From Piscirickettsiaceae bacterium (GTDB lineage Bacteria; Pseudomonadota; Gammaproteobacteria; Nitrosococcales; Methylophagaceae), in the NCBI GenBank assembly GCA_018646825.1, contig JABGUA010000053.1:1-39055 (forward strand): 39,055 bases of DNA, read 5' to 3'. Positions 1-39,055 of the stretch are shown piece after piece (position 1 is the first letter of the stretch; every line of letters starts with the position of its first letter). The position numbers and the translations under genes were made by a program. The notes under the pieces are model-generated. The model saw nothing but the letters and a program-made list of their open reading frames with translations. It made no database searches and was not told where the DNA came from.

Positions 1-1905
1 ATTGACCGTATTAAAGAGGCTATCCTACGTAGTCCTCTAGTGTATGGGCCTTATGTTTCAAAAGATCTTTCTGCGACGCTGATCACAGTAGATTTCTTTG
101 ATAGTTTACTTGACCCTAATCTTGTCTATAAGCAAGCCTACGAGCTTGTAAGAAGACTCGATAATGATGCAGTAGATATTTCTCTGGTAGGTAACCCTAT
201 TCTTTATGGTTGGGTAGATCATTTTCTGCCTGAAACTATGGAGCTGGTTACTTACGCTGGATTAATATTCCTAATCCTTTTGTTTTTGATTAACAGGACC
301 TGGCGCGGTACGCTTTTGCCATTATTGGCGGGTGCCATCAGTGCAATCTGGGCCTTAGGCGTAGCACAAATAGTCGGAATACACTTTGATCCACTAGTGG
401 TCGTAGTAGCCATGCTTATTACGGCAAGAGCGGTATCCCATTCTGTTCAAATGATCACTCGCTTCCATGAGGAGATCGAGAATCAAGGGGATAATGCTGA
501 TTCCTATACCGCTGCCAAGGTAACATTGCAAGACTTGTTGAGACCTGGGTTATTAGGCATTGGTACGGATGCAGGTTGTGTGACTGTTGTTGCTATTAGC
601 CCTATACCTCTACTACAAAAACTAGTAGTACTTGCAGTAGTCTGGGTTGGAACGGTTGCAGTAAGCTCTATTCTGCTTACTCCTATCCTTTTGTCGTATG
701 TTAAAAAACCAAAGGCTTACGCTCACCCGTTAAATCTTGATAAGTTGATCATTCGCCCTTTTCTTAGTTTTTGCGTAAGTATTGCGTCAACAAAAGCTAG
801 GTATGTTGTTGTCACAATTGCGGCAGTAGTGTTCATTGGATGTACTTATCGGGCGGTTGACTTAACTATTGGCGATGCGAATCCTGGATCACCGATTTTG
901 TGGCCATCTCACTTGTATAATGATGACTCCGCTAAGATTAACACCCAGTTTCCTGGTGCTGATCGGATGTTTGTTGTTGTTGGTCGTGAAGAAAAGAATC
1001 AGATCAAAAATGTCCATGTTTTGGATACTATGTTGCGCTTCCAGCGTTATATGGAGCAACAGGATGAAATCGGCGGAAGTATCTCGCTTTCTGATATTCT
1101 TCCCTCTGTGAATGAAACCCTTCGTGAGGGTAACTTTAGATACACAGAGCTGGGTTCGACTACAACCAATAATGCTGAGTTAATCTATATGTACGAAAGG
1201 GCCGCTGAACCTGGCGACCTTAACCGCTTTACAGATGTGAATCGCATGAATGCATCGATCACTATGTTCTTTGCGGATCGTCGTGGACCTACTATTCAGA
1301 CTGCCATTGCAAGGGTTAAAAAATTCCAAGCGTCTAATCCAGACGTTAATTTTAGTCTAGCTGGCGGGACAATCGGTGTAATTGCAGCGGTTAACGAAGT
1401 GATTCTATCTGGTCAAATCCAGTCAATCGCACTTGCGCTCTTCATTCTTGTGATGATGTGTATCCTTGTTTATCGTTCAAGTATTGCAGGTATGTTCTTT
1501 ATGGTTCCTGTGGTGCTAGCGAACATGGTTACCTTTGCATTCATGGCTTGGCAGAATATCGGTATGAATATCAATACTGTTCCTGTAGCCGCACTAGGGA
1601 TTGGTTTAGGTGTTGACTATGCGTTGTATATTTGCGACCGTATGAAGATGGAATTTGACTCTGGTAAGTCTGTTGCCGACTCAATCAGCCTGTCATTGCA
1701 TTGTGCTGGACGCGGCGTGCTGGTAACGGCCTTTGTGTTGATCGCTAGTGTTTGTGTATGGCTATTCTCTTCTCTTCGTTTCCAAGCAGAAATGGGAATG
1801 TTGATTGGACTATGGCTATGTGTGTCAGCATTGAGCGCATTGTTCTTGATGCCTTCGATGGCTTATATCTTTAAGCCTAAATTTATCTTTAAGGAAGACA
1901 GATAA
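1..1905 (+). CDS. RND/MMPL-superfamily exporter, 5'-truncated by window edge
   Basis: Frame 1 is open from base 1 (IDRIKEAILRSPL precedes the tool's GTG at 40). The protein has two blocks of multiple hydrophobic helices separated by a soluble loop of about 200 aa. The GIGLGVDYALYICDRM motif is typical of MMPL/HpnN-like RND proteins. Confidence 0.75.
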   Translation: MDRIKEAILRSPLVYGPYVSKDLSATLITVDFFDSLLDPNLVYKQAYELVRRLDNDAVDISLVGNPILYGWVDHFLPETMELVTYAGLIFLILLFLINRTWRGTLLPLLAGAISAIWALGVAQIVGIHFDPLVVVVAMLITARAVSHSVQMITRFHEEIENQGDNADSYTAAKVTLQDLLRPGLLGIGTDAGCVTVVAISPIPLLQKLVVLAVVWVGTVAVSSILLTPILLSYVKKPKAYAHPLNLDKLIIRPFLSFCVSIASTKARYVVVTIAAVVFIGCTYRAVDLTIGDANPGSPILWPSHLYNDDSAKINTQFPGADRMFVVVGREEKNQIKNVHVLDTMLRFQRYMEQQDEIGGSISLSDILPSVNETLREGNFRYTELGSTTTNNAELIYMYERAAEPGDLNRFTDVNRMNASITMFFADRRGPTIQTAIARVKKFQASNPDVNFSLAGGTIGVIAAVNEVILSGQIQSIALALFILVMMCILVYRSSIAGMFFMVPVVLANMVTFAFMAWQNIGMNINTVPVAALGIGLGVDYALYICDRMKMEFDSGKSVADSISLSLHCAGRGVLVTAFVLIASVCVWLFSSLRFQAEMGMLIGLWLCVSALSALFLMPSMAYIFKPKFIFKEDR

Positions 1906-1926
1906 GCAAACAGTATTGACATTTCT

Positions 1927-1966
1927 AAGCAATAAAAAAGGCCTGAAAGGGCCTTTTTTATTGCTT
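1927..1966 (+). terminator. Rho-independent terminator hairpin after the RND gene
   Basis: A perfect 17-nt stem, aagcaataaaaaaggcc / ggccttttttattgctt, with a 6-nt loop (tgaaag). An A-run and a T-run flank the GC core, so it looks bidirectional. Confidence 0.7.
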
Positions 1967-1979
1967 AATTAGTTTATTG

Positions 1980-2123
1980 ATTTCAGATTACCAATTAAGA
2001 TATATTTTTTTAGCTTAATGCAGTCAGTCAGTACTGCATAAAAAAGGTTGGTTATTCATGCAAAAAATTACCAAGGCCATGTTTCCTGTTGCGGGTTTAG
2101 GTGCGCGTTTTTTACCCGCAACA
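1980..2123 (+). repeat. Direct repeat copy A (galU upstream region plus first 22 codons)
   Basis: Aligns by eye with 22576-22719, with about 13 differences (including 2 homopolymer indels) over about 145 positions. Confidence 0.85.
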
Positions 2124-2135
2124 TACAAAAATTAA
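2058..2135 (+). pseudogene. galU: galU 5' fragment (25 codons then stop)
   Basis: MQKITKAMFPVAGLGARFLPAT matches the N-terminus of the intact GalU at 22654 ([22 protein letters not shown]). Similarity ends at 2123 and the frame stops as YKN*. Confidence 0.85.
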
Positions 2136-2147
2136 TTATTATATATA

Positions 2148-2156
2148 TGTTATATT
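2148..2156 (+). promoter_or_regulatory. Candidate extended -10 element (TGTTATATT) upstream of rfbB
   Basis: TGnTATATT motif about 120 nt upstream of the rfbB ATG in an AT-rich spacer. A near-identical TGTTATAAT lies upstream of the rfbB relic at 22143-22135. Confidence 0.25.
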
Positions 2157-2275
2157 CAGTGACTGTACTACCGACTAGGGGTTTTAATTTTTTTTCTAGT
2201 CTATTTAGACTTTTATTTTAATCGATATAAAATGGCGACTGAATATATTTTAAAACTAATGAAAGTCCCGGCATT

Positions 2276-3343
2276 ATGATTCTCATCACTGGTGGTGCAG
2301 GTTTTATTGGCTCCAATTTTTTGTTGGATTGGCTCGCTCTCTGTGACGAGTCTGTGGTCAACCTTGACCTGCTGACTTATGCAGGCAACCTTGCCAATCT
2401 GTCTTCCCTCGAGAACGACCCGCGCCACATTTTTGTTCGCGGCGATATTGGCGATATCAGGCTAGTTCCTGAACTCCTTAACAAGTATAAACCTCGTGCT
2501 GTGGTCAACTTCGCAGCCGAGAGCCACGTCGACCGCTCTATCCACGGTCCCGAGGACTTCGTTCAAACCAACGTTGTTGGCACATGTCATTTACTCGAGT
2601 CAGTTCGGGCCTACTGGGGTGCCTTGGGTGAAGATGCTAAGTCCAGCTTCCGTTTTCTGCATGTCTCGACCGACGAGGTCTACGGTTCACTAGGTCAGGA
2701 TGGTCCTGCATTCACTGAAGAAAATAGGTATCAGCCTAACAGCCCATACTCAGCCTCCAAGGCAGCCTCCGACCATCTGGTGCGAGCCTACCATCACACC
2801 TACGGTTTGCCCGTGCTAACGACCAACTGCTCGAACAACTACGGGCCGCACCACTTCCCAGAAAAATTGATTCCGCTCATGATCGTCAACGCCCAGGCTG
2901 GCAAGCCATTGCCCGTGTACGGTGACGGCCAGCAGATCCGTGACTGGCTCTATGTTAAGGATCACTGCAGTGCGATCCGCCGTGTCCTCGAGGCAGGTAA
3001 GCTGGGTGAGGTCTACAACGTCGGTGGCTGGAACGAGAAACCGAACATCGAGATCGTGCAGCGTGTCTGTGCGCTTCTTGACGAGATGAACCCGCGTGCG
3101 GATGGCAAAAGCTACCTCGAGCAAGTGACCTATGTGACCGACCGACCTGGCCACGACAGGCGTTACGCGATCGACACGGTTAAGATCGAGCGTGAGCTCG
3201 GCTGGAAGCCTACGGAAACCTTCGAGACAGGGATTCGCAAGACGGTGGCTTGGTACCTTGAGCATCAAGACTGGGTGAATAACGTCCTCTCCGGTAGCTA
3301 CCGTGACTGGCTCGAAAAAAATTATGCGGAACGAGTTGAGTGA
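2276..3343 (+). CDS. rfbB: dTDP-glucose 4,6-dehydratase
   Basis: ILITGGAGFIGSNF Rossmann motif, YSASKAASDHLV catalytic YxxxK, 355 aa, first gene of an rfbBDAC block. Confidence 0.95.
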   Translation: MILITGGAGFIGSNFLLDWLALCDESVVNLDLLTYAGNLANLSSLENDPRHIFVRGDIGDIRLVPELLNKYKPRAVVNFAAESHVDRSIHGPEDFVQTNVVGTCHLLESVRAYWGALGEDAKSSFRFLHVSTDEVYGSLGQDGPAFTEENRYQPNSPYSASKAASDHLVRAYHHTYGLPVLTTNCSNNYGPHHFPEKLIPLMIVNAQAGKPLPVYGDGQQIRDWLYVKDHCSAIRRVLEAGKLGEVYNVGGWNEKPNIEIVQRVCALLDEMNPRADGKSYLEQVTYVTDRPGHDRRYAIDTVKIERELGWKPTETFETGIRKTVAWYLEHQDWVNNVLSGSYRDWLEKNYAERVE

Positions 3344-4245
3344 AGCCAATTACGATCCTCCTCTTCGGTAAAAATGGTCAAGTGGGCTGGGAGTTGCAGC
3401 GCAGTCTCGCACCATTAGGTGATTTAATCGCGCTTGATTTCGATAGCCAAGAATTTTGTGGTGACTTCACTAACCTTGGCGGACTTGCCAAATCTATTCG
3501 TGACGTTGCGCCGGATGTGATCGTGAATGCGGCGGCGCATACTGCGGTTGATAAGGCTGAAAGTGAGCCAGAATTAGCCCGCACTATTAATGCACTTGCG
3601 CCAGGTGTTTTGGCGCAGGAAGCTGAACGCCTAGGTGCATGGCTTGTGCATTATTCAACGGACTATGTGTTTGATGGGGGTGGCGACAGGCCGTGGCTGG
3701 AAGTCGACATGACCGACCCCTTAAGCGTCTACGGAAAAACGAAGCTGGCAGGTGAGGAGGCTATCCGTTCAGCTGCCTGCAGGCACCTGATACTTCGTAC
3801 TAGCTGGGTGTATGCGGCGCGTGGCGGTAACTTTGCCAAGACCATGCTTAAGCTGGCGCAGGAACGTGACAGCCTAAAGGTCATCGATGATCAGGTCGGC
3901 GCCCCCACAGGCGCTGATTTATTGGCCGACGTTACCGCCCACGCTATCCGTACGGCAATGCAACGGCCTGAGGTCGCTGGACTCTATCACCTCACCGCCG
4001 GCGGTCAAACCTCCTGGCACGCATATGCAAGCTTCGTCATTGACTGCGCACGTCAGGCGGGTGTTGAGATTAAGGTGTCACCAGATGCAATTCAGGCTGT
4101 GCCCACCAGCGCCTTCCCAACGGTTGCCAAACGCCCAATGAATTCGCGCTTAGATACCACAAGGTTCCAGAATGCCTTTAACTTTAAATTACCGCACTGG
4201 CAAACTGGCGTCAGTCGCATGCTTAACGAGTCTCTGGGAAAATAA
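3340..4245 (+). CDS. rfbD: dTDP-4-dehydrorhamnose reductase
   Basis: [21 protein letters not shown] and YGKTKLAGE motifs. The GTG start overlaps the rfbB stop (GTGA). Confidence 0.93.
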
Positions 4246-4247
4246 TA

Positions 4248-5135
4248 ATGACACAACGTAAAGGTATTATCCTCGCAGGTGGCTCCGGCACCCGGCTCTA
4301 TCCTGTGACAAAGGTGGTCTCCAAGCAGCTGCTACCCATTTACGACAAGCCGATGGTTTATTATCCGCTGAGCACGTTGATGTTGGCGGGAATGCGGGAT
4401 ATTTTGATTATCTCTACGCCACAAGATATCCCACTCTTCGAGCGGCTTCTTGGCGATGGTAGCGAATGGGGCCTTAACCTGCAGTATGCGGTACAGCCGA
4501 GCCCTGATGGCCTCGCTCAAGCGTTTATTATTGGTAAAGATTTTATTGGTAACGACCCTAGCGCTTTAGTGCTGGGCGATAATATTTTCTACGGCCATGA
4601 TTTGCAACTCCAACTTGAAAAAGCCGTGACGCAGGATCAGGGCGCAACGGTGTTTGCCTATCACGTGCAAGACCCTGAGCGCTATGGTGTGGTAAGTTTT
4701 GATAAGAACGGCAAGGCGACCGCTTTGGAAGAAAAACCTACAATCCCTAAAAGCAACTATGCGGTGACGGGCCTGTATTTTTATGACAACCAAGTGGTAG
4801 ACATGGCCGCCAACCTTAAACCCTCGGCTCGTGGTGAGTTAGAAATTACTGACTTGAACCGTATTTACCTTGAGCATCAACAGCTCACAGTAGAGGTCAT
4901 GGGTCGTGGCTATACTTGGCTAGACACAGGCACCCATGAGAGCTTAATTGAAGCGGGTAATTTTATTCAAACCATCGAGCATAGACAAGGCTTAAAAGTG
5001 TCGTGTCCTGAAGAAATCGCCTACCGCAATGGCTTTATTAACGCCGAGCAATTGGAAAAACTGGCGCAGCCACTTTCTGAAAATGGCTACGGACAATACT
5101 TAAAATGCCTGCTTAAAGAAGGGATTCAGCCTTGA
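4248..5135 (+). CDS. rfbA: Glucose-1-phosphate thymidylyltransferase
   Basis: [34 protein letters not shown] signature, 295 aa. Confidence 0.95.
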
Positions 5136-5677
5136 GCATCACCCCGACAGCCATTCCAGATGTGCTTCTAATAGAGCCTAAAGTGTTTGGTGATGACCGC
5201 GGCTTATTTTTTGAAAGTTTCAATCAAGCAAAGTTTGAATCGCTTGTCGGTCGACAAGTAAACTTCGTGCAAGATAATCACAGCAGGTCAGTTAAAAATG
5301 TATTGCGAGGTTTGCACTACCAAATTCAGCAGACTCAGGGTAGATTGGTGCGTGTGGTGCAAGGTGAAGTGTTCGACGTGGCGGTGGATATTCGTAAAAG
5401 TTCCCCTACATTTGGCAGATGGGTGGGTGAAATCTTATCTGCTGATAATAATAAACAACTATGGGTGCCTGAGGGTTTTGCACATGGATTCTTGGTGCTT
5501 TCAGATGCCGCAGAGTTTTTATATAAGACGACCGATTATTATGCGCCAGAATTTGAGCGCAGTATTATTTGGAATGACCCGGATATCGCTATAAAGTGGC
5601 CACTTGATGTTGAACCAGTATTATCTGTCAAAGACCAGCAAGCCAAAACATTAGCAATAGCAGAGCAATTTGTATGA
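5132..5677 (+). CDS. rfbC: dTDP-4-dehydrorhamnose 3,5-epimerase
   Basis: [18 protein letters not shown] and VPEGFAHGF cupin motifs. The TTG start overlaps the rfbA stop. Confidence 0.95.
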
Positions 5678-6021
5678 CCTCTGCATCAACAACCATTAAC
5701 CCACGCACAGCGCAACCTACATCACTCTTAGCCCTGGCTAAAAACCTGTGGCGCAACCGGCAGCTCATTGTAAAAATGACTAAGCGTGAAGTGATTGGAC
5801 GATATAAAGATTCTGCCATGGGTTTGGCTTGGTCGTTCTTTAACCCCGTATTCATGTTGGTGGTGTAGACCCTTGTATTCTCGGTTGTGTTCAAAGCGCG
5901 TTGGGGAGTTGTGGCAGAAGACAGCAAAACGCTATTTGCTGTAGTGCTGTTTGCGGGCATTAGCGTCCCAAGTCTTGCTCACCGCAGCGTGTTTGATCTA
6001 GATCATTATTCAATTTGGTAA
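5674..6021 (+). pseudogene. wzm: ABC-2 (Wzm-type) permease fragment with in-frame TAG and 3' truncation
   Basis: The start overlaps the rfbC stop (ATGA). REVIGRYKDSAMGLAWSFFNPVFMLVV-TAG-TLVFSVVFKARWG...LFAVVLFAGI is a typical Wzm N-terminus. Family similarity is lost near 5961, the frame ends at 6021, and more than half of a normal permease of about 260 aa is missing. Confidence 0.7.
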
Positions 6022-6251
6022 TGGTGCGTAAACTTACAATTGAAAGATTTTGCAATATCATGAAATACAAATTGGTTAAATGGTTAATCAGTTGTCAGCA
6101 TGGTGTTTTTTATATATAAAGGTCGTTGTAGAAAACGGATTATAAAGTACGTTAAGCTTTGTATTATCCGCCCTTATAAACAGTAGCTTGACCGATATTT
6201 AGTTCAAACATGTTAATATTGATCAACCTTTTAAGAGTTGTTGAAACATAA

Positions 6252-7190
6252 ATGAGACCCCAAGAATACCCACCCATGATCTGCATACTAATGTCCACCT
6301 ACAACGGTGAGAAGTTTCTGACCGAGCAGTTGCAATCAATAGAAGATCAAACACATAAAAATTGGCGCTTGGTGATTAGCGATGATGGTTCGAGCGACAA
6401 TACCTTAGCCATTGCCAAACAGTTCCAGCAAAAGTGGGGGAATGACCGCTTAGAAATACGCCAAGGGCCGCAACAGGGGTTTTGTCAAAACTTTCTGTCC
6501 ATGGCATGTGATTCAGACATACGCGCTGACCTATATGCCTTTTCAGACCAAGATGATATTTGGATGGCAGATAAACTCGCAAGAGCAGTTGCGTATTTTA
6601 AGGCAAGCAATGAATCACAACTACCAAGAGCTTATGGTAGCCGCACTCAAATAGTGGATGAAGCATTAAGCCCACTTGGTTTTTCACCTGAGTTTACTAT
6701 GCCAAGCTCATTTCGTAATGCTTTGGTGCAAAGCATTGCTGGTGGCAACACCCAGGTATTTAATCAAGCAACCAAACAACTGTTTGAACAAGCGGGCAGG
6801 CAAAAAGTGGTATCCCATGACTGGTGGTTATACCAGATTGTTAAAGGTGCTGGCGGCATATTTTATTACGATCCCAGCCCATCATTGTTATATAGACAGC
6901 ATTCAAACGCTATAGTCGGAGCCAACTCATCTTTTAGATCTAAGATTAAACGAATTTTTTATGTATTTAATGGTCGATTTAAAAACTGGAACGATATTAA
7001 CTATGCCGCACTTTGCAACATTCGCCACTTATTAACCAAAGACAGCCAAGATATTTTAGATATATTTGGCACATTTAGAAACGCGCATCTCAAAGATAGA
7101 GTCCGCCTGTTAGAGGTATGTGGCCTTTACCGTCAAACTTGGCAAGGTACCTTTTCGCTATGGCTGGCAACCATCATTCACAAAATTTAA
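6252..7190 (+). CDS. Family 2 glycosyltransferase (possibly a rhamnosyltransferase)
   Basis: ILMSTYNGEKFLTEQLQSIEDQT...LVISDDGSSDNT and FSDQDDIW (DxD) motifs. Follows rfbBDAC. Composition is lower in GC than rfb. Confidence 0.8.
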   Translation: MRPQEYPPMICILMSTYNGEKFLTEQLQSIEDQTHKNWRLVISDDGSSDNTLAIAKQFQQKWGNDRLEIRQGPQQGFCQNFLSMACDSDIRADLYAFSDQDDIWMADKLARAVAYFKASNESQLPRAYGSRTQIVDEALSPLGFSPEFTMPSSFRNALVQSIAGGNTQVFNQATKQLFEQAGRQKVVSHDWWLYQIVKGAGGIFYYDPSPSLLYRQHSNAIVGANSSFRSKIKRIFYVFNGRFKNWNDINYAALCNIRHLLTKDSQDILDIFGTFRNAHLKDRVRLLEVCGLYRQTWQGTFSLWLATIIHKI

Positions 7191-7243
7191 TTTAATTACT
7201 TACAGTCAACCGTTTAAACACCAAACTTCCTAAAGTTCTTATT

Positions 7244-8572
7244 TTAAATAGCTTTCCTACAAACGTTGGCGTAAGCCACTACCATTTCATCAAAAGTTGT
7301 CATCTGTGATATACGTTGAAGCGAACTCTCGGCCATCCGCAACCGCAGCGCATCGTCATCCGCCAATTGTTCAATCTGCACCGCTAGTAGGCGACTATCT
7401 CCCGGCGGGTAAAACAATGCATTCTCCCCTTCAACCACTTGCTCAAGCACTCCAAATACGGGTGTCGTGATGATGGGTAAGCCAAATGCCATGGCTTCGA
7501 GCACGACACGAGGAAAGCTTTCAACTTTCGAGCTCAGAACAAAAATATCGGCGGCGGCATAAAAAGACGCAATCGATTCGGTCGGCGGAAAAATACGAAT
7601 GCCAGCCAGTGCGCCAACTGGGAGCGAATGGCTCCTATCTTTAATAGCCTCCGCGTAGGTGCCCCGGTCGTCACCAACCAGCAGTATCTCAACCCGACTC
7701 GAAATCGCTTCGGGTAGTGCGGCAAAAGCCTCGACCAAATCCATTTGGCCTTTTCTGTCACACAACGTGCCCACACAAAGGATTGCAATCGAGCCGGACT
7801 TAAGGTCTAGCGCGGTGCGGCAGCGAGCGCGCTCAGTGGCAACACTCCGCAGGGGGAAACGGTTGAGATTGATCCCGTTGTGTATGACTTCAAAACGCCC
7901 ATCAACATCAAAAGTGTTCCAGACTGTTCTGGTAGCTTGCGCAACGAAAATAACTTTTTTAGGTAAACCAATCGCAGCTATCGCACGCTGTGCAACTGGG
8001 TCAGGTAAAAAACGGAAATAACTATTCCAAGGTTCGCTCTCGCGAGGGTTCCAAACCGAAGGCACTCCAGCACGTTCAGCAGCCAGAATCGCAGGAAAGT
8101 TCAGTAACGTATTGACGAAGACTAACTTGGCCCCAGATGCCTGAATAAGCAAAGTAAGGCGCTCAACCTCAATGCTCAGGCGTTTAAGTGTGGAAATCTT
8201 GTGCAATACGCTCGGCAATATCTGTACGGTGATTCCATGAGCTTCATACTCGGCTCGCAACGGACCGTCCTCGAATGCCACCACCTCAGGGATAATGACC
8301 TGGCGATTCGTCAGGCCAAAAACAAGCTCTTTCAGGCTAATTGAAGCGCCTTCGTAACAAAGGTTATGGGAAAAAATGAGAAGTTTTAGCGGGATCTGGC
8401 AACCAAGGGAACTTCCATACGGAGCATCAGTTGATAAAACTCGCGATACCAAAGACTTGGGGCGAGGCACCGGCCTCCGCAACCCGAGGGACAGTCGCAA
8501 GCGGTGAATCAGCCACGCGACATCGCCAGACATCAAGTACAGCACAAAACGGGTGATCTTTGAATGACTCAT
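7244..8572 (-). CDS. Family 4 (GT-B) glycosyltransferase
   Basis: C-terminal SSKVESFPRVVLEAMAFGLPIITT (EX7E-type motif). AGAGG Shine-Dalgarno 8 nt upstream of the ATG. Last gene of the minus-strand operon. Confidence 0.85.
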   Translation of the reverse strand: MSHSKITRFVLYLMSGDVAWLIHRLRLSLGLRRPVPRPKSLVSRVLSTDAPYGSSLGCQIPLKLLIFSHNLCYEGASISLKELVFGLTNRQVIIPEVVAFEDGPLRAEYEAHGITVQILPSVLHKISTLKRLSIEVERLTLLIQASGAKLVFVNTLLNFPAILAAERAGVPSVWNPRESEPWNSYFRFLPDPVAQRAIAAIGLPKKVIFVAQATRTVWNTFDVDGRFEVIHNGINLNRFPLRSVATERARCRTALDLKSGSIAILCVGTLCDRKGQMDLVEAFAALPEAISSRVEILLVGDDRGTYAEAIKDRSHSLPVGALAGIRIFPPTESIASFYAAADIFVLSSKVESFPRVVLEAMAFGLPIITTPVFGVLEQVVEGENALFYPPGDSRLLAVQIEQLADDDALRLRMAESSLQRISQMTTFDEMVVAYANVCRKAI

Positions 8573-8591
8573 GTGAGAAACCTCTGAAAGC

Positions 8592-9350
8592 CTACGCAGG
8601 GCGAACTACATAGATCATGCAGGCGCTGCCTAGCCATTTGGAAAGTTGTTGCCTTGCGCTCAACGAAAGCCGGGGGCCAAGCACCATATGCCCTGTATAA
8701 AAAAGCCCGACCGGCATTGCCTCATCAATGATGAAAAGTTGCTTTACGAAATGTCTATTCCAATGACGCGAGCTAAAAGTCACTATTTCGCTTAATGCAT
8801 TGCCCGTTTCACCGTGGCGAGGAACGAGAGCATAGTGTTTGACGGTTCCCGCCATCAAGCGCAGCACACTCATGGCATCAGACAGTACGTGTTTCGAAAG
8901 CCCCTTGGGTATCAAGCGAGGTATCAACCCAAACAGGCGCTGCAAAAGCTCCGCATAGTGAGCCACATTAGTCCACAAGCGCCATGCGCCGGTGGGCATG
9001 AGGTGGACACAGTAGCCGCCTGGCTTCAAAACTCGTTTCATCTCCGCTTGCAGATACGGCAAATCACGCACGTGCTCCAATACGTTGGAAGAAAACACAA
9101 CGTCAAAGCTACCGTCTGAAAATGGAATATTCCGACCATCATAAGGCTGTACAGGAAACTCCAATTGGCCAGCATAGCTGGAGTCTGGGATATCGATTGA
9201 ATCAACGATAAAGCCATCCTCAGTGAGTCGTTTTGCCTGATACCCGGTTCCGCCACCAATTTCGAGTATTCGGACACCCAGCGAAAAGCGGCTAACGATT
9301 TTTTTGTATTCGTATTCCCGTATTACATGCAGAAATTCAACGTTAAACAT
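8592..9350 (-). CDS. Class I SAM-dependent methyltransferase
   Basis: ILEIGGGTGYQA (motif I) and FDVVFSSNVLEHV. Clear paralogue of the protein at 31068-31787. Confidence 0.85.
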   Translation of the reverse strand: MFNVEFLHVIREYEYKKIVSRFSLGVRILEIGGGTGYQAKRLTEDGFIVDSIDIPDSSYAGQLEFPVQPYDGRNIPFSDGSFDVVFSSNVLEHVRDLPYLQAEMKRVLKPGGYCVHLMPTGAWRLWTNVAHYAELLQRLFGLIPRLIPKGLSKHVLSDAMSVLRLMAGTVKHYALVPRHGETGNALSEIVTFSSRHWNRHFVKQLFIIDEAMPVGLFYTGHMVLGPRLSLSARQQLSKWLGSACMIYVVRPA

Positions 9351-10557
9351 TTATCACCCCAGCCGGCAGCTTTTCAAGTAATTGCTTCGCCATGCTCTCA
9401 GGAGATAAATTTACTTCAGCATAGGCACGGCTCTTAAGTCCCATGTCAGCCAGAATAGCTTTGTTCTTTTCCATCAGCATCAGATGATCCGCAATCTGCT
9501 CGGGTGACTCGGCATTAAATCCTGGGAATGGCTCAAGGAAGCGTTGACCAAAAATCTCAGCTCTAAATTTTGCCATCACCGGGCGACCTAAGGCGTAAGC
9601 ATCCGTTGTCACCATTCCAGGAAATGATGAGCCAAACTGATCACACACCAGGTCGACAGCAATCATTTCTTTATAGAATTGAGCGAGCGGCATTTCATCC
9701 AACCAGTGTATCCGCTCTACAATGGCTAATTCAGAAATGAGTTCAACCGCTGCTTGAAGGTCTTGGCCTTTACGTGGCAACCTCAACTCCCCATTTCCCC
9801 CTCGCTGGCAATATAATGCAAAGCCTTTGAGCAAGATATCTATGCCCTTGAAGTCTATGGCGCTCAAAGCAGGATTGTGTTCTGGACGATAGATTATCCG
9901 ACTGCCACACAAGATAGTGAGCTTATTATTTTTGGCTGCCGGCTGCACTTGCAAATCAATTGTGTTTGAAAAATGCAGCATCAAGCGACGCTCGTCGATA
10001 ACTCCAATGCCGTCTAGCATCTGGTCACCGGAGGGAACCAAACCTCGCTGCCCATAACAAACTACCTCAGCGCCCAGAATCCCATCGCGCTGGCGAGCAA
10101 CCGAGTCAACCATACAGCGCAGATGCCGTCGCCCTTGCAAGGAACGCTTAAACTCGGGGTCCCACATGCTGGTTCGCATTTCTATCGAATCAAAGCTGGC
10201 GTAATAGGCCAAATCCGAACCGGTGAGCACTACGGCATAAGGGGTTCGAAGGTAGCCTGCCAATGCAGGGCCGGTATCGTTGAGAATGACAAAATCGACG
10301 TTGTGCGTCAGCTGGTGGATCACCTGATTTATTGTTGGGGTTTCGAATTCGATGTCTTCATCAGTTAGATTAGAACAATCTACAACCCAGTTCGGATAGT
10401 TATCTGCCCAGTCGGGATATCGGGATTCCGGGCGGTGCAACAGATCCTTGCGATTAAGCACCAGGCGAACATTGTGCCCGAGAGTACGCAGCCCTTGCGC
10501 CAGCAGCAAAGAATAGTTGTTGATGTTACCAAAGATGGCGATAGAAAGTTTGTGCAC
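9343..10557 (-). CDS. GT-B-fold glycosyltransferase-like protein (divergent)
   Basis: N-terminal KLSIAIFGN Rossmann-like start. C-terminal half with KGIDILLKGF...FPGMVTTDAYALGRPVMA resembles GT4. I prefer the GTG start at 10557 (AAGGGG SD 7 nt upstream) over the tool's ATG at 10578. Confidence 0.55.
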   Translation of the reverse strand: MHKLSIAIFGNINNYSLLLAQGLRTLGHNVRLVLNRKDLLHRPESRYPDWADNYPNWVVDCSNLTDEDIEFETPTINQVIHQLTHNVDFVILNDTGPALAGYLRTPYAVVLTGSDLAYYASFDSIEMRTSMWDPEFKRSLQGRRHLRCMVDSVARQRDGILGAEVVCYGQRGLVPSGDQMLDGIGVIDERRLMLHFSNTIDLQVQPAAKNNKLTILCGSRIIYRPEHNPALSAIDFKGIDILLKGFALYCQRGGNGELRLPRKGQDLQAAVELISELAIVERIHWLDEMPLAQFYKEMIAVDLVCDQFGSSFPGMVTTDAYALGRPVMAKFRAEIFGQRFLEPFPGFNAESPEQIADHLMLMEKNKAILADMGLKSRAYAEVNLSPESMAKQLLEKLPAGVINV

Positions 10558-10706
10558 GCTGTTACCCCTTGTCCGCATGCAGGCGCCATTCGTAGGGTTT
10601 CATACCCTTTTTGCTTGCCTCGTCGGCTACCAATACGACTTCAGTTTTTTCGTCATTGAATTGTGTTTTAATTTTTATTATTTGACTTTGATTGTCATGG
10701 AAAACT

Positions 10707-11411
10707 TCACTCAATAATCACTTTGTCCGGTGTTCGGCTCCGGATATGGTTTTTTGCATCAGGACCACAATTCGCAATCAAGTCTAATACCATTACCGTG
10801 CCTTCAAACGGTCCCCAAAGTTGGGGGTATGGTTCATAGTCGTAAGACTTGTATTCCAGACGTATTCCGTTCCTACGAAAAGCCTCTTTATCCAAGTAAA
10901 CATCTGCGCTTGGCCCACTCAAATAGCTTGTTGCATTGAGCTTCTTTAAGAGATCAATCAAGCGATCGGTTTTAGTGCCCTCCAGTGAAAGGTCTGAAGA
11001 ATCGATCAGCGGAGTGGTGATAGAAAGATAATCACATATCCGCTTCGTCAATTCAATATTCAATGAACTCAGATTTTCATATCTAGTAGTTTCAATTTCT
11101 GCGAGCAATTCAACCGTTTCATTAAAAAATTCGGATCGACCATAATTTGTCGTCCACGACCCCTGTAGCCGCTTGATCCAGCCCTGTGAGCAATCGATTT
11201 TCGCATCTCTAATCAGCAAGTCCTTTCCCCCGCGCATCACCGGGATAGTAACCCATTCAGTTCCTTTGGGGGTTTTTATCTTATTTCGATTTCTCCAACC
11301 GCATGATGTGTACTGAACGTCTTCTAAAAATACGAAAGCATCAACACTGGCAATAAAATCAAAATAACCTCGCCAAGGTATAAAAGACGATTGAATGACA
11401 CCAACTTTCAT
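10707..11411 (-). CDS. WbqC-family protein (function unknown, O-antigen associated)
   Basis: MKVGVIQSSFIPWRGYFDFIASVDAFVFLEDVQY...RNRNKIKTPKG..WVTIPV matches the characteristic WbqC-like N-terminus. Confidence 0.75.
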   Translation of the reverse strand: MKVGVIQSSFIPWRGYFDFIASVDAFVFLEDVQYTSCGWRNRNKIKTPKGTEWVTIPVMRGGKDLLIRDAKIDCSQGWIKRLQGSWTTNYGRSEFFNETVELLAEIETTRYENLSSLNIELTKRICDYLSITTPLIDSSDLSLEGTKTDRLIDLLKKLNATSYLSGPSADVYLDKEAFRRNGIRLEYKSYDYEPYPQLWGPFEGTVMVLDLIANCGPDAKNHIRSRTPDKVIIE

Positions 11412-11423
11412 AGAGCACTGCTC

Positions 11424-12140
11424 CTATCGTCTCTGTGCAACAAAACACTTACGCGTCATTTGTTGAAGGCGCTTGTAATTCCCGCTGTCAATTACGTGTT
11501 TTTGTATCGCCTCATTAACGCCGTCGTATGAAGAGAACGCATCATCGAAACATATCCACCCATCGGGTAATAAAAACTGTTCAACAATCCTTATATCTTT
11601 AGCAACCGCATCGTAACTATGATCACCATCAATAAATGCCATTCTCAGTGCAAACTTATTCGGTACGTTCTTTGCAAACCCTTCCAAATCAGTGCGATAA
11701 GGAAACACAACATCTGATAATGAGTTAGTTTGCATGGCGAGAGTAAAGGCCTCTAACGTTCCGCTATATCGTTCATACATGGGCGCTATATCTTTGAGAT
11801 ATGGTTCAGCCCAAACGGTCTGATTCTGATAGGCACCATACGTCTTGCCATCAAGCGTTACCGCAAATGAATAGGTGCCATCTTCGTTCTTAAACCAATC
11901 GTTCTTTTCAGGAAATAGGTCAACACAATGAACCTTGCCTTTACTTGACAGCTTCGCAGCCATGCCCAAAGCTACCGCCGAGCGACCGCACCACGATCCC
12001 AATTCTAGTATGTCGCCATCTAAGTCTGCGCTGGAATAGGCCAGAGTAAAAAGGGTGAGCAATTGGTCAATGGGTGACCAACCGGGTATGTCTTGAATTG
12101 CTTCTTCGATTTGCATCGTTATGGGTTTGGTTGCATTCAT
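11424..12140 (-). CDS. Class I SAM-dependent methyltransferase (Methyltransf_24 / O-methyltransferase-like)
   Basis: ILELGSWCGRSAVALG and FIDGDHSYDAV...DGWICFDD motifs. Confidence 0.75.
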   Translation of the reverse strand: MNATKPITMQIEEAIQDIPGWSPIDQLLTLFTLAYSSADLDGDILELGSWCGRSAVALGMAAKLSSKGKVHCVDLFPEKNDWFKNEDGTYSFAVTLDGKTYGAYQNQTVWAEPYLKDIAPMYERYSGTLEAFTLAMQTNSLSDVVFPYRTDLEGFAKNVPNKFALRMAFIDGDHSYDAVAKDIRIVEQFLLPDGWICFDDAFSSYDGVNEAIQKHVIDSGNYKRLQQMTRKCFVAQRR

Positions 12141-12241
12141 GATTCAGTGTTCTATGTAGGAAAATGGTGCGCTATCTATAGGCTAAAAAAAGTAGGTGTT
12201 GGTGGGGCAGCGTTCGATGTTGGGCAATCTCGACATGTTGG

Positions 12242-13237
12242 CTAGTTTCCAATGAATTCTTCGACCATATCCGCATAGCTACGTCCCTCATGAGGCCAGC
12301 GGGTTCCAGCCCAATCCGGACAGTTATCACAGAAACCATGGCTGCTGTAGTTGTTTGACAAGTGAGCCTTACGAAGAGCTTCGTAAAACTTGCCATGCCA
12401 TTCATCATAAATTGTTGTATTGCAATAATCGGCAACAAACGAGCCATGCACCCAGTCGCTCGGACAAAAGGCCAAGTCGCCACGAGCATTGACAGTAATT
12501 CTTTCCCATGGGTATAGACAGGGGCGCCTAACCTCAGTCTCTTGCTTCTTGCGATTTATGTCCGCGATTTCGATTATAGCCCCAGAGGACGAGTGAAGCC
12601 TACGTATCACAACGTAATCTGCGCCAGCATCCTTCCAGTAACTTTCAAAGTCTCGGACCTCATTCGTGTTTTGTGGCTGCTCAACAAAGCTCACCACCAC
12701 TTTGGTTTTAGATTTTGATTCACGCACCCATTCTAGTAGACGAAGTACGTTTCCACGTGTGACATCAAGGTTGCCGTTAACACGAATCTTGGCGTAGGTC
12801 TCCGGATTAAACGCATCAATACTGATGTCAATCATGTGCACACCAGATTCTAGTAATTTCTGTGTACGTTTTTCATTCATGATCGTACCGTTGGTAGTCA
12901 TCGCCACATAAACGCCAGAATGATCCACGGCAGACTGAATCATCTCATACCCATTCGGGTGAACCAACATTTCCCCATTACTTGTGTAACGAATGTATTG
13001 AGTTTTTCCTTGTCCATGCTTTCTTACCTCTTCGATCATTTTCTCGTTGAGGGCGGGATCGAGATATCTACCATCGTAATGCTCGGATTTTGCAAAATCG
13101 GGATGCGCACAATGCGTGCACGCTAGATTGCAGACTTCCGTGATGTCCATAATGATTTGCGATGGGAACTCTGCTGTTAATCTCCCACCAAAATCATACT
13201 CAGCCTCACTTGTCTTTATAAGTTTGATGCTGGTCAT
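12242..13237 (-). CDS. Radical SAM enzyme with SPASM/twitch-like C-terminal cysteine domain
   Basis: CNLACTHC (CX3CX2C) at residues 36-43. C-terminal C-X12-G-X4-C (CLYPWERITVNARGDLAFC) plus CDNC. The start overlaps the aminotransferase stop by 32 nt. Confidence 0.85.
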   Translation of the reverse strand: MTSIKLIKTSEAEYDFGGRLTAEFPSQIIMDITEVCNLACTHCAHPDFAKSEHYDGRYLDPALNEKMIEEVRKHGQGKTQYIRYTSNGEMLVHPNGYEMIQSAVDHSGVYVAMTTNGTIMNEKRTQKLLESGVHMIDISIDAFNPETYAKIRVNGNLDVTRGNVLRLLEWVRESKSKTKVVVSFVEQPQNTNEVRDFESYWKDAGADYVVIRRLHSSSGAIIEIADINRKKQETEVRRPCLYPWERITVNARGDLAFCPSDWVHGSFVADYCNTTIYDEWHGKFYEALRKAHLSNNYSSHGFCDNCPDWAGTRWPHEGRSYADMVEEFIGN

Positions 13238-14399
13238 AGGCTTGCCATTTTTTCGTCAGTTTTGTTAGATGGTGTATGACATACTCTACATCATCGAGCG
13301 TCATTCGAGCGCTGATTGGTAGTGTCATAATTTGATCAGAAAGTCGTTCAGTAACCGGCAAATTAGTTAAACCAGCCTTGCAATAAAGGGGCTGACGGTG
13401 GAGTGGACAGTAATGAATGCTAGCACCAATATTTGAGTCGCGCAATCCCAACAACAATTCATCTCTACGCATTCCTGTTTTCTTTGGATCAAAGACGCCA
13501 ACCAGCAAATGTCGGGCATGGTGGTTATCAAAGGCTAGGCTTTGAAAAGAGATGTCCAGTCCGGCTTCTGTCATGGATTTCCGGTAGTTCTCGGCCACCT
13601 TTTTGCGGATAACGGCCATGCCATCTAAACGCTGCAACTGAACCCGGCCAATCGCTGCCTGCAGGTCGGTAAAGTTCATCTTGTAGCCTAATTCAGCAAT
13701 TCCTGCCACAAAGACTGTGGATGGCTTTGTGAAGCGAGACCACGCATTGGATTCTAAGCCGCCCATACGCAGGCACCGCAGGTGCTCTGCCTTATCAGAG
13801 TCGAAAAGCGCAATCGCGCCGCCATCGGCTGTGGAGAGATTTTTGTTAGCGTAAAAACTGAAACAGACGGTATTGCCAGATGCGCCTACGCGCTTGCCAT
13901 TACTATGAACAGCACCGAGCGCATGGGCAGCATCTTCAATAATTGCTATATTTGCCGGCAACGATGCTCTCAACGTGTCTACATCAATGGCGTAACCACC
14001 GTAGTGAACTACGATGACAGCCTTGGTACGAGGGGTGATTTTTGCTGCGATGGTTTCCGGTGTAACGCACATACTCTGCGGATCGACATCGGAAAAAACA
14101 GGAGTAGCCCCTAGATACAGTGCGGCATTGGCAGTCGCACACCAAGTAAGGCTAGGCACGATGATCTCATCCCCTGGCCCAATACCTTCAACCAGTAAAG
14201 CCAGGAAAAGGGCCGATGTACAAGAATTGACTGTAACAACTTCTGGCGCGCCGATGTACTCTGATAGTTCTTTTTCAAACGCGATGGTTTCTTGGCCCAT
14301 GCCGACCCAACCAGAACGCATGACGCGGCTTACCGCATCAATTTCAGCATCGGTAAAGTCGGGTGTGCCAAAGGTCAAGAAGGTTGCTCTTTTTTTCAC
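13206..14399 (-). CDS. DegT/DnrJ/EryC1/StrS-family PLP sugar aminotransferase
   Basis: FGTPDFTDAEIDAV, NSCTSALFLAL and FSFYANKNLSTADGGAI (PLP lysine) motifs. I place the start at the in-frame GTG at 14399, which has a GAGGAG SD 6 nt upstream and lies 10 nt after the wzt stop. The tool's ATG at 14474 would overlap wzt by 65 nt. Confidence 0.88.
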   Translation of the reverse strand: MKKRATFLTFGTPDFTDAEIDAVSRVMRSGWVGMGQETIAFEKELSEYIGAPEVVTVNSCTSALFLALLVEGIGPGDEIIVPSLTWCATANAALYLGATPVFSDVDPQSMCVTPETIAAKITPRTKAVIVVHYGGYAIDVDTLRASLPANIAIIEDAAHALGAVHSNGKRVGASGNTVCFSFYANKNLSTADGGAIALFDSDKAEHLRCLRMGGLESNAWSRFTKPSTVFVAGIAELGYKMNFTDLQAAIGRVQLQRLDGMAVIRKKVAENYRKSMTEAGLDISFQSLAFDNHHARHLLVGVFDPKKTGMRRDELLLGLRDSNIGASIHYCPLHRQPLYCKAGLTNLPVTERLSDQIMTLPISARMTLDDVEYVIHHLTKLTKKWQAYDQHQTYKDK

Positions 14400-14409
14400 A
14401 TGCAGCTCC

Positions 14410-15810
14410 TCATGCCAGATCTGGTTCAATTCTTTTGATAGTGAGCGATGCCGGCAAGCTGACAAAGCCGTCAATCATTCCATTCTTTCGGGGTGCTATC
14501 CTGAATTCATAAGTATGTGGTACGATGTCAACAAAAATCCAGTCATCTCTAGGCGCTTCCGGTGGATGCGCCAGGCCGACGGCTAGTACGTAATTGCCGT
14601 GCAGCAACGGGAGTTTCATTACCCATTCAAACAGATAATTAGCACCAGGTTGATAGCAGTGCGACATTTCACCCTGAAGTCGCGTATCGAAGAAGGCAAC
14701 ATCAGTTCCCTGAATGGCGCGTATCTTGATGGAGCAATTCAGATTTCTTAAATTCTTAGTAAATCGAACGAAAACCCTAATGGTTGCTACGTCTTCAAAT
14801 TCAAAATCAGTAATATGCTCGCCATGGCGAAGCATTTGCACATTGATTATTTCTGCATCGCCATTGGTAACACGATGATGTTGGGCGCGCTTTTGAAAAG
14901 CCTCTTGGCCAAAAGCCATGTCTTGCATTTTAGAGCAATCTGCCGCAATTGCGGCACGGCGTTCCTCCGATTCGACATTGGCACCCGTGCCTGCTGATAC
15001 GTTCATGTTGCCGGCTGCATTGCGTGTCGGTTGATTTCTGTCTTCCATCTGTAGTTTCACGTATTGGTCGGACACATCTGCCGTAGCCCCCATTGATCGC
15101 ACAATGCCACCATCTAGCAGTACTGCTCGCTGGCATAGATGCCGCACCGTACTGATGTCGTGACTCACAAACAGTAGCGCCACGCCAGAATCAACCAATC
15201 TGGAAATCCTCGCCATGCATTTCGCCTGAAAAAATACGTCGCCTACTGAAAGGGCTTCGTCAATTATCAGAACCTTGGGCTTTACCGCAGTCTGTACGGC
15301 GAACGCCAGCCGCATCATCATCCCGGAACTGTAGATTTTTACTGGTTGATCAATGAAGTCTCCAATATCAGCAAAAGAAGCAATGCCATCAAACCTATCA
15401 AGTGTTTGCTCACGCGACAAGCCCAAGATTTGGGCATTAAGAAATACGTTTTCTCGCCCAGTAAATTCGGGGTTGAAACCGCTACCTAGTTCAAGTAAGG
15501 ATGTAATTCGCCCTGTGGTTTGAACTATGCCAGCACTTGGCTCCAGAATCCCAGCAATAATCTGTAACAAAGTACTCTTGCCTGCTCCATTGCGGCCAAG
15601 AATACCGACGGCCTCACCAGGCTGCAGTTCAAAACTGACATCTCGCAAGGCCCAGTGCTCGCGATAAAGTGGGCTGGCACTACTTCTGCCAAGTAACCCC
15701 TGAAATCGGTCAAGTAGGGCTTGCTTTAATCTATCTTGCGGGTTTTGAAAAATTCGGTAGCACTTGCTAATCGAGTCAAGGCGAATAGGATGCATTATTG
15801 TCGTGTTCAT
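14410..15810 (-). CDS. wzt: O-antigen/polysaccharide ABC exporter ATPase with C-terminal carbohydrate-binding-type extension
   Basis: Walker A GRNGAGKST, signature YSSGMMMRL, Walker B LIIDEALSVGD, then an extra beta-rich tail of about 220 aa (Wzt_C-like). Sits 1 nt after wzm. Confidence 0.9.
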   Translation of the reverse strand: MNTTIMHPIRLDSISKCYRIFQNPQDRLKQALLDRFQGLLGRSSASPLYREHWALRDVSFELQPGEAVGILGRNGAGKSTLLQIIAGILEPSAGIVQTTGRITSLLELGSGFNPEFTGRENVFLNAQILGLSREQTLDRFDGIASFADIGDFIDQPVKIYSSGMMMRLAFAVQTAVKPKVLIIDEALSVGDVFFQAKCMARISRLVDSGVALLFVSHDISTVRHLCQRAVLLDGGIVRSMGATADVSDQYVKLQMEDRNQPTRNAAGNMNVSAGTGANVESEERRAAIAADCSKMQDMAFGQEAFQKRAQHHRVTNGDAEIINVQMLRHGEHITDFEFEDVATIRVFVRFTKNLRNLNCSIKIRAIQGTDVAFFDTRLQGEMSHCYQPGANYLFEWVMKLPLLHGNYVLAVGLAHPPEAPRDDWIFVDIVPHTYEFRIAPRKNGMIDGFVSLPASLTIKRIEPDLA

Positions 15811-15811
15811 A

Positions 15812-16621
15812 TCAAATCACATCCGCAAATGCTGGACGGGCCTTCTGGAAAACCCAGAGCCCCCCAACAGCCGCAATAAGAGAAATAGCAAAATAAGCTA
15901 ACCAATACAACCAATCCGGTTGATTTCCCAAAATCATCACAGCGCGTAATTCTTCGATAGGATAAGTAAGCGGGTTGAGATAGATCAGTTTTTGCGCCAA
16001 CGCTGGCGCAGAAGATGCTGGGTAGAACACGGGACTCAAGAACAAAAGCACCGACATAGCTATCCCGATCATTTGCCCCACGTCACGAAAGAATACGCCA
16101 ATAGCTGCAAAAAACCAGGAAAAACCAGCAGTGAGTAAAAGCAAAGGGATGAACACCAACGGCACATATAAAGCAGTTGGTGGAATCGATTGGTTCTGAA
16201 TGAGTAAGAAAATGCATAGCAGGCCAAGGCCAATTGAGGCATTAAAGACAGCTGAAGCAAGATGGCAGAATGGCAACAGTTCAAGAGGAAAAATCACTTT
16301 TTTAACGTAGCTCGGACTAGCAAGAATTGCTGAGGGAGATCTTGTCAATGTTTCAGAAAAAACAGCGTGAACGATAAGGCCACAATATAGCATGAGTACA
16401 AAATCTTTCATGTCACCACCACTACCCCATCGGGCATTGAATACCCCACCAAAAACAAAGGCATAAACGGCCAACATCATCAGTGGGTAGACAGCCACCC
16501 ATAAAAAGCCAAGCATGGTGCCGCGATATCGCGCTTCAATATCGCGGATGACTAGCGAGCGAAGTAGACTACGGTTGGTATAAAGACTACGAATGCCGGA
16601 AGTAACATTGTGCTTATTCAA
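15812..16621 (-). CDS. wzm: ABC-2 type polysaccharide exporter permease
   Basis: 269 aa with six hydrophobic segments. The N-terminal IRDIEARYRGTMLGFLWVAVYPLMM motif is typical of Wzm. 4-nt overlap with the upstream GT. Confidence 0.9.
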   Translation of the reverse strand: MNKHNVTSGIRSLYTNRSLLRSLVIRDIEARYRGTMLGFLWVAVYPLMMLAVYAFVFGGVFNARWGSGGDMKDFVLMLYCGLIVHAVFSETLTRSPSAILASPSYVKKVIFPLELLPFCHLASAVFNASIGLGLLCIFLLIQNQSIPPTALYVPLVFIPLLLLTAGFSWFFAAIGVFFRDVGQMIGIAMSVLLFLSPVFYPASSAPALAQKLIYLNPLTYPIEELRAVMILGNQPDWLYWLAYFAISLIAAVGGLWVFQKARPAFADVI

Positions 16622-18522
16622 GTTAGCACCTTTGTTTTTGCAATTACAATCGGAATAGAATGTGTCACTGGATCAATAGTGCCTCCATCTGAACTGAAGC
16701 CATAAAGCATCAAGGTTTCTTGAGTCATTCGATTGATACCAAATACTCGTTTAACAAATTCTGGACCTTGCGTTTCTGATTTTACACGCATGGCCTGATT
16801 TGTTAAATATGTGACTATTAGTGTAGTGATATCTTCAGGAGTGGGTTTCGTTGCTAGCAACCCAGTGACACTGTGTTCGAAAGATTCTCTCGTACCACCT
16901 GCATCAGTTGCTACAATTGGCAAGCTCAACCACTGGGCCTCAAGAACCACATTCGGGGTACCTTCAAATTCCGAAGTTAAAAGAAACAAGTTCATTGATG
17001 ATAGTGGCAAAGCAGCATCTGGGCGCTCCCCCGGCAGATGAACTCGCCCTTTTAATCCATTATCTTTAATAAACGACTCCATCTCTCGGCGCATAGGCCC
17101 TTCTCCGATAACCAGAAAATGTACGTCATGGTATTGCTTTACCAACAATGCTGCTGTTTGCAACCACAGCATTGGTCTTTTTTCTGCCCAGAACCGAAAA
17201 ATAGAGCCAACTACCATCACATTTTCAGGAATACCCAGTTTTTCACGATATTCGCGAACTGCATCACTCGTCACTCGATTTAAGTAGCTGATATCTACTC
17301 CGTTGCGAACAACAACAAATCGTTCTCTTGGAAGCCCGAGCCACTGAGTGTAGTCAGCGGCACCTGCCTTGCTGTTGTTCAGAAACGTTACGCATTCCAG
17401 AGATGCCAGCGCCCGGTAGGCGGGGTGCATGTAGTCCTGATAATAACTAAAGTTCATCGGCGTGACATTCCGACTTGCCAGCACGATGCGTGGCACGCCA
17501 GCAATGACTGCAGCAATTCCTGCTTTAATACTACTTGTGTCTTGCCATGCATGGACAACCTCAGGTCGCCTAGAGCGAAACTCTTCAACTAAATTCAAAA
17601 TCTCCTCAATCAAACCAGGTGCGATATCGGCGAGTAAATCAGCTACTTTTGGATTTACAGAAGAAAGCCCGTCTTCGTTTAACGATATAGAGTGTTTTAC
17701 TTGGCTAACTTCAACCCTAGCAGCTTCCAGCTTATGCAAAAAGAAATCAAGATTTGGAGCATGATCAATATATTCAGCAAGCAAGGCCACAGATTCACAT
17801 TGTCCTGAAGCTTTTAGGCCTATCAGTGTGTTAACGATCTGGCGTTCGGCACCACCCGAGGCTAATCCCGCATTAACAAGCAACACACGGCGAGGAATGG
17901 CACTGTAATTCTTGCTTTGAGTAGATTCATGTGCACGCTGTAGTAGCTTTTTATAGAGCACCTCTTCAGTAAGTCCGCTATTATCCGGCCTCTCTTTGCC
18001 AAGCATTTTGGAAGATAAATCTTCACGTTTAAATATTCTTCGCCAAAGTTTTCGAAGCAAGGAATTTTGTTTTGCAAATCCAACTATCTTCCGCAACGGA
18101 TGGTTTTTTGGTTGTTGCCCAATTCTGCGTATCAGTTTTTCTCCTACGCGCCACAAGGAGAATCGATACATAGATAATTTTTGATAGCTGCCATTGATTC
18201 TGCATACAATGGAAAACCGCCTACTCTTAATCACCTGCATTGCCATCTGGCGCGTTATCATGAACTGAGAACCTATGAAAACAATAGGGGCACGAACAGT
18301 AGGCAGTCGCCAGCTATGATCTTCGAAGCAATCCAGCCACATACCGGTGCAGTTGACTGCAATTTCGGATGAGGAGTTACGCAGCACCAGCCCTTTGCAT
18401 AGAGTGTGCTCGCGTAGCTCAAGAATGTCTTTTACCTCAACAGTAAAAGGTATAGCAAGTACTGCGCCTTTCATATTCCGACTTTTAATGAAGTCTAGGG
18501 CTTCTATGATTCTTTTATTCAT
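16618..18522 (-). CDS. Two-domain protein: N-terminal domain of about 210 aa with no recognisable motif, plus C-terminal GT4 glycosyltransferase
   Basis: From residue about 213: VLLVNAGLASGGAERQ...LTSEFEGTPNVVLEAQWLSLPIVATDAGGTRE (GT4). I could assign no motif to the N-terminal part. Confidence 0.8.
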   Translation of the reverse strand: MNKRIIEALDFIKSRNMKGAVLAIPFTVEVKDILELREHTLCKGLVLRNSSSEIAVNCTGMWLDCFEDHSWRLPTVRAPIVFIGSQFMITRQMAMQVIKSRRFSIVCRINGSYQKLSMYRFSLWRVGEKLIRRIGQQPKNHPLRKIVGFAKQNSLLRKLWRRIFKREDLSSKMLGKERPDNSGLTEEVLYKKLLQRAHESTQSKNYSAIPRRVLLVNAGLASGGAERQIVNTLIGLKASGQCESVALLAEYIDHAPNLDFFLHKLEAARVEVSQVKHSISLNEDGLSSVNPKVADLLADIAPGLIEEILNLVEEFRSRRPEVVHAWQDTSSIKAGIAAVIAGVPRIVLASRNVTPMNFSYYQDYMHPAYRALASLECVTFLNNSKAGAADYTQWLGLPRERFVVVRNGVDISYLNRVTSDAVREYREKLGIPENVMVVGSIFRFWAEKRPMLWLQTAALLVKQYHDVHFLVIGEGPMRREMESFIKDNGLKGRVHLPGERPDAALPLSSMNLFLLTSEFEGTPNVVLEAQWLSLPIVATDAGGTRESFEHSVTGLLATKPTPEDITTLIVTYLTNQAMRVKSETQGPEFVKRVFGINRMTQETLMLYGFSSDGGTIDPVTHSIPIVIAKTKVLT

Positions 18523-19451
18523 TCTGACTTACTCGCCAATACAAAGACGCCAGCAGTATTTAGATCGCTCTCGGAAAGTTTGCAAAAACGCTTTGCCAAT
18601 TGCCCATGAGAGATACCTAGACCGATGGTTTGCTTTACTTCCGTATTAATCTTGAAGCCAGCCTGCTCAGTTAAGAAGATATGTATTGAACAAGGATGGC
18701 GGTTGATAAACCAAGGGCGACCACCGCGCATCAAACGCCAAGTGAAATCAGTGTATTTCCAATGACCATTCCATTCAGGGGCAGTATCGTGGCAGCGAAG
18801 ATCTATCTGATGTGACATAAATCCACCAAGTTTTAGGCAACGAAAACACTCACTATAGGTTTCTTCAAGTTGATCAACGTGCTCCATCACTGCTTGAGAA
18901 ATAATCAGGTCGACACTATTACCAGGGATTTCATGCATTCGCCCCATTGGTGCAAGATAACGAATGGGGCCAGCCGTCAAATCGCTTGCAAGCGCCATGC
19001 GAATCCGACTCAGACGGTCAACCGCAAGTGCTTGAGTGATTCTATTTTCATTAAGTATTTTCGAGGGAAAACTATAATCGCTAAGCTCAGGCAATATTTC
19101 TGCGAACTCATCACCAGAAGGAATAGGCATCTGGGCCTTGAGTAACTTGACTAGTTCATCAAATATTTTGAGATTATTTGCACTTGAGGCATGGCGGACT
19201 GCATCAAGTGCATAGTATTGCTCTGCTCCTGTGAGTAGCGCCATGAGGCCGATACCGACTGAATCACCTGGACCGAGCTCAATGACCGTGCGTGGATCAG
19301 TTGAGAGCTTATTCTGACCTGCAATGACCAGATGACGTAAATACACTGAATAACAATACTGAGCCGAAACGGTACCCCCAGTACCAACTGGTGGAGTAAC
19401 AAATATTGATTTGATGCCACGTAGAATGAGTCGCCAGACGGGTGTAGTCAT
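18519..19451 (-). CDS. Class I SAM-dependent methyltransferase
   Basis: VIELGPGDSVGIGLMALLTGA (motif I) and VDLIISQAVMEHV. 4-nt overlap with the downstream GT. Confidence 0.75.
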   Translation of the reverse strand: MTTPVWRLILRGIKSIFVTPPVGTGGTVSAQYCYSVYLRHLVIAGQNKLSTDPRTVIELGPGDSVGIGLMALLTGAEQYYALDAVRHASSANNLKIFDELVKLLKAQMPIPSGDEFAEILPELSDYSFPSKILNENRITQALAVDRLSRIRMALASDLTAGPIRYLAPMGRMHEIPGNSVDLIISQAVMEHVDQLEETYSECFRCLKLGGFMSHQIDLRCHDTAPEWNGHWKYTDFTWRLMRGGRPWFINRHPCSIHIFLTEQAGFKINTEVKQTIGLGISHGQLAKRFCKLSESDLNTAGVFVLASKSE

Positions 19452-19467
19452 ATCAATTACTCGTTGC

Positions 19468-21396
19468 TCACATTAAGACGGATGTTTGGGGTGGCGACAA
19501 TGGCGTTTCCGCGGGATCAATCCACATCTGAAACCACAGCTCCAGCATAAGCAATGCCCACAAACGGGTATGATGCAGGCGTATGCCGCCGCAATGCTCA
19601 TCCAGCATGGTCTTGACGTATGCTGGTGCAATCAAACCTCTTTGGCTAGCCTGCGAACTAAGCAGCGTGTCGTAAGCGAACTCCTTGAGTTCACCTTTGA
19701 GCCATTCATCAATCGGCACGCCAAAGCCCATCTTAGGTCGATAGAGTATTTCGTTGGGTAGGAAAGGCTTCAAAGCTGATTTCAGGATAGATTTGGTAAC
19801 ACCGCCTTCCATTTTCTGCGCTGCCGGTATGCGGGCAGCCCACTCCATGAGCTTGTGATCCAATAAAGGGGATCTTGCTTCCAAGCCATGTGCCATGCTA
19901 GCTACATCAACCTTGACCAGAAGGTCATCCGGCAGATAAGTGTGAATGTCTGCCCAAGCCGCACCACCGACATAAGATTTTGATTGCTTAAAATAGGGTT
20001 CGAGCAGGTCAAGCGATGAGTTACCGAGAAATGGTCGCAAATAACGATCATAGCTCGCCACCTTGTCATGTTCGTAAAAATACGATACAGATGGCGCGTA
20101 GCGACGAGAATCTTTTTCACTCACATAGGATAGCCATCGACGCGCCACCCGCAAGGCGCGGTAACGATCTACACTGGGCGGGATAGACTGAACTATACGC
20201 GATGCAAGTTGACGCAATGACAGTGGGAGGCTACTGATCCACTCTGTTTGCAAGCATTGAGAATAGCGGCTGTAACCAAGGAAACTTTCATCTCCTCCAT
20301 CACCATTTAGGGCTACGGTGACATGTTGCCGAGCAATTTGTGCAACGTAATATGTGGGTATGGCTGAGGGGTCAGCAAACGGCTCATTATAATGCCACGC
20401 TAGTAGAGGCAGTATAGTGGAAGCGTTGGGGCGAACTACCATTTCATGGTGATCTGTATCATAGCGTTCGGCGACCATGCGCGCATATGCGCGTTCGTCG
20501 TAATTAGCCTCATCAAAACCAACGCAGAACGTTTTGACACGGCCACTAGAATGACGCGCCATCATGGCGACTATGGCAGATGAATCAACACCTCCTGAAA
20601 GAAATGCGCCGAGCGGTACATCAGCAATCATTCGCATACGTACGGTTTCATCTAGCAGGTTGACGAGCTCTTCTCTCAACTCCGACAAAGGCCTATGGTT
20701 TGATTGTGATGGCTCCAGCAGTGCCCAGTATTTTTGTATATCAGCCAGTCCATCACGATTGACGATCATATAAGAGGCCTGCGGGAGTTTTTTCACGCCC
20801 TTGAATGCTGACCATGGCGCCGGAATATATTGCAACGTTAGGTAGTGATGAATGGCTTCGTAATCGGGCTCGCGCTTGAATCCCGGCCAAGCGAGAATGG
20901 CTTTGATTTCCGACCCAAACAGAAGCACATCGCCGTGCCAAGCATAGAACAAGGGTTTCTTGCCGACACGGTCTCTTGCAAGGATGAGTTTTTCGGTGCG
21001 CTGATTCCACAGCGCGATGGCAAACATGCCCCGCAAACGTTGAAATACCTGCTCCCCCCAGCAGTGATACCCATTGAGGATGACTTCGGTGTCGGTGTGG
21101 CTTTTAAAGTGATAGCCAAGCTCGTTGAGTTCCGCACGTAACTCTACAAAGTTGTAAATTTCGCCGTTGAAGACTATCTGAATACTGCCATCTTCATTGG
21201 GCATTGGCTGATGCCCTGCCGCCGACAAGTCAATGATTGAGAGTCGCGCATGCCCAAGTGCTATACCCGAACCAACCCAAGTGCCTTGGTCATCGGGCCC
21301 ACGATGCTCAATGGTATTTACCATCCGGCCAATCGTCGCAACGATATCCGCTGGCGCGGATGCTTTGGTGGCGAATATGCCAGCAATTCCACACAT
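19468..21396 (-). CDS. Asparagine synthase (glutamine-hydrolysing) family amidotransferase, WbpS-like
   Basis: MCGIAGIF N-terminal nucleophile Cys2 and the SGGVDSS PP-loop, 642 aa. Confidence 0.9.
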   Translation of the reverse strand: MCGIAGIFATKASAPADIVATIGRMVNTIEHRGPDDQGTWVGSGIALGHARLSIIDLSAAGHQPMPNEDGSIQIVFNGEIYNFVELRAELNELGYHFKSHTDTEVILNGYHCWGEQVFQRLRGMFAIALWNQRTEKLILARDRVGKKPLFYAWHGDVLLFGSEIKAILAWPGFKREPDYEAIHHYLTLQYIPAPWSAFKGVKKLPQASYMIVNRDGLADIQKYWALLEPSQSNHRPLSELREELVNLLDETVRMRMIADVPLGAFLSGGVDSSAIVAMMARHSSGRVKTFCVGFDEANYDERAYARMVAERYDTDHHEMVVRPNASTILPLLAWHYNEPFADPSAIPTYYVAQIARQHVTVALNGDGGDESFLGYSRYSQCLQTEWISSLPLSLRQLASRIVQSIPPSVDRYRALRVARRWLSYVSEKDSRRYAPSVSYFYEHDKVASYDRYLRPFLGNSSLDLLEPYFKQSKSYVGGAAWADIHTYLPDDLLVKVDVASMAHGLEARSPLLDHKLMEWAARIPAAQKMEGGVTKSILKSALKPFLPNEILYRPKMGFGVPIDEWLKGELKEFAYDTLLSSQASQRGLIAPAYVKTMLDEHCGGIRLHHTRLWALLMLELWFQMWIDPAETPLSPPQTSVLM

Positions 21397-21397
21397 C

Positions 21398-21751
21398 TTA
21401 GCCAGCCTCTTTGTTCAGATTGGCGGGTTCGTATCTTAAGTGATACCAAGCCACAAATTTTTCGATACCTTCTTGCAGTGGTGTATTGGGTGAAAACTCC
21501 ACCCACTCTTGTAGTTGTGTCGTGTCTGCGTGAGTGGTATGCACATCGCCCAGTTGCATTGGAAGGAAGTTTTTAATCGCTAGGCGACCCAATGCTTTTT
21601 CCAAGGTTTCGATAAATACTAGAAGCGCTATGGGCTTGTGATTGCCAATATTGAATACGTGATGCGGCACCTCAGCATCTTCGTTGTGCTGCGACAGAAG
21701 CATTGCATTGGAAAGACCAACATAGCCGATACCGACAATGGCAATTTTCAT
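21398..21751 (-). pseudogene. In-frame fusion relic: UDP-glucose 6-dehydrogenase N-terminus (about 24 aa) joined to the NAD-epimerase C-terminus (about 90 aa)
   Basis: [24 protein letters not shown] matches Ugd at 23699 ([24 protein letters not shown]). HHVFNIGNHKPIALLVFIETLEKAL...FLPMQLGDVHTTHADTTQLQEWVEFSPNTPLQEGIEKFVAWY matches the tail of the epimerase at 24866 ([25 protein letters not shown]...[42 protein letters not shown]). Confidence 0.75.
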
Positions 21752-22080
21752 ACGAAAACCTCTGAAAAATGCTTTTGGATTGACTCATCCAAACGGAAAT
21801 TATTATTGCCTAAGCAATTTTGATAGAATAGTTGAGCCAACACTTGGTTCGCTCTCTTGAAAAAGATTAACTTGACTCGGTAGAATCGCCGAAACAACCA
21901 TTGTTTCACACAATACAATTTACCATTGCCATCACTCAGTCCGTCAAGTAAAGTAAGATTCTTGCCATTACCTGCGTAGGTTAAGACGTCGAGGTTGATT
22001 GCCGCTTCATCGGATTGCGACAGCCAGTCCAAAACAAAAGTAGCGCCGATAAATTCAACTCCACCTGTGACTAAAATCAT
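21748..22080 (-). pseudogene. rfbB: rfbB 5' relic (about 45 codons) followed by unrelated or degraded sequence
   Basis: MILVTGGVEFIGATFVLDWLSQSDEAAINLDVLTYAGNGKNLTLL parallels RfbB at 2276, but the glycine motif is broken (GGVEFIG versus GGAGFIG). Similarity stops after about 45 aa. The tail CLGNNNFRLDES weakly resembles a ManC C-terminus (YLGEDDIxRLED). Confidence 0.65.
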
Positions 22081-22134
22081 TTCATAACCTAAAATTTATA
22101 TTATTGTAGTAATGCTCACGAAAAATCCAGTTAA

Positions 22135-22143
22135 ATTATAACA
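22135..22143 (-). promoter_or_regulatory. Candidate extended -10 promoter (TGTTATAAT) for the minus-strand operon
   Basis: The reverse complement of 22135-22143 reads TGTTATAAT, about 55 nt upstream of the first minus-strand ATG (22080), in the AT-rich divergent region. There is no good -35, which an extended -10 can tolerate. Confidence 0.35.
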
Positions 22144-22575
22144 CTTTTGGGGGCAGGCTTCCTGTTGTTTGATTTAGTGAAAAATCGATGAGTTGATAAA
22201 GACAGTAGCATTAAATTTAATAGAGGTTTTTACCCAAATTGAAAATATGAGCTTTTTCTTTTTTGGTGTTTCTGCAAAGTTAAAACCTCTTTGATATAGT
22301 TGATAAAAAATTGAAAAAAAATCACATAAGTCGTTATGCAATACTAACTCCTGCGTACTCAATATACCGCATAACGGTATCCGTCTTAGCAAATGCCAGA
22401 AGTGTAGACGCCACCGTGTGGATTAGCGGCTTAAAAAACACGCTAGAAATACAAATTAAACAAGAATTGCCAAGCTGGGTTGAGGAGTATTCACCACAAT
22501 TTGTTAATTCAATTGTGGCTAGCATAATAAATAATGATGTTGTTAGTGTCGGCGGACAACTGTTACGATTCATTA

Positions 22576-22719
22576 ATTTCAGATTGCCAGTTAAGATATA
22601 TTTTTTAGCTTAATTTAGTCAATCAGTACTGCATAAAAAAAGGTTAGTTATTCATGCAAAAAATTACCAAGGCAGTGTTTCCTGTTGCGGGCTTAGGCAC
22701 GCGTTTTTTACCCGCAACA
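22576..22719 (+). repeat. Direct repeat copy B (galU upstream region plus first 22 codons, continuous with intact galU)
   Basis: See copy A at 1980-2123. Confidence 0.85.
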
Positions 22720-23523
22720 AAAGCCAGTCCTAAAGAAATGCTACCAGTGGTTGATAAGCCGTTAATTCAATATGCTGTAGAAGAGGCCATTGCCGCAGGT
22801 GCAACCGAGCTTATTTTTATTACAGGTAAACATAAGCGCTCGATAGAAGACCACTTTGATAAAGCTTATGAGCTAGAAGCCGAACTTGAGGCGCGCAATA
22901 AAATAGCCATTTTAGATGCAATACAAGGTATTTTGCCAAAAGGCGTCTCGTGTATTTATATTCGCCAAGCCGAGGCTTTGGGTCTTGGTCACGCGGTGTT
23001 ATGTGCAAAACCAGTGGTGGGAAATGAGCCTTTTAGTGTAATTTTAGCGGACGATTTAATTGATGCACAAACCCCCGCCATGCAACAAATGGTGGATATT
23101 TACAACGAAAAAGGCTGTTCTATATTAGGGGTGGAGGATGTAGCGCCTGAAGACACAGCAATCTACGGCATCGTGGATGCTACTCCTATTTCAGACGCCA
23201 TTTTAAGCATTAATAGTATTGTTGAAAAACCAAAACCTGCTGAAGCGCCATCAAATTTAGCGGTGGTGGGGCGTTATATTTTAACGCCGAAAATTTTTGA
23301 TTGTTTAGAAAAAGTGCAGCCTGGCAGCGGTGGCGAAATTCAGCTTACCGACGGCATTGCCGCTTTATTAAATCATGAACAAATTTTAAGTTATCGCTTT
23401 GCAGGCAAACGCTATGATTGCGGCAGCAAGCTTGGCTTTATGCGAGCCAATGTGGAACTCGCTTTAAAGCACCACGAAATTAGGCATGATTTTAGAGCGT
23501 ATTTAAAAACCTTAGCGATTTAA
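22654..23523 (+). CDS. galU: UTP-glucose-1-phosphate uridylyltransferase
   Basis: [40 protein letters not shown] signature, 289 aa. Confidence 0.95.
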
Positions 23524-23555
23524 TTTTTAGTTTTTTATTAATCTATACAAGCAAA

Positions 23556-23702
23556 CCAAATTTTAAGATTAAACGAATTGTCGTTAATCCTGGTGCAAAA
23601 CTATCAATGCAAATGCATGTAGATAACCAAAACGGGTGTCAACATCTAGTGAATGAAAGTTACCAAAATAATTACATACTAAATAATAGGTGCGTGAAAT
23701 GA
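23556..23702 (+). pseudogene. Relic of a mannose-1-phosphate guanylyltransferase/PMI (ManC-type) cupin domain
   Basis: The frame reads PNFKIKRIVVNPGAKLSMQMH, against the conserved ManC/AlgA motif RFQVKRIxVxPGxxLSLQMHHHRAEHW. Similarity then collapses. The frame's TGA overlaps the ugd ATG (ATGA). Confidence 0.4.
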
Positions 23703-24865
23703 AAATAGCAATAGCAGGAACAGGCTACGTTGGGCTTTCAAACGCCGTATTACTAGCCCAAAACAATGATGTCGTCGCCATAGATGTTATTGCTGAAAAA
23801 GTAGCGATGATCAACAAAAAAGAATCTCCGATTGCAGATGTAGAAATAGAAGATTATTTACAGAATAAAACACTTAATCTTAAAGCTACCTTAGATAAGC
23901 AAGAAGCTTATGTGGGAGCCAGTTTTGTGGTGATCGCCGCACCCACCGATTATGATTCTGAAAATAACTATTTTAATACTAGCCCTGTTGAGTCTGTTAT
24001 TAACGATGTGATTGCAATTAATCCGCAAGCTGTGATGATAATTAAATCAACAGTTCCGGTAGGCTATACCGAAAAAATAAAACAAAGCCTTGGCTGCAAA
24101 AATATTATTTTTTCACCCGAATTTTTACGAGAAGGTAAAGCCTTGCACGACAACCTTTATCCCTCCCGTATTATTATTGGCGAAAAGTCTGACCGTGCAG
24201 AGCAGTTTGCAGGCTTATTAAAACAAGGTGCAATTAAGACAGATATTGACGTTATCTATACCGAGTCAACAGAAGCAGAAGCAGTGAAATTATTCTCTAA
24301 TACCTACCTCGCCATGCGAGTATCCTTCTTTAATGAGCTGGATACCTATGCAGAAGTGCACGACCTAAATAGTACGGAAATTATTAAAGGTGTGTGCTTA
24401 GATCCACGCATTGGTGACCATTACAATAATCCATCTTTTGGCTATGGTGGTTATTGCTTGCCGAAAGATACCAAGCAACTTAGAGCTAATTACCAAGACG
24501 TGCCCAATAATATTATTGGTGCAATAGTGGATGCAAATACTACCCGAAAAGATTTCATTGCAGATTCAATTATTAAGCGCAATCCTAAAATAGTAGGTTT
24601 CTACAGGCTTGTAATGAAAGTAGGATCAGATAATTTCCGGGCCTCTGCTATACAAGGCATTATGAAACGTATCAAAGCCAAAGGCATTGAAGTGGTGATA
24701 TATGAACCCGTCGTTGAAGAGGCTGAATTCTTTCACTCAAAAGTGATGAAAGATCTATATGAATTCAAACAACACTCCGACGTGATTGTGGCAAACCGCA
24801 TGACAGATGAACTCCTAGATATACAAGATAAAGTCTACACTCGCGACTTATTTGGAAAAGATTAA
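23699..24865 (+). CDS. ugd: UDP-glucose 6-dehydrogenase
   Basis: [20 protein letters not shown] and [10 protein letters not shown] (catalytic Cys) motifs. I prefer the ATG at 23699 (AGGTG SD 6 nt upstream) over the tool's GTG at 23690. Confidence 0.92.
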
Positions 24866-25927
24866 ATGAAAATATTAGTAACAGGAACAGCAGGATTTAT
24901 CGGTAGCCACTTAGCGAATAAACTACTAGCACGAGGCGATAAAATCGTCGGACTTGACTGTATCAACGACTACTACAATATAAACGTTAAATATGGTCGC
25001 TTAGCAAGGGCGGGCATACAAGAGCGGAAGATTGAATACAATAAAATAATACAATCTGAAAACCAGTCAAACTATACATTTATCAAACTAGATTTAGTCG
25101 ACAAAGAAAATATGATGCAACTGTTTGCAGAACAGCAATTTGATGCCGTGTGTAACTTAGCTGCACAAGCTGGCGTAAGATATTCGCTTACCAATCCAGA
25201 TGCGTACATTGAATCAAACATTATCGGCTTTACCAATATTTTAGAAGCGTGTCGACACCATAACGTAACAAACCTTAGTTACGCATCATCCTCTTCTGTT
25301 TACGGGCTTAACGAAGCACTGCCCTTTAGCACGGAGCATAATGTAGACCACCCTATTTCACTTTATGCCGCATCAAAAAAATCAAATGAACTGATGGCGC
25401 ATACCTATTCCCACTTATTTAATATTTCCACAACAGGACTCAGGTTCTTCACAGTTTATGGCCCGTGGGGCAGACCCGATATGGCCTTATTTCTATTCGT
25501 AAAAGCGGCTTTAGAAGGCAAGCCAATTGATGTGTTTAATAACGGTGATATGCTAAGAGACTTTACCTACATAGATGACATAATCGAAGGTGTTATCCGC
25601 GTAATAGATAACCCTGCACAAAAAGACCTAAACTGGAATGGAAAAGACGGTAAAATATCCAACTCGTCAGCACCTTATAAGATATACAATATTGGTAATA
25701 ATAATCCTGTGAAATTAATGGACTTTATTACTGCCATAGAAAATAAATTAGACAAATCGATACAAAAAAATATGCTGCCCATACAACCGGGTGATGTGCC
25801 AGCAACCTATGCCGACGTAACAGATTTAGTTGAAGACCTAAAATACAAACCAGCAACACCTATCCAACAAGGTATAGATAACTTTGTTGATTGGTATCTT
25901 GAGTTTTTCAACAAGGATAGAAAATGA
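24866..25927 (+). CDS. NAD-dependent nucleotide-sugar epimerase, UDP-glucuronate 4-epimerase type
   Basis: [39 protein letters not shown] (YxxxK) and [15 protein letters not shown] motifs. Sits directly after ugd. Confidence 0.85.
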
Positions 25928-27180
25928 TTAAAATAGCAGTCATAGGATTAGGTTACGTTGGCCTACCCTTAGCGCACGCCTTTGCAGAAAAATACCTCGT
26001 AATAGGCTTTGATATTGCTCAAGGTCGAATCGATGAATTAGCGAGCGGGCAAGATAGAACGCTAGAGTTAAGCGAGTTACAAGTTACAGAAGCCATTAAA
26101 AACGGTATGAAATTCACATGCAATAGTAATGACATTGCCGACTGTAACATTTATATTGTCACTGTTCCTACACCCATAGATAAGTACAAACGTCCCGATC
26201 TAACGCCTCTAATTAAAGCCAGTGAAACTATTGGAAAAGTACTCAAAAAAAACGATATAGTTATTTATGAATCCACCGTCTATCCGGGTGCAACAGAAGA
26301 AGACTGTGTACCTGTATTAGAAAAACACTCAGGGCTAACATTTAACCAAGATTTTTTCTGTGGCTATTCACCCGAGCGAATAAACCCCGGTGATAAAGTG
26401 CATACCGTTACCAAAATAAAAAAAGTCACCTCAGGGTCAACACCTGAAATAGCCCAAAAAGTAGACGAGCTATACAAAGCCGTGATAACCGCCGGCACCC
26501 ATTTGGCACCCACAATAAAAGTGGCAGAAGCAGCAAAAGTTATCGAAAATTCACAACGAGACATTAATATTGCATTCGTTAATGAACTCGCCGTTATTTT
26601 CAACAAAATGGGTATTAATACTAATGATGTGCTGGATGCTGCAGGCAGTAAATGGAATTTCTTACCATTCAGACCCGGCCTAGTGGGCGGGCACTGTATT
26701 GGCGTCGATCCCTACTACCTGACGCACAAGGCACAACAACTAGGCTATAACCCCGAAATAATCTTAGCAGGAAGACGGCTAAATGACGACATGGGGATTT
26801 ATGTAGCCAATCAAGTCATTAAATTAATGATTAAAAAAGGGCAAAGAATAGAAGGCGCCAAAGTCTTAATATTAGGCGTTACCTTTAAAGAAAACTGCCC
26901 CGATATTCGTAACTCACGAGTCATTGACGTAGTCAACGAACTTAAAGACTTTGGAACAGATATAGAAATTTACGACCCATGGGCAAACAGCAAAGACGTT
27001 GAATATGAATACGGTATAAGCCTACTCAATAAAGAAGAATTGCCCGACTTTAGCCACTATTCAGCCATCGTACTAGCCGTAGCGCATGATGAATTTAAAA
27101 CGCTAGCGTTAAAGCCTAATAAGCAACAAGTTATTTATGACATTAAATCCGTGCTTGCTGAAGCTGATGCAACGTTGTAA
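25924..27180 (+). CDS. UDP-N-acetylhexosamine 6-dehydrogenase (WbpO/TviB-type nucleotide-sugar dehydrogenase)
   Basis: [18 protein letters not shown]...[21 protein letters not shown] and [15 protein letters not shown] motifs. ATGA overlap with the epimerase. Confidence 0.85.
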
Positions 27181-27183
27181 CGC

Positions 27184-28533
27184 GTGATAAAAAAACAACT
27201 AAACCGCTGGAATAAGTGGCAAGAAATCTCAACGAATAGGCGGGTATTTTCTGGCATGTTAGTCGTTGCCATCATCGCCTTATTAGCTAAGTTAGTTGGC
27301 GCAGGTAAGGAGTTGGTGGTTGCCGACGCTTTCGGTACAGGGAGTATGCTAGATGCCTTTTTGTTTGCTTTTTTATTACCGGCATTCGCCATTAATGTAC
27401 TCGCAGGCTCGTTTAATGCTGCAGTAATGCCGACGTATATACGAATCCGAGATAATGACGGCAAGGCCGCGGCAGATAAGCTTTTTGCATCACTTGTCGC
27501 GGTTTGCATCGTGCTGTTAGTTGTTGCCGCCGGTGTAATGGCAATAGTCGGGACGAGTGCATTAACACTATTAGGAAAAGGCTTTAATGAGCAAACATTG
27601 GCGCTTAGTCACACGTTTTTCTATTGGTTGTTGCCCGTTGTTGTTATCTCAGGCATTGGTCATCTTTTTTCTACGGTTATCAATGCTGGAGAACGTTTTG
27701 TTGCCGTTGCATTAATCCCAAGCATTACGCCAACAGTCACCGTTATCATTTTGTTAGTATTTGGTAATGAGTGGGGTATTTATTCTCTAGCCATTGGCTT
27801 AGTGTTGGGGGCAACGATAGAGTTATTAATGCTGATGATGTCGGCAGCGCGAGAAAATGTTTCAATAGTACCGCGTTGGAATGGCATGACAACAGAGATA
27901 CAAACCGTAATAAGTCAATACACCCCTATGCTTGCAGGCGCCTTTTTAATGAGCAGTACGGTCTTGGTCGATCAATCTATGGCGGCCATGTTAGATTCAG
28001 GTAGCGTAGCCACACTTAACTATGCCAACAAAGTAACGGCTATGATTCTAGGCGTCGGTGCAATGGCATTAGGAACAGCAACATTACCCCATTTTTCCCG
28101 CTTAGTGGCAAGTGAAGATTGGAGTGGATTACGACATACTTTTCTAACCTATTCTAGGTTGATCATCTTTATTACCCTGCCAATCACGGTTTTATTATTT
28201 GTTTTTTCAGAGCCAATCATCAAATTATTATTTGAACGAGGCGCTTTCACTGCACAAGACACTGTTTTGGTTGCAAAAACGCAGGCGTTTTATGTATTAC
28301 AACTACCTTTCTATATGTTGGGGATATTAGGGGTTAGATTAATTAGTGCAATGGTGAGAAATAAAGTATTACTGATGATTGCGATAATCAGCCTACCTTT
28401 GAATATTGTCTTTAACTATATATTTATACAGTTGATTGGAGTTTCTGGCATTGCGGTGGCAACTACATGTGTTTATGTTATGTCAGTATTAATGATGTAT
28501 GCATTTCTTTTTTTAAAATTCAAAAACAGGTAA
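27184..28533 (+). CDS. MurJ/MviN-like (MOP superfamily) polysaccharide or oligosaccharide flippase
   Basis: AFGTGSMLDAFLFAFLLPAFAINVLAGSFNAAVMPTY resembles the MurJ N-terminal motif. 12 or more hydrophobic helices. GTG start. Confidence 0.8.
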   Translation: MIKKQLNRWNKWQEISTNRRVFSGMLVVAIIALLAKLVGAGKELVVADAFGTGSMLDAFLFAFLLPAFAINVLAGSFNAAVMPTYIRIRDNDGKAAADKLFASLVAVCIVLLVVAAGVMAIVGTSALTLLGKGFNEQTLALSHTFFYWLLPVVVISGIGHLFSTVINAGERFVAVALIPSITPTVTVIILLVFGNEWGIYSLAIGLVLGATIELLMLMMSAARENVSIVPRWNGMTTEIQTVISQYTPMLAGAFLMSSTVLVDQSMAAMLDSGSVATLNYANKVTAMILGVGAMALGTATLPHFSRLVASEDWSGLRHTFLTYSRLIIFITLPITVLLFVFSEPIIKLLFERGAFTAQDTVLVAKTQAFYVLQLPFYMLGILGVRLISAMVRNKVLLMIAIISLPLNIVFNYIFIQLIGVSGIAVATTCVYVMSVLMMYAFLFLKFKNR

Positions 28534-28535
28534 TT

Positions 28536-29267
28536 ATGAAGTTATTAACGGCATTAAAATATATGTATAAATCTTTTGTTCAAAATGATGAGTATTCTCG
28601 GTTTGTTCTATCTGAAAAATTGGTAAAAATTATTTACCCAGGATATAAATTTAGTGAATATGGACGTTCTTTTTTGAAGGATAAAAAATTCGCTGAATTT
28701 TACGAGAAGTATGAGGGGGAAAATGTACATTCCTATGACAGAAAATATTTGCTGTCACAGCTTGTTAAACTAACAGACCATTTAGATGGAGATGTTGCAG
28801 AATGTGGGGTTTTTGAAGGAGCAAGTTCATATCTAATGTTTGAAAGAATTGAACATAAACAAAAAAAAATGCATTTATTTGATTCATTTGAAGGATTGTC
28901 TGCTCCAAATGATACAGATGGAGGTTACTGGGCAGAAGGTGATTTAAGTGCGAGCGAGCGAACTGTAAGAGAAAACCTACCTGACTCAGGAAAAATTTTA
29001 TACTACAAAGGATGGATTCCAGAAAAGTTTTATCTGGTTGATAATGTAAAATTTAGTTTTGTGCATTTGGATGTCGATCTTTATCAGCCTACATATGATT
29101 CTCTAGCATTCTTTTATGCGAGGATGGAAGCGGGAGGTATCATTGTCTGTGATGATTATGGTTTCGATTCATGTCCAGGCGCTAAAAAAGCCCTAGATGA
29201 ATTTTTTCTGGATAAGGAAGAGATAATAAAAGTACCAACTGGTCAAGCATTCGTTATTAAGAGATAG
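28536..29267 (+). CDS. TylF/MycF/NovP-family O-methyltransferase
   Basis: CGVFEGASSYLM and HLDVDLYQPTYDSLAFFYARMEAGGIIVCDDYG motifs. I prefer the ATG at 28536 (2 nt after the flippase stop) over the tool's upstream start, which lies inside the flippase gene. Confidence 0.8.
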   Translation: MKLLTALKYMYKSFVQNDEYSRFVLSEKLVKIIYPGYKFSEYGRSFLKDKKFAEFYEKYEGENVHSYDRKYLLSQLVKLTDHLDGDVAECGVFEGASSYLMFERIEHKQKKMHLFDSFEGLSAPNDTDGGYWAEGDLSASERTVRENLPDSGKILYYKGWIPEKFYLVDNVKFSFVHLDVDLYQPTYDSLAFFYARMEAGGIIVCDDYGFDSCPGAKKALDEFFLDKEEIIKVPTGQAFVIKR

Positions 29268-29277
29268 AAGAACAGAT

Positions 29278-29961
29278 ATGAATCAAGAAAAAATATGGGA
29301 AGCATTCCAAAATGATGAAGAATTACTGGATGTTGGTTTTCCAGCACGTAAGCGATTTGATTTTCTTACAAAACAGATATCTATTGGAAGTAGTATTTTA
29401 AATATAGGCGTGGGTAAGGGATATTTGGAGAAAGTCCTAGTTGATAAAGGTGTGAGTGTTAGCTGTTTAGACCCCAGTGAGGCAGCGATTGAAAAAATAA
29501 GAGAAAAACTAAATCTAGGAAAAAAGGCTCAAGTTGGTTACTCACAATCAATACCATATCCTGATGCTTCTTTTGATTATGTGATTATGTCTGAAGTTTT
29601 GGAGCACCTAGATGATGAGGTAATTGGAAAAACATTATTGGATGTCAGGCGAGTACTTAAGCGCAATGGGAAATTTTTAGGTACAGTGCCAGCGGATGAG
29701 GCTCTCAATGCAGGAGTCGTTGTCTGTCCCAACTGTGCGGATCATTTTCATCGCTGGGGACATGTACAATCTTTTTCTCAAGAAAGGCTATTTAATTTAT
29801 TAAGTTCAGAATTTAATAATGCAAATGTTCGTCGAGTATTATTGAGTGATTTTAAGCAGCTTAACTGGAAAGGAAAGATACTTGATCTTTTAAAGAAAAC
29901 TCAGGTTCTTATGAACTTAAAAGGCAGCAATCACAATTTCTTTTTTGTTGCTAAGAAATAA
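29278..29961 (+). CDS. Class I SAM-dependent methyltransferase
   Basis: ILNIGVGKGYLE (motif I) and FDYVIMSEVLEHL. Contains a CPNCADHFHRWGH insertion that looks like a small metal-binding element. Confidence 0.8.
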   Translation: MNQEKIWEAFQNDEELLDVGFPARKRFDFLTKQISIGSSILNIGVGKGYLEKVLVDKGVSVSCLDPSEAAIEKIREKLNLGKKAQVGYSQSIPYPDASFDYVIMSEVLEHLDDEVIGKTLLDVRRVLKRNGKFLGTVPADEALNAGVVVCPNCADHFHRWGHVQSFSQERLFNLLSSEFNNANVRRVLLSDFKQLNWKGKILDLLKKTQVLMNLKGSNHNFFFVAKK

Positions 29962-31071
29962 ATGAAACTCTTAGTTTTTATTCATTCGCTTTCTTCAGGT
30001 GGTGCAGAGCGAGTCACCTCAAACCTTGCTAATTACTGGGCTGAAAAGAACTGGGATATAAGCATTGTAACAATAACCGGATGTGAACTGGATTTCTATC
30101 AATTACATCCATCGATTCATCGGGTTGGGTTATCTCTTGACAAAGATAGCACCAACTTATTTGAGTCAATTAAAAATAATTATTGCCGTATAAAGGCACT
30201 GCGTAATATGCTGAAACAGCAAAAACCTGATGTTGCATTAGCGATGATGTCAACGCCTAGTATTTTGCTTGCACTGGCATCAAATGGGCTAAACATTCCG
30301 GTATTAGGCTCAGAACGAATCCATCCACCAATGTTGCCTCTTGGCAGAATATGGGAATGGTTACGTCGGATAAGTTATGCCCAGTTAGACGCTGTTATTA
30401 CGCTTGCTGTGGAGAGTGCTAGTTGGTTGAAAAAACGAACTAACGTAAAGAAGGTGGTTATTATTCCTAATGCGATTGCTTATCCGATAGCAGCGCAAGA
30501 GCCAAAAGTTAGTCCAAAAACATCAAATGATTATTGTTTCAGCCTCATTGCGGTCGGCAGGTTAGCACCCCAAAAAGGGTTTGAACGACTTTTATGCGCA
30601 TTCGCAGAATTAGCACCACGCTTTCTTGATTGGCATTTGACCATTCTTGGAGAAGGTGATGCGCGTGATGCTTTGGAAAAATTGAGATTAAAGCTAGACC
30701 TTGAAAAATGTGTTTCATTACCTGGCGTGATGGGTAACCTTGGTGAGTGGTACGAGTCAGCAGATTTATTTGTTATGACATCTCTGTTTGAAGGTTTTCC
30801 AAATACATTAACAGAGGCGATGGCGTATGGCTTATCGGTCGTTAGTGTTGATTGTGATACAGGCCCGCGCGATATTATTCGACATCAGGTTGATGGCTTA
30901 TTAGTGTCACAAGATAACCATGATGCACTAGTTGAAGCATTGGCAACATTGATGAGTGATAAAACACTACGCGACCAATATGCAACCCGGGGTATAGAAA
31001 TTAGAGATCGATTGTCGATGGAAAAAATCGCAGAAATGTGGGAAAGAGTATTTGAGGATGTATCTAAATGA
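29962..31071 (+). CDS. Family 4 glycosyltransferase
   Basis: MKLLVFIHSLSSGGAERV and TSLFEGFPNTLTEAMAYGLSVVSVDCDTGPRD motifs. Confidence 0.88.
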   Translation: MKLLVFIHSLSSGGAERVTSNLANYWAEKNWDISIVTITGCELDFYQLHPSIHRVGLSLDKDSTNLFESIKNNYCRIKALRNMLKQQKPDVALAMMSTPSILLALASNGLNIPVLGSERIHPPMLPLGRIWEWLRRISYAQLDAVITLAVESASWLKKRTNVKKVVIIPNAIAYPIAAQEPKVSPKTSNDYCFSLIAVGRLAPQKGFERLLCAFAELAPRFLDWHLTILGEGDARDALEKLRLKLDLEKCVSLPGVMGNLGEWYESADLFVMTSLFEGFPNTLTEAMAYGLSVVSVDCDTGPRDIIRHQVDGLLVSQDNHDALVEALATLMSDKTLRDQYATRGIEIRDRLSMEKIAEMWERVFEDVSK

Positions 31072-31787
31072 AAGATGATGCAATTAAAAAAACATTGAAA
31101 AAAGCTCGATCATTTTGCATGTTCTGGATTGCTCGGCCGACTTCAGTTCATTTAGAGGCTGTACGGCTTGAGGAGTTAGAGGTGGCACATGATTATTTAC
31201 CCTCAGAGGGTAGGCTTCTTGAGATAGGTGCTGGAACTGGATGGCAAGCACAAGCCTTACAGGATCGAGGATATGATGTCAGTGCGATTGATATAGCTTT
31301 GAGTAATTTAAGGAATAAGCGTATTTGGCCAGTTACTGATTATGATGGAATGAAAATACCGTTTAAAGATAATACCTTTGATATTATCTTTAGTAGTAAT
31401 GTGCTTGAGCATATTCCTCATATTTTCGAATTCCAAAAGGAGATGCAAAGGGTTCTAAAACCAGAAGGTATTGCGGTCCATATTTTACCCTCAAGTAGTT
31501 GGCGATTTTGGTCAAATATGACTGAAATGTTGAAAAATTGGCGACTGCCTTTAGTGCATGGGGAGCATGCAGGAAATTCATTTGTAGAGATTTATTATTT
31601 CAGTCGTTGGTCGTGGTCTCGCCTGTTTCGTAAGACGGATTGGACAATTGAAACTCTAAAGTCAGTTGGATTATTTTATACGGGCAGTTCAATTATGGAT
31701 TCGCGGCTGAGTATCAATACACGTAGGAAATTGAGTTGGGTAATAGGTAGTGCATGCAATATTTTTGTTTTGAAAAAATGTGGGTAG
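31068..31787 (+). CDS. Class I SAM-dependent methyltransferase (paralogue of 8592-9350)
   Basis: LLEIGAGTGWQA, FDIIFSSNVLEHI and the shared tail GLFYTGSSIMDSRLSI...GSACNIFVL. Confidence 0.85.
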   Translation: MKDDAIKKTLKKARSFCMFWIARPTSVHLEAVRLEELEVAHDYLPSEGRLLEIGAGTGWQAQALQDRGYDVSAIDIALSNLRNKRIWPVTDYDGMKIPFKDNTFDIIFSSNVLEHIPHIFEFQKEMQRVLKPEGIAVHILPSSSWRFWSNMTEMLKNWRLPLVHGEHAGNSFVEIYYFSRWSWSRLFRKTDWTIETLKSVGLFYTGSSIMDSRLSINTRRKLSWVIGSACNIFVLKKCG

Positions 31788-31794
31788 CGTACGA

Positions 31795-32922
31795 ATGAAA
31801 AACATTCTTTTTTTTATCCGTTCACTCAATGTTGGCGGTGCTGAACGTCAGCTTGTCGTTACTGCCAAGGGTTTAGCCGAACGTGGACATAACGTGACCG
31901 TGCTAACTTTTTACAATAGCGGCTTTTATGCCGACGAACTGACAAATATAAACGTACAGTTATTAAGTTTAAATAAACAAGGGCGTTGGGATCTGTTTGC
32001 TTTTTTCTATCGATTATTTAAAGCGTTACGCCAGCAAAACCCTGACGTGATTTATAGCTATATGAATACGGCAAATATATTGGTGATGATGTTACGCCCC
32101 TTTATTTGTCCTGCTCGTATTGTCTGGGGTGTTCGTGCGTCTAATATGGATTTAAAGCAATATGACTGGTTGTCGCGCTGGAGTTATTGGCTGGAATGCA
32201 GGTTATCACGGTTTGCCGATGTGATTATTGCTAATTCTCATGCAGGTCTTGAATATGCGGTAGAACATGGTTTTCCTGGGCAGAAAATAACAGTAATCCC
32301 TAACGGCATTGATACCAAGCGTTTTTATCCTGATAAATCAGCGGGTGATTCACTTCGTCAATGTTGGGGTGTTGCAGAAAATGAACGCCTAATTGGTGCA
32401 GTTGGACGTATTGATCCGATGAAAGGCATCCCCGTTTTTTTAGCGGCAGCAGCCAAAATAAAACAACAACATGCACACGCCCGTTTTGTTTGGGTAGGTG
32501 TTGGTGAGGCAAATTATGAAAAGAAAATGTACGAACTTGCAACACAATTAAACTTGGATGATGCCTTAATATGGGCAGGTCGCCATACGGATATGTTAGC
32601 GGTTTATAACGCGTTTGATATTGCTTCTTCTTCTTCTTATGGGGAAGGGTTTCCAAATGTACTGGGTGAGGCGATGGCCTGTGGTGTACCCTGTGTGGTG
32701 ACTGATGTGGGTGATTCAGCTTTGGTGGTGGGTGAAACGGGTAAAGCTGTACCTGCAAAAGATAGTAATGCATTGTCATCAGCATGGGATGAAATGCTTT
32801 TGCTTGATGATGAGGAAATTAAGCCGTTATCAGTGTCAGCGCGGAAGCGTGTGGTGAATGAATTTAGTGTGAAAGCTTTATTAAATGATACAGAGGATGT
32901 CATTTCTCAAGGTACAAGTTAG
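31795..32922 (+). CDS. Family 4 glycosyltransferase
   Basis: MKNILFFIRSLNVGGAERQ and SSSYGEGFPNVLGEAMACGVPCVVTDVGDS motifs. I prefer the ATG at 31795 over the GTG at 31780. Confidence 0.88.
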   Translation: MKNILFFIRSLNVGGAERQLVVTAKGLAERGHNVTVLTFYNSGFYADELTNINVQLLSLNKQGRWDLFAFFYRLFKALRQQNPDVIYSYMNTANILVMMLRPFICPARIVWGVRASNMDLKQYDWLSRWSYWLECRLSRFADVIIANSHAGLEYAVEHGFPGQKITVIPNGIDTKRFYPDKSAGDSLRQCWGVAENERLIGAVGRIDPMKGIPVFLAAAAKIKQQHAHARFVWVGVGEANYEKKMYELATQLNLDDALIWAGRHTDMLAVYNAFDIASSSSYGEGFPNVLGEAMACGVPCVVTDVGDSALVVGETGKAVPAKDSNALSSAWDEMLLLDDEEIKPLSVSARKRVVNEFSVKALLNDTEDVISQGTS

Positions 32923-32985
32923 TGGCGACGTTCATATGGTGCATAGCTTCATTAGCTTACAAAACCTGATTTTTAGGGGGGGTCG

Positions 32986-34125
32986 TTGAAAGTCATACAC
33001 ATAATCACAGGCCTCGCCACAGGTGGCGCAGAGCGAGCGCTTTATAACCTATTACAAGGCGGCTTAAGCACGGAGTTTGACTGTCATGTTATTTCACTGA
33101 GTGATGAGGGGACGATGGGTGCACAAATTAAAGCACTAGGCGTGACTGTTATCACGCTAAATATGCGGGCAGGGTGGCCTACCTTGGCTGGCTTATTAAA
33201 ACTTCGTTCCATTATAAAGAAATTACAACCCGATTTAATTCAAGGTTGGATGTATCACGGCAATCTGGCAGCGACACTGGCTAGGTTTTTTATGGCTAAT
33301 AAGCCGGCTTTAATTTGGAATGTTCGCCAATCGTTGTATGATCTAAAACATGAAAAAAGATTGACGCGGTTAGTCATTAAAGCGAATCGTTTTTTTTCAG
33401 CTAACCCTGATGTCTTGTTATATAACAGTCAGCTTTCACGCCAGCAGCATGAAGCATTTGGCTTTTCGGTTGATAAAAGTCGCGTTATCCCTAATGGAAT
33501 TAATCTGCAACGCTTTAGCTTTTCTGCTGAGGCCAGACGAAATATACTAGCTGAATTGAGTATTCCTAAGACGGCTGTGGTTATTGGGCATGTTGCGCGC
33601 TTACACCCCATGAAAGACCATGCTAATTTTCTAAAAGCGGCCGTTATTCTGGCGCAGCGAAATGCTGATATTCAATTTATTCTTAGTGGTCGGGGCGTTA
33701 GCATAAATGACGAGGCGCTTGAGAAACATATCCCAATAACATTACAAAATAGATTTCATCTTTTAGGTGAGCGTAACGATGTGGCGGACTTGATGAGTGC
33801 AATGGATGTTTTTTGCCAAAGTTCTTGGACGGAGGCTTTTCCTAATGTATTGGGTGAAGCTATGGCTGTAGCTATACCTTGTGTTGCCACGGATGTGGGG
33901 GACAGCGCGTTAATTATAGGTGAGTGCGGAGTAGTGGTTCCCGCAAGAGATGCAGATGCACTTATAGCAGGGATTGAAGCATTGCTGATATTAGATACTA
34001 TTGAACGCCGAGTGCTGGGGCAACAAGCACACAACCGTATTGAGGAACAGTTTACTTTGAGTGTGATTGCTGAACGTTATGCAGATCTTTATAAGACTGC
34101 AAGTGTAGAAAAGAGAAGAACTTAA
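32986..34125 (+). CDS. Family 4 glycosyltransferase
   Basis: (TTG)KVIHIITGLATGGAERA and QSSWTEAFPNVLGEAMAVAIPCVATDVGDS motifs. The start is uncertain; see the G7 tract finding. Confidence 0.82.
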   Translation: MKVIHIITGLATGGAERALYNLLQGGLSTEFDCHVISLSDEGTMGAQIKALGVTVITLNMRAGWPTLAGLLKLRSIIKKLQPDLIQGWMYHGNLAATLARFFMANKPALIWNVRQSLYDLKHEKRLTRLVIKANRFFSANPDVLLYNSQLSRQQHEAFGFSVDKSRVIPNGINLQRFSFSAEARRNILAELSIPKTAVVIGHVARLHPMKDHANFLKAAVILAQRNADIQFILSGRGVSINDEALEKHIPITLQNRFHLLGERNDVADLMSAMDVFCQSSWTEAFPNVLGEAMAVAIPCVATDVGDSALIIGECGVVVPARDADALIAGIEALLILDTIERRVLGQQAHNRIEEQFTLSVIAERYADLYKTASVEKRRT

Positions 34126-36056
34126 TGTGTGGAATAGTTGGTTATTGGGATAGGCAGGGAGCGAATACTTCAGTAGTTGAGAAGATGGCCTTGAAAATTC
34201 AGCACCGAGGCCCTGACGGTGCGGGTGTTTGGTTGAATGATTCAGGTGATTTAGCGATGGCACATCGCCGTCTTGCTATTATGGATTTGTCACCGGCTGG
34301 CTATCAACCGATGTTGTCACCTTGTGAGCGGTTTACCTTGGTGTTTAATGGCGAGATATATAATCATTTAGATTTACGAGTTGATCTAGAACGTGAGGGG
34401 GGGCATTTTAATTGGCGTGGCCATTCTGATACAGAAACCTTATTAGCTGCTTTACGTCACTGGGGTATTGAGCAGACCTTACAGAAATTGAATGGCATGT
34501 TTGCTTTTGCATTATGGGACAGTCAAGAAAAATGCTTGTTTTTAGCCCGTGATCGCATGGGTGAAAAACCGCTCTATTATGGTAATCAGGGAAGGCGATT
34601 TTTCTTTTCTTCTGAATTAAAGGCGCTTAAGGCTCACCCCGATTGGCGGCCAGAAATTGATCGCAATGCCTTAACGCTTTATATGCGCCATAACGCAATA
34701 CCTGCACCTTGGAGCATTTATGCGGGGATTAAAAAATTATCACCCGCAAATTATGTGGTGATACGTGAAGCGGGATCGACTGTTTCTGACCCTGTCTGTT
34801 ATTGGGATCTAGCGAAAGTAGCTGAAGAAGGGATAGCAAAGCAGGCGGATGGCAGTATTGAATCCTTAACGAATGAATTAGATGCCTTATTACGGGATGC
34901 AGTGAAAAGCCGAATGGCGTCTGATGTGCCGTTAGGGGCATTTTTATCAGGTGGTTTTGATTCCACCATGGTAGCGGCAATGATGCAGGCGCAGTCACCG
35001 TCACCGATTAAAACATTCACTATTGGTTTTAATGAGCAAGGTTATAACGAGGCAGTGCACGCAAAGGCTGTCGCTAAACATTTAGGAACGGAGCATACAG
35101 AGCTTTATGTTGGCCCCGAAGAGGCAATGGCGGTTATTCCACGCTTAGCGACGATATGGGACGAACCTTTTTCTGATTCTTCCCAAATACCTACTTTATT
35201 AGTCAGTGAATTAGTCCGAAAACACGTGACGGTATGCCTATCGGGTGATGGCGGGGATGAGTTATTTTGTGGTTATAGTCGTTATACTCAAGGCTATCAA
35301 ATTTGGCATACCTTGCAGCGATTGCCAAATCCAATAAGGCGGGCTGTTGGGTCGCTGATGCAACTTTTCCCTGGGGCGCCAATCGAGTATTTATTGAATT
35401 TTCTCCCTAAGCGCTTTCAGATACCACATTTTGCCGACCGTTTGCCAAAGTTGGCTCAGGTGGTAAAAGAAAGATCAGGTGAATCCTATTATCACCGCTT
35501 AGTGTCTCACTGGCATGAGCCAGAAAAGCTGGTGTTAGGAGGTGTAGAGCCACAAACGCTGTTTAACCGTTCCGAACAGTTTCCTAATGTTAAAGATTTT
35601 CGTGAGCAGATGATGTATTTGGACAGCATGACGTATTTGCCCGATGATATTTTAACCAAGGTAGATAGAGCGAGCATGGCTGTTAGCTTAGAGGCACGAG
35701 TGCCGTTATTGGACCATCGTGTCGTTGAATTCGCCTGGAAAGTACCCATGTCAATGAAATACCGTGATGGTCAAGGTAAGTGGTTATTGCGCGAAGTATT
35801 ATATAAATATGTACCCAAAGCGTTAATGGATCGGCCAAAAATGGGCTTTGGTGTGCCGATTGAGCTTTGGCTGCAAGGGCCATTGCGTGATTGGGTGGAG
35901 GCTTTATTGGATGAGAAGCGATTAAGGGAGGAAGGAATCTTTGACCCCGCTCCAATACGTAAAATGTGGCAAGAGCATATAAGCGGCAAGCGGCGCTGGC
36001 ACTATTATTTATGGGATGTGTTGATGTTTCAGGCGTGGCTGAGGGAGCAGGAATGA
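34125..36056 (+). CDS. Asparagine synthase (glutamine-hydrolysing) family amidotransferase, second copy
   Basis: MCGIVGYW (Cys2) and the SGGFDST PP-loop, 643 aa. Collinear with the protein at 19468-21396, but divergent. Confidence 0.9.
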   Translation: MCGIVGYWDRQGANTSVVEKMALKIQHRGPDGAGVWLNDSGDLAMAHRRLAIMDLSPAGYQPMLSPCERFTLVFNGEIYNHLDLRVDLEREGGHFNWRGHSDTETLLAALRHWGIEQTLQKLNGMFAFALWDSQEKCLFLARDRMGEKPLYYGNQGRRFFFSSELKALKAHPDWRPEIDRNALTLYMRHNAIPAPWSIYAGIKKLSPANYVVIREAGSTVSDPVCYWDLAKVAEEGIAKQADGSIESLTNELDALLRDAVKSRMASDVPLGAFLSGGFDSTMVAAMMQAQSPSPIKTFTIGFNEQGYNEAVHAKAVAKHLGTEHTELYVGPEEAMAVIPRLATIWDEPFSDSSQIPTLLVSELVRKHVTVCLSGDGGDELFCGYSRYTQGYQIWHTLQRLPNPIRRAVGSLMQLFPGAPIEYLLNFLPKRFQIPHFADRLPKLAQVVKERSGESYYHRLVSHWHEPEKLVLGGVEPQTLFNRSEQFPNVKDFREQMMYLDSMTYLPDDILTKVDRASMAVSLEARVPLLDHRVVEFAWKVPMSMKYRDGQGKWLLREVLYKYVPKALMDRPKMGFGVPIELWLQGPLRDWVEALLDEKRLREEGIFDPAPIRKMWQEHISGKRRWHYYLWDVLMFQAWLREQE

Positions 36057-37231
36057 AAAAATTAAATTTATATGAGCATCCAGGGCACTGGCAGTCTAGT
36101 GAAAAACCCACACTGTTGTTTGTAGTGAATGTAGATTGGTTTTTTCTATCTCACCGATTGCCAATTGCGCTGGAGGCGCTGCGACATGGTTATCAGGTTC
36201 ACATTGCCACTAGTTTGACTGACCGATTGGCTCAACTCCAAAGCTACGGTTTGGTGGTGCATCCTTTAGCGCTAAATCGGAGTAGTGCTGGTTTAGCTAA
36301 TATGTTGCACACGATGTGGCAGCTGTTGAGGGTGTTTAGAACTGTGCGGCCTGACGTTGTGCATTTGGTTACCATTAAAGCGGTATTGTTAGGTGGATTT
36401 GCGGCGCGGTTGGCTGGTGTACCGGCCATAGTGGCAGCAATTTCTGGTCTGGGCTTTGTATTTATGGCTAGTGGAACAGTAGCTGGATTTCGTCGCTGGC
36501 TGGTCGGCGGTCTTTATCGTTTAGCTCTAAGCCACCATAACCTGAAAGTGATTTTTCAAAATCCTGATGACCGTTCTAGCTTAGCTAAGCTTATGAACTT
36601 GCCAAATAATAGGGTAGAAACAATTCGTGGCTCAGGGGTGGACTTGAATTTATATTGCCGTACACCGCTGCCAGAGGGTGTGCCAGTAGTGTTGTTGGCA
36701 GCACGTATGCTGACTGACAAAGGTGTACGTGAGTTTGTGCAAGCGGCTCGGTTGTTGAAGCGGCAGGGGGTCTCAGCTAGATTTTGCTTGGTTGGTGCTA
36801 TAGATCCAGAAAATCCTGCAAGCCTCACTGATGCCGAGCTGGAGCAGTGGACGAGTGAAAAGGTGGTTGAGGTGTGGGGACACCAATCAGACATGCCTGA
36901 AGTGCTGAGAACATCGTATTTAGTGGTATTGCCTTCGTACCGAGAGGGTTTGCCTAAAGTGTTATTAGAGGCTGCAGCCTGCGCGCGGGCTGTCGTTACA
37001 ACTGATGTACCAGGTTGCCGCGATGCAATTGACCCTGGCGTTACTGGTGTATTAGTGCCTGCGCGTAATGCTATAGCGCTGGCTGATGCGCTCAGGGAGT
37101 TAATCAATAACCCGGCGCGCTGCCAGGCTATGGGTGACGCAGGGCGTAGATTGGCTGAAGTCTCATTTGATATACGACAGGTGGTGGCTGCGCATCTGCG
37201 CATGTACCAGGAGCTGATAAACAAATCATGA
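36053..37231 (+). CDS. Family 4 glycosyltransferase
   Basis: LLFVVNVDWFFLSHRLPIA N-terminus and PSYREGLPKVLLEAAACARAVVTTDVPGCRD. I prefer the ATG at 36053 (ATGA overlap with the amidotransferase stop) over the tool's start inside the upstream gene. Confidence 0.85.
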   Translation: MKKLNLYEHPGHWQSSEKPTLLFVVNVDWFFLSHRLPIALEALRHGYQVHIATSLTDRLAQLQSYGLVVHPLALNRSSAGLANMLHTMWQLLRVFRTVRPDVVHLVTIKAVLLGGFAARLAGVPAIVAAISGLGFVFMASGTVAGFRRWLVGGLYRLALSHHNLKVIFQNPDDRSSLAKLMNLPNNRVETIRGSGVDLNLYCRTPLPEGVPVVLLAARMLTDKGVREFVQAARLLKRQGVSARFCLVGAIDPENPASLTDAELEQWTSEKVVEVWGHQSDMPEVLRTSYLVVLPSYREGLPKVLLEAAACARAVVTTDVPGCRDAIDPGVTGVLVPARNAIALADALRELINNPARCQAMGDAGRRLAEVSFDIRQVVAAHLRMYQELINKS

Positions 37232-38175
37232 AAGTACTAGTTACGGGTGGCAGTGGTTTTGTGGGTGGGGCGTTGCGTGCATCGCTCGATGGGTCTAACC
37301 ATTCCATGAGGTTGGCGCTGCGATTAGCGAATGCAAAGTCCGGAATCTATGACCAGGTAGTTGTCGGTCAGATTGATGCCGCGACTAACTGGTCTGCTGC
37401 GTTAAAGGATGTTGATGTGGTGATCCACTTGGCAGCACGCGTGCATGTGATGGATGAACAATCAGTTGATCCGTTATCCGAGTTCCGTAGGGTAAATGTA
37501 GACGGATCGTTAAATCTGGCTAGTCAAGCCGCAAACGCTGGTGTGAAGCGGTTGATTTACCTGAGCTCCGTCAAGGTGAATGGAGAGCTTACCGTGCCGG
37601 GACAACCCTTTAGAGAGTCCGACATGGCCAACCCTCAGGATGCCTACGGACTTTCTAAGTTTGAGGCCGAACAAGGGTTACTGTTGATTGCGCAAGAGAC
37701 CGGCATGGAGGTGGTGATTATCCGGCCGCCGTTGGTGCACGGGCAGGGCGTGAAGGCTAACTTCGCGAGTATGATGCGCATGGTCAAGCGGGGTGTACCC
37801 TTACCACTCGGCGCTATCCACAATAGGCGTAGCTTTGTGTATGTAGGTAACCTAGTGAGTTTAATTACCACCTGTATTCACCACCCTGCGGCAGCGAACC
37901 AAATATTCTTGGTCTCCGATGGGTGCGATCTTTCTACGACACAATTGTTTCAAGCGTGCGCTACTGCGCTGGGCGTTAAGTCTTGGCTATGGCCCGTTCC
38001 ACAAGGGTTAATTGAAGGCTTAGCTGCCTTGGTGGGTAAGCGCGACGTGGCGCAGCGCCTGTGTGGAAACCTACAGGTCGACATCACTAAGGCGCGATCG
38101 CTACTAGGATGGGCGCCAACCATCTCGGTGGCGGATGGCCTGAAGACGACCGCGAAAGCTTTCAGTATTCGCTAG
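37228..38175 (+). CDS. Extended-SDR NAD-dependent epimerase/dehydratase/reductase (WbpK/WbpV-like)
   Basis: VLVTGGSGFVGGAL and YGLSKFEAE (YxxxK) motifs, 315 aa. ATGA overlap with the upstream GT. Confidence 0.82.
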   Translation: MKVLVTGGSGFVGGALRASLDGSNHSMRLALRLANAKSGIYDQVVVGQIDAATNWSAALKDVDVVIHLAARVHVMDEQSVDPLSEFRRVNVDGSLNLASQAANAGVKRLIYLSSVKVNGELTVPGQPFRESDMANPQDAYGLSKFEAEQGLLLIAQETGMEVVIIRPPLVHGQGVKANFASMMRMVKRGVPLPLGAIHNRRSFVYVGNLVSLITTCIHHPAAANQIFLVSDGCDLSTTQLFQACATALGVKSWLWPVPQGLIEGLAALVGKRDVAQRLCGNLQVDITKARSLLGWAPTISVADGLKTTAKAFSIR

Positions 38176-38187
38176 ACAAAAGCGGTC

Positions 38188-39055
38188 TCATGATGATGTG
38201 TGCTCTTGTACGTAGTTGGCAAGATATTGTGCTGAAATATCAGTAGAATTCAACCCTTTGTTCGTATCTAGCAGTTTTCCAGTCATTTCTTTCCCTAACT
38301 CTACGCCCCACTGATCAAAGGAGTTTATATTCCATATACTGCCCTGGATAAAGGTTTTATGCTCATAAAGCGCTATTAACGCACCAAAACTTGAGGGCGT
38401 CAGCTCATCAATTAAAAGCATATTGGATGGACTGTTGCCTGGCTGTCTCTGATGCATAGGTAGTTCTTCATTTGACCTTCCTATCATTAATGCAGATGAC
38501 TGGGCAATGAGGTTACCTAATAGGAAATCATGATGTTTTTTATTGCTCGTTTTATCGTTAATAAAGCCAATAAAATTTACAGGTATAAAATGGCTGCCTT
38601 GGTGCAATAGTTGGAAAAATGCATGCTGTGCGTCTGATCCCGTCTTGCCCCATATTATTGGGCTTGTTGCATACTCTAATGATTCGTTATTAAGGGAGAC
38701 AGATTTTCCATTACTCTCCATTTCAAGCTGTTGAAGATATTCTGGAAACAGTGATAAACGCTCGCAGTAGGGGATAACTGCACACGTATGCGCATCTAGA
38801 AAATTGTTATTCCAGATACCTATTAGTGCGAGCATAACAGGCAAATTATGCTCGTAGGGGGCGGTATTGAAATGGATATCCATTTCACGTGCACCGTCTA
38901 GCATATGAGTGAAATTATCATGCCCTATATAAATAGACACTGATAACCCAACGCTAGACCATAAAGAGAATCGTCCGCCTACCCATTCCTCAAATTCAAG
39001 AGTTCTTGAGGGGTCAATGCCATATGATGCGGCTTTTTGTTTGTTCGCTGTTACA
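38188..39055 (-). CDS. pgi: Glucose-6-phosphate isomerase, N-terminus beyond window edge
   Basis: The frame is open to base 39054: ...EEWVGGRFSLWSSVGLSVSIYIGHDNF..., then QLEMESNGKSV and DQWGVELGK motifs. Confidence 0.9.
   Translation of the reverse strand, partial: VTANKQKAASYGIDPSRTLEFEEWVGGRFSLWSSVGLSVSIYIGHDNFTHMLDGAREMDIHFNTAPYEHNLPVMLALIGIWNNNFLDAHTCAVIPYCERLSLFPEYLQQLEMESNGKSVSLNNESLEYATSPIIWGKTGSDAQHAFFQLLHQGSHFIPVNFIGFINDKTSNKKHHDFLLGNLIAQSSALMIGRSNEELPMHQRQPGNSPSNMLLIDELTPSSFGALIALYEHKTFIQGSIWNINSFDQWGVELGKEMTGKLLDTNKGLNSTDISAQYLANYVQEHTSS

Follow-up and report, generated by a model that had tools for sequence, protein, structure and literature searches.

A conserved aminotransferase, radical SAM, methyltransferase and WbqC cassette in an O-polysaccharide operon, possibly for amino-sugar tailoring by BtrN-like oxidation

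Results

Four genes behind the wzm-wzt exporter

Directly behind the O-polysaccharide exporter genes wzm-wzt of a Piscirickettsiaceae bacterium (contig JABGUA010000053.1, positions 1 to 39,055, here called the window), four minus-strand genes encode, in this order, a DegT-family aminotransferase, a radical SAM protein, a Methyltransf_24 methyltransferase and a WbqC-family protein. Our comparisons suggest that the most likely product of this cassette is an amino sugar with further decorations, made with radical chemistry as in antibiotic pathways. In our leading reading, which is tentative and has somewhat less than even confidence, the genes are a conserved cassette for tailoring amino sugars and combine BtrN/BtrS-like oxidation with transamination in an ABC-transporter-dependent O-polysaccharide operon.

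The four-gene layout described in an earlier note on this DNA was confirmed to the base (Table 1). The aminotransferase starts with GTG at 14399, preceded by GGAG and 10 nt past the wzt stop (14410); its stop at 13206 is overlapped by 32 nt by the radical SAM gene, which begins with ATG at 13237. All Pfam matches of the cassette genes and of wzt, including both Radical_SAM and SPASM, exceed the gathering score.

Table 1. Cassette, exporter and nucleotide-sugar genes in the window
Feature	Positions	Strand	Evidence
rmlB-rmlD-rmlA-rmlC	2276..5677	+	Pfam and NCBIfam assignments
GT-B/GT4-like protein, 411 aa	9343..10578	-	weak GT4 NCBIfam and PDB matches
WbqC-family protein	10707..11411	-	PF08889, 1.5e-72
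Class I methyltransferase, Methyltransf_24	11424..12140	-	PF13578, 5.7e-18
Twitch-type radical SAM enzyme (predicted), 331 aa	12242..13237	-	Pfam Radical_SAM, 2.5e-19; SPASM, 3.2e-6
DegT-family PLP aminotransferase, 397 aa	13206..14399	-	PF01041 (DegT_DnrJ_EryC1), 9e-107
wzt, exporter ATPase, C-terminal carbohydrate-binding domain (residues ~306-466)	14410..15810	-	ABC_tran, 1e-22; Wzt_C, 1.2e-16
wzm, ABC-2 permease of O-polysaccharide exporter	15812..16621	-	Pfam ABC2_membrane, 2.5e-23

The radical SAM protein resembles single-cluster twitch enzymes

The two cysteine patterns noted earlier, the SAM-cluster motif C36-X3-C40-X2-C43 and the auxiliary motif C240-X12-G253-X4-C258 ... C303-X2-C306, were both read from the sequence and are conserved in homologues. 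The four auxiliary cysteines are kept in 51 of 51 sequences, down to ~25% identity, and the three of the SAM cluster in 50 of 51; no further conserved cysteine beyond these seven cluster ligands was found in this comparison. The C-terminal ~80 residues align gap-free to BtrN with all four cysteines matched (spacing 18/45/3), which together with their invariance argues for a one-cluster twitch enzyme, predicted to be neither a full SPASM protein nor a DesII orthologue. The match to BtrN over the whole length is weak (E values of 4e-6 to 8e-8, ~15–20% identity). In BtrN the auxiliary cluster is ligated by four cysteines, and a role in electron transfer has been proposed for it (PMC10337720). Thus, the twitch half of the former description as SPASM/twitch-like stands and the full SPASM half does not; the Pfam SPASM match scores 27.8 bits (cut-off 21.5). 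Residues 16–27 are invariant in 25 homologues, so that M1 is the correct start and the gene call in our collection, which begins at M30 (P0001, 302 aa), is too short.

Two further claims were upheld: the Pfam search gave no B12-binding match, and the protein, matching no curated family in profile and PDB sequence searches, appears orthologous to neither DesII nor BtrN. Its structural model is of medium quality (pLDDT 68, cluster loops below 50). The three best Foldseek matches were BlsE (2e-11), DesII (4e-10) and BtrN (1e-8), all of which act on sugars and on ring carbons. BlsE and DesII score slightly ahead of BtrN; AprD4 was a weak fold match. At the sequence level, the PDB searches matched neither BlsE nor AprD4, nor DesII at E<=0.01. 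DesII chains are ~130–150 residues longer, bearing out the remark that the protein is much smaller, whereas BlsE, with 327 aa, is nearly equal in length.

The gene order recurs in 37 genomes

We found the cassette in the genomes of 37 species, which span at least four named phyla, as well as on a Solidesulfovibrio plasmid; with 1758 radical SAM homologues at E<=0.001 in addition, the earlier view that the arrangement is uncommon has to be abandoned. A neighbourhood survey of the aminotransferase, radical SAM and WbqC trio returned the same order in these 37 independent genomes, more than chance would give. In 32 of the 37 loci the aminotransferase gene lies directly upstream of the radical SAM gene and shares its strand. 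WbqC is an obligate partner of the cassette's radical SAM family, present in 33 of 33 loci whose flanks are long enough to tell. Natural fusions join the radical SAM protein to DegT (P0241) and to a formyltransferase (P0337), and a radical SAM relative to WbqC (P0256); around them, genes for DegT, WbqC, methyltransferases, carbamoyltransferase and RmlA/RmlB-like proteins appear again. Distant radical SAM relatives lie within other sugar-gene clusters, e.g., on a Brachyspira plasmid. Conserved synteny and these fusions support the view that the four genes truly work together in the tailoring of nucleotide sugars, and the cassette has probably moved between lineages.

Methyltransf_24 genes occur in 27 of the 37 loci. 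A NodU/CmcH-type carbamoyltransferase occupies the methyltransferase slot in L001 and is carried by L029, where Methyltransf_24 is absent; a TylF methyltransferase lies between Methyltransf_24 and WbqC in at least six loci, and a sulfotransferase was found in nine. The Methyltransf_24 enzyme, whose PDB match (6g7d) is weak, is probably a sugar O-methyltransferase.

Aminotransferase and substrate

The aminotransferase retains the Schiff-base lysine in its SFYANK motif, read from the sequence. Nucleotide-sugar 4-aminotransferases and inosose aminotransferases are its closest kin. None of the NCBIfam equivalog cut-offs is reached by the enzyme (ArnB 322.6/631, PseC 281/423, DesI 176/650). ArnB is its nearest solved relative (6e-72, 246 bits), closer than DesI or WecE, and uses a UDP-pentosulose, so that the assignment to a dTDP-sugar is not secure.

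Of the earlier statement that RfbA/RfbB is the only source of a 4-keto-6-deoxy sugar, one part held: RmlB is the sole confidently assigned 4,6-dehydratase in the window (TIGR01181, 492.7 bits vs a cut-off of 365). However, two more SDR genes are present (24866–25927 and 37228–38175). The rml genes likely supply dTDP-4-keto-6-deoxyglucose to the cassette. Such genes adjoin it in L009, L024, L027, L029 and L033, with rmlB-rmlA directly upstream in L027; L025 has an RmlB-like dehydratase within the cassette, WbqC is flanked by RmlA-like, RmlB-like and DegT genes in L043, and rfbA and rffA lie beside WbqC in Neorhizobium. The contexts of L025, L027, L043 and L046 point towards dTDP-4-amino-6-deoxyhexoses, and so does Shewanella oneidensis, whose wbqC is annotated beside a dTDP-Qui4N gene and rfbB (PMC7253198). 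An amino sugar derived from a dTDP-4-keto-6-deoxyhexose, as formerly proposed, is therefore a plausible substrate, and the product sugar is, as was also stated, not predictable.

Discussion

A possible route to a decorated amino sugar

The earlier note placed DesI/DesII deamination first among the precedents; the four-cysteine, single-cluster twitch domain, with its cysteines superposing on those of BtrN, favours alcohol oxidation and transamination of the BtrN/BtrS kind instead. A nucleotide sugar, most likely a dTDP-6-deoxyhexose from the RmlA/RmlB product, would enter the pathway. The radical SAM enzyme would cleave SAM reductively at the C36/C40/C43 cluster, take a hydrogen from a ring carbinol carbon and pass the ketyl-radical electron to the sole auxiliary [4Fe-4S] cluster with its full set of four Cys ligands, a net conversion of alcohol to ketone as in BtrN. 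On this sugar, the translationally coupled DegT enzyme would then turn ketone into amine or the reverse. With one aminotransferase only and no ketoreductase, the window's own clade leaves the fate of a ketone made after the first transamination unexplained; two rounds by the aminotransferase, or a radical SAM enzyme that comes first, would account for it. In a sister clade of the cassette a dedicated second DegT directly follows the radical SAM gene; eight loci have such a gene, with its PLP lysine, and the seven that could be placed on the radical SAM tree all fall on one side.

The amino sugar would subsequently be modified by WbqC. Since the cassette has no other acyltransferase, transfer of an N-acyl or aminoacyl group is the probable task of this protein. 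A FemAB-family aminoacyl transferase adjoining WbqC in Bacillus mycoides suggests that WbqC may not be the acyltransferase itself. The WbqC model (AF2, pLDDT 83.8) found no Foldseek PDB match at E<=1e-3, and its profile matched nothing among PDB sequences even at E<=10; curated families, solved structures and the papers found offered no function for WbqC or the cassette's radical SAM family.

Finally, the Methyltransf_24 enzyme would O-methylate a free hydroxyl, and the 411-aa GT-B-like protein, a candidate transferase for the cassette's sugar, would attach the finished residue to the polymer for export by Wzm/Wzt. This protein matched no Pfam family, accompanies the cassette in 16 of the 37 loci and has a 67% identical counterpart beside the cassette of the Solidesulfovibrio plasmid. 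The sugar may form the non-reducing terminal residue that the carbohydrate-binding domain of Wzt reads before export, an idea based solely on linkage with a Wzt having such a domain. wzm shares the locus in 16 of the 37 related loci, where called wzt ORFs have 426–527 aa; the Wzt C-terminal domain is 66–71% identical in L001, L009, L024 and L035 and detectable in nine further cassette loci. The closest loci, however, have the whole O-polysaccharide locus in common.

Alternative readings

Under DesI/DesII logic, the aminotransferase would form an NDP-4-amino-4,6-dideoxyhexose, from which the radical SAM enzyme abstracts H-3 and eliminates ammonia to give a 3-keto-4,6-dideoxy sugar; re-amination, for which some loci have the second DegT, and methylation would lead to a desosamine-like 3-amino-3,4,6-trideoxy sugar. 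The desosamine pathway runs DesI-DesII-DesV-DesVI, which the order aminotransferase, radical SAM, second DegT and methyltransferase in eight loci mirrors, and the second rank of DesII in the fold search and the adjacency of rmlA and rmlB in several loci fit as well. We nevertheless consider it unlikely, given the shorter chain, the missing DesII sequence match in the PDB searches at E<=0.01, the single aminotransferase in the window's own clade and an O-methyltransferase-like enzyme that is swappable for a carbamoyltransferase and a poor fit to an N,N-dimethyltransferase. Moreover, the Cys4 motif is invariant here; to our knowledge DesII lacks it, and its redox-neutral lyase reaction has no need of it. 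Rather unlikely, too, is a reading in which the radical SAM enzyme works like BlsE or AprD4. As a radical 1,2-diol dehydratase or a decarboxylase, it would act first on an NDP-sugar, possibly a uronic acid, to give a deoxy-keto sugar or keto-pentose that the ArnB-like aminotransferase would then aminate. Such a cassette would need no NAD-dependent dehydratase, and most loci have no 4,6-dehydratase within 8 kb. Five loci, as well as the window, contain UDP-sugar 6-dehydrogenase genes. The formyltransferase fusion recalls ArnA, in which a formyltransferase is fused to a decarboxylase, and the kinship to ArnB and the first rank and near-equal length of BlsE point the same way. The substrate of BlsE is cytosylglucuronic acid (PMC3715490). 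Against this stand the absence of BlsE and AprD4 from the PDB sequence matches, the weakness of the AprD4 fold match, the RmlA-like and RmlB-like genes around P0337 and the RmlB-type dehydratases beside the cassette in L025 and L027. A Cys4 auxiliary cluster is, in addition, typical of net oxidations.

That WbqC relatives work without a radical SAM partner, accompanying DegT/RffA aminotransferases in the three plasmid loci examined, suggests that the radical SAM enzyme may act on a WbqC-installed group rather than the ring, e.g., on an N-glycyl or N-acyl group added by WbqC or a formyltransferase, which it would oxidize or cross-link. The dependence is one-way, as this radical SAM family always comes with WbqC, and its fusion partners include WbqC and a formyltransferase. 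The annotation of wbqC in Shewanella names a putative glycine transferase (PMC7253198), and E. coli O121 bears amide-linked N-acetylglycine (PMC7685785). Yet the WbqC activity is putative, the FemAB neighbour speaks against acylation by WbqC, and the nearest structural relatives all work on ring carbons; this reading seems improbable. Inversion of one ring centre by a twitch-type carbohydrate epimerase of the NeoN and HygY kind would suit the architecture and the sugar context. There is also a close kinship between dehydrogenases and epimerases of the twitch group. An extra cysteine to re-donate hydrogen is needed by some of the radical SAM enzymes that epimerize sugars, whereas none is conserved here outside the seven ligands and position 217 is variable (Ser in the window), so we regard epimerization as quite improbable. 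SPASM proteins are usually peptide or cofactor maturases, and besides the Pfam SPASM matches the best NCBIfam matches, all far below cut-offs, are metalloenzyme and peptide maturases. A maturase merely resident in the operon is very improbable all the same: the auxiliary cysteines are four and not seven, no precursor-peptide candidate stands out, as the cassette genes abut or overlap, and the fusions to DegT, WbqC and a formyltransferase and the strict sugar-gene synteny in 37 genomes speak against it as well.

Oxidation and transamination of the BtrN/BtrS kind thus remain our preferred, tentative reading. The cassette, which seems never to have been studied before, may stand for new chemistry, encoded by a common gene set from at least four phyla.

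Organization and conservation of the cassette

Directly after wzm and wzt, four tightly packed minus-strand genes encode a DegT-type aminotransferase, a radical SAM protein (rSAM), a methyltransferase and a WbqC-family protein. All domain calls for these four genes and for wzt exceeded the Pfam gathering scores, including Radical_SAM, SPASM and WbqC, for which the earlier note had proposed such a check. Judged by its homologues, the aminotransferase, whose reading frame is open as far back as TTG 14474, begins at a GTG located 10 nt past the wzt stop and preceded by a GGAG 6 nt upstream. Residues 16–27 of the rSAM are invariant among 25 homologues; thus, its long start and its 32-nt overlap with the end of the aminotransferase gene, noticed before, are real. 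The collection entry for the window rSAM (P0001, 302 aa from M30) is too short, as the 29 residues missing from it include this invariant segment. Promoter and terminator scans of the window gave signals not above shuffled background, and we therefore claim no operon boundary from them.

Coordinates of the cassette and of further features of the window
Feature	Position	Strand	Assignment
MMPL/HAE3-family transporter	40–1905	+	weak HpnN match far below cut-off
rmlBDAC	2276–5677	+	
411-aa protein	9343..10578	-	GT-B/GT4-like; candidate transferase for the cassette sugar
WbqC	11411..10707	-	Pfam WbqC 1.5e-72
Methyltransferase	12140..11424	-	Pfam Methyltransf_24 5.7e-18
rSAM (331 aa)	ATG 13237 to 12242	-	Pfam Radical_SAM 2.5e-19, SPASM 3.2e-6
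Aminotransferase	GTG 14399 to 13206	-	Pfam DegT 9e-107; PF01041 357.8 bits
wzt	15810..14410	-	Pfam ABC_tran, Wzt_C
wzm	16621..15812	-	
Vi-antigen-like parts	16618–18522	-	
Vi-antigen-like parts	19468–21396	-	
Vi-antigen-like parts	24866–27180	+	
Vi-antigen-like parts	34125–36056	+	
SDR	37228–38175	+	weak HpnA (hopanoid-associated epimerase) match far below cut-off

Scanning one genome per species, we obtained 37 loci with an rSAM 61–84% identical to that of the window. They span four phyla (Nitrospirota, Pseudomonadota, Acidobacteriota and Planctomycetota) and include Alphaproteobacteria (Roseibium, Haematospirillum), Betaproteobacteria (Rhodocyclaceae, Sulfuriferula, Methyloversatilis, Gallionellaceae and others) and Gammaproteobacteria (Methylomonas, Sedimenticola); beyond the 37 loci, relatives were found in Armatimonadota (protein P0058) and on a Thermodesulfobacteriota plasmid. 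In this gene-neighborhood survey, another check suggested earlier, a DegT aminotransferase lay directly upstream of the rSAM gene, on the same strand and within 150 nt, in 32 of the 37 loci. WbqC was present in all 33 loci with enough flanking DNA, the Methyltransf_24 gene in 27 of 37, the 411-aa GT-B-like protein and wzm in 16 each, and wzt in 15. The dependence is one-way, as WbqC also occurs without rSAM, for instance with rfbA and rffA in Neorhizobium and with rffA in Azospirillum. The closest loci share the whole operon, i.e., an AsnB-like gene, a methyltransferase, a TviE-like glycosyltransferase, wzm, wzt, the cassette, the 411-aa protein, a methyltransferase and a GT4 gene.

Three natural fusions join rSAM to another enzyme: to DegT in P0241, to WbqC in P0256 and to a two-domain formyltransferase in P0337. 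The neighborhood of P0241 contains WbqC and Maf/MptE-like genes, presumably of the kind known from flagellin-glycosylation loci. P0256 is surrounded by DegT, a GT2, several methyltransferases and a carbamoyltransferase domain, and P0337 by GNAT, Asn-synthase-like, WbqC, an RmlB-like SDR, an RmlA-like nucleotidyltransferase and DegT. The core of the cassette is aminotransferase, rSAM and WbqC, with modular decorations, and the cassette is very probably an amino-sugar tailoring unit.

On the 133-kb plasmid pDCAR1 of Solidesulfovibrio carbinolicus (23863–42843), aminotransferase, rSAM, methyltransferase, WbqC, the 411-aa protein and a further methyltransferase form a run at 62–74% identity, in which RefSeq gives the cassette genes generic names only. 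This run adjoins an ABC-transporter ATPase whose annotation is split in two, and transposase genes, some of the IS66 family, lie next to it. The plasmid location, the split ATPase and the transposase genes suggest that the cassette has moved between replicons.

Among the decorations, a NodU/CmcH-type carbamoyltransferase occupies the exact slot of the window methyltransferase in the Nitrospira locus L001, and locus L029 likewise has a carbamoyltransferase and no Methyltransf_24 gene. That an O-carbamoyltransferase can stand in for the methyltransferase speaks for a hydroxyl as the target of the Methyltransf_24 enzyme. A PDB search with the methyltransferase returned a weak match to 6g7d, which we take to be a mycobacterial sugar O-methyltransferase. 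A TylF-type O-methyltransferase gene lies between the methyltransferase and WbqC in at least six loci and probably in three more, where the simple ORF call chose an antisense ORF; a sulfotransferase was found in nine loci. In eight loci, a second DegT gene encoding the PLP lysine directly follows rSAM. An rSAM neighbor-joining tree accommodated seven of these loci and put all seven on the same side, with the window rSAM on the opposite side as sister to L001.

The two loci most like the window, L001 (at 2435–4378) and L011, encode a second, larger radical SAM protein of 567–647 aa in which the SPASM domain precedes Radical_SAM; it lies between the TviE-like glycosyltransferase and wzm and is absent from the window. 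The minus-strand ABC-transporter operon of the window has a G+C content of 0.43–0.51, and positions 22001–32000, which hold a plus-strand cluster with a MurJ/Wzx-type flippase, one of 0.34–0.44 (0.39 or less in 7 of 10 1-kb bins). Possibly, the two polysaccharide loci differ in origin. The MMPL/HAE3 transporter and the HpnA-like SDR flank these glycan loci.

The radical SAM protein carries a predicted twitch domain

The rSAM belongs to the radical SAM superfamily (PF04055, 70.5 bits vs a cut-off of 29.5). Its cysteines follow exactly the pattern described from the sequence before: C36/C40/C43, C240-X12-G253-X4-C258 and C303-X2-C306. We aligned the window protein with 50 representatives from the close and broad tiers of homologues (n = 51). 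C240, C258, C303 and C306 were invariant in all 51 sequences and the SAM-cluster motif C36-X3-C40-X2-C43 was kept in 50. No cysteine beyond these seven was conserved among the 51 sequences, C272 included, and position 217, a serine in the window protein, was variable. P0259, which retains the four auxiliary-cluster cysteines and has lost the CX3CX2C motif, is possibly a non-catalytic or pseudo-radical-SAM paralogue.

The full SPASM motif, with two auxiliary clusters, comprises seven cysteines (CX9-15GX4C ... CX2CX5CX3C ... C). The window rSAM has four auxiliary cysteines and none after C306, although the Pfam SPASM model does match it (27.8 vs 21.5 bits). With only four conserved auxiliary cysteines, the C-terminal domain is, as predicted from sequence, a single-cluster twitch domain, the truncated four-cysteine SPASM variant of the BtrN type. 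Of the SPASM/twitch-like domain proposed in the earlier note, the twitch assignment thus stands and the full SPASM one does not.

The rSAM came near the cut-off of no NCBIfam model, the best being that of a tungsten-cofactor maturase (81 vs 380 bits). A word-indexed search yielded 1758 homologues of the rSAM at E ≤ 0.001, of which the best 120 are 72–89% identical, 302–365 aa long and carry generic names only. An exhaustive search of 1.84 billion representatives recovered a small close tier at 44–58% identity and below it a broad tier at 25–39%, with 120 proteins at E ≤ 1e-30. Many relatives at about 35% identity bear an N-terminal domain of about 200 residues with a conserved YFTQWEHxxLPxGxGAR-like motif (e.g., P0261, P0262, P0265, P0276, P0277, P0280–P0283 and P0288). 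This region had no Pfam match in five relatives scanned, and a hidden WbqC domain was ruled out (hhalign probability 0.5% for P0261 against the WbqC profile).

The AlphaFold model of the rSAM is of medium quality (pLDDT 68, with low values in the cluster loops). Foldseek against the PDB, as had been advised, placed BlsE (2e-11), DesII (4e-10) and BtrN (1e-8, TM 0.72 on the target) at the top. These are sugar-modifying radical SAM enzymes, and they outrank MoaA and the peptide maturases. A B12-dependent methylase was rejected, as Pfam found no B12 domain in the rSAM, and a peptide maturase was rejected in view of cysteine count, fusions and synteny.

The aminotransferase and the origin of the sugar

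The PF01041 match and the lysine in the motif SFYANK place the aminotransferase in the DegT/DnrJ/EryC1/StrS family, and the retained Schiff-base lysine indicates a transaminase rather than a ColD/E1-type dehydratase. Its nearest solved and curated relative is ArnB, a UDP-4-amino-4-deoxy-L-arabinose aminotransferase (246 bits in the PDB), followed by perosamine synthase (195 bits) and then TlmJ, inosose aminotransferases and QdtB. The protein stayed below all NCBIfam equivalog cut-offs, with 322.6 vs 631 bits, about half, for ArnB (NF008658), 176 vs 650 for DesI (TIGR04427) and 160 vs 434.85 for WecE (TIGR02379).

The context favours a dTDP-4-keto-6-deoxyhexose as origin of the sugar. The window itself has rmlBDAC. 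In locus L027, rmlB-rmlA lie directly upstream of the cassette, with no rmlC or rmlD match in the locus; L025 has an RmlB-like dehydratase inside the cassette, in the series GT2, dehydratase, rSAM, WbqC, DegT, methyltransferase and FAD enzyme; and RmlA-like and RmlB-like genes are also present in L043, the locus of the formyltransferase fusion. The sugar could also derive from a UDP-uronic acid, for which speak the proximity of the aminotransferase to ArnB and the presence in the window of Ugd, a TviB-like dehydrogenase and two SDRs of undefined specificity. The ArnB system differs by an ArnA-type decarboxylase and ArnT, neither of which was matched in the window by Pfam or NCBIfam scans. The TviB-like UDP-GlcNAc 6-dehydrogenase scored 592.3 bits against a cut-off of 592. 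Together with a TviE-like GT4, an SDR and two AsnB-like amidotransferases it makes up the Vi-antigen-like parts of the window, which hint at a polymer of hexosaminuronic acid or uronamide.

WbqC, a candidate N-acylating enzyme

The WbqC protein is a nearly full-length member of PF08889 (244.4 vs 21.3 bits, profile positions 1–217 of 218). Its AlphaFold model is confident (pLDDT 83.8, pTM 0.84), and Foldseek found no PDB match to it at E ≤ 1e-3 (best TM 0.30). ThiF/E1 proteins and amide synthetases were set aside as fold relatives, being only weak top matches. Sequence and profile searches of the PDB returned nothing even at E ≤ 10, and NCBIfam has no model for WbqC. Our literature search found no functional study of WbqC/PF08889; mentions describe it as uncharacterised (e.g., PMC5532660).

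The O-antigen WbqC, named from Escherichia coli and also present in Shewanella oneidensis, belongs to the same Pfam family and is likewise linked to 4-aminotransferases of dTDP-6-deoxyhexoses. In S. oneidensis, wbqC is annotated as “putative glycine transferase” and located beside a dTDP-Qui4N gene and rfbB (PMC7253198), and E. coli O121 carries amide-linked N-acetylglycine (PMC7685785). WbqC relatives at plasmid loci (33–43% identity) differ from the cassette in having no radical SAM partner. On the Bacillus mycoides KBAB4 plasmid pBWB401 (312458–325117), WbqC directly follows a FemA/FemB-family aminoacyl transferase and is followed by a PIG-L deacetylase, with DegT and a nucleotide-sugar dehydrogenase upstream and no rSAM; the FemAB neighbor bears on the role of WbqC. 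Although it encodes an aminotransferase, the cassette lacks any recognisable gene for N-acetyl, N-formyl or other acyl transfer. What remains as the most economical role for WbqC is to N-acylate or aminoacylate the new amine, and we put this forward tentatively.

Candidate reactions of the radical SAM protein

BtrN is the only solved protein that sequence searches reached from the rSAM (E 4e-6; 8e-8 by profile). The C-terminal ~80 residues of both align gap-free, and all four auxiliary cysteines coincide. BtrN has one auxiliary cluster, ligated by four cysteines (PMC10337720). In the 2-deoxystreptamine pathway of butirosin, it is also paired with a DegT-family aminotransferase, BtrS, and BtrS/BtrR-type enzymes matched the window aminotransferase with 133 bits. 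Overall identity is only about 15–20%, and the window rSAM is about 60–80 residues longer, with conserved N-terminal residues 13–27 that are absent from BtrN. Further differences are the likely substrate (a nucleotide sugar vs an aminocyclitol), the context (a cell-surface polysaccharide vs the antibiotic butirosin) and the obligate WbqC partner. With two aligned segments only and an O-polysaccharide operon around it, the rSAM is no BtrN-type DOIA dehydrogenase orthologue.

BtrN, DesII and BlsE all begin with abstraction of a hydrogen from a ring carbon, and each makes or uses a keto group handled by a DegT-type PLP enzyme. An invariant Cys4 auxiliary cluster with BtrN spacing would serve as an electron sink and hence imply net oxidation. 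The Cys4 motif, the lack of an eighth conserved cysteine, the translational coupling or fusion to the aminotransferase and the second DegT of the sister clade favour a BtrN-like dehydrogenase following BtrN/BtrS logic, which we hold, on motif and gene pairing, as a leading but provisional reading. A ring carbinol would become a ketone through the rSAM and then an amine through the DegT aminotransferase. In one possible order, the rSAM acts first and is the sole source of the ketone, which would make the cassette self-sufficient and would agree with most loci having no dehydratase nearby; in the other, it acts after an initial C-4 transamination, leading to a diamino sugar. Decoration by WbqC and the methyltransferase would follow, before transfer of the sugar by the 411-aa GT-B-like protein and export of the polymer by Wzm/Wzt.

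Deamination of the DesII type ranks first among the rivals and appears unlikely. In TDP-desosamine biosynthesis, DesI and DesII, the latter a TDP-4-amino-4,6-dideoxyglucose deaminase, resemble the cassette in pairing an aminotransferase with a subsequent radical SAM enzyme that works on the amino sugar so formed, and the order aminotransferase–rSAM–aminotransferase–methyltransferase in the sister clade is reminiscent of DesI/DesII/DesV/DesVI. The likeness of DesII to the window protein is one of fold only (4e-10, TM 0.4–0.55), as DesII chains were not found in the PDB at E ≤ 0.01 by phmmer or profile search. DesII has about 460–480 aa (chains of 458–479), i.e., ~130–150 residues more than the 331 of the rSAM, and it presumably lacks the auxiliary-cluster cysteines invariant in this family. 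In sequence and size the rSAM therefore falls outside the DesII family, and the earlier judgments that it is much smaller than DesII and no obvious orthologue of either DesII or BtrN hold. Rather improbable is the second-ranked rival, a dehydration or decarboxylation of the BlsE/AprD4 type that feeds an ArnB-like aminotransferase. BlsE, found with BlsH in blasticidin S biosynthesis, is paired with a DegT-like PLP enzyme, and besides being the best fold match it has nearly the same length. No sequence-level match links it to the rSAM, and its proposed second-cluster motif, C317xC319xxC322 (PMC3715490), differs from C-X12-G-X4-C ... C-X2-C. BlsE acts on a sugar attached to a nucleobase (PMC3715490).

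That the rSAM remodels an N-substituent installed by WbqC ranks third and is improbable, in spite of the constant presence of WbqC. Fourth and very unlikely is an epimerase; the lack of an eighth conserved cysteine among the 51 sequences speaks against one with a cysteine hydrogen donor. Least probable is an unrelated maturase.

Distant relatives of the rSAM also lie among sugar genes elsewhere. The Brachyspira hyodysenteriae WA1 plasmid pBHWA1 (1927–20799) carries seven radical SAM/SPASM genes, of which five stand in a row, amid rfbF, rfbC, an epimerase and glycosyltransferase genes, and five of the seven proteins are 22–26% identical to the window rSAM. These arrays, equally uncharacterised, differ from the cassette in gene organisation and in the absence of a partner; the locus had no WbqC match and no annotated DegT. 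A Lawsonia plasmid carries distant rSAM relatives in a sugar cluster as well. An rSAM in a sugar-gene cluster is thus not in itself unusual, and the earlier view that such an O-antigen setting is uncommon does not hold in that form.

Export of the polymer

The domains of Wzm (ABC2_membrane) and Wzt (ABC_tran and Wzt_C, the latter with 61.4 vs 30.4 bits) are those of ABC-dependent O-polysaccharide export. The wzt ORFs of the cassette loci encode 426–527 aa, leaving room for a Wzt_C-like C-terminal domain. Wzt proteins with a C-terminal binding domain recognise the non-reducing terminal modification of the chain. We hypothesize that the decorated amino sugar of the cassette is a cap read by this domain; other methyltransferases could instead act as chain terminators. 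The window Wzt binding domain is 66–71% identical in the Nitrospira, Methylomonas and Rhodocyclaceae loci and can be made out in nine others. We rejected this conservation as proof of a cap, because the closest loci have the entire operon in common and the cassette sugar can therefore not be singled out as the Wzt ligand.

Significance

The logic of a radical SAM enzyme and a DegT aminotransferase working on a sugar is already known from desosamine, butirosin and blasticidin. Distinctive here are a separate, uncurated family of twitch rSAM proteins, its obligate WbqC partner without known fold, the context of an ABC-exported cell-surface polysaccharide and the wide environmental distribution. 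In the literature, we found no described radical SAM sugar tailoring in Gram-negative cell-surface glycans, and no functional study of this rSAM family; a Burkholderia paper was set aside because it concerns HpnH. The cassette is a well-defined and experimentally tractable unknown, with new chemistry not demonstrated.

The furthest-reaching interpretation, which we consider doubtful, is that aminotransferase, twitch rSAM and WbqC form an unrecognised, widespread pathway, in which radical chemistry would add a (second) amine where NAD-dependent dehydratases cannot. A new class of N-acylated, O-methylated or O-carbamoylated (di)amino-deoxy sugars would then cap ABC-exported O-antigens and be read by the Wzt domain, and WbqC would be a new N-acylating fold.

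The cassette is 60–89% identical across nitrifiers, methanotrophs, sulfur oxidisers, Acidobacteriota, Planctomycetota and a sulfate-reducer plasmid, and its sugar is therefore likely a common component of environmental bacterial surfaces. Through the cassette, two questions become tractable: what the WbqC family (PF08889) does, a family of thousands of members with neither a solved structure nor an established activity, and how broad the reactions of small twitch-type radical SAM enzymes are. Should the product of the cassette be a chain-terminating cap, this would add an export signal of a new kind to those of Wzm/Wzt transporters.
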